A DNA stretch of 64,000 nt from contig OZ316891.1 in NCBI GenBank assembly GCA_973895155.1, positions 14,353,037 to 14,417,036 on the forward strand. The letters are read 5' to 3'. This document shows, piece after piece, positions 1 to 64,000 of this stretch. The first letter of the stretch is position 1; every line of letters begins with the position of its first letter. This stretch comes from Marsupella aquatica (lineage: Eukaryota; Plantae; Marchantiophyta). Below the pieces are notes generated by a model, which was given only the letters and a program-made list of their open reading frames with translations, was not told the origin of the DNA and did not search any database. The position numbers were made by a program, and so were the translations under genes.

Positions 1-3000
1 ACAAGAAGAGCATCGAGAAGGCACGCCGCGAACTGCGTGCCTTCATTGCCGAGAATAACTGTGCTCCTCTGATGGTTCGGCTAGCGTAAGTTCTTTCTTG
101 GAGCTGACCTCCTGACCTTTTCTGTTGCCACTCACTTGCCTACCATGACTGATCGCGCGGAAGTAATATCCTGTTCTTTCTTTCTGTCACTCCAGAGGTC
201 TGTCTGTCTGTCCTTGATCTTCATCAAGGAAGTTAGCCATTAAGCCAGACTAGTGTTCTGAGCCAAGCCTCTCAGCGAGCGGCATTCAGGCCGGACAAGG
301 CCCAAGTCATACGAGTCCAGCATTGGACTGGACTGGACTGGACTGAACTGGACTGGATGGACGGACTATCTCTGCTGCCTCTTTTCGTGTAGAGTGAAAT
401 TGCGGAAGGGAGGAAGAATTGATGGATAATCGAGTGCCGCAGTCTCTTGCACAACCTTCTTGGACTGAAATTTTGCAGTAATCATGAAGTTGTCCGCAAA
501 GTGGGGCAGACTGTTTGTTCCCCTCTCCTCGCCTAAATTCTGTCTCGTCTACAGAGACTGTCAAAGTGGACGATATCATGATCCTGACAATGCATACCTT
601 TTTAACTGCCGTGAGAGTGAGCACCTAATGCCACAAGCGAAATTCTGTTTTCCGTTTCTCTTCCAATAAATTTTTCCCGACGACAGAAACTCTGCCTCGA
701 CCCAGAATCTTTTCTGATCTTTCGAGTCTCACGCCAAGGGAATATATCTGAATCTATTGTCAAGGACAACTGGCTTGTTCTCGCTCTAGAGTTGGTCTTC
801 TAACTGAACTAACCAACTACAGGCACTGATACATGCTCAGTGCCCGTCCGCACGAAATGTCTCCATTTGCGGAAAACGACCTTACTTGGAGTGGCTGAAG
901 TTTCTTCACAAATGGAGAAGTGCTATCTCATAAGATAGAACTCCGTACAGATCAATATCTAGTAGTGTGTAATTGATCTGTAGCTCTTTTAGCATTTTTT
1001 TGCTGCTCCTAATGCTGTTGTTTGTTTGGAGATATGCAGGTGGCACGATGCGGGCACTTATGATGCCAATACAATGACTGGAGGAGCTAACGCGTCGATC
1101 CGCAGTGAGCGGGAGTACACACATGGAGCCAACGCTGGCGTAAAGAAAGCAATTGATTGGATGGGTGAGGATTGAGCATTCTGGCCATACTATCTACCAC
1201 CTTGATTCAAAAGGGAAAGGAGTGTAAGCGAGAACAAAATATCAGTCCATGCTGTTCACCTTGGTTTCTTTCTCTCACTCGCTTGAAAGTTCTTTTTATA
1301 CTCAACAAGCATAACAAGCTTTTGGACAACTACAGTGGTTAGCAAGATGTCAAGTCATAAGAACTTAATGAATTTTGAACATCTATATTCTTAATTGCAT
1401 TTGGCATTCTCATTACTTACTTTCTCAGTTGAACATCTATATTCTTAATTGCATTCGGCATTCTTATTACTTACTTTCTCAGTGGTCATCTTTTTTCAGA
1501 GGACTTCAAAGTCAAATACCCAAACGTGACTTACGCGGATCTTTACCAGGTTGGTACTTGTCATGCCTGTTTCCACAGAAGTTACAGTTAAGGCAGTGGC
1601 CATGCTTTTTGAATATCGTCCCGTGAAGAGGTGGTTTACATGCGTTGTAGTGTTTAACTGATTCTGTTTGGTGGTGATGATTGGAGTGGACGTTCTTAAT
1701 TCAGTTGAACCTTTTCATAGAACCAGTATCCCTAGATCTTTAAAGAATAGAGAACATTATATCCAAGACTGCGTTGACAGCCTCTGAAGAGCGGGTTATT
1801 TTGTGATGGAAATGGTTGAGTGGCTCTATGTGTGAACATTCCAAAGCATGTACAACAGTCGGTAATGTCAACTGGATTGCAGTTAGCTGGCGTGGTAGCG
1901 GTTGAGGTGACTGGAGGTCCTACGATTGAGTTCATTCCTGGCCGTAAGGTTTGTGGTGTCCTCTACTTCACTTCTCCTAGGAAAGCTGAAGTTTGGCCGG
2001 TCGTATTTGCCTTCTTCAAAGAAATTGATAATGATCTGAATTATTGTAGTATCACAATGGACGACTTGATTTTGATTGTGGTGAAAGTTTTTCTTGCTAT
2101 CCGTATTGCTGTAAGCAACAGAGTGTGACGTTTTCTTGTTGTTAGGATTCGGTTGCCTGCCCTCCCGATGGACGTCTTCCAGATGCTACCAAAGGTAGTG
2201 GTCTCAAACTTGAATAACTTGCTCGTTAGCTTCCCTTGTGAGTTGAGGTAGCTAGCTTGACTATTGAAAATAACTGTAGATTTGAATTCAATTTTTTGCT
2301 TCTACAGTTTGTACTAAAAGCTTTGTGTTTTAGTACAGATAAAGAGTTTAAGGGATTATGGGTTTCAATCGTTTTGTCACAGGTCCACAACATCTCAGAG
2401 ACGTGTTTCATCGCATGGGTCTCTCAGATAAAGACATAGTGGCTCTCTCTGGTGCCCACACGTTGGTAAGTAATTCTATTGAAGTGGCCCCAGCTTTCTG
2501 ATCTATAAGGAAATAAAGCTGATTGGTGAATTCGAAGGGCATATGTTTGTGAATGAGTCCCCTCCAGCAGTCAGTATAAATCACTTCTAATCTTTCCCCA
2601 TGTTTTGGGATATTTTCTCGCAGGGAAGGGCACATAAGGACAGGTCTGGGTTTGAAGGGGCGTGGACTCGAGAGCCCTTAAAGTTCGACAATTCTTACTT
2701 CACGTGAGATTTGTTGGAGCTTTCTATTTTATCTTGAAGTAACTTTGTCTTTAATGTCTCAAATTTGTTTGCTGCGGTCAATAACCGCTGATTTCTGTCA
2801 AATTGTAGTGGCAGTGCTACATATAAACAGTGTGACTTTTCTGTTGGATCTTGCTTCTGCTCCCTGCAAGAATATTTGTTGAGATCTGGAAACCCTACAC
2901 AAACGATGGTTTGATACCAAACTTTTTTAATTCAAGGTTCTTCTCCTCGATGTCTGGCACAACAGTACTTCGTTTGACACGTCGAGATTGTTACGGATAA

Positions 3001-3603
3001 TCTGTGTGACAGGGAGCTTCTGAAAGGGGAGTCAGAGGGTTTGCTGCAGTTGCCAACTGACAAGGCTTTGCTTGAAGACTTGAGGTTTCGGCCTTATGTG
3101 GAGGCTTATGCAAAGGTTTGATGAAATTTTTCTCAAGGGTGTGGACGTTTCATGGAACGTGTCGTTTTTTGAGTTTCGTAACTTCTGATACTGTACGATT
3201 GCCTTCTCATGAAGATGTGTTGATATGAATCTTCCAATCACGTTGAACAAAATCACGGTGACTCTTCCGAAAAAGGGAATGACCTCCATGTGTGTGGTGT
3301 ACTCATTCGTATTATTTTTGAGGATTGGGTGAAAATATCAAAAATGCATATACCTTGATCTGATATATGGGATTGGAATAACAGGACGAAGATCTATTTT
3401 TCCAAGAGTATGCTGTTTCACATAAGAAGCTGTCCGAGCTGGGACAACCGCAGTTAACCTCTTCTACCAGGAAAGAGGTTTCGGTAGACACTACCAGTGC
3501 ATCTAGTGTCTTAGCACAAGCTGGTGTTGGGGTTGTTGTGACCGCTATCGTCATTGCTGCAAGCTATCTGTATGAGGCAAAGCGGAAGTTGGCCCGTAGT
3601 TAG
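1..3603 (+). CDS. APX3: Ascorbate peroxidase, peroxisomal membrane-anchored (APX3-like); start codon upstream of window
   Basis: GT-AG exons ~1-85, 1040-1164, 1500-1549, 1883-1948, 2146-2194, 2383-2465, 2624-2703, 3012-3115, 3384-3603 translate to [55 protein letters not shown]-terminal hydrophobic anchor ([18 protein letters not shown]) followed by basic KRK; stop TAG 3601-3603. Confidence 0.95.
324..357. repeat. (TGGAC)n microsatellite in APX intron 1
   Basis: tggactggactggactggactgaactggactgga. Confidence 0.9.
1375..1482 (+). repeat. 54-bp tandem duplication in an APX intron
   Basis: ttgaacatctatattcttaattgcatt(t/c)ggcattct(c/t)attacttactttctcag twice (1375-1428, 1429-1482), 2 mismatches. 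Confidence 0.95.
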
Positions 3604-4856
3604 TCTCGGCATTGGCACAAGGAGATCAGCCTGGACCATTTCCAATTTGCAAGGGCCATTTCAGTTGTATACATGAAAAAGGGTGGTGATGATGGGCGCT
3701 GTATGTGTAATGTAATGTAATTATAATATATTGGTCCTAGAACTAGACATAGACAAAACATATGAGAATCCCTGTGGTGATCAAGGTTATCAACCATCCA
3801 CACTGTTCTTGGGCTGATGCCACATTACCAATAGCAAGGTATCCTCTCGGGCTCGAAACGACATTTCGAGGGGAGAACAGATTCTAGTCTTTCTCAAGTA
3901 TTCCGCAGAATGCAAAGGACAGAGGAGGTACAATTACTTCCATAGAAGTCTGTATGTGGTTTGGCAAGTACGTGAAAGAAAAACATCTCACCCAAAGACT
4001 TTTCGAGAAACTTGATTCGTCATTTTGAGTGTTGTAACAGCTCCTCGTCAGATGCACTACCCAAAATATTTTCGATCTGAGATTAGATGTAGATGGTCCG
4101 CTTTTCCTAGCTGAACAATACCTTTGAACAACTCGAGAGCTTCCCTGTTAAGATCAGGTAGTTCTGCAATGCCTTGCGCTCGCTTTCCCTCCTCGGAATG
4201 ATTCCTTGTAGGGTGGGAAGATTTGAAATTAGATGTCCCTTAACGAACCCAGTAGTCTATCGAGTGTCCTTCTAGTATAAACTCACTTCGGAGGATGACC
4301 AATTGTACTGACGTGATCATGCAACCTAGTCAGGTCGCTAGGGGATTGCGTTTGTGACCAGAAACGTCTCAGCTTCAGTAAAACAAACATCGTCATGGAG
4401 GGCTTCGAGAAAACAATGTCGGGGGTGGGCCGAATAAATTTGCTCAGAAACGTCGGTCATCTCACATCACGATTAGTGAAACACTTGGAGGACCAACCAT
4501 TTAGATCCGCAGTTCTGGAAGTCGGGGATGGGTCACATACTTTACAATGGGGCGGTCCCAACAAAGTCAAAGGAGGCGATTGGAAGATCAGCTGGGTTCA
4601 AGATTTGCAACCACAAGGCCAGCGTTTTCTGGGCAAATTTATTCGACCACACAATCCCGCGAGCTGGCCATATTGCAACCTCAAGACCATATCCACTCCC
4701 GAGCTGTTTTTGATAATAATAATGTGAAAGCCCACCCCTCAAAAAGGCGAGGAGGGACTTGTTTATTACTTACACCTTCGGGAAATCTACAAGGGTGGTC
4801 TTTGAAATTTACATGTTCTTGCAGGCATCCCAAAAGGGTCACACGTTAGCAATCAA

Positions 4857-7800
4857 TCAGTCACTGAGGGTGAGAATCATGGCCACCCCACGGCGAATCC
4901 AATAGTCCTGTGGGCGATCGGAGGGGAGGTCGATGTTCATGACAAAATTGGAGGAGTGACCAGTAGTGGCCAGCACCCCTCGTCTCTCCGTGGTCCTGTA
5001 CAGTGGGCATGTGTAGCATGGAAACCTGGCCTTCTCTGAAACTATGCACGGCTGCAGCCAAATGAGCGGTGCAGGTGAGTACAGCACCTTCGGCTGAGAC
5101 TCTGTCAAGATCATGCCATCTTCGTCCCAACGCGCTCCCTCAATCGACATCCCATACACATAGCACCCGTCCTCTGGCTTCACGTCATACTTGCCTGCAT
5201 AATTATGCAGCAATCACCCTCTTAGCTGTCAGATGACATTAGCAAAATAGTACTGTAACACAACGTTGATTGGAACTAAGGTACTCAACTCAGTCCGTGT
5301 GTGTGTTCAAGGTGTCTGTCCCTCACTTACCATCACTGAGGAAGACACAACATGGGATCTCCTGCCAAAATGTTCTTGAGTACTAGGAAAGTCTAGCGAC
5401 GTACCCAAACATGACCCTATCATACTTTCATTGGGGCACACAGATGGGCAAGACAACTGGTTCTAGAGGTTGTTCCTGTTGGGGTGGGGGAATCGGGCTA
5501 TGAATGGCATCAGAGTTGAAGAGCTGGGTTGCCCTGTTCCAAGGATACACATGGAATTGCAAAGAGACAGCGAAAGGTCTGGGAATTTCACAAAATGAAT
5601 ATAAATTTCTTTATCTAATCTGCCTCATCAGCATGTTTTGGGCTATTGGATCTAATGGCATCAAAATGATCCTCATATTTAGAAATCCATGCATGAAATT
5701 ACTACTGCAATCCTGCCAAAAAGCTCTTTAAAATTCAAGCAAGCCAAAGCATTCCTTACGCGAGTCAAAGCAGACAAGCTTACGTGAGACCAACTTCTCC
5801 ATATACAAGAATTCATGCATGCATGCAAGAAGCTTTCGCATACTTCTTTGGAGTTCATGTGTCTCCACACCAGATATCTTCATGGTTTAGAGGAACGAAT
5901 TTTGAAAGACGAAGAAGGGTATTGTCGGGATGTTAGAAACGTGTCGGAGCAATGTGAGAATCTAGGTGAATTTCCAACTTGCAGTGAGAGAAAGAGATAG
6001 AGAGTGTACAGCAGAGGGAGTTACCTTCTTTGCGCATGCACTTGAAGTACCATCCCACTGTGTCGATCGGAATTTGATACCTTCGAGCAAAATTCTGTAG
6101 CACTCCCGTAAGGAAGGCATGAGTGAAGAAAAAGCCGCTGATCCAGAACTTTGGTGGTATCCCGTTGTCCATCCAGTTCTGGAGCATGTTGAGGCGTTGG
6201 TAGAGGTCTGCGGCGTAGCTCAGGAGTGGTTTCATGGTTGGATAGGAGGAGGGGCTCCACATAGCTGGCATTCTCTGCAGGTACATGCTCTGGGCCAGTT
6301 TCTCTACCTCAGAGGACATTACTATAAGTCCCTTCAATGTTTTCTGCACCACTACAAGGCTGTTCCGTATAACCTGTTTTCTCCAACCCCAAAATTCATC
6401 CATGCATCAGTTTAGGGCCTTGTAGGGGCTGAGGTCAAGCAGTTATCATTTACAGCAGGTGGTGAGCCAGGTTATATGATACAGTAGATAGTGAACCGGG
6501 TAACATTCCACAGTATAATAGACCCCTTCTTAATTAATCCCTTACCTTGGTGTATTTTCCAACAGGTTTCTACTTGAGTTTTTTCCCAAAAGATTTCTCC
6601 AAAAGATGGGTCCATATATCTGATTATTGCATAGGATTCTCAGTGGACTTTTTTTGAAACTATTGGTAGGACGTATTTAACACGACCGCAGTGTGACAAC
6701 AATTGACATCATTGTTGACTGGGAGAATTTGGTTCCACTTTGGCCGGCCATTGGCCCAGGGAGGGATCCCAGAACACAAGAGAGAGAACGAGGATGAAAG
6801 AGATTATCGGAAGATCGAATAACACGCACGTCCGTAAGCTTGTTGTAACGAATCATTTCTTGGTGAAGGACAGAGTTCATGCTTTCTTTGTATTCCACGG
6901 GATACTTGAATCGGGCCATTTCCACGTCAAATGGCGGTGGAAGTTTGGATGATATGTCTGCAGCAATCTCCAGGATAATTTCCTCTCGAGACTTGCCACC
7001 GGTACTCCCGGCACTACCCTGCATGGATGGATGTATGAATAAACAGGCCAGTTGTTCAGATAGAGTCCGGAACAAATGAGCGATAAATGTTTTGGGTGTA
7101 CACTGAGCGAGGAAACAAATTACGATGTCGAGGAGTGAGGTTCTGGAGGTGTAGGATTGCTCTACTGATGGCACCAGTCTCATGTTCGACTTAATGAAAC
7201 AAAATCCTCTCCAAGCCATGGTACGTACAAAGCTTAGTGGCAGACTACTAGCCAAAAATTCAAACAGACCTCATCTAGGTGTCATTTGACATTTTGCAAT
7301 TATTTTAGTGAAGGGCCCGAGATGAAGCAAATTTTTTTGTACGGCATCTACGGAACGTTATTACCCCAAGATCCTGACTAAAGAATAAAATAGATCAGAA
7401 TAGAATAGAATAGAAAGAGATCGACCATTGTGGCTTGAATGCAAAAAAGAAACTGATCGCTCTCCTGCTGGTCCTTCGTAATGTCAGCGTTCTCATCCAG
7501 CCCAAAGCATTCAGGTTTCGCTTGCATTGGAAATTCCCTGATGTATTCTATGTAGTCTTGGTACTTGCAGTCTAGTGGTGCGCCATATAAGCCTGACGGG
7601 GAAAACTTGTAGTCGTCCTCCAGGATTGCAGGAGTGTAGAATACACTCAAAATGCTCATTAGTGTTCGGCGATCATTACCATCAGTAACTTTGCCACCGT
7701 AATTGCATTCCCCAGTCAAGTAAGTAATTGCCTGCGCGAGCCAACAAACAATTAGTTTTCTAAGACATTCCACTGTGTACTGCAGCTTCCATTAAATATG

Positions 7801-10800
7801 GGTGCATAGAAACCTTCAGTATTGTGATTTCCCGGAGGTTTAAGCTTTGAGAAGAGATTCTGATGATCCCAAGCAACCTCACCCTCGGGACACTTCACGC
7901 ATAATTCAAGACTCGCTGCATAATCCCAAAACTTTTAGATTGCAAAATAAAATAAGAATTAAACGTTGGTATATTTTATGTCCTCTTTCAAGCCGGGGAT
8001 GCGAATGATTTTAATGCCCTCCAAGACAAGGCTGAGTACCAACCTTACAAGGCCTCTGCCAACACTCTAGAGCCCACTATACGTCAACTGTGAAATTCTG
8101 TATAATAACTTCCCTCATGTGGACCCGTTTCCTTAAAAACGAGGGAACAACGCTTGCAACGATGTGGAAGATAGGCGTGTAACTTAAACTGAAAACGGAG
8201 TAGTCGCTGTGACGTTTGTTAACGATCAGGATCAAAAGCATTCCTACCTTAAATTGGATGGTATCCGGGTAATCAATGAGGAAGGATTGTAGTTGTCGTA
8301 TGCTTATTTTGAGATCTGGGTCGCTGAACTGGTATGGAATGTTCCAGCCAAGTGGCCCATATTTGAGACGTTCCTGTACAGATGCATGGAAAAAGCACAA
8401 ACCAAACACCATCTTTCTCCAGACCTGACCTCTCTCTCCAGTTACTTTTTCCCAGAACTTCTGATCGCTTAGTGGATAACTTTGATAACTCTGCAGAAGA
8501 TTTTGTGATCCACAGGCACAATTGTCATGAATAGGGAAAAAACTTATTGATGAAGAGAATTTTCAAGATGTATATAGCAATTATCAGTGTTCCAGTCCCC
8601 GGCCTTACGCCTTTTGACGGATGGGACTAAGGCAACAATAGGGCTAGTAGCAACAAAGCAAGACTCACCGATGTGACCCAACCATGTAGTACTAGTGCTT
8701 CTACTGGCTCTTTAGGTGTTACCAAAAAAAAGCTTTCTCTGATTTTTAGTTAAGTAGTACTACGGCTTAATGATTCCACTCCAGACTACAAGCCCTCTCT
8801 AGAGCTTGTGATTCTCAACGCATGCCAGAAATTTCCCCTTTTAAGACCAAAGTGTGAATGAATTTTCTCCATTCGGGCCAAAGATCAAAGTCAATTCTTT
8901 AGACGTTTACTATGAAGCAGCATATAAAGTAAAGAACCTTACCAACAACATGTTTGCTCGAAGGCCCTTAGGAGATTCGTTTGTCATTTTTACACTATTT
9001 TGCAAAATGGAAACTGGAAAGTGCTCTGAAGGGTAACTGGTGAGCCATAGGCGGAAACTAATATTGCAATGGTCAGGGGTTATGTTCTCCGCAATTCTTT
9101 CCAGGTGCTGCATCCATGATGCTGCAAGATGACAATTCTGCAGGACAACCCAGTCACCAGTCCGAATTCCTTTTTCTATCATCTCAGCTGCTTTTGGCCC
9201 TTGCCCTTGCCCCAGAGACACTGTGTTTACCTGCAAGCAAGATTTCGTGGCTGAGTTAGACCTCTCTACTCATTCACTGCTCTGAGGTCATCCATTATAC
9301 TACTTGTTCAATGAGAAACATTGTTTTAAGTGTTATCACATAACGTTAAGGGAGTTTCCAAAAAGGGATCGATATTATTTTCGCGCCTATCAGCGATTAC
9401 TTGGATGCTAATAAGACTCAAAAACAAGACTAGTTCATTAAATTAAGCGAAAAAGCCAAATACCTTACATTTTGTTTGATACCTTCAGCGTACTTGAGAA
9501 GAGTTGCCATGGGATCTGATCCAGCTGAAAGAACAAAAACTAACGGTATGATGTTACTAGAATCAGGATACACGGTTGCCAAATCAAATATTGGTGGTTC
9601 CATGTACTTCTGGCCCATGGCTGCGAGTACATAGTCACTAACACTTCCCACAAGTTTCCCAGGACGTAGCACACGGATGACAATAAGTTTTTGGAAGGTG
9701 TTCAATTTTTCACCCCATTTCGATGGGAAGGGTGCTCTGTAGGGCGTAGGGGATTCATACACTGGCAGCCATGCTTTGGGATTCTTGGCGAAGTCATCAC
9801 TGAAGCCCTGGATCACAGGCCAAAAAAGATTGAGTCTCCTATACCTGAACGATATCTGTAATCCAGACTATTCCTTCTTGTACTTCTTTCTGTGTGGGAG
9901 TTTGAGCATTTTTAGATCAGGTAGTTGTCCACAAATAACCTCTTCTTCCTTTCTTACAACAGAATGGATATCATCAGTAGGGAAATGCTTAAAGTAAACT
10001 TGCCACAAACGTTGGAAGTGCTGAAAGACTGATCATCTCCAACCAAAGCTTCTCTGCTAGCCATGTTGCAGGATTTTTTGGTTTCTCTCCAGCAGCTACC
10101 AAACCACCCAGTGTAAAGAAGTTGAACTCTTCGCGAAGTATCTTTCCTTGCTGTAGCCAGATAGTTGAACAAATCAGGAAAGAAAGTAGCATCTTGTCCT
10201 TCTCAAACAGGCTGCGGGATATATTCCAGTATAGCAGATATGTGAAATATGTGTTGAGAATTTCTAGTCGAGTTGGGAGATGGTTGGCTTTTTCCGCATC
10301 TCTCATAGCATTGAAGAAGAGTCCCATGTACCTATCAAGCATATGGAAGTGATCCCTAATTAGAAATCCTGATTATCGTCATGGGTAGTGAAGCACAAGT
10401 AGTGCACGCATATTGCTGCGATGCAAACCGGAATGATAACGAAGTGTGACTTTCTTATAGAATGCACACTTTCCAAAAGGGAGCAAGGGAAAGAAAGTAT
10501 GGGAAGTAAGCTAAACGAATGAATGACTTCAACTTTATGGTCCATAGTCCACCAATTAGGCAGCATACCAAGAAAGAGAATACTGGTACATAGGGTCAAT
10601 GCAGCAGAGGTCAGCGATGGTGAAAAACAGAGATGAAACATGGACAGCCACTGGGATATAACCCTTTCGAGCTTCATCAATGCGAGCCTCGGTCTTTACT
10701 GCAATTCTTTGCTTTTCTGCTATCTCAACTGATAGAACCTTTGAAGATGAAATTGTATCGATAGCACTTTCATCTTCCAAGATATTTCCTTCTGAACTTG

Positions 10801-13800
10801 ATAAGATCTGGGGCAATCAGAATGCAATATTCAGCTGGATAATGCAGGAAGCAGTCCACTTTCACGCACTGCAAGTAGTAGTGATTACGGTGACAAACTT
10901 TTAACACACATTTCTGAAAGATAAGATAGATAATATGTTAGCCGGGTGGCTACGGGGTGCTTCTCAGGCAGTGGTATATGTTTTCCTGCTGTGGCCATAT
11001 ATTATAATCTCAGAAACGCTGCAGCTCAGTTTTTTCCTAGGCCCAATAATTTTCTCCTGACTATCTTGGCAGAGAATTCAGATCTCGATTAACATAAGAA
11101 ATCCAAATTCCCAAAACTATATTAATTAGTCTACTCTGGGTAGAAGATCGACGACACTCTAGGCAAATGTGGGCCACATCCGTATCAATTGTGAAACCAC
11201 TTCGACAGGATGGTACAGGGAATGCAGCTTGTATTTGCTTAATTTGAATTTCAGAGTCGATTGCCCAGCTTTCCCAATCTTTCTAGTGCGATTTTGACCA
11301 GAAGTACACCTGAATGATGCGATCTTCAATATCCTTGAGCTGTCGTTGATTTTCTGCACCTTGAACCACAAGCTGCGTCTTCTCTTCTTCTAAGTCTGGG
11401 CGTTCGCTTTTCACTGCCATACCTAGCAACTGATCCTCCAGACCATCTGGGGTAATCATGAAGTTCAAGAGGCTGATCTTCACCGAGACCTGCCCCAAAG
11501 CCAGATAAACGTCAAAGATCACTTCTGAAGCTATAGATTCAAAGTTCTGTACAAAGTCTTCTGAAAGTGTATGCGAGAAGAATAGTTCTATACGTGGAAG
11601 ACAAGGATAACAATGCCTATTCCAGGACATTGGGAGAGACGCCATGCAGGACAAGGGGCAGCAGCCTTTTCAACAACAGTATGTCAGACCCGAGCGCATC
11701 GGCTCACTTTTCAGTTGGCTTCAGGAAAGAATCAGAACACATCTCACCTCAGGCGCATAGTGAGGATTTCTCATTTTTGTCGTGATGTAGAATCTGAACT
11801 TCTCATTGTACTCAATGACACTGTCACCAAGCCGGATCTGGTATGATCCAGCACTTTTAAAAACAGCCCTGGCCAGTAATGGCTCCAAAGTTGGATCCAA
11901 CTCCTCCATAACATTTTCCAAGAGCAGAGGATAACCAAAGGTGATGCAATTTTCCAGTTTTCTTACGAAGTCCCCATCAGAGGGCTTCATAACTTGTAGA
12001 TTATTCTTCTTCTGCATGTTCTGTGAAGATACAAGAAGATTTCATAACGTGTTGGGTGCATCTCAACAAAATGCTACATCTTGGCCTTCCATTCGGCACC
12101 TAGATTTCTTACGATTGCGTTGCAACACGTATCAGAAAACTTGAAAAATAAGTACAGCATAGAGGAGCTCTGTAGTGCTAATTATCACCTTGATCCACTT
12201 GTTGGCCTGTCCTTGGGGATCTATGAGGAGTGGCCAACGTCTTGAGGAGCTCACGATGATACCATTGTCGACAGAAAAGCTGTCATTCGGTAATCCGTCT
12301 ATGACCCAGTCTCGAATCGTCACTGGATTGCCTAGCACAGTGGCCAATTTGAATGTGGGAGAACTTGGAATATTTCTGCCTAAACAATTGGCACCCCATT
12401 CTTTAAGTAGCTTCTCTCTGTAAGGCATGGTCACAGGCCCAAGGTACGCAATGTAGCCTGAGGCTAAAAGCACATCTCCTGTCAAACACACATATACCTT
12501 ATCTAGGTCCTCACCCACATTGGCCCAACGAACCTTCTCTCCTCCCAGGCCTCCAATCAATTTCTCTGCACGGCTCAGTTTCTGCAAACCTCAACAGTTA
12601 TAATAGGTGGTTTTGACATTGCCTTTGGCTTCCACAATGCTACAAGCTAATGCTCCTTTAATAGAGGAGACGGGCGACTGCGTCACTTCGAACGTTTATT
12701 TTATTAGCTGGGTTTGGCTGCTTTCTATTCCGTAAGACCGTTGTAAGTGAGCCATCACAATATTCCAAATTTCAGATATGCTAGGTTCTCTCTTTCTCAA
12801 TAATCGACTCATAATAGCAGCCGTTGTCCTTGGCTGAGATCAACGCAGTCATCGGTAATTGAATATAGCCCAACGCTCGTATCGTAGAATGATATGAAAA
12901 ATGCTAAGATCGATATCCATTAGATGGCATAGGGAAAACTTGAATGCAAATCAGTGGATGAGAGTTAAACCAAGGTTCTTCACTGAATACTAGGGAAACC
13001 TAACATATGAATGATCCATTCGCATTTCGTTCTTAAGCAACATACCTTCTGACAGTTATTGACTTCTCCTTCAAGTAAGGCTTTCTTTCCTTCCATAATA
13101 TTCAGTTTATCTTGAAGCTTTTGCAGCTTTGCCTGTACTTGAAGAAGACTTTCCTTCTTTGCAGCAAGAGCCTTCTGAAGCTCAGAAAATTCCGCTTCCG
13201 CTGCAGCTAGTTTTGCCTTTTTGGGTGCAACAACCTACAGAATGGGATAATTTACGCACAGCATATGAGTAGTCTTGGACATACATGGATTGCATTTGTA
13301 CACATGGAGAACATTTCAATTAGATTTTTTTTTACTTGTCCGAATCAATTCCCAATCTTAGTCAGCATCAATCAAAAGGAGGAGTACAGGATATCTTTAG
13401 ACCTTTGCCACTCGATCGTAACTCTCCATAGCCCGCACCCAACAACACAGTCCATACGCTGCTTTGGAAGCCTTCTGTACAACCTCAGGGACAAACTCTG
13501 GAAGAACTAGATAGGTGCGAATCCTCTCAATAATCTTGGGATTTATGTTATCCTTATCAAAGTCTTTGAGTGTCTGGAGAAACTGACTATCAGCAAGCAT
13601 CTGTTGTGCAGGTCCCCAGTAGTCTTCAATTTTAGCTCCGGGCTTTTTGGGATCTGGTATCCTTTTGGATTTAACCTGGGAGAAGACGAATGTTTTATTC
13701 CTTCGATAACTCTTAAAGGTACTCAAAAGCGAGAGCAGTACGGAAAAACTTTGCCAAGAGCAAATGAATGATTCAATTTCAACATGCAGGACCAATAGAA

Positions 13801-16800
13801 GCAGAGTAGAGAAGCAGAATACAGAAGAAGAAACGTTAATCAGATTCTTTAATCGTATCAAAATCTAACACCCAAAACAAGAAACTTGAAAGGTGATGAG
13901 AAGTCGCTCTGAACATCCATAGCTATAGAGCTGGCAAACATTGGTAGGACAATGTATCGCGGTCTCCTTGAAAGGATATGCAGCTTCATTTGAGTTGAAC
14001 CCTCAAGAATGCAAATTGTCCAGAAGGTCAAATAGTGGTGAGCCTTCTTACGTCTTTCATTATGCAGCAAGCTTCCATAACAATTTTCACAGGCCTGGGT
14101 GGGTTCTTCATAGCCTTGACTTCTGTAATATCTGCTTTTGTGAGTGTGTCCAATGCAGCAAGAGCAGAAAGAAGCATGGGCATAGCCTGCCAACATAATA
14201 GAAAGGTCAAACTGGTGTGACTGAATGAAATAATGAGTATAATCTGCGGGTCACAAAAGATTGGGAAGATGTATCAAATTGTCCTAATGATACATTGGAT
14301 CTAGCAAACAACGAAAATTGGGCCGCAGGTCTAACTCACCACAGCCAGCTCTGACTCACAATCATCTTTAATAGCCTTTGCCTCTGAGGCTTTTACATTA
14401 GCTACTGCCTCCTCCTGTTCTACGAGAGTGCGAGTTGCCTCAGCATCTTTCCTATCAGCGGCAATTTTCTTCAGGAGCGCATTGGTATCTTCTGCAGTTT
14501 TAAGTAAGATTGGTTGGAGTGCTTCAAGTTCTTCCTTCATGACTGACACTTGCTCCTCAGCTCCATACAATTTTTGCAAGCCACCCTGGGAGATGGGAAA
14601 CCGTGTTGGATCTCCGATAAGAATCAGATCATGCATACCAATCAGGAAAATTCTTTCCCCATGCATGACCAAAGTAACGTGAAATGCAGACTTGGGCATC
14701 AAACGTAAGTAGGTTTGTGCTTACCGAATATCTGTTCGTCATGGCTGTGATCTCACTTCTCTTCTGGGTGAGGAGTTGTTTGTAAGTGCCAAGCAGTTCC
14801 AAGAATGATGTTGGGGTGATGTAGAAATGTCGTTGTTGCTCCTCAAAGAACTGGTTAGACAGCCGTTGTGCATCTATGTGGAAGATTTGACACATGTCTA
14901 CAATATCGTCTCGAATTTTATCTGAGTCCATGTCTATCTGTTACATACGGGAGATGCCAAAAGGTAAGGTGGCACTTCTACACTTCCAGAGGAAATAAGA
15001 AATTTGGAGATATGTGAGTTATATTGTACGATACTTCATAAGTAGTCTCGAGCACGTAAATTTCACTGAGCTGAAGCTGGTTTGGCTTTGGACGAAATTT
15101 AGTGTGTACATAAAAATGAAATTAGTAGATAATGTTATTTGCTTCTGACTCGACATCTCAGTCTTCAAGGATAGGTGGTGGTAGTGTTGAACTCACAGTG
15201 GCTATGAAGTTGGTTGCAACAGACTTTAATGCTTCGGCTGGCCACTCACTGAACCAGTCGATTGTACAGCAGTTGACTAGTGACGGAAACATCCGTAACC
15301 GGGTTCGAAACGCATCACCAAAGGGGCTCATTGCAATAACCATGTGTAGGTTTTTCCGACATTGATCTACAAAATACATATACATTTCCAGGGTGGAGCC
15401 ATCTCTACCGGCCTTCTTAGCTTGTGGTCTTATGATCTCGTAGATGGCCATTATTTCATCCTTTGCATACAAATTTGGAACCTACAGAACAGGCACGTGT
15501 CTTCCTGTAAGACTATGTGGGATCAATGCTTTCTGGAAAAGGTTTGGCATAGAGTCACCACAGGTAGAGATGACAATGAAAATACCATTTTTCGCAATGT
15601 TGAACATGCAATTTTGAAGAACGTTACCTCTCCAGTGTTCAAGATGTTATTAATATCTTCGAGGAATCTCTCCATTTTGATTTGCGTATCACTGAACAAA
15701 AATACTGTGGGGACATTGTCTGCTCCTGATTTCTTTAATACCAACTGATACATGAGGAACAAACATATGTGATTGTTGTTGTAAATGGCTTTTGAACTGA
15801 CAATTCTGCAATTGCAAGATAATATATATAGACTCTACGAAACCTGGTGACAAGGGTCTGTTAGTTTTGATGTTAATGTTTGCCACATATGTTATGGAGT
15901 AACCCTCAAACTTAAACACTATGGCTTATCATACATGCTATGTATTAATTGTAGCCCCATGTGAGGTTCACATCCAAATATTATGCCTTATCAGCATGGC
16001 ACCCCCCGCTTCCCTGGGTCACCTGGTGTTTGTCCCTGTGGACGTCCATACGTTATGCCTTTATCACATATGCTGTGTCACCATGGCACCCTCTGTTTCC
16101 CTGGGTCACCCTGCATTTGTCTTTCTGGACAGAAAGACAGACTATTGTTTGTCTAGAGCCCTCACGAGCACGGGAATTTGATGATAACAGGGAAGGCGAA
16201 AGTAATTGCCGTTCTTTACCTTCAGATCGTCTTCCCACTCTACAGCACCATACATTTTACTGATCTGAACCTGAAAGAGGCCAAAGCCAGCCATGTGGGT
16301 TGCAAGTTTAGTCAAAGACTGGCGGCCAACTCCACCAAAGCCAACGAGCAAAGCGTTGCCAAAGGGCTGCCTTATAATTCGAGCGATCCGTAGCACATGT
16401 GAGGCAGCATACGAAAAGAGGACTAAAGTCATTGGATTTCGAGTTTGAGAATTATATTCGACCAATGCTTCATTCATTGCGTTTAGAAGCTTGTCCTGGT
16501 CCGGAATTTCTTCGTACCTGCAACAGACAGGTCGTTCAAAGGTGGGTGGCTTATGATGCAATGTCATGCACATAGATATACTACGCGTCTACTAGGAGTT
16601 GACTTTCGTGTGCATGTGGCTGATTAGTTAAAATTTGATATGTTTGTGAGTTCGATATTTGGTCATTACAGCACATGCATTATGCCGTATTTTACCTATT
16701 GGAGTGCCACTTAGTTGCAGGAAAGAGCTAGACTGAAGATTCTCTAGTAGCAGGCCATGAACAACAGAACTGGTGCAAGGGAAATGGACTAGACCTCCGG

Positions 16801-19800
16801 GGGAAGGCAGTTTGATCCATGACATCCCCATAAGCAAGAACTTTAAGGGCCTGGTTCATCCTTTTTACATCTCCCTCAACTCCAAAGACGTAACTACACT
16901 TGACTGTGAGTTTCTCTTCAACTTGGGCTTGCATGTACTCCATAAACCATGTTCGGTCTTCATCATTCACCAGTCGATCATGGAAAACTCGTAGGGCTTC
17001 ATGGCACCAAAGCCTGATCAGTGACTTTTTGTCCGCAACAGTATTGACTTGAGCCAACCCTTGAAAAACCTTAGAAACATCTCTCATGTTGTACGTATAG
17101 TGAGATTTGGCTGGCGTGGGCAACAGTTCCCGTTGTATGGCCCTGTATATGTTGATTGTTGCAGCCACAAGTAGTTTTCCGGTTACGTTTATCTATGTCA
17201 GCCCAAAGAATAATTAGAATATTTCTTCGGTCAAATCCGAACTACTACACTGGAGATTCAAATTGGGAGTTAAGATTCATTGCGATATTTAAAATTTAAC
17301 TGTACTGTGCAGCTATCTGGACTTGTTAGAGGGATCTCACCTCATGCATCAATTTACACTTTCTAACCCACCATTCAATGATAGTCTCAAATACAGTTCC
17401 CAGACTTGAATCATCGAAGTCAATAATGTACAGTAAGTTGAAATGTCTCAGATAACGAGGGGTAACTTGATTGCGACCTCCACCCGGTGGTCCCATAGCG
17501 GCCACAAATTGTATGTCCACTATTGTCCGTACACAATTCTCTTCTCTGTCATACCTACAACGATGTGCAAGATTCAATCTGAATACCTGACGAATAATGA
17601 TAGGCGGTCAGTTTGCATTACTCGAGGTCGAGCTTTGCTGCCATTTGTGATATGGTATTTTTGGGAGAAAAAAACAAGATACAAATGTTTTGCCTCCACG
17701 TTATAAAATATTTCTTTCTGGAACATCCTCTGGTTAATCTCTCTCCTTTCAGATGCTTAGCCAACTCCATTCAAAGGAACTGAATGCTTCTCACAATCAT
17801 GATGAAATCTTACAAATGGAATCATTGAGTTCTTTTATTTCATGCAATTTTCTTACACGATAGTTTAGCACGTACCAACCACCGTGGTCCATCCACTGCC
17901 GCAAAATTTCAATAGGAGGCTGAGCACCGTAGGTTTCAAGGGCCGGCATGTTCAAATCATCTACAAAAACAACGCATCTAGAGCCAATAGGAGGTCCATA
18001 TACTTGCTTCCTCCTCTTGTCAAGCTTGGTGTCAATTATGTCCTGAGCAATTCAAACCCTGTGAATGAACTGTCCATATAAATGAAGTTGATCAAACATT
18101 TCAACCTGCTAAGTCCCTGGGATTGTAACAGGATGCTCATGTTTCAGAAATTTCAATGCTGTTCTCCTCAAAAGGAAGTAAGGATTCTCTGGAAAGTCGA
18201 AAAAACAAAGTTGACATGTCTCTTCATAAAATTCTGTAAGAAAATTATAGAAGTCAAATGCCCAGAAAGACTACAGCAGCCGCCGAACAAGGTGTATACT
18301 ATATAGATAGAACATCTTGGTGTTTCTGCATCCACCTAGCTATCTTCAAAAGCCCAAGCCCAACGACCCTCTAATGATTTGAGGGACTCCCTATACCTGA
18401 ACTTGATTAGCATTCGTCTGGGCAGAAAACGTCATCATAATGTTTCTGTAGACACTCTTATCAAGGCCCTGAGTGAGCTGATGCTTCACATAAACGGTTT
18501 TTCCTGCAAAATGCAATCCACACGTGAAAAATGAGCTTCTGATGGTCCTAACGTACTTAAGCGTCTTTTGTAAATGCTCGGCTGCCTATTTCATAGACGG
18601 ATGATTATCAATGACATGTGTCCTTCTCTAGATTAGAGAGTACAGGCAATGGCATTTTGAAGTCTGGGTTTTCCGTCTAGATCGGCCAAAACTGATATGT
18701 TGAAGCACACTTCCATCCTGTCGAAAAACGGAACACAGTAAATCTAGGAAGTCTCACTTCGATGCATCTTTTAAATGCTTTGGTTATGCGCTGACAGTGT
18801 CAAAGAAGCAGCAGTTGTAGTTTCCTAAGCACCACACTGTTTGTTCTAGTCCCTTGTCATTCACGACCTATAATGAATTTCACGAGTGTGAAGCCCGAGA
18901 GCAATCCCACCGGCAGCATTTCACAACACCGAGCAAACAACTATTGTTAATAGAAGCACATTCTGAATATGGATAGGAAAATATAGATTTATTTCCAGAC
19001 ATGTGATAAAGGCACGGCGTAACTGACCTGTACCAGTGGGACCACCCAAGAGTACATGTTTCTGATGTGTGACGAGAGACACCAATAGAATTGAGTACCG
19101 TGCCACGTCAATGGTTGCAACCACAATGTTGTTGAATTGCGTTTCCGGCAGTGGTGGTCGTTTGTCAGCAACTTCGAGCCAATTCTTCCAACACAATTCC
19201 ACTTTGTGAAACATGAAATTAAAACAGGAGGAATCCTGTGGTAAAGGAAGTACTATATTCAACTCAGGTTTCCTTACTGTCATCCCTGCACTTAACTCAA
19301 TTCCCAAGTCATCCTCTTTATTGAGCAGCTTCAGTAAAACGGAGTTAAATTTCTCCCTTCCGTCCCCATCAATGGAAGCTCCAATTGACCATATAACTGC
19401 CTGAATGAACAAACTTTGTAACCACACCAAAGCGTCTTCTCCCTTGGGAGCAGGTGGGCTTTCATACTCAGTTGTTGGGGGTCCACTCATGCTACCCCTC
19501 TTCACAATGGGCACGGGAGTTTTAAATTCATCCAGAAAGCTCTCGTACAGGTTCAGGCAGCTCTTAGCCAAGTTTATGGACGATGTTGGGACTGGTTCCT
19601 TACAATGCTTCTTTACTACATCCATACATGGGTCTACCAGCCAGTCTATCAGAGCTTCTACTACTGGCATATGTTCCACGAGCGGAGAATATTTTTCTTT
19701 CATCATTCTCAACCAAGAAGTTTTTATTGGTTTCCAACCCATTGAACTTGGTTCCACGTACACCATTCCACAACGACTCACGGTTGCAGGTGATGCAACA

Positions 19801-22800
19801 GCCAAATCTTGCACCTCAAAAATTAGATTCATGGGAGCAGACATTTGAATGATTTCACCACTCATGAGGCAGAGCTTCTTGTTATCATCCAGTACAGTAT
19901 TCATGTTCTCGATCCAAATCTGACGAAGATGTTGGTCGATTAGTACTTTGCTCTGGGTCAATCCCCAACTGAGTCTAAGAACTAGAATGCACATACAAAA
20001 AAAAGTTCGGTGCCTAGACCTTGAATCACCCCTAAAGTACTTCCTGAGAGATTGCTTCTTTCCCCTATCAACCCTCTACCACGAAAGATGGCCGGGGTCA
20101 CATCTTCAGTGTCCACAGCAATCAAAAACTTACCTGTGCTTTGTACAAAGAACTGCACCAGGACAAGTAGCTATTAGTTTCTACCCGGCAAGGATGGAAG
20201 GCAGGCAAAGTTCTTATTTACCGCATCAACTGGACCATCGAAAATCAGCCACTTCCGGTCAGGGGTGTCATCAACTGCTGCGACTCGAAACTGCTTGGCA
20301 AGAACACCATCCGTCCACTCATGTGAAACAGGATCGAACTGCCCATAAAGTTGCCCTATGTAGATTGACTTAGGATTGATGATAAAGCATTTTGTTTCTT
20401 GTTCATTTTCATTTGCAGCTTTCATATCTGTGAGTGCAGCTGCTAGAACCCTGTAGCACTCCGTCTTGGCCCCATAGGAGTAACCGACCAGCATTAGGCC
20501 ATGCCTCACCAGAATCATCTCATATAGTTGGTATATCTGCAACCCGGTATCAGCAAATGTAAGAGATAGATGCTCCTACTTTAATTGCCTAATATTGTAC
20601 CTGGTCCAAAAAGTGCGCCAGGAGTTCGATCTTATTCCCGGCTTACGAAATTCTTTCTTTCATGGTACAACGTGAGTATTTAATCGCTTTCAATATGATC
20701 TCACAACTTTGCTACCAAAACTCATTGCTCATCATAGTTCTGGGAGTTGTCGAGATTTAGGCTCATAATCTCAGTATCAATGGAGCCACCAGTAGAGAGC
20801 CTCACCTTTTCCAAGAAGACAGCAGTTGGTTGAAGATTCATCTTCTCACAATTGGCAAGTACATGCTTCTCCATTATGGCGTAATCTGGAGGTGGAAGTT
20901 TCACTCCCGGAAATAGATCCATTAGTATTCCTTCAAAGAGGGGTATGTCATGAGCTAGAAACTTTGGTAAATTTACGTCTTTAAGAGACTTGAGCATCAA
21001 TACATCTTCCTTCTCATTGGGGTATTTCTGTTTAACAGCACCAGCCGCTCGGAGAACTGAGATTACAGCTCGCATACCATAGTCATAGTGATTCTGACTG
21101 GACAGCTGCTCACTGCATCACAAACATTAATGGCACAGTGATGAAAAAGGCCTGGAATTTCTTTTGGCTCAACTAGCAGAAAAATCACCTCCTTAATGAT
21201 TAAACATTGGTCAGTCATGACCGATCCATTGGCAATGTACCTGCAAAGTCGATAGGTAGCCACAAGTTTCCGGGCAAGCTCTCTGGCTATCAGGTAACCA
21301 AATGAATAGAGTGTAATCTCAGAAATCAATGCGTAATCTGGCACCATCATAGCAACACTGCGGAAAAGTGCTTTGAGATTATCTGGAAGCTCCGAACGCC
21401 CAGCATATCCAGGATTCATTGTGATAAATACACTACATGTAGGCTTTAGGACAATTTTTGTGCCCTCAAACTCAAAACTCTTCAAGTGTGCTGCTTTGGC
21501 TCGTTGTATGGTCAAAATCTGCTGGGCAATAACACTCAGCACCTGTAACACGCATCCTGAAGTGATCTTTAGATTGACGGATCAATCAGTTTGGGATAGG
21601 GTTGATGTACCAGATGAACGAAGCAATAAACAAATGTTGCGTCCATGGGATCGAATGAAAGATGACTTCCAAGAGGAGACAGTGACCGTTCCAACAAAGT
21701 TGGCAGCAAAAACAGGAGATGAACTTGTGGGAACATCAAGACAGCTGGTCTCAACTACCGTTTGATGAACTGACTTTACAAATTATTAACAGAAACTTAT
21801 AGAGTTCCTTACTTCGGTCTACCTGTAGCCTTCCAGTGAGAACTACAATCAAAGAGGTAGTGGTTCATGTCCTTAAAGAGCTGCATCTGACAGGGATGAA
21901 AAGGCGTAACTTTGCCTTAAAAGGGAAAGAAGGTTTTCTTCTTTTTTGCTTAACTGGACTTTAGAACTACATGTTGGCTTCTCAATCACAAGTTGATGCT
22001 CTCTTTGAAACGGCCTATTTGGGTCTCCATGGCCCTTTATTATTCTGCAGGTATAACAGCTTTGACATGTCTGCTAGTAGAAATGAATTCATTTAGAGAA
22101 ACTTCCATTATTTCTGATTGTCCTCACATCAGGCTGAATTCATCCAGACGATGCTTCTAAGAACTTTAAGTACGAAAGAATTGATGTGCTTCAGACTCAA
22201 GTGAGGCACCTCTCAAAGTACCCTCACATTTCAGAAATACATACCTCAAGATCAATTCGATTGAATTCATCAAAGCAAGACCACGCGCCAGAACTAGCTA
22301 ATCCTTTGAAAAATTTTCCCATTGCCAAGTAATCCAGCCCATCGGAACAATTGAAGACCACACACTGCATTGCAATTGCTTTAGCAAGATCCTTGGTTGT
22401 TTCTGTCTTTCCAGTCCCTGCATGCTCCAACAGGAAACATTCCAATCATGGTTGCGCGGGCAGAACGTGCAAATGGAGCTACATATGACGGCGTGGTTCC
22501 TAGAAGAACAAAATGATTGTAAATCGCCTTCTGAAGCTACTTCTGAAGTAAATCTAAAAACTAATTCTCAAAGTCAGCGATCTAGTTCACCGACAAAAAC
22601 AATAAGTTAAAGGTTTGGGATTTTGATTGTAAATCTGGAGTGTTCTCTGTACTTTTTCTTGGATCCGTCCTGAACCTGCGTAACTCAGGTATATGGCAAT
22701 ATTTAGCAGAACTCAACCATCCTTCTGGACCCTAACAATAGGTTTCTTGGTACCTGCTGGTCCTTCAGGTGCCCCTCCAAGGTTGAGATGAAGTGCTCCC

Positions 22801-25800
22801 ATCAGTGTTCGATAGCACCGATCTGTTAAGGGTGTAATGACGAGTCGAGAACTATTTCCCAAGTATTCATAGAAGTAAGCAATTGCAGCATTAATCATCC
22901 GTACCATCACCACATCCTCTTCATAACCGTACCTGAAGAGCACAATTATGAATTAAGATATACCAACGGTAAGGTAGCAGTGTAGCCTGGCTTTACGTCT
23001 TTTAACTCCGCAAACTCTCATAAACTATCCCATCCAATCCTACTGGCAGACCATAAAGATTTCAATAAATTTACACAAATATACCATTCACTCGATAGCA
23101 ATTTATGCAGCCTAACTTGAGAAGGCCACGGGAATTTCTCTCTCTCTTCCAACGTAAGGACTTACTTCTCACTGGTTACAAGGCCTTATGTGGCAATACC
23201 TGAGCTGACAAATCCAATCAAAATCAGTCTCGTCAGATAAGTTGGCATCTGCTAACTCTTTCACCACGTCACGAGCATGCACATCAATGACAATAAGTGC
23301 ACAGATGGTCTTCCTTTCAAGACTTGTCAGCTTTCCACGCACCTGTAGAACTCCAGTGTGAGTTTTGTGGCTGCCATTTGCTGCCTTCAAAGAATTTGAC
23401 TAAATAGAAACCCATTTTATCAGTGAAAAGAGAAACTGCCATGATCTTAGGAGCTCACCTTGCCAACAATGGCTGTTAGTTGAGCATTGAGCTTCTGCTC
23501 ATATTTTGTGAGAGTTCCCTTGCGAATGCTCTCAGTGACTTCTTGGGTCCAGTACATTTGCGAGCAACAAAGAACTATCTGACCAGGCCAGTCGATCACC
23601 CATTGGATTCTATCTGATACAGGATAAGCTTCATATGCTCTCCTGCAAACGTCTTGGAGACTTGTTCTCATTGCATCCTCCACCTGATTTTCCAGGTCAT
23701 ATAACTCATCAGTTCCTTGACAAATTTGGATGGATATAGCGCCCAAAACCATAAGAAATTGATTCAAACTACAAATGAAACCATTTGGTGGAAAAAGCTG
23801 TCCCTATAAGCTGTAAGATCTTTCTCCTCGAAATCATATCAAGAGGAACTCAAGGCTGCGGATCTGGTATTCTATGTGCATTTTTGGCCAAATAGTGGTC
23901 TATTTTCATATTAGTGTACCCCTCACAAATGAGAATTCCACACATCTGAAGTTTCTTCATGCGTCGAATACAATTGTAAGCAGTCCAGGTCATTTAGGAA
24001 CCTGGGAAACTGATAATGGCTCCGTGACTATCAAAACAGTCCTCTCGAACATCTCAACCTGCATCTAAGAGAGATACAAATCTTACTTTCATCTTTGTCT
24101 ATTGGTGCTTTACTGCACGACGTCCCTATATACAGATCTCAGTTTGACATGCAAGGGTCATACCTCAATAAGCCACTTCTCAACAGCACCCTGTGCTGTC
24201 TTAGGATTGAAGTGGATTATGAAATCCACCCTCTCTCCTTCTTCGCTTAGCATTGCAACAATATCCAGATTAGGTTCAAATACAAGTCGATGAATACCTT
24301 CAAAAATCTTTCTACAAAATGGCTGCACTCTAAGAGGATCTTTTGTCTCAGCTAGAATCTCCAAGAGTTCATCGTTCGACAGAAAGTAAAACCTGCACAT
24401 CATAAGAGGAAGAAGTGAGGTTTCCAAATTGCCAAAAGTGGATTGAGATGGAACAAGACTTGCACAAGCGCTTCTGGGTGTTGCCCTTGCAGATTTGAAT
24501 GAGTGGAGCTAGTCCATTGCTTCCCTCCTTGACCAAAAAACATTGAAATGCAGTTGAATCCTGGAGATATCCACAATTAACAGGGGACTATGCACAAAGA
24601 ACCTTGGGAATGCCAGACGCTTAGTTTCCAGGTAGTCGTTGAGCCCTTTATTCACATTGTCTAGCAGCTTGTTGTTCTCTTGGAAGGTCTTGAGCAATTC
24701 TTCATCGGCTCCTACAATCAACACTTCTGGATTTTTTATCAGCTTCTCCATGATTTTTCGCCAGGATGCGTCCACTGCTTTGAAACGTCGTCCTTCCACT
24801 GGCATCTGCTGCATAATATCTTCTGATGTGAAGATCGGTTCTAGGTACATCCATGCCTGCTGGCACTTCAGCCACTCATCCAGACACTGCAAAATTCCCA
24901 CAAGTCAATTCAAATCAAACTAAACTAAACTAAACTAAACTAAACTAAACTAAACTAAACTAAACTAAACTAAACTAAACTAAACCCTATGCAATAGGAT
25001 TTTGTCGGTTAGTGTCCTGCAAGGGCAACATGTTCACTATGAAGAACTGGCCTGCGCCCAAAGAATATATGATTTGGGCATGACGTCTGCATATTTCTGG
25101 AGTCTGCATGTAGACAACGTTGAAACTTTTCTCTACTGCAGATAGAATGAACACTTGGGAACGAGTAAAGAACATTTTTGGGCAGGTCGTTGAATTGAAA
25201 TGCGTCATCGTCCAAAGGCTTCGATTGATACTCTATGCATACCTCTTGAACCAAGTTCAGTTTGGCAAGCCATAGTTTGACACGATCCTCAAAAGGACCG
25301 ATGTATGGTGAAGTCTGCATTGATTGAGTTTTGACAAGATGCTCCTCAAGCATCATCTGTAGGTCATCAACTCCACGTAGAATGTGTGTACCTGTCGCAC
25401 GCCAAGCAGCATACTCAAACTTAACTCCTGTCCAGGCCCCCTGCATTCTATCCAAGTTTTGCTCCACTCCGTATTCCTTCGTTGAAAACTCACTGATCTG
25501 ATAAGTTGTCCAAGACAATCTTAAATCAGCATTCCAGAGGAAGAACAGAAACAGAATGGAAAGAAGACTGAACTCTGAAATTTGGAATGCTGGGCGGCTT
25601 CATTTCACGGCTCTGATAAAAGCGCAAAGGAGATGCAAATCACGTACTTCACTGAGGATGGGCATATGCTTGTGAAGCTCCAGGGCCCGAGCAGCATTGA
25701 CTGTAAAGGTTGGTGAAGACTTCACTTCAATTCCCAACCTTTCAGTCAACATCTTGTAGTGACGATCTCTCATACCTGGGTTGCGAAGGGCACATATCAT

Positions 25801-28800
25801 GGGCACGTTCTCCTGAATCATTGAGGTAAAGATTTTACATAGTAACAGCTCTGTTGAAGAGGACTTTTTTGAAATGCCAGTGTCCTTGGACTTTTTGGAT
25901 CACAGCTGAGGGCCCCAGAAGTGAGCGATGTGTAATGCGAACAAAGAGCAAAGATGGAGCACAATTTCAATTCAAAAAGAGTGAAAAATGAACATCAACC
26001 GTCATCTCGACTTTCAAAGCGAATGTCAGCTTTCTGTACTGACCAACACTTCAATCATTCACAGTGACTACGAAATGAGTTCATTTAACTTGGAGGCACC
26101 CTAGTGACTACTCCCAAGGAGACTCTGCACAAACTGATGTAAGTATTTTGCAAACCAGACCTGAAATTCCTCGATTCGTTTCTTCAGCTGTTCAGCAACT
26201 ATCTTTGCTTCGAGAGTAAGAAGCTTGGCACATTTTGCTGAGTTTTTGTACCATGTCTCGACATTGTTCTGTACTTCTTCAGCATTCAAATCAGACAAGG
26301 GGCCATCCAACCACGTCGGAAGGACTTTCAGAAAATCCCACGCAGTATGCCATAAAACAATGTAGTTCTCAAATTCGGTGTGAAGAGCAGTCAGTTCCGG
26401 GAATTCTGTAATCATCAGGTCGAATATCTGCATGATTAAGCACCAGAGAAACCCACTGGAATTTGGTACTGAGGCCAGGTATGAAATTATCAATTGAGCG
26501 AATAATTGAGCAATTGGCTATGTTAGGGAAGTGCATGTAATACAGGATAACAAAATATACAAGAATTTAATTGGGAAAGCAAATGACCGCTTCACGGCTG
26601 TTGTATAGCTCTTGATTATCAAAACATTTCTTGAGCTTTTCTTCAAGCTCGCCCAGGAAAAAACTTCGTTCTTCCACCAAAGTTATATCACCAAGCTTCA
26701 TAAAATCATGACATTCAAACGCCAAAGCCTTGATGTCCTCTTTCAGTTGTTTAGTGTTCCGCATGAGATCATTAATAAACAGCACCTTCACAGTCGTAAA
26801 ACAGGGCAGAGAGTAAAGCTCACTGTTGAGCACCTTCGCATTCATTAAGAGCAAGGGGGTTACAGATCACTGTTGAACTTCGGCATAGTGCATGCAGAGT
26901 TTCTTAATGTGATTATCTCGACCCAAGTTTGTTGGAAGTTGGATGCATGTGTTTCAAGAGGCACTAACAGCAATGGGTGATACAAAAAGTTTCATGAGCC
27001 AGGAAACGACGGAGATATTGAGTATTCCTTACAGATAGATAAAGCGAGAAGATTAAACACAGGTTGTTCAAAAAAACCTTGAAATTTTTCCTTTCACATT
27101 TATCATCAAAATCCTCTCCGCTTGTTTCAAGTGTTCAAAATTTCCTCATAATTCCAGTTTTGCCCCGAAAAAGAAGTTTCCAACAACTTTCCAGGACATG
27201 ATGCACCAAGCGGGAAAGCAAGGAATTTCTTTAAAAAGGAATTTTTTTTCACTACCCGTTGCTGGGCAAGCCGTGTTTCGGTAGCGTGAAGAGCGGCAGT
27301 AACTCTCTGAGGCCAACCTACGGTTATCCAATAGTACTGGCTGTGATCATCTGGAACATGGAATGACTTTCGCTGAAGCATGTTCCATACCTGGCATCAG
27401 ACATACTCAAATTTGACTGCATGATTTTCTAGAATGGAATTTCAGATTAGCTACAGGTGATGAACACCAACCTTAATCTCGATTAAGAAAAACTTGGAAA
27501 GACCTTACTTCCATTAGCCTGACAATATCTATCAGAGAATTTTATCTATTTAATATACGTGGCCATGTCGGTAGTGAAATTAAAGTGAAGACTTCCCTGA
27601 AGAAATATGTTTTGGTCTCTAGTAACATACATGAAATCATAATACACAACTTTTGGTCTCCAATACGTATTCTTCTCTGAGAAAAAGTATAATTTTACTT
27701 CCACACTGCGGATAAAGATCGAGCGCAACATCAGTTCTTGCTGGGAAAAGGGAATTTTTGCAAAGACGGTTGGTGCCGCTGCATCAAGGCCTATATAGCT
27801 GCGATGGCTAGAGCCTGCCAAATCAAGATGAACTGGAAACGAGAGCGCAAACCTTCTTGGTCTCGTCAACCTCTAGACGGAGCTTGTAAAGGGGATCCTT
27901 GCTCTCAGCCACATATTCACGTAATTTAGCAAGCTGCTCGGGATTATCTAATGGACTGCAATGAAAATAAATCAGCATCGTGAGAGACCATCGTCTGCAG
28001 TGCCAACCACACAGATCTCATACCCAAAGCATGTGGAGGAATGCAAACGCACCTAGACATCCCGTGCTGCTCGGCTCTAATGCCGGACCTTTGTACACAC
28101 ATAAACTCTCACATTAAAAATAAGATCAGTTCAATAGATTCACTTCGTTAGGACTCAGGACCGGAAGGGAGTAGAGAAGAGGGAAGTCAAGGGAAAGAAC
28201 TGAGAGGAGCTGATGGGATGGGATGGAATTTGCAAGTTAAATAGCCAGGACAACTTCAGTTTCACTGGAAAGTTTCTACTTAGACAAAGGAAGACTGATA
28301 ACGAAATGATTCAGGGAGGTTCACGATCGAGAAAGTCAGAAAAGAAAATAATATCGACTACTCTTGCTGGAGGCTATCATTTATCGTGATTCGTGTTCCG
28401 CCCTGATCTGACAATTACTTCTATTGTTGCGATTATCAGACAAATTTCCAAGGTGCATTAATATCTCTTACTGCTTACTATCTTAACCTTCACCAATCTT
28501 TCAGGAGCTGCGATCAGATACCCTAGCAGGATCTTCTCAATTTCTTGATATTGTTTTCTGGTCTCTTCATCCTTCAGTGTTGTTGCCTCCATAATCTGAG
28601 TGAGGAGAAGGTCAGCAACACCCTTTGCCTTGGCCCAAAGGTCATTGCATATTGTTTCGCAGTTAACCACGAACAACTCAAAATAACACTCCCGTTCTGA
28701 ATTTTTCAAAGCTGCATCAGCGACCTGCTTGTGAGGATGTACATTAGTGACAGTCAATGATGGACTTTGCGACGACTGCTAAACATTTGTTTATAGCCCT

Positions 28801-31800
28801 GAAATTGACCATTATATTCGCGTCTGTAAAACAAAAATCATAGCCCTAAAAATGCTCAGCATTTTCACAAAAGAATTTGCAACTGCACGGTGATAGCTAA
28901 GACCTCTGAGCGAAGCCAGGCAATTTCTATTTAAGTGGTTGTAAAGGTGCAACTCTTATTAGTGAACATCAGCCTAAACTGGATACCCGTTATCTGAGTC
29001 GTTCAGGAATCAGATCTTCCAGTAAAAGTTTTGGGTCTTTCAGCAGAATGCATGCAAGAGTTTAAGAAACTAGAACGGCGGTCATCGTGGCCAATGATCT
29101 GGCGATGTAATAACTTCAAACTCTCAAGACTGATTGAAGTGGCTCGAACGATCCTCAACAATATCTACAGCAATAAGCGAACAACTGGACCCAGAAACCA
29201 CGTCGTCTCCTTCGGACACTCAAGATCATTCTACGACTAAGCTGATGTCCTCCTTTTAGTCAAAATCACCCAAACGTTAGTTTAGCTATCTTTAACAATG
29301 AACTGTGGGACCTTTCACTCCAAGTATGATAAATTGAGGTGCATTGAAGCGAAAGCACAGTGTTCATGTCATCAGTTTAATTGTGGTAGGAAAGTGAACA
29401 TGGGGTGTGAGGCCATTGAGGACTCCAATGAACATATCTGATTGCTGACAAAATGCGTACACCTCGAAGCTCTGTAGCTTCAGCTCAAACCTTCAAGTTG
29501 GCCCACAGATATGGGGAGAAAATTGCTTTCAGAATCTCATATCATTTGGCTCGAGGGCACGGAAGTACGGAGCAAAACATGACCACAGTATAAAAGCTTT
29601 TAGTGTGGAGCTGCTGACCTCGTGATAGTTTCCTATTTCCACTTCATACTCTTCAAGAGTATGACGGCCAGCTTTCCACCTCTCAACTTGTGTTGGTACA
29701 TCCATGGCAGCCAGAGTATCAAATGATGTAAACCGCTCAAACAAAGAGTTGGGCTGTACAAAGCTTTGCCTTAGTATGTCCTGCAACAAAAGCAATGACA
29801 CGGACATGTTAGTCTAAGTTGTAAGTTTTGACATCCCCTTTTCTGGCTTTCAATCCTCACGTCTACTCAAACATACAAATCCCGTTGCTAAAGCTCGATA
29901 TCAGGTGGAGCGGAGGATATGCTCTATCGCAAACTGTGAGAAATTTGCGACCAGAAATGATATCTGCATCATGTGCTTTGCACAGTGCCTCCCCTGACGC
30001 TAATCCTTGAATACCCTGCTTCAACCCAATCAACAACCTCTAAGATCTGCTCTCACCAGCCGCAGGGAATTGTGGCTATACTATCGAACTCTATTCTATT
30101 TTCTGTTTTTCCGAGACAGCTTGTTGCCGAGGACAGCTTCCATTTTGCCTATTTTCTTAGTGGCTATTCCTGTTTTCCATTTCCTAAGTTGTTAATTAAA
30201 TTGTGCAAGGCTCTCCTTGGCAGTTCCATTGAAATGATATCTGCCAGCGTTCGAGAGTTGTCAAGAAGAAACTCATCTATTTTTCCTATCTGTACATGTT
30301 CTAGGGTATGAAGGTACTGTAGTTCTGTCACGGGACTTACAAATCCCTGAGTGCAATGCAACGATATGCATTCAGTGGCTGATCTACCTAGTTACAACTT
30401 TGCCTTGTTGAAATTGATTGTCTTATTAGCGAGCTGATTGATTCCCATTATTGTCTCGTGTGACTATAGTACTCTGCCCAGTTCCTGGAGAATTGTTCGA
30501 TGCCTGATCCCCAGTAACCTGTCGGTACCTATTGGCACAGGTCACCTAACTCAGCCCTGTCCTCCTGATTCCTATCCCACACGGTGCTTTCACGTGCTAC
30601 CCCTAAGAGGATCCAGAGCTGTTCATGGCGGCTTGGTGCTCGCACGCACTCGGATACTCTTGCTACTGAATTTCAGATATAAAAGCACTCCACTGAGGAT
30701 CAACCACTTTTAAGGAGCTAGTTAGCTTCCATAAAGCCCCTGTGCAAAGGAAAGAATACAAGTATTGCTGTCTTTCATTTCCATCCTGTGTAATGTCCTT
30801 TGCAACCCTGAGTGATTTAAAGTTGTCAAAAGTCCCTAAATACTAAACTCTAAAATCCTGTAATAAGTCTGCTAAGTGGCTGTCTCTCTTTAGTATAAAC
30901 TGTTCCTGATCAGGAGAGCTGCCTCAGATAGTGGTATCGCCTGCCGTGTGCTCCACAGTGCATTCCACCCACTCTAACTCTCTGCCATTTCTCTTGGAGC
31001 CATTCCACTGTGTTGGGTAGTGCTTCTCGGCAGTCCATCCACAGTAACAGCAGGTTCATCATCCAGGTTGACACCCATTTGTGGAATCAGGTCTTGACCA
31101 GAAATTACTGTACACCGTCATATTATTCAGAAGCTTGACACCATAGGTGTGATTTGAAACCCCTCATATGTTGTAGCTGGAGAATGACGTCGCGGTGACT
31201 CTGGATTTCCAGGAGGGCTTCTCCAAAGTCAACAAGGACAGTAGCAAGAGCAGTGATCACCCCTGTTTGTAAACAGTGTCATGAGGCAAGCTTTCGAACT
31301 TCTCTCAACTGATCATTTCAGGACTTATGATAGTAAGTCCTGACATTTCCTCTCCATGCAGGTTGCTAAAACGCAACAGATCCTCATGGTCTCAACTCTT
31401 CAGATCGTGGTACACTGCTGGACTACAAAGTGAATGAAATTCTTAATACCTAAGTTCTGGGGTAGTACCTTCCAGCTTTGTCCCACAGCTTCAAAGTCGA
31501 GCCTTTTTATGTCCAAACATAAGCAAATGATAGCAGCCACAGCTTTGATAGCATGTTCAAAACGTAAGAGATGAACGGTGAGGATGAATGAGTGATTTAA
31601 CCAGAATGGACGAGGTATGCTCGCTGCACGGTGGACATTACCTCACCGACCTATATTCACGCACCAACTTCGGGATATGGTCACCACATTCTCCCACAAC
31701 AACCGTTGGACGGTTTCATCTTAGAGTCCCTTGAACGAAACACACTAGATCACGTAGGTCACGAGTTGCTGATTATCTAGATAAGGGATAACATAATCAC

Positions 31801-34800
31801 CTGAATGACATCCCAGGTTGCTGTGACCTGTTTGTTATCCAAGTCGACAACAGCCATCTCCTTCGAAGCATAACCTGGAAAGACGTCTGTCAGCCTCGTC
31901 TGGAGATCATCCATCCCCTTAACTGCCTCAACAATCCCCTCCAAAAGGCTCCTAACAGCAGCCTCAACATATTCCAACTTTGGATAAAACTCAAAGTGAT
32001 CTCCCTGCAGTAATAGTCGAATTTTAAACAATGGATCCTTTCTAACTCCAATGGGCAATGGCTGAAGTTCTCCGTCCTTCGAGAGTCGAGGATTGAAATA
32101 ATCTAACCATATGTGCTTGAATATGTTTACTGATTCCAGGACAACATACTGAAGCTGCCCACTCATCATCAGCGATAACCGAGATACGAGACGAGGCAGT
32201 TTTCCGTTAGGGTCATCAAGTATTTCTGCTCCCAACGGAAGCACTTCATGGATGAGGTTTAAAACCCTGTGCGTCCATCTGCAACCCTACACACATGCTA
32301 GATACTTCAGAAGGAGCAATCGACACTTTTTAACAATATTTGCATACTTATATACTATGAACCGACCAGGACACTTAACGGCACTTTGAATAAAGTCCAC
32401 GTCGAATTACGATAGATACATTTCATATTCCAATCACGTCCCAACCTTGGGAACTGGGAAGCTGATAACAAGACCGCGAGGCCAGGCGTTGACTTTCTAA
32501 TGTTTTATATAATAGTGATCATCATCCTTCATCCTCTTCCCAAACAAGGATGTCAACTACACAACAGGAAGTAGCACTGTGCTTGCAAAGTACGCTGAAA
32601 ATATTACAAAGCCCAATCAATGGTAGGTTGAGGTCCTTACTTCTGTTTCCATTGACACCCTTCACAAAATTGAGACAAATTAACCTCCCCCATTCTGTGC
32701 CCTCGTCTTTAGATGTGGAAGGAAAACGAGCCTCTGAAATTAAGTCTAGAAATATAATAACAACGTGGACGCAGAAACACACAAAAAAGTGAACTGAGGC
32801 GGCCAAGGAGATCACTACCAACATCCTCACTATATGCAATGACTCCCACTGATTTCAGCTTGACTTGAAAGAATGTACTCCTTTAATTACAATTCTGTTC
32901 TATTCATCACAAGCCTTAAGAACCTTGATCTGTTTTTCATTCACATTAAATGGACAAGTTATTAACACCCAGCAATGAACACAGACCATCATGATTTCAG
33001 TGAGAAATCAATGCCGAAGAACAGACAAACAACTTTAGAGATCTTTGATGTGTGGTTCCTTTACATGTTTCTGAAGGTATCAGCTATATCTCGAGCATAG
33101 GTGTCTTGCATAAGGCGAAAGTCATCCACTCCCCATGGCCTTGGTGCAGTAAGTATTTCTGGGCTGACAAGAACATTTGATCTGATATCCATGTCATTGT
33201 AAAATTGCACTAACACCAGCAAGAAGGCCTCCTCAGCGATGACGAGCCTCTTAGTAATCTCTTCCAATTTAGCCATGAAAGGAGCATGTGCATGATACGT
33301 GACCTGCGCGCAAGCATACCTGATAACAACACCAGTCCAGTCCAGTTTACCTAATGCATTAGAGATTGCTTCTCACTTTCTTATCATCCCGAGCTCCCTC
33401 CAGATATGCATATCGATCTTCAGGAACTATGACTGCATATAAGCCCGAGTTCTCGAAATATTATAAAACGTACAATTGACACTTACTTCCCAGTAGGAGG
33501 ACGACTATGTTCAGGTCCAGGAAAAATCTGAAGACCACGAAAGTGTGCCCGCTGTTCCTCATCAGCCACTTGCAATCGAAATTCCAAAATCGCCTTGTTA
33601 ACGCTGTAATGGTAATCATCTTTCAATTCCTCTATCAAGGTTTTCACCACTTGCGGATATTTGAGGCTCAAATTTCTTCCGACACGCTCCATAAGTCGTA
33701 CCATCAGCTGACCATCAACACCTTCTGGATTCACGAAAGGGAGTGACTTCACAAACTTCCAATAACGCTGCAGCACGATACTTCTCCCAATTAGGTCTCA
33801 TCTTCACTGAAAGATCCACATATAAAGAAATATAACGATGACACAAAATCGTCCAAACAGAATAGCGGTCCAATATGATTTCGATTCCGCACATTAGAAC
33901 CTCGATCTCAAAGCCCCCAGAGACTTTCAGGCAGTATAACGACAAATATTTATATTGCTCAACAAGGTCTAAACGAGATCTTTCCCCGTCGACATCTCAG
34001 GACTACGAGGAAGTTCTGGGAGATGCGTAATAAAGAGACAAATCTAACATTTTGGCATTTTGCAGATGATTCAAACTTGCTTTGCATTAACATTTTATGT
34101 GCCAACAGCAATTTCCGAAATTCCAGCAAGGAAACTGAACGCAGTCCGTGACCAACAGCTACGGATCATTGGAAAGACAGAAATCTCTACTGCCACTGTT
34201 CCCCATGCTGGAAACCCAAAAACATTACCCCATTGTACAAGCCATTGCACCTCCTTCAACATAGCTGTGCGAATATGTCTCACAAAACATAAACGTCCAT
34301 ACCATTTGTGATTCCACCCTCTGACGAAGATCTCTGGCTGCAAGGAGTCTGGCTATGAAATTTCCCTCGCTCTCCGAGTCGAGTATCAAGTTTAACCTAC
34401 GAATTGAAGATGAGGTCCACAACTAAGATTCAGCTGATCGTTCTACAAGCTGAGGTTGAGCTGATACAGTTGCAGCAAGCATAGAAGGTTTTTCTCTCGA
34501 GATGGAATCTCATTTACGTGGCGTTAAGTGTATATATCCCGCCAGAATCTACGGATGAACTGGTGACGCTTCGTTGATTATTTTCCATCATCACCATGGT
34601 ACTAAAGAGTTGTCAGTACGTTTCCTAAAACACAAACCCTTGCTCTCCACAATTGAAATTAAAAAATTATAGTTTAACCCAAGAGCAGAACAAGAATGAC
34701 AGAACGAATTAGTCATTTCCTCATGAGATTCACTCTTATATTGTCAGACTAAAGAGGCCACTGCCGTGAAATGTCGAGACAGCCATTATGTTTTAAAGTT

Positions 34801-36414
34801 GGACTTATTTGTTCTCAACCAACAAGGATTCGAAGTCTCAAACGGCGAATGCATTCTCACCGCTTCACAGTTTTCGTCTTTCCTGTTGGTTCACCATTTG
34901 GAGAGAGCCACTCGATTGTGTATTTATCTGTAGCTTTGTCATAACCCACCACTTCACAACTCTTCCAGGAGGGCCTTCCATCATTTTCATACCGCCTTGT
35001 TCTAGCTTTCAGTCCACGCTCACCCCTCTCATGGGCCTGCTTTCTCAATCAAAAAGATCCCCTGAACTGTCAGTTGTATAAGCTCAAACCAACTCAATTC
35101 ATCGTGGTAAGTGGGGACCAGACACTTTTACAATATGACTATAGAAATATTGTTTACCAACATCAATTCTAAAGCAGTTGATTTGTTGGGACGTCTATCT
35201 GACTTAGTAATATTCCCAGCCAGCATTTGACCCCAAGCGTCCCAGCAGTTTAGCTCTGCCCAACTTGCTCAACCCAAAACTGTATACTACGGTACTAAAC
35301 CAGTCAGAGGCTACCAGGGGTCCTATCACACTCCATAATTCTGACGTACAAAGTAGTAAGTAAGCTCGGTTACAAGCGATGCACCCGGGGGCCCACCAAA
35401 AAGGAAGGATCCCAACATTGAAATTTACAGTACTGTTGTGAGTAGTCTTTGCTGAAACTCACGAGACAATATGAAATCACAGTCTGTCTGCGAGACATGC
35501 AAGCAGTGTTCCTAATTGTTGTATGATTTTCTAAAACTATACTCTTCTTCAAGATGGGGGGAGGAGGACGGGGATCACACTAGCATCTTGAGCCTCAGCT
35601 TGAACCCACCTCACCACTCATCACAAAAAGTTTAGTGTAAAGAAGGAGTGACCGATGGTGTCATTGTGCAACTCTGCGGTAAGAGGGAGGGAGAGAGGAG
35701 ACGACTCACGGCCTGGAGGAGAAGCGAAGGGTGGACAAGATCCATGTCCGGGTTATCGAAGAGCTCGAGAGGGAGCACAAATTTTGTGGGACGCCCTTTG
35801 TTGCCGGGCGCGTCGATGGCCCGAACTTCATCCCTCGTCCCTTCCGCCGGCTGCACGTCTATCTCTGGCTGCCGCATTTGGTCCTCCTCCACATCAATAT
35901 CCTCCAATTTGCACTTCCTCCTTTTCCGCCTCGATGGCGGTGGAAACACTAGCATCTCTACCGGCCTGGGAGGAAACGACCCTGTCTCTCGCGAATCGAA
36001 GTTGTAAATGACGGCCTCCTGTTGTCTGGAATCATCCCGTCCCGTCGAGCTTGCCTCGGAGTCATCGCAGTCCATCTCAAATTCGTCTTCGGGGTGCTCT
36101 GAGCCCTCAGGGGGGCAGCCCCAGAGCAACGTCTCGTCCATCGCTGGAACAAAAATCTGCGGAAATTTCATAACGTAGGGAGGATACACTTTGGCGTCCG
36201 GATCGTACACCGGGCTAAGAGGGCGGTAGCGCACAGAGCCGATGGCGATGGGGCTCGGAGTTCGCACTTCGCACCCCGCCCCCGACCTGGAGTGGGACGT
36301 CCGCAACAAAGTTGGCGTCCGCACTGGGCTCCGTGACAGAGGCCTCTTCATGCCCCTTTTCATAATTCTCCTCGTTGAAGAATGAGGATTACCCCCACTG
36401 TCCTCGTCCGCCAT
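4857..36414 (-). CDS. Axonemal inner-arm (single-headed) dynein heavy chain, DNAH3/7/12-like motor; multi-exon
   Basis: Many collinear minus-strand exons. Linker [14 protein letters not shown]; AAA1 GPAG|[13 protein letters not shown]...CFDEFNRI...[23 protein letters not shown]; AAA2 [25 protein letters not shown]; AAA3 GPTGTG|KT; AAA4 [10 protein letters not shown]; stalk/MTBD; AAA5 [18 protein letters not shown]; AAA6 [18 protein letters not shown]; C-terminus CPLYRT...[17 protein letters not shown] at 36414. Confidence 0.95.
24917..24984. repeat. (AAACT)n microsatellite in a dynein intron
   Basis: About 13 perfect taaac units. Confidence 0.95.
29830..31560 (-). pseudogene. Decayed coding-like insertion inside a ~2 kb dynein intron; identity unknown
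   Basis: Intron much longer than its neighbours. Minus strand gives protein-like runs broken by stops ([17 protein letters not shown]; [47 protein letters not shown]; [29 protein letters not shown]). Confidence 0.3.
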
Positions 36415-36701
36415 CTCGTCCTATTTATCCTGTCTTTTCCTTTCCAATTCCTGTGAATCATCCATCCACCTGACCCCCCATCAGTCCTGCATCCAAAACT
36501 AGTCTAAGAAATCTTCCAGCTTGTCTGAATTACGCATCCATCGATTAACCCAGTGCTGCATTCAATTCAAATTCAGAAGTGTTTCCAATTGTGTCAATTA
36601 CTAGCTTCACACAGAAGAGATTCAAAAACAAAAGTTGAATCCACACGGTAGTCAAAAGCAACAATCAAAATCAGTTCTTAGCTTCGATTGTCACCGGGTC
36701 A

Positions 36702-36849
36702 GCTTGCCTGTATATTGCCATTTTAACTTTCAGTTCAATTGAATTTATTCCAGAGTAGAATGGTGAGGAAGGCATGCCTGCCTGTATATTGCCATCTTAA
36801 CTTTCAGTTCAATTTAATTTATTCCAGAGTAGAATGGTGAGGAAGGCAT
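36702..36849. repeat. 74-bp tandem duplication just upstream of the dynein start
   Basis: gc(t/c)tgcctgtatattgccat...ccagagtagaatggtgaggaaggcat twice (36702-36775, 36776-36849). Confidence 0.9.
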
Positions 36850-37939
36850 GATGGGTCAATGCAAATGGGATATGAATTGTTTTTACGACGGAGACCGCTC
36901 GACCGCTCTACAAGCACCACCCACTGCGTCGCAGTTCCTGTGTGACTGACTAGCCCACTTCCTTACTATACCATGGCTTTAGTTTACGTTGGTGACTTCC
37001 AGCAGAAGAATGTTTGTTTCTAGTCGGGCGAGACGGGAGAGCTTCGAAAATGTGAGCTTTCTACTCCAGTTGGGAAAGAGAATCGATCCTTCTGCGATAT
37101 GCTCAGCGTGTGGGATCTGCCAGTCTAGGTCATTCCGATCTCAATTCTAGCGATCTATCTTCCAGAAAGCCGGGGATCGTGGAATCAACAACCATCGAAT
37201 TTCGCAAGTGCATGGTGTGCATAAATTAGCCGTAGGATGGAAAGTAATAGCGAAGTGGCAGTCTTGTGCCGGCTGCGAGTGATTGAATGAATTGATGAGG
37301 CAGCAGAAGAACGACATTTTAATGAGGGAGCGAACTTCAATGACAGTGTTTTCTGCGAGACACAGAAACAATCTATCCTCGATGAATGCACGATGGAAGT
37401 ACCATACCTGCAGTCCTCCACTGGACTACATAAAGCTCTGGGGCAGGGGCCAAAGCATGATGGAATTCTTCATCAAGGAACCCAGGAGCTGTAATTTAGT
37501 TGGGATCATCGTGCAGAAACGTATCGTAGTCGAAGTCGCCGACTAAGTATCTTGGCAAGCCATTTACGTCGTAATTAACGAAATCAGTCCTGGATTTTGT
37601 TTTGAGCTGTGTCATCGAATTGTTTCAGAGCAGAGGAAAAAGGTGGGAAAGCTGTGAGTTGAACAGTCTGTCGCTCCCTCTCTCTAGCCCAGCGAGAGGA
37701 CTATAATTCTGGTCTCGTCTCGAATTGGAGTCTGCAGACGAAGCACAGCGACGGAGAACAATACGGAGTACCATGAGATGCGAAACAGCCACTCGCGAGA
37801 TTCTTGCAGATACATTTGGCGGGAGAGTGCCTGACTGCCTTTCATCGTCATTTGTTCGCCTTTTCTCGTATCTTTCAATGGTGTTCACTTTACCGTGTAT
37901 AAGTGCATAATCCAGGAAAGAAGGGCCCCATATGCACTA

Positions 37940-39540
37940 AAATGCTCACAGTTTTGGTGACAAGAAGAGTGAGGGAATCCCTTTTTTCCCTCCTCCAGGG
38001 TTACATGCTAAGAGCATCCCCACTGGTGCGCACCTTGTGACTTGGTGTTGGCCCTCAATGGTGAGGCCCCCCCCACTCATCTTTGGGGGAGAGTCAGGAC
38101 AGAAGCCCACCCAAATTGGTGCCGCCTGGGAATACATTCGGTTAGTTTCTTTGTTGTCATGGCCATCCAGGAGTCTTGAGGTTGGACTATCGCTGCCATC
38201 CGTAACATACGGCAAGAGTTGGCAGGCATTGCTACTGCACCCCCAAACTCGCCAGTTCTAGCATGCAATATTCTCCTTCTGGTAGGTCAAGCTCCAAGGG
38301 TTTTAATCAATTTCACAGGGGTTGGTGGGAACCAGAAAAATGGGTCCTGAGCTGGCCACACCAATGTAGTCCCCAATCAGCGCGCCAGTTCCCACTACCA
38401 GCAGGAATGCTCTACTCTTTTACTCTCTTGGTTGTAAGGCCTCTATACTATTTGTGACACTCCTATGTGCTTTGTTCTTGAGTTCTACCAGACTTTTCAG
38501 TTTACTAATGAGTGGGGCTTTGGTTCCTTTGCCATTGTGTGGGACTCTCAGGCTCTTTGGTGTTCCGTTATTTTCTCCCCTTTATTGGGTCCCCTGTATT
38601 TTGGATATTGTCTCCTGGTCAGGTGTTGTTTGTTGTTTGGCAGCGTGATGTATGTTTACCCTCCATCATGCTCTAAGTTCTATCATATATATTTGTGTTG
38701 TACATTCCAACCAAGAATCTGGTGGTTTTTTTTCTAGGTGACTCTACCTTACAATACAAATTTGGAAAAAACCTTAGTATTTTCCCTTTCAAATTACTAA
38801 ATCTTTAATCTAGCTTAGAGAGTTAACCATTCTTCAAATCCTTGGAAAATCAAGTGGCCCACTGCATGTATTAGATATGTTATGACAGAAACTATCTTAT
38901 TCAGAGGGAAGGAGAGAAGTTACCAATGGCACTACTTTCCCAAACTGGGAAAATGGAAAAAGGGTGCATGGTTATGTCACTGTGCACCAGCATCTTCATT
39001 CTTCCTTGTGCTCCACTCTCCTTCTTGCTTGTTTGTTTGCTTGTTCTCTCGCCCACTTGTTCAACTTGCTGGCTGATTTGCCCAGCTTGCTACACATACA
39101 GCTCATACAGATCTGTGATTTGTATGGGAGAGGTAGGGTATTTTTAGTGATAAAAACTACATACTCCATATGAGGGAGACAGAAGATAGTTGTTCTCCTA
39201 TTGCCAACCCCTCTTTTTTTATAATGGTCCTGGTAGTTCTCAAAGTTGCACAACCTTTTAGAGGCCAAAGCATACTTGTCCTCTATTCCACAAAAGTTGT
39301 GAGGCTCTAGGACCAGTCCCTACATGATCTAGACTCCAAAACCATGTTTAGATGTATTGTGATAAACACGACTATCATACACACATCCATCACCTAAACT
39401 CGGTCAATTCTTTCCTCTCAAAGGGCCAAGGCTGTTTGCTGTAGAGACTCTAGACAAATTCATCTTGGTGATCTTGTGGAGCTTTATTGGGCTTTTCAGT
39501 ATGTGCTGAGTATGGCTATAGTTTGTTTGCCATTGGTCAG
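37940..39540. mobile_element. Possible degraded retroelement/TE remnant
   Basis: CpG-poor intergenic stretch with fragmented ORFs and T-rich tracts; no diagnostic motif recognised. Confidence 0.2.
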
Positions 39541-39547
39541 GATCCTA

Positions 39548-39921
39548 CACTCTTCACCGTAATTAGTGTTATGCAAGAATTAGTGCTAGTATAAAATTAG
39601 TGTTACTAATTTTGGTAAAAATGATTTTGTGCCCAAGTAACACTAATTTTTGTTGGTTTTCAAAACAGATTTTGTTCACTCTAGTATTAATTGCTTGTAA
39701 AAAATGGTTGATTTTTAGTCCAAAGTAACAATAATTATAGTGGATTTTTCAAAGTAGGTGTTTTCTCTCTATTTTGCCACTCTTAAGACCATAGTAACAC
39801 TAATTCATGTGCGCAAAAATAGTGTTAGCACAAATTTAATGTGACTAACATTTATTTGAGAGTAGACCTTGAAAATGGGTGCTCTTTAATTAATGTTAGT
39901 CACAAATTATGGTGAACAATG
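39548..39921. mobile_element. MITE with TA target-site duplication (Tc1/mariner-type)
   Basis: Left TA|CACTCTTCACCGTAATTAGTG; right end reverse complement TA|CATTGTTCACCATAATTTGTG; AT-rich interior with repeated AATTAGTGTTA/TAACACTAATT motifs in both orientations. Confidence 0.75.
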
Positions 39922-40598
39922 TAGTTTCTTGGTTCTTGGTTGTATGGTTTTCTCCTCGTTATTGTATTTCCTGCCTGTCCCCAGATTTGGCGCCTTTTCT
40001 TGTGAGGGGTGTAATTATTTTTTATCTCAAAATCCTTTTTAGGAGTTTGACCACACTCTAATCTGCACTATCGGAAAGGCAATTGAATGCAAATCTCGTC
40101 TAAGAGAGGGTGTTATTACGGTGGCGAACCCTCGTCTGAGGGTTTAAGGGGAGCAGAAGTTTCGGATCGCGCTTCTTACGTGTTGTAGTGCTTTTTGCTC
40201 CTGCTGCAGTGTGAGCTTCCATAGCAAGAGAATTGTCCCGTCGGCGCTCGTGGAGGAGGTGTTCCTGCTATCGTTGGGCTTTCGCCGGTTGCATGAATGA
40301 ACGACTCCATAGCCAACAACGGTCTAGAGAAAGGAATGGTTCTTAGGGTCAAGCCCTTTTTCAGCAAGTGTTAGATTTGAGCGCTTCAATTTTGGTTGCA
40401 GATCGACAGTTTGTGCTCAGGGAAGGAGGAGGATGCGTTCTCTCCAGACGCACGGGGTGGCACAAAAGGTACACCACACAAAACAGAACCATGGAAGGCA
40501 GCTGAACAAATTCGGCTGCAATTGAATAACCGACGGAGGGCGGGCACTTTCATTGTTATTTAAGCAGCAATTAAGGAAGCGAGTTAAGGCGATCGAAC

Positions 40599-42525
40599 AT
40601 GGCAGGAGGATCCTCGCAACATCAGGCCAGAAATGCCTTGTTCGCCATCCGCCGGCTCGCGGTTGTAAGGTGGAAATCGGCTTCTTCTTCTTCGTCTTCT
40701 TCTTTCTCTTCCTTCGCGGCTGCAAAATCTTCAGGTTCGAGGGGCTATACTCCTGACTCGTCCACGCAGGAGGAGGACGCCACGAATGATGAGTTTTGGG
40801 TGGTGGAAGGTGACATTCTGCGGGTCAGGGGTGGCATCGAAAAGAACAAACTCAAAATGGCTGTAAGACCTCCTCCGAGTGAGAATCTGAATCTGTCTCG
40901 GAAGCAGGTGGCGAAGACCCGGCATGACCGCGTGATGGCCGCTCGTATTTCTAAATCAGAGGTACAAGGAAACTTTGGAGTTTAAAGTGTGAGTAATCCA
41001 CTTGATTGTCCACCTGAGTAGTCGAACGATTTGATTACTAGGGCAGTAGTCATCTCCGAAGGTGTCTTGCAATTTGGCCCGTGAGTTCATTGTCATGAAG
41101 TCTTGCTCCTTCATTCTTTCTCGAAATTTTGGTGCAGCAGAATTTCAGGGCAAAAATTTTGTCCCCTGTATGTAACTTGATATTCGGGTATGCACCCAGT
41201 TGGCAATCTATACATCCATGAGCATGCAAGTCAATTTGCATGGCAATAAAGCTGTGAGGCCGAGAGTTGTCTTGCAGAAGATTTGCTGGAAGGCGACCTT
41301 TTGCTATACTTGTAGTTATTACCTACGTCGAGCGTAAAAGATGGCTAGTGCCGCGAGTAAGTGTCTCACGCATTTTTGGGTTTCATTTGATAGAGAGGGC
41401 AAGAGGAGTATTGGAAAACCTATTCAAAGAGATACCAGAATGTACAAAACCAGTGGGAGAAGCTGTACTTCGATGAAGTCCCTAAGGTGGTGAAACCTGC
41501 TCCAGTACCAGCCGACAAAAATGACCCCTTCTCGATTCTCGGGCTCAAAAGGTGCTGTTTTTGGCATCTTTCTTCGATGCAAGTCTGATTTAGTAGTGGC
41601 AATTTCTTCCTTGAGAGTATCTCTTTTCAGTTTCACCAATAGACACAATATGTGAATTAGAGTTGTGAACTTGTCGGCAAGTCAGTGTAAAACCCTACAC
41701 TGCAATTGTCCGCTCGTGGTCTCAGAGAATTTGGTGCAGCATTTGTGCATAAGCTTACCGAATCTGAGGTTGTAGTTAGGCTACCCATGAGGCGTCTGAT
41801 TTAGGAACAGCAATATCTAATCGAGCTGGCACCAGAAGATTTTTGATGGTAGACTCTGTTTCGTCACTGCATACCCCTGAGGTCTTCTGTCTCCAAAGCG
41901 ATCTCAATTGGTTATTGTAAGATTGCGACGTTCTCTTCATATGAAGTGACTAATCTTCATCTGCATTGCAACAGGAGGGAGCAACCTTATTCGCCTGTCG
42001 AATTAAAGGTATGCTTCCGTGAGGGCATTGAGTGATGTGTTCACTCGCAGCTTTGATTTATGCGGACGCAAAAGCTAGTATCTCCAATTATTTCCTGCTA
42101 AGGTTGCATCCATGTTTTCTTTTTCACTCACTTAAATATTTGGCTCTAAAATCAAACCCCTGATTAGCAAAATTACCGGCTGGTTGATGCAGTCTGCATA
42201 CAGAGAGATGGCTTTGAAGTATCACCCGGACCACAATCCCGGAAAAAGTAACCAATCTGAACCTTGATTAATCTCTTTATACTTATCGTCTTGATAGCAG
42301 CAATGCCTTCTATCTGAGAAGCAAGTAGTGAGGATGTCTCCTAAACTGCGAAGAGGAAGGATTCATGTGACATGTTTTGTCAAATCTTTTCGAATTGACT
42401 GCAGGTTGTCCGCGCATTGTGCCACTTACTAACATCAGGTATTGTTCTAACCAGCTGCAGAAGCAAAGTTTGAGAATATTTGGAATGCTTACAAGATGCT
42501 TCAGCACAAGCGAAGTTGGCGTTGA
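40599..42525 (+). CDS. J-domain (DnaJ class C) protein with C-terminal J domain and possible mitochondrial presequence
   Basis: Exons 40599-40961, 41394-41551, 41975-42008, 42193-42247, 42455-42525 splice in phase to ...NDPFSILGLKRREQPYSPVELKSAYREMALKYHPDHNPGKTAEAKFENIWNAYKMLQHKRSWR*. HPD motif present; Arg/Ser/Ala-rich N-terminus. Confidence 0.85.
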
Positions 42526-43697
42526 AACTTGGATTGGTTTCAGCAAAAGGTAATTGGGGGACAATTTGGACTTAATGCTGGAGGGGGCAATATCAACGAG
42601 GCTCCCGTTGCCGTTGCTCAGGCCATTAAGGGTACCCTATTCTCAAGAGTCATGAGACGTGACTACCTCTCGTATTTTCGAGTCATACTTAGCCTTTCGG
42701 ACACAGAAGGTCTGTGATAGATACCAGTTTAATTTAGAAGGCTCCAGAGCTGTTCATGATTTGACTCTCTCCCATTAAAATATATGAGAACAGGTGTCTG
42801 CTCGAAATGGTCGTTCTTTCGAAGAGACCTTTGGGTGTCTTTTATGTCAGTAACAATGGTGCAAATATTCTCCAACCCCGCCAATTAAGCGAGTCAGCCT
42901 AGTCGTCATTGTTCACTAAATTGTTTTACCAAGAACCAATCTTTACAACCCTAGGGGAGGTCATAAGATGTAATTCACTGTTCCTCGCAGCGATTAACTT
43001 CAAGAGAGTGGATCTGCTCGCTGATTTTCACATTGACCATTCAGAGATATTTTGAAGCACATGATGAAATAGAAATCACAATGGAAAGTGAAACACAATT
43101 GAAGGTATTACACCAAATAAATGAGCCGGTGGTGACTAGTGAGAACAAGGCGACCATTCCTACTCAGGAAATTTCACAACCTGCCCTGGAGATAGAGGGA
43201 AAAAAAAGCCATTTATTAACGGCATTTATTACGTACAACTATGGAAGCATCTGAATCTTACCGGTTAACAATAATTCTACAACGGAGTGCTTTACTATGT
43301 CGTACTACATCGTGTAATCCGCTTCAATAGGTCTCGAGGGCTCGTACATGTGGGTGAAGCTGTTTGAAAAGTGCCTGCACGCCAACTGCACAACTCTCTT
43401 GCAAAAACGCACCTCTCAGGTAAGCTGTCACTGGATATGGATCCAATGCCGACCCATTGTCCCTCGAGCAGGGAAACGTTATCTTATCCAAGACAGCATA
43501 AGGTGATCATCGAAACCATGTTCTTATTGGAAAACTCGAAAAACAACCGGCGGGGTTCGAGGGTACCAATATCCATACAAGCTCTATGGAAGCTCCTAGG
43601 TTGAGGCCTCTCCAAGTCTCAATCAGATCCCAGCTATACCTTTGAGCCATGCATGATCCTTCCGTATAGAATGTAGAATACAATTGGCAAGGTGATC

Positions 43698-43827
43698 ATT
43701 TCCAAATTAACTGGACTCCCTTTAAAATGTCGTATTGAGAAGTGCCAACTGCTCCCCTTTGCATGAGATGATTTCCAAATAACTGGAGTTCCTTTGAAAT
43801 TTCGTAGTGAGAAGTGCTAACTGTTCC
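43698..43827. repeat. Imperfect ~73-bp-period direct duplication
   Basis: atttccaaattaactggactccc...gagaagtgccaactgctcc vs atttccaaataactggagttcc...gagaagtgctaactgttcc. Confidence 0.7.
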
Positions 43828-44142
43828 GAGGAAGACAGGCATTATAACCATGGATCAACTGCTACCAGGACAAATGTGCAGTGCATCCCAAGTGTCTTAT
43901 CCCGGTTGGTCTTCAATCTTCGTGGTATGAACTATGAACCACTTCTGTTCAGAGTTTCCAGATAAGGCTTTTATAGGTGTAGATCAAACTACGTTGACTC
44001 CGGGAGACATTTGGCGACCTGCTAAGCAATATAGTTCACCCGACATCTTTCCATCTTCAATTAGAAGAATCAATGGCACAAACTACAGTAGCCTTGCGCC
44101 GTAAATTCGGAAATTTAAATTGCGCTCCTCAAAGTAGAGCTC

Positions 44143-46440
44143 CTACCAGTGAAGCCAGTGACTAGCTGATTGCATCAAAGGATGTGACACATAAGCACCG
44201 ATAGTGAATCCGACTATCACGTAATAAGGCAACCTAAGGAATTCCTTGTAATAGTCGGGGGGGAGTTTTTGCCTACCCTCCATAATGGCAGCAAATGGAG
44301 TAACACTGGTGCGGTTTTTCACAACTTCAAATGCTTCTCCGTATTTTGCGGATAGCCTTCGATCACCATGCCACACACCGAATAGGTGATGGGCGGTCAA
44401 TCCTAATGAGGTGATGAGAGTGAAGGAGTTCCCGATCCATAGTGTATGTGCAATGCACCAGAGAACCTGCCCTACCATCTGCGACAATGTCCAATTTTTA
44501 AACTAAATTATGACGAGCAGATGCCAAAACAGATCATCTTCAAGAACTTCGCACCAAGCACACGGTGTACGATACATCGGCTCCAGCCAAATTGTCAAGG
44601 ACAAAATTGCCAATAAATTTGTCGCATGTTCTTATTGACTGTCGTCATCAATGATGAGATCCAGAATATGATTAGTAAATACCTGGGGGTGTCGGGTGAT
44701 TCTCATGATCCCTGTCTCCCACATATGTACTTTAGGCTTGTCCACAGCAGCGACTTCGAGTAGGTTGAATGTAGAAGGATAGAGGAATAGAAAAGAGACG
44801 AAGGACAAAGCCCAGCAGAACTCATGCACGCCAGGAATCGTCCGGAATTGCCAAAGTTGGTACCCGTCATAACGGTGATTGATGAAATAAACCTGTCAGC
44901 ATAAGTTCGTTTAACTTCTGAGATATAATTCTCCTTTTTCAATTGAAAGAAATATCTTCCGCAGAAATGAAAACCCCAAGCAAAATATTTCAGGACTCCC
45001 AACTAAGCTAAAACACGAAGAAAGTTCAAATGATAATGATAACTGATCTGGTTTTTATTTGCAGAAGCAGAGCAGAAGAAGCGCCTATCTAAGAGACGAG
45101 CAGACAGACAGAGCAAAGCAAAGCAAAGCAAAGCAAAGCAAAGCAAAGCTCAGCTCAGCTCAGATTCTGGGTTGAGCATAAATACCACAGCAGAGACTGC
45201 GAGAGGAAGCGATGTTCCGGCAAACAAGACTCGATAAGCCCTCTCTCCGATTAGCTTCTCCCCTGTGGCGCGGAAACCTGCCCCGCCACTATGAACCAGA
45301 GCGAAGATGAACAGTATTTCCATCATTACAACCTTCAACCAATCATGATCTCGAGAGTTAGCAAACATGAGCACCACAACCAACCTGTATTGTGAATCTG
45401 TTATCATCGTCCTTTCAAGATCTTGACTCAGTGACTCAATTATCCATCCCACATTGTATTCTCTCTGGTTCGTTCGGATAAATGACAATTTTGATACAAC
45501 GGGACAATCTGTGATACACACCCACCCGTCAGTCATAGTGCGTGTGGAACAAACGAAGCTCGAGTGCCGGCAAAGAAAGGCATGCATCTCTTACTCTCTC
45601 TCACCTCATGGCTGCTGTTGAGCGAGGTCAATGCATTTATAAATGCCCCTCCGTATCCTGTGTTCGGGTCTAACCAAAGTACGTACAGAATCGCCAAGAC
45701 GACACCAAGGACCAGAGTGAAAGAAATCCAGGATGACGTCTGTTGGTCCACGACATTAAAAACAGCAGCATCTTCACCAACTAGACCGTCATTCTCGTCC
45801 TCCGAAACTATCTGTGGCGTATCTCCTACAGCCGCATTCAACCGTCCAGGTGGTGTACCACTGGTCGAAGATGGAGGGAACAGAGAATCTTTCAACTCCG
45901 ACTCAGACTGCAGCTCTGCTCTCCACAGGCCCACTCGCTGTCTCCTGACCGTCCCAGAACTTATGGAGAAAGAGAAAGCATGATTCAAGCCGCCCGTGCT
46001 GGATATCCGAGACCACTGCCGTGCCAATTCATTCAATGGACCAGTCAAATACAGTAGACGTAGGGCGACAATTCTCATGTCCACAGGCAAAAAACACCAT
46101 AGCGAATTCTACTACTAAACGACCGAGATGAGAAGAGAAAATCCCGGGGAAAAAATCCAGTCCAATCCAATCGAAATGATTGCATGGAAGGGCAACAGTA
46201 GTGCTTTGAATTTCTCACTCGTTGTTGTGACGCCAGTCGAGACGATGGCCAAACATTCTGCCACCTCGAGAATGTCGCAAAGGAAGCAGCCCGTGAGAAT
46301 CCAGAACAAGCAGCTCCGCTTTGCTGATTAAACCCATCTCTAGAGCCCTGTGGTTTCTGCTGCTGCTGCTGCTGCTGCTGCAGCCCAACAACGGAAGAAG
46401 ATCGAGCCGGAGGCAGCACGAGAGACGACACAGCGGCCAT
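44143..46440 (-). CDS. Z-ISO: 15-cis-zeta-carotene isomerase (NnrU family), plastid-targeted
   Basis: [19 protein letters not shown]...[62 protein letters not shown]|[17 protein letters not shown]; Ser-rich transit-peptide-like N-terminus with Q8. First intron boundaries uncertain. Confidence 0.93.
45112..45149. repeat. (AGCAA)n microsatellite in a Z-ISO intron
   Basis: agcaa repeated ~7 times. Confidence 0.9.
46357..46380 (-). repeat. (CAG)8 encoding polyQ in the Z-ISO transit peptide
   Basis: ctg x8 on +; [12 protein letters not shown] on -. Confidence 0.9.
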
Positions 46441-47284
46441 AGTTTCGAGCTCGATCGATCACTAAATGAAAACTCTATGCACCGAATCAGTCTCACTGTA
46501 TGACTTTCATCATCCACAAGTTGGTGCGCACACAATTCTCTCTTTGCTCAATGCAAGCACTACTGGGGAGAAGATGACAGACAAGCTTTGGAAAACCTTT
46601 GTGGGTCTTAAGAATGATCTTTCTCACAGAAACTACAGTACCGTCAGAAAATGGCATTATCGATAGAAAGCTTGTGACAATGATTTCCTTAAGAGTACAG
46701 AAGGAACCAGGGAGGAGAAAGGGGTGGGGAGGTTCTCAATCCCATCAATCACGGGTTAACTGAACCCCAATCACTCGGGGGTTTAACTACAATAATAGAT
46801 TGTAGTTTAATTTCAATATGTATGTTCTAATTTTATTTGCAATCTTCTTTATACTTATTTTACATGAATTATTTTAATTTAAGAATTATACATGAGTGTA
46901 TATTGCATTTTTGTTTCTTCTGTTATTCAAGTATTTTACAAATGTCCTTACAATAATAATTACTCAAATGGCTTTACTGATTTTCATAGTTGAGCCCCTG
47001 AGCCCCTGAGCTGTCTTATCACTCATCCATATCAATGAAGTTCAGCAGCCTCATCAAACTCCAACATCATTTTGGGGGTTGGATTTTCCCTCATGGTGAC
47101 CTTACGAAGCTGAAAAGTTTCCACTCAGAAAACCTTCTTGAGACATTTTCTCAACTCAATAGCCCCCCTGAGTCATCTTGACAGCCCCACTGAGCAGGAA
47201 AGTTCTACACACAAATGACTGATACTTGATACATACTACTACTAATGATAACTGATTGAGTTATGACACTCTCTCCTCTGCCTT

Positions 47285-47316
47285 GAAGGGAAGGGAAGGG
47301 AAGGGAAGGGAAGGGA
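47285..47316. repeat. (GAAGG)n microsatellite
   Basis: gaagggaagggaagggaagggaagggaaggga. Confidence 0.9.
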
Positions 47317-48259
47317 TCGAATGATTAGTTTGTTAGAATTCTCATTTGATGTCCTTTGTAATGACCCTGAAGTGGGGCTTCAGGAGTTGAGTGATTATGG
47401 AGAAATCAAGGTCCACAGATCAATTTGTTTGTTGCCATCGGGCATTCACACTAGAGAATCCTACAGAAGTTAGTATTTCAGTAAGGCACTCACATTACAG
47501 TAGAGAATTCTACAATTGATTAGTATTTCATGTGTGGAGGCTTATTTTATGTTCCATTTGTGCTTTAACTTAGGTTGACCCAAGAATCTATAGCCATTAT
47601 GAATCAATCTTGCAAAACATGGTGCAAATATTGTGAGGAGGGACTCTCAATCGACAACAGTGCAAAGTACTGTGCTCGTCAGCCTTTCTTTGGCCCAACT
47701 TGCATGTGGCAGCCCTAAAGAAGCAACCCTTAGCCGTTGGGAAACCCTCGGCAAAAAGCGGATCTAGTCTGTCAACAAGATCTGCTGCCCTGTAATGTCT
47801 GCTTTTGTTTTACTATAAAATCAAAGGTAATTTTTTTGTTTGGTAAAAATTGGCCAATTACTAACCTATTAAACAGGCAGGCTAATGAAACTTTGGCCTA
47901 AAATTTAGAAAATTATGTTTCATTCGCCATCACCTCATGCACTATGGGGGAGTGTTAGCCAAAAAAAATACTCTACAATAGTCAGAAAGTACTATATAAT
48001 TGAAAAAGAATTTTCTCCTAAATTGGGCACAAACAAGAAGGCAGCAGTTATTTTGATCCCAACAAAGACTAGTTGTGTTTGTTGTGCATCTTGATGATGT
48101 GACACGCTGTGGTGCCTGGAATTTTGGAATAAACCTCTAATAGGGGTCCGTAAATAAAATACTCCATAACAAGATTGGTGCTTGTCTAAAGTATAACACA
48201 CTAGCCACCTTGGCTAATGTTTAGAAACAAGATAAAAATGATTGGTTGGAACCAACCAC

Positions 48260-48620
48260 CACTAGAAGAATCCGAGGTGAATTGAGACCGCAATATGTGA
48301 CTCATTTTGGCTCATGTGACTTCATTGTGACTCAACGTGACTTGACCCACGCTGTGACCCTTGGAGTTGCAAAAGTTGAGACCAAAAAATGGAAGTCACT
48401 CTTGATACTCGGCTTTGCAACTTGCTTGATACCCATTTGTGACTGATCTATGACTTTATTGTGGAGTCTAGCCTTGTTTCTACGTGACTGCAATATGACT
48501 TTAACGAGTCACATGGTAAGTCATATACATGACTTGCTCGCATTCAACAACGACTAGTGTGTGACCATTTAGTGTCACAGAAGAGACCAATGGAGACCCT
48601 GGCCCGGGTCACACAATAGA
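48260..48620. repeat. CACTA terminal inverted repeat and subterminal repeat region
   Basis: CACTA start, then many TG(T/A)GAC and GTCAC motifs, some as inverted pairs (gtgaccatttagtgtcac; gagaccctggcccgggtcac). Confidence 0.8.
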
Positions 48621-49114
48621 ACCATTTGGGACTCTATATACTCATGTTTATAACTAATAAGGTTCACATGCAAGTTGTAACCATGACTAATGAACACAGA
48701 GGGACAGTTTATAAGGAGAGAGAGCACTCCACATTACAATACATAGAAACCTGATGTTCTAACTTTAGAAATATAACACATTGAATACAAGAAATGAACA
48801 TAGCATGAATGACATCCACATCAAACAAAGCATCATATAAGCAGATCCTACATAAAATATTCATAAGAATTAAATAGAATCACAATCTTGCTCTAAAATT
48901 TAGATCATTTGAATTCCAATGGAATAGTTTACAATGTGATCAATGTAATTCAGACAAAACAGGAACTCATAATTGATGACTGCAGGATGAGATAACTGAA
49001 AGCACATGCATGATACTATGAATCTCCAAGAGGACATGATTCTTGTACTCCTTCTTGACATCTAAAATCTACATAACATGACTCACACTACAAACAAATA
49101 ATGGCATGACATTG

Positions 49115-52100
49115 TTATGGATCCTCTATGAACTTGCTTGGCCATAATAACAAAGAACCTGTAGCATCTCCAAGTGTCTTTTGAGGAGGATCATCATTTG
49201 TGTTTGGAATGGGATGGACAGCTTTAGGTTTCACTAGTAATGTGACTAACACTACTGAATAACCTGGGGGAATCCTCTTGCCATGGAACGTTGTGGAACC
49301 AACCTGCACTCTGCCAAATCCTACTCGTGTTCCACTCTCATCAACAGCTAACAAGCCACTTTGTCCCTCAGCATTAGGTGCTTTCCCCACTTCCACCTTA
49401 GATCTTTCTGCCAGCACCGTTCTTGGAGGTTTGTATGAAACCTTTGACGTGGCTCTGCTCCCACCAGCAGACTTGCTTCGTGTGCGCATGCTTCCTCTCT
49501 TCATAGTAGTGAAGCTAGGCTCAGTAGGTTCCTCTGTTAGGACTGTCACGGTAGCAGGTTCATCACCTGGGAGTGTCATACCAACTAACTCTTTGGTTGG
49601 TTTTATCTCAACAAGAGGCACACCTGTCATTGAGAATGATACATTCTGCAAATCATTTATCTCAGCAATGGAGTCAAGATCTACATAGCATGAATCTGGC
49701 TCAATGGTATCATTGTCATGCTTGCTGATATCCTCATTTGCCCCAACATTGATATCATCCACTCCCTTGCCAATGTCATCCTCATCCAAACATGGTTGAC
49801 TACCCTCTGTCAAACAAGTTGCTTGTATAGACTGCAACTTTGTTGCCTCTAAATTACAGCGAGTATTTGTCAGGTTCTCATACTTCTTCTCTGCAGCACC
49901 TGCCTTATTCTCTATGGACACAACAACCACAATATATGTTACTGAAAATAACACATTTAACAAACAATGTCAATTCAAACTATACATTTACTAATCATAT
50001 CCCACACAGTTGTAAAGGCCTTACCTTCAAGCCTACATGTCGTTGGCATGCCAGAAGAGTGCATCAACTTTGCCACCTCAAGTGGTGATGGTGGAACTCC
50101 TGCAGAATTGGAATCAATTTTATCTCTCACCGACACAACAGCTTCCATTAATGTCTTGAAGTTCACATGGAACAAGTCAGTCAATGAATTCAAACATTCA
50201 TTGATCTCTAGAAGACATGTTTCGACAGCCTTCAAACGACCACTTATCTCTGTAAGTGAAGATCCACCTCCCTACATGACACAGGGGTATAGGTTCAATC
50301 ACTCCATATGAAATGTTGGGCAATATATGCACAATCAATGTTATATACAGTGTACACCTGAAATTCAACGCAGGTCATTCAATTACCAATCAAAACTCAT
50401 ATAACTTACATGCTTGGAGGATTCAGATGCACCCTCTTGAGCCCGGGTGTTCACAATTTCAGCCCTCAACTCTTCTTTTGAAGGGCTTTGCCCCAATTGG
50501 GCTTTCTGCACATGCATGGCAAACACAAGTTATCATTATTATTCAGGGAACGTACACTAAAAAACAAAGTTTACATGTATGGGTTTACACTATAAACAGT
50601 ACATAGTGTAGCATAAATTACATAGCTAGGCCATTGATTCTTACCAAACGTTTTGCTGTCGGTGCAGTGCCGGTCCTTCCTGTCAGATTAGGGTTCTGAA
50701 CACTCAACCTGGCCTCGGTCATCTATGAACTCTTCTTTTTTGAAGCATCTGTTACAAAATAAGCTACTAACCTTGCCCACACTTTATCATCACAACTGGC
50801 TGGTGGAGGCATATCTGGCTTCTCCCCACCTTCCTTCCAAGCCTTATGCATTCTCCACCTCTCTTGCTTTATGATTTTACCTACTGTACTCTCTAGGTAA
50901 CCTATGTCCATGCCATCATCACTGCCCACATAATTCCATTTGGCAGCAACATTTTCACATACAGTCTTCCAATCTTTTGGATGCTGTTTTTTAAAATTAA
51001 TAACACTCACATCTAACCAACGCAATACTTCAGCTTTCAAATCAGCATGCCATCGGTTCTTACGAGGACACTCAGCATCCACCCATTGTCTCTCATTCAA
51101 CTTTACGTTCCCTTTCTTTGTGACCTCCCCTCGTGCACTGCTCTCGGTAGTACTGGGCGTTGTATTGGCCACCCCTTCATTCACCCTACCTGGGGTTCTG
51201 AAGCCACCTGGGAAAATACAATGCCATTCATTCTTGAGAACTACATACAGCATAATGGATGACGGCAACATTCAATGCTTCACTTCAAGAAAAATTCTTC
51301 AAACATACATACTTGTAGCTCTGTGGAAAGGAGACTTTTGCTGAAACACGACCATAAGAGAAAAATCTGAATCGTTTCAAACTTTTTGAGCAAAAACGAC
51401 GCTTTCTGAAGCGTCTACTTTCCATTTGGCGGTTAACTCACTTCAGTCTAACTAAGGACGCTTTCTGAAGCGTCCCTAGTTACAAAGCCAATAAACCCCA
51501 AGACAGCTGAGGCGTCCATGTGTGCTGCCAACCAGATGCGACCCCCTTAACCACGACGCTTTTTGAGCCGTCCTTCACCGATACCACGGAACAGAAGACG
51601 CTTCCTGAAACGTCTATTCGAACCAGACACCGGACGCTTTAAGACGCTTTCTGAAGCGTCCGCTAACCCCAAAGTCCGATGAGACGCTTTCTGAAGCGTC
51701 CACATGAGAAGTGACGCCTTGACTGTTCGGCCGTGTTCGAAGACAAAGCAGAATCGATGCTTTCTGAAGCGTCCGCCAAGACAGACTCCGCCGCTTTCTG
51801 AAGCGTCCCACCTGAAGGCCGGAAGACGGATGCCGCGACCAAAACACCAAAATCCAATCGACGCTTTCTGAAGCGTCCACTATCTTCCCGACACTTAGAA
51901 ATATTTCTGATTTCCGCACTTTTATAACACTGCACCACTTTTGCCAATTTATTTGAGGCACTTAGAAGTCTCAGAAAAGTCTGAAACTTTACCAGCATAG
52001 AGATTATATGTAGTAGAGTACTCTAGAAAAGTCTCAGCTCATTCCGAGTTTTAGTTTAGAAGTTAAAATTAAATTAAAACCACTGTTTATTAGTTTTACC

Positions 52101-54496
52101 GGAAAACACCGACGCTCTACAAAGCGTCCACTAAGTCTCCAATGCATTTCTTTATTTCTTTTAGGATTGTCTTTTAGATATTTGAGGTTTGAAAAGTCAT
52201 GCCTTTTCAGTTAAGGGAACCTTTACTTATAAAACCTCATGGTTTATCCTTACCAAGGGGGGGACAATTCCAATCAGACTTCTGTTAGTTTCCCTCCTTC
52301 CATTTTAACAAGAGAAGTCTTGTATCGAAGTAAAACTTATGTTTGAATTTATGAATTCAAGAAATTTCTTGATACTTGAATTCAGTTACAAACTTCTGTG
52401 ACTTACATTGAATTCACTGCTAGGCTTGCTTGAAGGGTCAAGATTCGCTAGCTAATTCAAGAGTTGTTGTTTGATATGTGAGAAGTAAAGTTTGGTTCTC
52501 AGAGTATTCAGTACCGTTACTTTGTTTATGGAATATGATTTAGTGTTTGACGGAATTGCGTATCGCTGATGTCAAACCATGTTGCCGGCATCTTAAGTCA
52601 TATCATTACATTTGTAACCAGAGCAGTACTTGCTTAGCAAATTGGAAATTCCTTATCATGCAATTTTATTTAGTCAGGAGAGAAATTAGTGAGTTATGAG
52701 ACTTGTTTTATGTCTATTCTAAGACCATAGTCCTTTTTGAAGGAGTGGCAATAGCTAATCAGAGTTTTCAGACCATAATTGACTCTCTCTTGACTCATAA
52801 GAGAGAAGTTTATTTACTTTGGTGTTTTGTTTATTTGATCTTTTAGTGAGAAACAAGAAATCTATGTACTAAGAGCTTTAGATTACTCAAAGAGATAAAT
52901 TCATTCAATTCTTTCCAAATCTGTTCTTAAAGGGATCGAATTCCAAGTCTTTATGTAAAAAGTGTTCCTTTTTGTTCTTCTGGCTATACGACAAGCTCTG
53001 CCTGTAGATGCCTGTGCAGGGACTGCACTCTGGAATTGTTGTGACCCTGGACCACCTGTCCAGCCTAGTACAGGGGCTGGATGATGTCACTTTCTAGGTA
53101 TGTGGCTGCAAACATATGTACTAAAAACGTAGTACAAACTATAGGAAAACATATGAACATTCACCAACATACCTGGCCCCCTTCCGTGCTACATCTGCAT
53201 AGGGGCATTAGTGAATACTTGAGTTGATGGTTCGACTATCCAACCTGCACACATACATTTTCTATTATTATACATGTGCATAATCCCCCCCACATCAATG
53301 GACTCCACATATAATGAGTTCTTCCATTGCTGACAAGATCAGACATTACCTGCCCCTCTTCCAGCATTTGTAGGTACTGTATTTTGAAATCCTTGCTAAT
53401 TACCTTCACCACCTTCCCAACCTTGTTCATTCCACGACCCACCACCATCCTCCCAACCTGGTTCAATCCATGTCTGTCCTTGTGGACATTGGAACTGATC
53501 ATTACCAGCATTTGCCCAATCAGGTTGGGCAGAATCTGCATGCAATGGCAGGTGGACAGAATTTCATGTTGTCTGAATCCAATACATCCCAAACAATGTC
53601 AAAAATTGATATGCAGTCTGAAATTCAGGATTGCCATCACAAATAACTGGCATATAGATATATACTCACATCCCCATGGTTGAGGTGGACGTCCATACCC
53701 ACGAGACTGTGGGTTTGGACCTGCTCTGCCTCTACCACGGGCATAACCTAGAGCTTGCCCCCTGCCATAGTATTGGGCACCAGCCTGGGATCTACCACTA
53801 CTACCACCTCGCCAACCTTGATCAGAGGTCAGCCCCCCCTGCTGGTATGGTGCATGCATAGGCTTTGCAGGCAAAACAGAACTGGCAGGACGCTGCATCA
53901 CATCACCAACTACAATGTCAGAAACTAAGCAAGGTACATAGGATGTAAAACTGAACATATGAAACCTCTCAACAAGAGTTTTTAACTCTAAACCTAGCTT
54001 GTTGGGAAAACTACTTACCTGTTTCTTTTGGGGCTGCTCTGCAATGTATTCATCTTCATAACCCCCATCCTCATCCATTTCCTCTGGGAAATACTCATCA
54101 TCTGCATCTTCTTGTCTAGTGTCTGCACCCACTTGTGCAGCATCCATGTCATCTCCACATTCTGCCATTGTAGGTACGACCTTCTTGCTCAACCTGTCAC
54201 TCCGACGCACGGGCCCAGAGATAGTGCTGGTCACCCTTCTTGCGTACTCCTTTTGTTTCTTTGAAAAACCTGCTGCTCTACGACATTCCAACATGAGAAT
54301 ACAGTCACAATTTCAGTGCCACATTGAACTATTCATGTCACACAAACTCAGCGGAGGGGTGTAGTTGAGAATCGTTCCCTTACAATTCAGCCACATCCTT
54401 TTCCAGATCCAGTTCTGCAATTTTGACTTTCACGTATGCTTGTTGTTCCATAGCTTTCCTTTCATACTCACACATCTCTGTGTCACTCTGTTCCAT
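49115..54496 (-). pseudogene. CACTA ORF2 / TnpA-like multi-exon gene with premature stops
   Basis: Begins MEQSDTEMCEYERKAME...RRSDRL, then a Gly/Trp-rich region. Exon ~51208-50645 (WARLVAYF...KKKSS*MTEARLSVQNPNLTGR) resembles Ptta/En/Spm Transposase_24. Last exon FHGKRIPPGYSVVLV...HPIP...TLGDATGSLLLWP resembles the Tnp1/En/Spm C-terminal domain. In-frame TAG at ~53397 and ~50724. Confidence 0.75.
51398..52128. repeat. Interspersed array of 18-bp palindrome GACGCTTTCTGAAGCGTC
   Basis: Perfect copies at 51398, 51457, 51643, 51683, 51860; variants at 51555, 51597, 51756, 51790, 52111; degenerate copy ~51502; non-repeating intervening sequence. Confidence 0.95.
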
Positions 54497-54648
54497 CCTA
54501 CTGGACCACAAAAACATGTCATCTATGGTCACCCCGTATAACACAATGCAACCACAATCACCAGGCATCCATCCATACATCTGTGTTGCTTCAGAATTAC
54601 TTTATTACACATCCCCTCACTAATGTCCATGCAAACAATTCACATTAC

Positions 54649-57600
54649 TCATGGCACAGGCACACTGTTGGCATCTGCATCTCTGAATTCGCCTCCTTCA
54701 GCAAATGCATCTACCCTTGTCACAAGAATGAAGTCCCCGCTATCATGAACTATAGGCACTTGGTCTGAACGCCGACGATCAAAGGCACTATGAGAGTGTA
54801 AATGAAACTCAAGGTTTGATCCTTCCATCCGACGTTGCCTGGCCTGTTTATGACACACTACACGCCAACCTGGGAAGTCTTCCACATCCAGGAAAAAAAC
54901 TTGCTCCACCTGACTGGGAAACACAAATGGCTCAGATCATTCTGGCAATTTCCCTCTTAAATTGGCCAGCAAGAAACCGTCGTTGTCTCTCTTCATGGTA
55001 GCCCTATTACCAAGCCAATCATGCCGCACCCATGAACCTTTCATAAGAATCATAGGACTGGACACCGCCCCATAATCCAGAGCCCATATGTCAACTAATT
55101 CTCCCACATATCCCATCTCCATCCAAGCCTTATCGTGATTGTGGCTCTGTTGCTCAAATACAGTGATGAGCCCACAGTCATTTGTCACCCTGTAGGCACT
55201 GTCACCATCCTTCACTCGAAAGTGATTCCCATATGCTCTCATCCATTTGTAAGTCTTCACTTTCAGGCTAGGGGCATTAGACAGTAGGTAAACGTCTGCA
55301 TCCATGTCTGGGTGGGTCTCGTGATGCTCTCTAATTGCCACTCTAATCCACTCCATGAAACCTGGAAAAGTTGTTCCTGCAGTGGGATGGGTCGCCTTGA
55401 ATGACTCATACTCCCTGAATAAACAACCACACAGCATTAGCTTGGGTAAATATGAACAGGCTGAAGGAGAAAATCACACGCACACAACATTTAAGCTCAT
55501 GAACTGGATTATAGCACATGTATGCACTCAGTGTATCCAGGGTTCCATCACCACAGTGTTGTGCAATACAAAGTCATGTGCCAAGTCTCTCATAGATGTG
55601 GTCAGGTTCTTTGTGGTTGCAGCCTCTTCCAGTACTTCACCTATCACCCCTTCCTCCTCATCAGAATTCCACACCCTGGTCTTCACATGCTCATATTGTG
55701 CTATGTATTTGGTCAGAAATCCCAGAGTCTCATCCTTGATGTAACCTTTAGCCATGCTTGCTTCAAGTTTGTAATATGTTCTCACGTGACCTTTGAGTAG
55801 CTTCATGTACCGTTCCAAAGGGTACAACCAACGAGCACTCACAGGCCCAAATTGGTGTAGCTCTTCCACAACATGGACAAGTAGATGGGTCATGACATCA
55901 AAAAATGCGGGAGGAAAATAAATCTCCAGGTCACACAGCACCTGAGCGACATCTTCTGTCAGTTGTGGGAAGTGTGTTTCATCCCAAACCTTCACACAAA
56001 TACGACGAAACACAACACTAAGTTGCATGATCACATTACGAATAGGCTTCTACAACAGGCCCCTCAGACATAAAGGCAACACCTGTTGCATCAACATATG
56101 GTAGTCATGGCTTTTCATACTACCAAGCTTTCTAGTCATGATATGCTTCTTGAAAGCACTGCCATAGTTTGAAGGAACCTTCAAAGAACTCAACCTCTGC
56201 ACAAATAGTTGCCACTCTGTGTTTGTCAGAACATAGGGCGCTTGGTACTTCAAGAGCACATCAGCTCTGTGGGCATGTGGCCTCAACCAAAGATGGGGTT
56301 TCATTCCCCTCTGTTCAAGATCCAATCTCACTGAACCAGTGTCTTTCTCTCCACACAAGAATCTGAGTAGACTCTCACAAATATTCTTCTCAATGTGCAT
56401 AACATCAATGTTATGTTTGCTTGGCTCAAACTCCTGCACCGTTGCAATGCAAAAGCGTCAGCAAATACCTCAAGTTTAGTCTCTCTCTTCGAAATGAATG
56501 CACATGCTCTGAACCAAAATATGTATCCCAATTAGCATCAACTCCAAGAGGCTTACCCTCCAATACTTGAGCTCCAAGTCCAATATGCTCAGTCTTTTTA
56601 CACCATATCGCTTTATTGGATCACTCACTCCATCTTCCCTGCCCCCTCGTTTGATGTAGTCATCCCTCAGTGCTCCCCACTGCCTGATCTCCTCTTTGGT
56701 CACTCGTGCCGGGGGTCCACGTTGCTCAATCTCATTGCCAAAGCTCGGGGGGTTGACTATCAAAAATCTTAGGAACCACGTGCGATCCAAAATAGGTGAT
56801 TTTCATAGAGATTAATTACAATTTTAAAAAGCGTAGGAAGCAAAGGAAGGTATTATAAACCCATATTTGTAGAATATTCTCTAATATATACCTTTTATAA
56901 AATAATATAGATCATTAATATTAAGAATAGAGAGTATTTTTGGAATATTCCCGTTATAAAATAGGCGTGTTTATATTAGGCTAGGATTGCACGTGGTACC
57001 CCAAAATATATACTAAGTTAACTCCCTGAGTGCCAAAGTGTGCAATTAGTGCTTGTCTTTCTCTGTAAGGGTGATCTGCCTTCAAAAAATGACGATGGCC
57101 CATGTATATCACTTTCTGCAGGGCTCTGGAGTACTCACTGGTGACATTGCGCCCACAGATAGTACAAGCACAATATCCTTTTGTTGTTTGGCCTGATATC
57201 ATCCCATGGGCTGGGTAGTCAGCTATAGTCAGAATGATGATGGCTCTAAGGATGAATGGGTTTAACCTCCCAAGCCTCTGTAGGACATCATATGTGAGGA
57301 CTCCTTCCTCCCAAAGCTTGCTCAATTCCTCCACTAGGGGAGCCAAAAACACATCTATGTTGGCAGATACAACACTGTCTGGCCCTGGTATCAGTAGGAC
57401 CATCAGAACAAAAAATTGCTTTGTAGTCATCCAAGGAGGAAGGTTATAATTCAAAATAGTTACAGGCCAACACAAAAATTTGTTGTTCTTGTCTCCAAAT
57501 GGGTTTACCCCATCCAATGACAGCCCAAGTCTGACATTCCTCGGCTCAGCAGCAAATTTGGGATACATTTCATCTATGAGTTTCCATTGCCTTGAATCTG

Positions 57601-58700
57601 CGGCATGTCGTTGTAGCCCATCATCACTTTTCTTGTCAGTTGCCCAAGTCATCATCTCCGAGATGGCACGGCTTCTGAACATCCGCTGAAGTCTGGGAAT
57701 GAGTGGAAAATGACGAAGTACCTTGGCGGGAACCATAGACTTTCCTGAGTTCCGATACCTGTGCTTCCCACACTTAGGGCATGTCAACGATTCTGCATAC
57801 TCCTTTCTGAAAAGAACATGCCCATCAGGACAGGCATGGATCGAATCATAGTTCAATCCAAGATTAGATATGCATCTTTTTGCCTCGTACATGTTCTTGG
57901 GCAAAATATTACCATCTGGTAGCACAGTTGTTCGCAAGAATGCCAACAACTCAGAAACCAAAACATTGGGGACATTGTGGTTGCCGCAAATATTCAGGAA
58001 CATGATGACAAATCCCAGTTTAGAACATTTGCTACCGAGGTACAAAGACTTCCTGCCTTCCTGTATTTGCAGGGGAGAGCCAAACATCCCATCATGCCCA
58101 GGGGTTTCCTGCCCTATCTCAAACTCATCAAGAGGCTCTTCGATAGGGGGCACACTTGCATCTGCAGCCGTATCCTCTTCGTTGTCCAGCCCATCATGAA
58201 ATGCATCCAAGTCTTGGAAGATGTCTCTCACCATCTCTTCCACATGAATTCCTTCGTCATGTGGTGTTGCCTGAGCACCATCCCGTTGGAGAGCTGACAA
58301 CCCACAGAGACCAGCTACAACATTTTCAAAGGCAGAACCTCACTTGCCCGTCTTGCAGCATTGGCAGCATCAAATTCTAACCTCCACTCCTCGTCGGAAG
58401 AATCTTCCTCTGTAGGATCATTCCAAACTCGATGTTGTGGATCTCTTCCATGAACCGCGATATGCCGCCAAACCTCATTCAGACCCCTGGTACGGGATCC
58501 TTGGTAGATTGCACAAGGACATCTCATCCTACTGGCTCCTGAAAGTCTGGTTTGTAACCTTTCACGCTGCCAAAGCTTATTATCATGGCGTGATATCCTT
58601 GCACGGGATGATGCAAAGGCAATGCCTGTGCCCTGGGCTGGGTCTGGGGAGGGTGGTGACCAGGGTGCATTGTAACAGGTTGGGAGCTCTACAGTCATGG
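54649..58700 (-). pseudogene. CACTA TnpD transposase (Transpos_assoc, Transposase_21, DUF4218, DUF4216), disrupted
   Basis: MRCPCAI...RHIAVHG; IHACPDGHVLF; KVLRHFPLIPRLQRMF; EPRNVRLGLSLDGVNPF; NYNLPPW; DYPAHG; YMGHRHFL; IDVMHIEKNICES; MKSHDYH; FPPAFFDVMTHLLVH; WLYPLERYM; EPFVFPSQVEQVFF. MITE insertion plus in-frame stops at ~56051, ~55529, ~54938. Confidence 0.93.
56744..57030. mobile_element. 287-bp MITE with 8-bp TSD nested in TnpD (hAT- or Mutator-like)
   Basis: TSD TGCCAAAG at 56736-56743 and 57031-57038. Imperfect ~45-bp TIRs: CTCGGGGGGTTGACT...CCACGTGCGATCC vs reverse complement CTCAGGGAGTTAACT...CCACGTGCAATCC. Removing it restores the reading IAHFGNEIEQ. Confidence 0.9.
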
Positions 58701-58999
58701 ACAGCAGTGAACAAGGATGCCTAATGGTGGTATTTGTGTTCCATATATCCCTGACTGTATCTGCCAAAAGAGTTAACATAACGTGTACTAAATTCTCACA
58801 AACCCTAAACCACCCCAAAAGAAAAAAACAGGTTCGCGAGTAGTGTACCTATTGTCAAGTGAATGACACAAAATTCCTAAATGTTGGAGGGTGTCACCAC
58901 CTCCTCCGCTGTCCTCAAATGTACCGCCTCTGCATGTACACCCATTACCATATCAGAGTCCAATCATGTATAGTCACAGGCACACGTGTGAGAGCGGTA

Positions 59000-59440
59000 T
59001 CACATATCTCACCTTATTACCAGGTGAGATATGGGTACCAACCCTGTTCTCGATGCCACTCAGACCTCAGGTACTCAGGCATGTACATTAAATCATCAAG
59101 GTCTAAACCCTGCTCATGCCATGGGGTCTTGCATCCATGCCTACAAGCAGTGGATGCAATGCCCTCCACTGGGGGCAAGTTGCTACCAAGTCCCTCCACC
59201 GTGTATTAATTTGTCTATATTTGCAGATATCTTGTGCACAGGACACCACAAGAACCCTCGGCCATACATGTGAAAGAACTATATCATCTGCCAAATCAGA
59301 CAACAAGGAACCACCTACAACATCGGGCTTGTCTAACTCATCTGCTGAAAAGTAGATGTCCACTTTGGACTGTGCATCCTCATTCACGATAGATTCAACG
59401 TCTCTTGCATCCTCAGGCGGTGCCAAGAAATGTTTTAGCA
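59000..59440 (-). pseudogene. F-box-domain protein (TE-associated), C-terminal part decayed
   Basis: SLLSDLADDIVLSHVWPRVLVVSCAQDICKYRQINTRWRDLV fits the F-box consensus L..LP.DI...I...L....L.....V.K.W..L. Confidence 0.65.
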
Positions 59441-59740
59441 CCAACCCATGCAGGAGAGTCCTAACTGTGGCCAGCCATATGGCAACCCGAAGGAGGAGCT
59501 GTAATAGCGCTTGTTGATCTAGGAAAGGCAACATACCCACCAAAGTCTGTCGCCTAGATTTGAGCCCACCCAGTACGTTTACAGTGACATCCCAAGGCAG
59601 CAGGAAACAATAATCCGCCAACATTAAAATAAGCCCAACTGCCACCAACCATAACAAGGTACATTAGTTCAAAGATCACATTTATTTCAATGATCTTATT
59701 TATACAAAAAAACTTGTGTCCAAACTGATGCTACTACTCC

Positions 59741-60617
59741 TCACTCTGATTCAGAATCGCTAATGACCCATTCCTCACTTGTTGTCTCATAGTCCTCTCT
59801 GTAAGGATCCTGACCCTTCCGTGGCCAGGCCTCAAAAAGATCATAGTCCATTGGGTTTTGACGCTTCCCAGCTGCTTCTGATTCCACAAGCCAAGCATAT
59901 GAAACCACAAACACATTATGGGACATGACATAAAAGTGAATGTCTCCCTTCCCAAACTTGCGGCAGGCTTTGGGATATGACTTAGTAATGACATGAGTGG
60001 TGTCCTCTGTTATATTCTCCTCCACTGTCCCACCTAGGTCAAGCACTGTGGACTTGTACACTTTGCACTTAACCTCTCCAATTCCCGCCTCCATAAATAC
60101 CATGCTCAGCCCTTTCAGAATGGGGGTTGGTTGCTTCGTCTCCTCAACCAACATACTCTTCAGCCTTGTAGAGCTCTGTCCTTTGTTGAGTACAGGTCCA
60201 TATTGGAGATCAGCAAGCCGTGCCTTTGCTTCCCAGACTTCTTGTTCAGCCCAAGCTGATGTAGTAGCTTCTTCATCCTCCCACAACTCATATTGCTTAG
60301 TATCCTATACAATCTTATGTGCTATGGAATCTGTGATCCAAGGCCTCAACTACTTTTAGGCCTTGCTTAGTAATTGCAGAATTCATGTAGGACCATGACC
60401 ACTTCTTTATCACTAATAGCCATGTCCCTGTAACAACATGTGTAGTCTCTGGAGTGATGTCCTGAACGACAATGCCATGGAGCTCAAAGAATCGTTTCTG
60501 TACAGTTGGCCAATGTACTTTGGTCAACCCATGCTGGCCATGGACCAAAATCGCTCTGACCCCTGTAAACTCTGATGGGTGGTCACACTTTCTACGTTTC
60601 CCAGGCTCCATGTACAC
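59741..60617 (-). pseudogene. Tandem BRCT-domain protein (Pol lambda/TdT-type BRCT), one frameshift and one stop
   Basis: BRCT1: FTGVRAILV...HGIVVQDITPETTHVV..., frameshift ~60346, PWITDSIAHKIV*DTKQYEL. BRCT2: LKGLSMVFMEAG...LGGTVEENITEDTTHVIT...KFGK...VVSYAWLVESEAAGKRQNPMDYDL. Confidence 0.8.
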
Positions 60618-61203
60618 ACACCCTACGTGATGACAGTGAATTTTGGAAGAATGGGTTCACTTGACAATACAAGGACAACAAAATTCCTACTTTTTGAGTT
60701 GATCTGGCCCACTAGTGCTCAGGTCCGATTTTGATAGGTACAAGGGATATGTGAACAATACGTACTAGGCACTTGCACGTATGCAGGATATTGTTTGAAT
60801 ATATACTACAAAATCCATATCGAAGGTGAAATGAAGTGCAACCAACTTGTCATGGCACATACATATTTTGTTGTAAAGGAGGATACATTCAATGACAAAC
60901 TTATAGGGCAATTTGATTAATTGCATGCTTGATAATTTATACGCTTACAACTTAGAAGTCCTATTTTAATTTAGCAGTCTGATGAAAATGTTTATGAAAA
61001 TGACCACTCAGCCTAAATACTTCCAAGAAGGCTTGTAAGGATAAGTTTTTATAGGCATGTACCCAGCCACTGACGCCAGAGCACAAGATAAGTGCTGCCT
61101 ATATAAACTCGCCTACCCAACTCCTTTTCAAAATTGGAATCTCTACAATCTCAAAAAATAGTACATCCACATCAGGTGCACTGTGCATGTACAATGTTTA
61201 GCT

Positions 61204-61887
61204 TCACAGCCAAGATATGTGATCTCTCACAGGAGTGCGCAAGGTAGGATCAAGGGCATGGCGATGACAATAAAATATCCATCGATCAACACCATGTGCA
61301 GAGTGATCATAGATTTCTCTGTCACAAGCATAACCCTCTGCTTGACGATCTTTCAGGCAATGATAGTGCCACGTGGGACACCGAGCACAGTGGACTATGT
61401 CAGTCCAGTAGTCATCATCATGCTCACCACATGCCTTGCACCTATGAAGTGGGCAAGCTGTGGCATGAGCAGGCAAACACTCAAAATAGAAAAATCTCAC
61501 ACAAAAACGGTCTGGACATTTCCTAACATTTGCTGCAGCATCAACAGAGCCCTCATAGGACCCCAACTTCCCACACTGTGCATACTTAGCCTGCTTCTCC
61601 AAACAATCAGTGCACATCCAGTCTCCCTGGTGTGTTGACGGGAGGCCCACCCCTGGACAGTTGTTTTCTGCAGCAAGGTCAGACTCCGGGTTGAGGTGGA
61701 AATGCCTCATGCAAGGGCCCTCACAAATGACCAGGCCCCCACCATCGTCACAAATGGCACAACAATGAGCTACCTTCTGGAAAATCTGACTTGCAGAGAA
61801 GTTAGTAGCATCTGCCCCAAGTACACCTGTGTTTCTCACCTCTGTCACACGCTTTTTGGCTTGAATTTTAGCTAGGTCGTGCCATGC
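61204..61887 (-). CDS. EDM2-like triple PHD-finger module (last exon of a TE-associated gene; upstream exon appears decayed)
   Basis: CAICDDGGGLVICEGPCMRHFH...WMCTDC...CGKLGS...CPLHRCKAC...CARCP...IFYCHRHALDPTLRTPVRDHI parallels Arabidopsis EDM2 as recalled (CAICDNGG..CEGSCLRSFH, CPLHKC, TPVRDH). Splice acceptor at 61889/61888. Confidence 0.8.
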   Translation of the reverse strand, partial: AWHDLAKIQAKKRVTEVRNTGVLGADATNFSASQIFQKVAHCCAICDDGGGLVICEGPCMRHFHLNPESDLAAENNCPGVGLPSTHQGDWMCTDCLEKQAKYAQCGKLGSYEGSVDAAANVRKCPDRFCVRFFYFECLPAHATACPLHRCKACGEHDDDYWTDIVHCARCPTWHYHCLKDRQAEGYACDREIYDHSAHGVDRWIFYCHRHALDPTLRTPVRDHISWL

Positions 61888-61896
61888 CTGCGCATG

Positions 61897-62040
61897 AGAT
61901 AGACTCTACAATTTAGCAGACTGCGCAGAAAGTAAAATATATTTAGCATTTAAGGTACAAAGGCATTTAGATAGACTCTACAATTTAGCAGACTGCACAG
62001 AAAGTAAAATATATTTAGCATTTAAGGTACAAAGGCATTT
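61897..62040. repeat. 72-bp tandem duplication in the intron before the PHD exon
   Basis: agatagactctacaatttagcagactgc(g/a)cagaaag...aggcattt twice (61897-61968, 61969-62040), 1 mismatch. Confidence 0.95.
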
Positions 62041-62654
62041 GCTACTGCAATGAATTGGAATGGCCACACAAGGATGCAGAGCACACATACTTTTGGTATG
62101 TTGAGCCCACACACAAAACTGATCCCCTAATACAATTTCTCCACCAACACCTCAATTTTAATTGTGGCTATGATTCACCAAAGGAGATCTGCAACAACAT
62201 TTCATGCATTTGAATCACATACAATAGTCGTGACATGTAAAACAGGCATTCTTCGAAGAGGATTGGTATGAAGCAGTGTCATAAGGGTTGAAATTTATAC
62301 ATCCTAAATAGGCTATGATAGTGGCTGAGACAAATAAGTGAGGCATAAATCACATTTTGCAGGTTATCACATGGCCCATTAATTCATTCAACGTGGCAAT
62401 GTTCACCAGGTTAAAGCAATATTAAAGCAGTCTTTCAATAGAGACTTTTAAGCGAGTTTGCTAGCCTCCTAAATTAGGATATTTTGCTTAGTGCAGGCAT
62501 AATAGGATAAGTTATGTACTGTTGACCCTAAACCCTGGACCCAAAATTGCTTATACATCAAAATTTTAAGTAAATATCCTCTGTGTTGAAGGCAGAGTGT
62601 TAAGCTATAGGTCAATGGTATCTGGTCTATGCATGTGGTGTGACAAGTGGTCCT

Positions 62655-63104
62655 CTAGAGCATGTGATCCAAACATGTGTAGACACCAAAGCCACCAGTG
62701 GTGGGGTCTGGGAGGGCAGGACAAGTGACATCACCAGGCACACTGCAGGATGGCGAGTGGTTCCAGATGATACATTGTGCTCTGTGCAAAAATCGGCATC
62801 CAAGAGAACGGTCATCCAATTTTGGGCCAGAAGCCCTACAGGTAGGACAGTTATATTGGCAACTATGCACACACCCTTGGCACCTAATTTGTGGCGGGTC
62901 ATGTACAAGAGACACAAATACCAAGGATGTCGGGAAGGGTACTGAAGCAGGTAGAGGCCGGCTATAGTTGTTCCTGGAAACAACAGGGTACTCAAAGTAC
63001 CATGCAGACTGGGCTGGAAGGATCCCAAGTCTGACATACTCAAGGTACAACATCTCTGCCTTGCATGCAAGCCGCACATGTTCAGCGTTGCGGGTCCTCA
63101 CCAT
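62655..63104 (-). CDS. Cys-rich hypothetical protein, 149 aa (TE-associated)
   Basis: ATG-initiated ORF with CQGCVHSCQYNCPTC...CRFLHRAQC; co-oriented with the other genes; no family recognised. Confidence 0.45.
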   Translation of the reverse strand: MVRTRNAEHVRLACKAEMLYLEYVRLGILPAQSAWYFEYPVVSRNNYSRPLPASVPFPTSLVFVSLVHDPPQIRCQGCVHSCQYNCPTCRASGPKLDDRSLGCRFLHRAQCIIWNHSPSCSVPGDVTCPALPDPTTGGFGVYTCLDHML

Positions 63105-63405
63105 AAGTGTTGCTTTCGTTGTGACGTCCTCTATTCACGTCCTTTGATGAGCAAGGCGAGCAGGAGGTTGACTTGCCTCACCAACAACAACCAACCTAAA
63201 CTAATCAGTTCCCACTCACTGTCTTGGTTCCAACTACAGGTCATAGTATACACATAGCATGAAACGTGCATAGTACATATTTGATTCTGAGTTTATGAGT
63301 TTCCTAAGACAAAGAGCTTGGTGATAAACCCATGTTCTCAACGGACATGTATATCAATCATATTAAAATCCTATTTTTTCATCCAGAAAGACCGAAAGTC
63401 TCACC

Positions 63406-64000
63406 TTGCAGGTTGCAGCAGAGAGAAAATTCATTGGCTATCGTGTTGTGCAAGTGAACCTCCACTGATGCCCCCGGTGTAGCCCCTCAGATGCAGGTGA
63501 CACTTAGCAACTCCCAAGTTGCCTGGTCTAACAGAAAATGCTTATATCTTCAGAATTTTATAGAGCAAGTACATGATCACATGGCATTGGCCCTACCAAA
63601 CTGTACGTTCACCTGATTGAATGGAGAAGCATTGCTCATTGGGGTGAATACACTAGCAGTACTCGATGGCCCAGTTGAAGGCAAAAGAGACTACAATATT
63701 TAGAAAGAGTCAACTCTACACTTGGTTCATACAATACTTCTGGAACTATTCATATTTGGCCTTATGGAACTCTTGCCAACTACAACTCCTACTATGCACA
63801 AGCTCACATCAACAGAGAAAGGATACAGAATGCATACTTACTATGGCTCTAAGCACCTTCACTACCTTGTTGAACCCAGTCCTGAAGTCTTTTCAGCACG
63901 TTTGCTGTGCTGTCTCCTTTGGCACCAAACACCTTAGTCCTTGATGTAACAGAATGCGATTTTACAAGTTAGATGCTTTGGAACCTTCTATGGTCTTAGC
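63406..64000 (-). pseudogene. Decayed multi-exon gene of unknown function
   Basis: Splice-flanked segments read AFNWAIEYC*CIHPNEQCFSIQS|DQATWELLSVTCI*GATPGHQWRFTCTTR*PMNFLSAATCK|, with TAG/TGA stops compatible with C>T changes. Confidence 0.35.

Follow-up and report, generated by a model that had tools for sequence, protein, structure and literature searches.

The described systems closest to the locus reported here are CACTA transposons of the Spm type and the VANDAL elements. In Arabidopsis, Spm TnpA is reported to act as a sequence-specific anti-silencer (10.64898/2026.08.24.746577), and TnpA-like proteins are stated to be restricted to flowering plants in that report and in PMC13547354. 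VANDAL elements, the carriers of VANC, are multi-gene DNA transposons with a short motif array in a non-coding internal region, and this array varies among related copies (PMC5735166, PMC10398659). Enlarged or effector-carrying relatives include the Chondrus En/Spm elements of 16-20 kb with 4-5 ORFs (PMC6431247), fungal EnSpm/Plavaka elements with TET/JBP (PMC12730594) and CACTAs with Peptidase_C48 (PMC8978399); some of their extra internal ORFs have been proposed to counter silencing. Among host factors, EDM2 is an H3K9me2-binding PHD protein of Arabidopsis (PMC7529245, PMC3632883). Short motifs resembling the H3 tail are carried by the non-histone proteins G9a/GLP and influenza NS1 (PMC6028506).

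The window, meaning the whole stretch of 64,000 nucleotides that was analysed, holds a decayed member of a high-copy CACTA family; the element spans at least 15.7 kb. A CACTA end, subterminal repeats, TnpD and a head-to-tail second gene are shared with En/Spm, Spm1 and Spm3 (10.64898/2026.08.24.746577; PMC13547354), whereas four or five further genes lie upstream here, and a CpG-protected motif array is intronic while Spm TnpA acts at the termini. An internal array in a multi-gene element is shared with VANDAL, but the window transposase is of the CACTA type, not MuDR, and the motif is palindromic. Extra internal ORFs are likewise shared with the enlarged CACTAs, although the cargo is different. 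The terms 'PHD', 'BRCT' and 'F-box' are absent from the available text of the two Spm papers, and PHD, BRCT and histone mimics are unmentioned in that of PMC6431247, PMC12730594 and PMC8978399; no CACTA family with such chromatin-directed accessory genes was found in the literature searched. An earlier note on this DNA had suggested that it may be an undescribed CACTA system analogous to VANC. In view of the Spm TnpA report, CACTA anti-silencing as such can no longer be called undescribed. With a probability of about one half, we propose a multi-gene CACTA family in which the ORFs upstream of TnpD probably travel inside the element and probably counter chromatin silencing.

Element end and copy number

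One end of the element, CACTAG, lies at 48260. With respect to gene direction, this terminal inverted repeat (48260..48272, plus strand) is the 3' end, and the CAC directly before it (48257..48259, no strand) is a candidate 3-bp target site duplication, the other side of which lies outside the window. Subterminal repeats GTGAC(T/C) occur in both orientations at 48296..48690, as seen from motif density: 48260-48709 holds 12 copies of GTGAC, whereas 450 nt of the window contain 0.9 on average. Within the bin holding 48260..48272, read depth climbs from roughly 100 to 50,000. The terminus with its subterminal repeats and a TnpD transposase with Transposase_21 and DUF4218 identify a CACTA/EnSpm element, as the earlier note had proposed.

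The window was compared with two sequencing runs from the lineage of the host, X1 and X2. Contigs of the host flank differ from it at 0-1 positions, so the host organism is present in both runs. In X1 the median depth is 126,000 at 58.7-64 kb, 118,000 over TnpD and 93 in the flank; in X2 the values are 52,000, 54,000 and 55. Accessory block and TnpD thus stand at ratios of 1.07 and 0.98 in the two species, and even the lowest accessory-block bin is 356-fold (X1) and 505-fold (X2) above the single-copy flank; depth summed over contigs does not measure copy number, and an adjacent high-copy element could show equal depth too. Because their depth equals that of TnpD and is at least 350-fold above the flank, the ORFs at 59-64 kb are part of a high-copy repeat and are not peculiar to this copy. 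From depth, we infer that they lie between the terminal inverted repeats.

It is improbable that the 59-64 kb block is instead a different high-copy element or repeat, abutting or nested in the CACTA. No second TIR with TSD is seen up to the window end at 64000, no single contig of these runs spans TnpD to the PHD gene, and in run X7, from another species, a PHD gene is high-copy without the BRCT or Cys-rich ORF at 80% identity. Homologue loci linked to a transposase were not found in the metagenome, viral and genome contig collections. However, besides the equal depths, all element genes lie on one strand and share the same CpG depletion, with an observed/expected ratio of 0.24-0.36 in every element segment but the array, in keeping with the C>T-type decay noticed earlier. 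The 5' end of TnpD also continues into the block without a TIR or subterminal cluster between them; no second motif cluster occurs between TnpD and 64,000, and short run contigs overlap the gene junctions.

The 34 ORF variants listed mostly represent decay private to the window copy. An Rfam search gave a single sub-threshold match, taken as chance. Near-identical pieces of the whole element in X5, X7, X8 and X9 were not taken as signs of horizontal transfer: their depth is 2-20, many are single 151-nt reads, and cross-contamination by a high-copy repeat explains them.

Transposase, second gene and intronic array

The decayed TnpD gene (54649..58848, minus strand) was confirmed by Pfam, with Transposase_21 at E 6.5e-66, DUF4218 at E 5e-28 and weak matches to Transpos_assoc and DUF4216. 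Next to it, a spliced multi-exon gene (49115..54168, minus strand) occupies the place expected for the second CACTA gene. Its predicted protein has an acidic start, a G/W-rich region, a helical domain and a C-terminal beta-rich domain, and matches nothing in Pfam or PDB. The marks of a TnpA-type second protein are Transposase_23/24, tandem HTH and a C-terminal barrel. The earlier designation as TnpA is retained as TnpA-like, on position and architecture. The G/W-rich low-complexity exons (53002..53909, minus strand, spliced model) had been read as an AGO hook. They do contain 6 GW/WG in 191 residues against 3.2 expected from composition, a marginal enrichment (shuffle p ~0.05), and CACTA proteins are not listed in the main text of an Arabidopsis WG/GW screen (PMC2910046).

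The palindrome array reported in the earlier note lies at 51398..52128 (no strand), in a 1.8-kb intron across which the eight exons of the TnpA-like gene join. It consists of 10 imperfect copies of GACGCTT-N4-AAGCGTC, where 0.09 would be expected and none of 100 shuffles reaches 10. A new observation is that the array forms a CpG island inside an otherwise CpG-depleted element: its CpG observed/expected ratio is 1.22 (1.00 with the motifs masked) against 0.32, and the highest value among 277 other element windows is 0.64. This CpG content suggests hypomethylation of the array. Reduced depth and go-back joints in run contigs indicate that the array differs among copies. The analogy with VANC therefore fits for a CpG-rich, copy-variable intronic array, but not for the transposase, which is not of the MuDR type; no Pfam match to a VANC-family gene occurs in 20 ORFs, the part of the element covered reaching to 64000.

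Accessory genes

Upstream of TnpD, three ORFs noticed earlier, all on the minus strand, were recovered as genes with relatives. The intronless tandem-BRCT gene (59741..60611, about 290 codons) matches Pfam BRCT in its second repeat at E 4.9e-8 and in its first at E 0.039, and is colinear with the intact 295-aa protein P0003; homologue identity is 51-54%. In the window copy the reading frame is broken twice, by a stop at 60307 and by a frameshift near 60340. The stop is absent in all three runs covering the position, and the frameshift from about 70% of the depth in X1 and X2. PDB profile matches are to Rtt107, BRCA1 and TopBP1/Rad4, and the AlphaFold model has a low pLDDT of 34.8. A possible likeness of the BRCT repeat to the BRCT of plant DNA polymerase lambda gained no support from the PDB profile search and stays a tentative lead. 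The Cys-rich ORF (62655..63104, 149 codons) is intact and belongs to an unnamed family with two homologues, P0166 and P0167 (150 and 200 aa, 55-58% identity); Pfam, Atlas and fold searches gave no match (model pLDDT 53.5, best Z 4.6, best E 1.9). The third is the EDM2-type PHD gene described below.

Two further ORFs are less certain. The F-box-like ORF (59017..59663, minus strand; core 59160-59318, frameshift near 59124) has a weak Pfam F-box match (E 0.082; 13.3 bits, below the cut-off of 20.5) and no PDB match. The segment 58936-59572 that contains it is skipped in some copies, by a joint at 58935-59573 with sides of just 20-26 letters. The SCF adaptor and AGO hook of the earlier note would thus rest on weak signals, 13.3 bits and p ~0.05. 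The further decayed gene proposed at the window end (63405..64000, minus strand) may be a multi-exon gene cut by that end: its three in-phase exons carry 4 stops over 120 codons, and neither a Pfam nor a family match was obtained.

Capture of random host fragments, passively amplified and neutrally decaying as in Pack-CACTA elements, would be another source of such ORFs. Gene-fragment capture is known for CACTAs (PMC8978399, PMC13317346), the window copy is decayed, and the F-box segment is dispensable. For the element as a whole this origin is quite unlikely; for the F-box-like ORF and the gene at 63.4-64 kb it may hold. The PHD, BRCT and Cys-rich ORFs, in contrast, lack introns and have start and stop codons of their own, a structure common to homologues at 40-80% identity, and stand-alone homologues of the same size reach 51-81% identity. 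No close donor was found among the sequences compared, which came from outside the host's own genome. Judged by their homologues, these three are conserved stand-alone gene families, not neutral host fragments. The set is not fixed, because X7 has a PHD gene at high depth, with BRCT depth of at most 33 and Cys-rich ORF depth of at most 15 at 80% identity.

A mini-EDM2 protein with an H3-like N-terminus

The intronless mini-EDM2 gene (61204..61885, minus strand, about 226 codons), recognised by profile search and homologues, encodes a triple PHD cluster. In the window copy it is altered by a 4-nt insertion near 61869 and by Cys>Tyr changes at 61487 and 61583, where all depth of the other copies has Cys. 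Just upstream of its start codon is a 72-bp tandem duplication (61897..62040, no strand), which is skipped in one run contig. The profile search ranks stand-alone homologues first and EDM2 proteins next, as expected from its earlier description as EDM2-type; the seven matches at E<1e-30 are all of 166-245 aa. Six full-length non-redundant stand-alone proteins are 220-245 aa long and 38-79% identical, most with the same terminal motif. Of the 20 PHD cysteines 17-20 are kept, the remaining sites being 34-79% identical.

The triple NSD-type PHD cluster with this terminal motif is shared with EDM2 (PMC7529245, PMC3632883), but mini-EDM2 is about 225 aa rather than about 1,300 aa long, without the N-terminal DNMT1-RFD or the long C-terminal part. 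It differs also in a shorter PHD2-3 linker, a His>Cys change, an H3-like tail and its repeat-borne state: in X7 the diverged PHD is at depth 1,240-3,160 against 28-42 for host exons. Identity to all 25 host-type sequences, liverwort included, is 29-35%. The 13 stand-alone sequences form a separate clade from these 25 (FastTree 1.0, UFBoot 100), and an AU test rejects grouping with either liverwort host clade (p 1e-6 and 1.5e-4). This deep clade argues against recent neutral capture. Identity at this level does not allow the H3K9me2 reading of EDM2 to be assumed for mini-EDM2. In AIRE PHD1, acidic residues before the first Cys contact H3K4. The first PHD of mini-EDM2 lacks these, so an AIRE-like H3K4 contact cannot be assumed for it.

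At the N-terminus of the family (61852..61885, minus strand) there is a motif resembling histone H3(1-9), namely A-R-x-K-x-x-A-[KR]-K; the H3 motifs are those quoted in PMC6028506. This tail, a candidate mimic, is new and was not in the earlier note. A score of at least 4 of 8 is reached by 12 of 17 mini-EDM2 proteins against 1.7 expected (shuffles, 0/1500), the motif having been spotted after inspection of the sequences and the 17 proteins being related, not independent. Permuted motif rules score as high in 1 of 1500 cases, and 7 of 111 long host proteins reach 4 of 8. Retention per position (n=17) is 14 for R2, 2 for T3, 16 for K4, 9 for A7, 14 for K/R8 and 9 for K9. The linear motif is thus conserved in an exposed terminal segment, as in H3-tail mimics. 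Host EDM2 has no such tail, which also speaks against random capture. In contrast to G9a/GLP and NS1, the putative mimic is N-terminal, spans K4 and K9, and is joined to a PHD cluster; its carrier is a plant transposon. A PDB search with the 22-residue N-terminal stretch of P0007 gave no match, not even to histone H3.

Part of the H3-like pattern could come from a basic nuclear-import signal.

Counter-silencing or transposition

Under the counter-silencing reading, the palindromes would be bound by a dimeric DNA-binding protein encoded in the element, for which the TnpA-like protein is the likeliest candidate. In active lineages this would keep the array intron unmethylated, in the way that VANC and Spm TnpA act at their own motifs. 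Mini-EDM2, which keeps the PHD cluster and lacks the rest of EDM2, may serve as a decoy or as an adaptor. H3K9/H3K4 writers or readers would be attracted by its H3-like tail, and host EDM2 would meet competition from its PHD cluster on heterochromatin. The BRCT pair may bind repair factors where the element excises or inserts, and the F-box-like gene and G/W region, with their weak signals, would be optional extras.

It is also conceivable, if rather unlikely, that the accessory genes are real and element-borne but serve transposition, the PHD protein steering insertion, the BRCT protein recruiting end-joining or gap repair, and the array acting as a transpososome or internal-promoter site. 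Conservation and depth fit this equally well, BRCT domains point to DNA repair, and the window copy lies some 1.8 kb upstream of a gene of the host. The CpG richness also suits a promoter, and separate transcription is reported for Arabidopsis TnpA-like genes (10.64898/2026.08.24.746577). However, the H3-like tail is more readily understood as a decoy than as a means of targeting, and the array varies among copies like the target arrays of VANC (PMC5735166).

A more specific form of the counter-silencing reading is offered tentatively, and we consider it doubtful as it stands. CACTAs of non-seed plants may, over a long evolutionary time, have carried a dedicated histone-mimic protein in which an H3(1-9)-like tail is joined to a PHD cluster derived from EDM2, and by which the H3K9me/EDM2 machinery is titrated or redirected. 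It would belong to a modular multi-gene kit that counters silencing and hijacks repair, and that is keyed to an unmethylated palindrome array specific to the family.

Implications

It is an open question how transposons keep amplifying in plant genomes that are heavily methylated; the effectors known so far are few (VANC, TnpA and MURA). The small, intronless, conserved CACTA genes described in this paper are testable candidates outside flowering plants, for the histone layer (H3-like tail and EDM2-type reader) and for repair (BRCT). Intact natural homologues exist, among them P0001, P0003 and P0166, so each accessory gene can be assayed alone. The host of the window element has axonemal-type dynein. 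If its second gene is TnpA-like, TnpA would extend beyond flowering plants, against the two 2026 papers. If the histone-mimic proposal is true, a plant DNA transposon would be mimicking histones in the manner of viruses.

The CACTA element and its surroundings

The element opens with CACTAG at 48260, directly preceded by CAC, and GTGAC in both orientations occurs 12 times in the following 450 nt, compared to a window mean of 0.9. All genes of the element are carried by the minus strand. TnpD (54649-58848) matched Transposase_21 (E 6.5e-66) and DUF4218 (E 5e-28) in Pfam. The CACTA end and TnpD proposed in the earlier note are both confirmed. The gene downstream of TnpD (49115-54168) is composed of eight joined exons with GT/AG ends and one GC donor; exons 1-7 keep a single frame with three premature stops and are joined across a 1.8-kb intron, and the acceptor of exon 8 must move 3 nt further in than modelled. 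It is a plausible TnpA-like gene with a G/W-rich front, so named from its position and general likeness; searches of Pfam and PDB returned no match for it. The GW/WG-rich segment claimed for it corresponds to that front, where the dipeptide is marginally enriched (6 occurrences over 191 residues against 3.2 expected; p about 0.05). A small 73-codon frame with a coiled-coil-like end and no Pfam match lies between TnpD and this gene (54383-54601, minus strand).

The CACTA end sits about 1.8 kb upstream of the start of a host gene (44000-46460, minus strand) with a transit-peptide-like start and a weak NnrU match, presumably Z-ISO-like. A multi-exon dynein heavy chain gene (5900-32300, minus strand) matched Dynein_AAA_lid, AAA_6, and Dynein_C; dynein was lost in flowering plants, and such a gene points to a non-seed plant with flagellated sperm. 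An AT-rich patch at 39560-39905, with short AGTAACACTAAT-like repeats in both direct and inverted orientation, is possibly a MITE remnant. An acidic, proline-rich ORF of 262 codons (35632-36420, minus strand), lying in a relatively CpG-rich stretch and lacking a Pfam match, possibly belongs to another mobile element.

Accessory genes in a high-copy repeat

Upstream of TnpD, F-box-like (59017-59663), tandem-BRCT (59741-60611), triple-PHD (61204-61885), and Cys-rich (62655-63104) ORFs were found in this order, followed at the window's far end by what may be one more gene, heavily decayed, with 4 stops in 120 codons. Of the series described in the earlier note, the BRCT, PHD, and Cys-rich ORFs hold, and the F-box is under the Pfam cut-off (E 0.082).

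Contigs from 6 of the 11 listed sequencing runs were compared with the window. Runs X1 and X2 represent two organisms of the host's own lineage, with host flank contigs at 0-1 differences. Median flank depth was 93 (X1) and 55 (X2), as against 118,000 and 54,000 for TnpD and 126,000 and 52,000 for the 58.7-64 kb block, values of summed contig depth that differ from copy number and do not rank one gene against another. Even the lowest bin of the block exceeded the flank 356-fold (X1) and 505-fold (X2). This contrast shows that an unbroken high-copy repeat extends from the CACTA end, the one TIR seen, to 64000. No second TIR, matching TSD, or second subterminal cluster was found between TnpD and the window end, and none of the run contigs compared spans the whole stretch from the CACTA end. 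It is improbable that the 59-64 kb block is a separate, adjacent repeat. A joint of 58935 to 59573, with short sides of 20-26 letters, was present in all four runs of the first contig comparison, indicating that some copies lack the F-box segment. In runs X5, X7, X8, and X9, from other species, low-depth element pieces are 96-99% identical and host exons about 83%; these pieces reflect either contamination or horizontal transfer.

At 60307, where a stop interrupts BRCT in the window, all three runs covering the site show a sense codon, and both Cys>Tyr changes of the window PHD are Cys in all contig depth compared. About 70% of X1 and X2 depth has no BRCT frameshift, and 24-63% of depth lacks a 4-nt insertion found at the start of the window PHD. 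Because sense or unbroken versions exist in other copies, several breaks are specific to this copy or subfamily. Moreover, each of the three ORFs has stand-alone homologues of like size: P0003 for BRCT (295 aa, colinear, 51-54% identity), P0166 and P0167 for the Cys-rich ORF (55-58%), and P0001 and P0002 for PHD (81% and 73%). On the question of neutral fragments or genes, these conserved homologues favor genes. Scans of contig collections for DNA flanking the distant PHD homologues found nothing. That the extra ORFs are neutral cargo is improbable.

The mini-EDM2 family and its histone-like tail

Searching 1.84 billion representatives with a PHD profile yielded 264 matches. Every one of the 7 matches with E<1e-30 is 166-245 aa long; longer proteins come next, among them named EDM2s and proteins of Marchantia and Riccia. 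In a tree without outgroup of 38 sequences chosen from 150 listed (13 stand-alone, 25 host-type), a long branch separates the two sets; forcing the window PHD into either liverwort host clade was rejected (AU p 1e-6 and 1.5e-4). The window PHD shares 29-35% identity with host-type sequences; members of the stand-alone clade are as little as 38% identical to one another and retain 17-20 of 20 Cys. In X7, a run with host exons of about 83% identity, diverged PHD copies reach a depth of 1,240-3,160, beside 1,520 for the TnpD core and 28-42 for host exons; BRCT and Cys ORFs lack such depth there. The homologue, tree, and identity results, together with the X7 depth, therefore indicate that this intronless triple-PHD gene, mini-EDM2, is an old family, repeat-borne in at least the window lineage and one other species. 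Unlike AIRE PHD1, its PHD lacks acidic residues ahead of the first Cys. A second EDM2-like clade (P0013, P0015 from Riccia sorocarpa, and P0021) contains shorter proteins (692-768 aa) with the PHD cluster near the C-terminus, and is the host group nearest the stand-alone clade when the tree is midpoint-rooted.

The N-terminal start of mini-EDM2 proteins resembles the histone H3 tail, a feature absent from the earlier reading. Under a relaxed rule, 22 stand-alone-type proteins were considered, and 9 of the 16 with a scorable upstream segment reached at least 5/6; shuffling gave 0.08, and none of 123 host-type segments scored this high. A strict rule was built from two H3 motifs quoted in PMC6028506 and applied to 17 proteins, excluding four without an N-terminus and one near-duplicate. 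At least 4/8 was reached by 12 of the 17, versus 1.7 expected (0 of 1500 shuffles), the motif having been noticed after the data were seen and the proteins being related. Of 1500 permuted rules, 1 equalled this result, and a score of 4 was found for 7 of 111 long host proteins. Retained positions are R2 (14/17), K4 (16/17), K/R8 (14/17), A7 (9/17), and K9 (9/17). The motif directly follows the start Met in 4/17, and also in window-family copies without the 4-nt insertion. A basic nuclear-import signal could contribute to this pattern. The Cys-rich protein also has a short basic N-terminal start, and P0166 scores a weak 4/8.

The intronic array and a possible role in countering silencing

The palindrome array claimed for the TnpA-like intron was borne out, with 10 copies of GACGCTT-N4-AAGCGTC where 0.09 are expected. 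The array also forms a CpG island, a feature absent from the earlier note: its CpG o/e is 1.22, whereas other segments of the element have 0.24-0.36, and it is still 1.00 with the motifs masked, against a maximum of 0.64 among 277 other element windows. Motif CpGs are retained at 19 of 20 sites. An approximately ten-fold drop in contig depth at the array, together with go-back joints, indicates that it varies among copies. By analogy with VANC targets, for which PMC5735166 and PMC10398659 provide a precedent, this richness fits long-term methylation protection at a putative protein-bound site; it would also fit an internal promoter, or a segment that was gained recently.

Enlarged CACTAs with 4-5 ORFs (PMC6431247), a fungal EnSpm carrying TET/JBP (PMC12730594), CACTAs with Peptidase_C48 and captured fragments (PMC8978399, PMC13317346), and host-derived accessory domains in TEs (PMC13547354) have been published. 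Literature searches found no paper in which a CACTA carries PHD, BRCT, or histone-mimic genes, nor one joining CACTA, PHD finger, and BRCT, and Repbase or supplementary tables might hold the family. The multi-gene CACTA is real and apparently an undescribed variant, and its surprising component is the H3-mimic mini-EDM2.

Spm TnpA is described as demethylating its cognate termini through ROS1/DML (10.64898/2026.08.24.746577); judging from this and from CpG content, a TnpA-like binder may keep the intronic array unmethylated. The BRCT protein, with generic BRCT matches, is predicted to contact repair factors, and the accessories could serve targeting and repair instead of anti-silencing, which is considered less likely. 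EDM2 is reported to bind H3K9me2 and to affect over 2,000 TEs (PMC7529245, PMC3632883), and mini-EDM2 may engage the H3K9me/EDM2 pathway as a decoy or an adaptor. The most likely reading, with a probability of roughly one half (0.52), is that the accessory proteins of this family act on chromatin and work against silencing.

Follow-up and report, generated by a model that had tools for sequence, protein, structure and literature searches.

The element and its surroundings

We describe here a TnpA-like gene with a predicted GW-rich N-terminal region in Marsupella aquatica. The window, by which we mean the whole 64,000-nucleotide stretch of DNA that was analysed (contig OZ316891.1, positions 14,353,037 to 14,417,036), contains a CACTA element on the minus strand, running from about 58850 down to 48260 and comprising, in that order, a stop-broken TnpD gene, a second gene behind TnpD and a CACTA end at 48260. 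The decayed TnpD transposase gene (54649..58848, minus strand) contains several stops and matches PF02992 (E 6.5e-66), PF13960 (E 5e-28) and, weakly, PF13963; a TnpD carrying PF02992 and PF13960 identifies the element as CACTA (En/Spm). A search with TnpD returned 292 homologs at E<=0.001, with 33-48% identity among the 120 matches listed. The 3′ end of the element (48260..48620, plus strand) consists of the CACTA terminus at 48260 and clustered subterminal GTGAC(T) repeats. The motif cluster lies at 48270-48620, and 7 of 41 GTGACT sites fall in one 500-bp bin. The terminus at 48260 is the only one found; a partner 5′ CACTA end was not found within the 64-kb window.

The second gene is split in its predicted exon D by a 1.67-kb insertion (51322..52993, no strand assigned) with TG...CA ends and a 5-bp target duplication, which we take to be similar to a solo LTR. 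Contigs of public sequencing run X1 leave the window at 52994 into letters matching the insertion's far side, and so represent the empty site. A partly palindromic repeat of 24 nt occurs ten times in the insertion (51397-52133), and the insertion is itself repeated in the sequencing runs. Given three in-frame stops, the insertion in exon D and the broken TnpD, the copy in the window is dead.

The element is flanked by a many-exon dynein heavy chain gene (about 4860-32300; PF08393, PF17852, PF12775 and PF18199) and an NnrU-family gene (44143-46110), both on the minus strand. These genes suggest a land plant whose sperm are flagellate. Minus-strand ORFs 5′ of TnpD (59100-63150) include NSD-like PHD fingers (61204-61905, E 7e-5), BRCT domains (59741-60304, E 5e-8; 60315-60656, weak), a Cys-rich ORF (62655-63134) and a stretch that by eye we take to be F-box-like (59103-59663). 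With no 5′ end of the element found in the window, these ORFs may be chromatin-reader cargo of a very large CACTA element. Near-perfect two-copy tandem duplications are present at 61897-62040 (72 nt), 36705-36850 (74 nt) and 1375-1483 (54 nt).

Gene model

Nine exons are predicted for the gene behind TnpD, all on the minus strand. They join in one frame of about 800 codons from an ATG to the C-terminal domain, with three in-frame TAGs. The first coding exon (54019..54168) is an acidic open frame with a putative start codon and the donor GTAAGT; P0126, a homolog from the liverwort Calypogeia, likewise begins with an acidic tract. Exon A (53670..53892) is rich in G, R, P, Q and Y, contains RG and YG dipeptides, one GW and one WG, and is open in one of three frames. 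The predicted phase-1 GT-AG intron that follows (53536..53669) has a strong donor, GTGAGT after a T that is the last exon base (53670), and a strong acceptor, TGCAG before the first exon base (53535). These are the signals expected for the 53670-to-53535, phase-1 join proposed in the initial annotation, and three indels found in other copies of the family (53636, 53638 and 53658) fall inside the intron. Joined in this way, the reading from 53820 to the TAG at 53398 comprises 97 residues, 24 of them Gly, with the 7 Trp and 4 GW/WG that had been reported. The annotation was also right that the frame of the second exon is absent from the list of ORFs of at least 80 aa, which holds only another frame at 53236-53598.

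Exon B (53350..53535, 186 nt) is predicted to encode a Tyr-free tract rich in G, W, N, Q and E, with an AGO-hook-like core, five Trp and one decayed Trp codon. Two further phase-1 mini-exons are predicted. Exon C (53173..53244, 72 nt, phase 1-1) starts with GW and has an in-frame TAG at 53191; exon D (52994..53064, 75 nt together with 51313-51316) also starts with GW and duplicates the second half of exon B. The GW of each would be completed by the splice junction. With these additions, the four GW/WG of the tract first noted become six in the predicted N-terminal region, all before the likely DNA-binding core. That core, predicted to be helical, is encoded by exon E (50645..51207), which has an in-frame TAG at 50725. 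Exons F-H (49115..50505) are predicted to supply a helical linker and a C-terminal DUF8039-like barrel domain. Exons B, C and D each have a length that is a multiple of three. The frame is fixed at both ends because exon A has one open frame and exon E carries the Pfam-related core.

Variation among family copies

Contigs of four public runs were placed on 52500-55000 (1823, 913, 105 and 24 contigs). Diverged contigs are numerous, which points to a large repeat family; the depths should not be read as copy numbers. The initial annotation had ended the protein at the TAG at 53396..53398 (minus strand). This stop is real in the window's copy, but it is a Trp codon (TGG) in the family, where the protein does not end there. 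At 53397, the differing letter, all covering depth differs from the window in X1, X2 and X5 (16, 4 and 3 contigs, 23 in all), which represent three studies and three coded organisms; X6 has no cover at this position. With TGG as the family codon, exon B continues to the donor at 53350. The codon at 53398 is thus fixed as Trp in the family, and no other Trp codon is altered among the 40 of 232 substitution rows listed.

Differences among copies concentrate in the predicted introns. Within 52994-54168, the rows listed place 14 substitutions in 473 intron bases vs 6 in 702 exon bases (P=0.007), and 6 of the 8 indel rows listed are intronic; these counts rest on a selected subset of 40 of 232 substitution rows and 12 of 27 indel rows. 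A one-base deletion in a G run of exon A occurs in a minority of copies, at about 11% of depth in X1, 10% in X2 and 40% in X5. No clean splice was found among the 11 listed joints of contigs on 52500-55000, and a search of public sequencing runs for this sequence listed no RNA run. We regard the segment as probably genuine coding DNA that belongs to a CACTA TnpA-like gene, with exon B very probably coding. The TAG of exon C does not appear among the family differences listed, and exon C may be skipped or dying across the family. In X5 and X6, depth rises about a hundredfold or more at 54852-54935, in the TnpD 3′ end (region 54768-54935), which suggests a short stretch common to another, commoner repeat.

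The core, the C-terminus and their homologs

An exhaustive protein search with the exon E core returned 51 homologs. Word-based protein searches with the core found none among 241 candidates and none among 6384 proteins of 1127-3215 aa, which is the wrong length range. For PF03004 (Transposase_24), 17 of the 37 alignment members match, with P0126 and P0139 above the cut-off and the window's exon E below it (E 0.0016); the profile also matches the angiosperm PF03004 carriers P0064, P0110 and P0104. The structural model of exon E (pLDDT 89.8) has two groups of three helices, a predicted fold consistent with the tandem tri-helical DNA-binding domain reported for TnpA. Foldseek found no structure at E<=0.001 for the core model. 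Gallate decarboxylase, the sole PDB sequence match, was weak (E 0.003) and was rejected. The window's C-terminal exon has no direct Pfam match; a profile of four C-termini reached E<1e-3 with four PF26133 carriers among 120 proteins and with none other. In an atlas search, the C-terminal domain gave no informative lead; P0126 gave leads of 0.87-0.90 to PF03004/PF26133 clusters.

The gene thus combines a Transposase_24-type helical core with a DUF8039-like C-terminal barrel behind a decayed TnpD, and its designation as TnpA-like is sound. By sequence comparison, both the core and the barrel are homologous to the TnpA-like domains of angiosperms (En/Spm TnpA; PF03004, PF26133). The position as a separate gene, head-to-tail behind TnpD, is that of Arabidopsis SPM2/5/6/9 as described in PMC13547354. 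The same pairing of core and barrel occurs at 49115-51207 in the window and in P0126, P0132, P0139 and P0165.

The named relatives are in the liverworts Calypogeia fissa, Riccia sorocarpa and R. fluitans. The locus number of the R. sorocarpa homolog, R1sor_012643, adjoins that of a TnpD match, R1sor_012644. Searches of prokaryote genomes gave 600 pattern matches, none of which was confirmed. Four loci in metagenome contigs with 20-residue matches had no DNA match to the window and were rejected as chance.

The homolog N-termini were compared in a set of 16, left from 24 rows after removal of 8 near-duplicates, with those having fewer than 60 residues before the core excluded. GW/WG is absent from 10 of the 16, occurs once in 4 and twice in 2, the maximum; the 7 named gene models have 0, 0, 0, 1, 1, 1 and 2. 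Many of these N-termini are probably truncated gene calls. They are of low complexity, some containing Trp, some Tyr and some neither, and the contexts vary. The N-terminus of P0126 is Tyr/Phe-rich and that of P0138 is Q/G-rich without Trp, while P0158 has four Trp and no GW and aligns to the window tract (P=0.005, one of 16 tests). The distantly related TnpA-like protein P0188 (447 aa, from Logan) has a long N-terminal tract of its own, with 7 Trp, 2 GW, 14 Tyr and 6 RG. BLASTP of exon B against P0126 and P0188 gave no significant match. A five-residue Trp word across the predicted 53670-to-53535 junction recurs in an R. fluitans model (P ~0.04, post hoc) and lends the junction weak support.

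Composition and origin of the tract

The WG/GW-domain scoring proposed in the initial annotation was carried out with the dos score, re-implemented from Table 1 of Karlowski 2010 (PMC2910046), for which the published cut-off is 6.99 half-bits. The score of exon B is 23.8 half-bits after trimming, 14.7 when extension tails are included and 31.9 when the stop is read through with X. It is the best of 229 six-frame WG/GW domain candidates in the window and exceeds all 190 fetched TnpD and TnpA-like proteins, the next best being P0188 at 19.6. In 2000 local dinucleotide shuffles the score had P=0.001, and it was attained in 1 of 60 shuffles of the whole window. Trimming is needed for the remaining three GW sites to exceed the cut-off. 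Exon B is far below the reference values of NRPE1 (170.3) and SPT5L (585.8), and its scoring stretch of 20-38 aa does not reach the Arabidopsis domain sizes of 92-654 aa, a range that is observed and not a rule of the method. Its residue frequencies are near the AGO-hook reference for W, G, N and Y (0.08, 0.21, 0.10 and 0 vs 0.06, 0.21, 0.08 and 0.00, respectively) and off for S and Q.

Of the two exons that the initial annotation had joined in one AGO-hook-like segment, exon B therefore has the best such composition in the window, but exon A scores negative. At a mean of -0.15 per residue on the AGO-hook matrix, exon A is a tract of another kind, consistent with the RNA-binding alternative that the annotation had raised for the RG repeats, of which the predicted N-terminal region has eight. 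Pfam has no match in exon A or B.

Trp is enriched in the 97-aa reading (7 of 97; binomial P 3e-4 vs a 1.3% background, 0.011 vs 2.5%). Trp count alone is not unique, since at least 5 Trp occur in 82 of 19,802 open 45-codon windows. Adjacency of W and G is not above the level set by composition, either in the 97 aa (4 observed vs 3.46 expected, P=0.47) or over the longer tract (6 vs 3.87 expected, P=0.17).

An unbiased repeat search identified four GW sites as copies of one 22-nt unit, with 77-86% identity around the retained GW. Two of the four lie in a 36-nt tandem unit at 53408-53465 in exon B; a fifth, weaker copy at 63852 was taken as chance. At the DNA level, exon D aligns with exon B (score 54 vs 34.4+-3.9, 0 of 1000 shuffles; repeat family D3), and exon C resembles exon D (P=0.007) but not, significantly, exon B (P=0.34). 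With four GW sites from one unit and half of exon B copied in exon D, the tract evidently grew by repeat and exon duplication, and for the same reasons the GW motifs are not independent.

Exon B is also acidic and aromatic, its best 39-aa tile having a charge of -8 and 6 residues of W, F, Y or L. Under the rule for acidic activation domains of Staller (eq. 1: a 39-aa tile, charge <=-9, W+F+Y+L >=7), which was derived from human factors and leaves many domains undetected, 0 of 241 tiles pass, and exon B falls short by one charge and one aromatic. Exon A, rich in R, G, Y and P, may resemble RGG/YG low-complexity tails, and exon B, acidic with exposed aromatics, resembles acidic-aromatic activation domains except for that shortfall.

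The feature first described is real, non-random and correctly seen, and it is somewhat larger than initially reported and lies on a dead copy of a large family.

Interpretation

We tentatively favor reading the tract as a lineage-specific, Trp-studded effector tail, predicted to be disordered and generally sticky, on a TnpA-like protein. Duplication of a short GW-containing unit would have built the tail, and the TnpA core would bind the subterminal repeats at the element ends and display the tail there, with its RG/YG-rich part first and its acidic, Trp-rich part after it. The tail could then gather host chromatin or transcription factors or nucleic acid, or condense, and so keep the ends active. 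In bioRxiv 10.64898/2026.08.24.746577, Arabidopsis TnpA is described as binding clustered end motifs, activating transcription and needing ROS1/DML2/DML3, and its DNA-binding domain as flanked by disordered linkers and exon junctions. The sticky tail finds support in this transcriptional activation, in the acidic and aromatic character of exon B and in the homolog N-termini, which are likewise of low complexity with scattered aromatics in varied contexts. Against a generic tail stand the composition of exon B, whose nearness to the AGO-hook reference such a tail does not require, the centering of the duplicated unit on GW every time, and the failure of every tile under the acidic rule.

The second reading, a true Argonaute hook, is doubtful. 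Bound at the element ends, TnpA would offer at least six GW/WG along with other Trp motifs and capture an AGO4-class protein, thereby competing with Pol V (NRPE1) and SPT5L and blunting RNA-directed DNA methylation of the element. The rank of exon B among the 229 six-frame domains and above the 190 fetched proteins favors this, as does the junction-spanning Trp word shared with R. fluitans. So does growth by repeats, which resembles that of the NRPE1 platform, itself thought to expand by repeat duplication (PMC4476159). The same source reports NRPE1 with WG/GW regions and AGO4 orthologs in a liverwort, moss and ferns, and in PMC2904775 a viral suppressor binds AGO1 with three WG/GW motifs sufficing. 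Conversely, W-G adjacency stays at the level of composition, the score and the length of the scoring stretch are far short of NRPE1 and SPT5L, GW/WG is missing from most homolog N-termini, and exon B lacks a BLASTP match to P0126 and P0188. The method itself, according to PMC2910046, gives false positives with Gly-rich tracts and six-frame translations and has many glycine-rich proteins among its matches, and the known anti-silencing route of TnpA goes via DNA demethylases (bioRxiv 10.64898/2026.08.24.746577). The fuller scenario, in which a high-copy CACTA family of a seed-free plant evolved its own Argonaute hook on TnpA, mimicking the Pol V/SPT5L platform and decoying AGO4 at the element ends, seems to us rather improbable.

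Comparison with known hooks is mixed. Like the NRPE1 and SPT5L/KTF1 platforms, the tract is rich in G, W and N, poor in Tyr, Leu and Ile, and made of degenerate tandem repeats holding GW. Unlike them, it has 6 motifs vs 19 in Arabidopsis NRPE1 and >40 in SPT5L and scores 24-32 vs 170 and 586; it is also low in Ser, high in Gln, N-terminal and spread over small predicted exons. The viral suppressor SPMMV P1 is likewise encoded by a parasite and has a few WG/GW motifs, which lie in the N-terminal half of the protein. Unlike the present protein, which belongs to a DNA transposon, is presumably nuclear and is known from sequence, P1 binds AGO1 and blocks RISC (PMC2904775).

It is unlikely that the tract is a neutral flexible linker, enlarged through slippage and duplication of exons, in which GW recurs only because the one ancestral unit chanced to include it. 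The descent of four GW sites from one DNA unit, the copying of half of exon B in exon D and the homologs without the tract speak for it, and G-rich DNA easily gives TGG: another frame of exon B holds 6 Trp, and at least 5 Trp arise with P=0.13 in shuffles. Against it, Trp codons are easily lost, as in the window's copy, yet the Trp at 53398 is kept in all covering family contigs, and the units have diverged around a retained GW.

A wrong splice model, with exon B in the other, Trp-free open frame, skipped or untranslated, is very unlikely: that frame stays open across 53236-53598, exon B, being symmetric, could be skipped in frame, and the exon C TAG is absent among the family differences listed, but with the splice sites found the Trp-free frame cannot be joined to both the exon A frame and the core's phase-1 acceptor, the lone stop that interrupts the Trp frame is replaced by a sense codon in the family, and family differences concentrate in predicted introns.

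Significance

The gene differs from En/Spm TnpA in its N-terminal GW-repeat tract, which is absent from most homologs, and in coming from a plant with axonemal-type dynein, with its named relatives in liverworts. The mechanism by which TnpA lifts silencing is just beginning to emerge, and the route demonstrated is through DNA demethylases. If the hook reading is true, an Argonaute-binding TnpA would be a second, direct transposon route to disarm small-RNA-guided methylation, and it would suggest an arms race driven by mimicry as the reason why the NRPE1 hook turns over so fast. In the literature searched, counter-silencing by an Argonaute decoy has so far been described for viruses, not for transposons. 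No transposon-encoded AGO hook was found in the open-access literature, and the terms "argonaute" and "AGO4" are absent from the main text of the 2026 TnpA work (bioRxiv 10.64898/2026.08.24.746577 and PMC13547354). TnpA-like proteins and domains are called restricted to flowering plants in bioRxiv 10.64898/2026.08.24.746577 and in PMC13547354. Even if the hook reading fails, full-architecture TnpA-like genes exist outside flowering plants.
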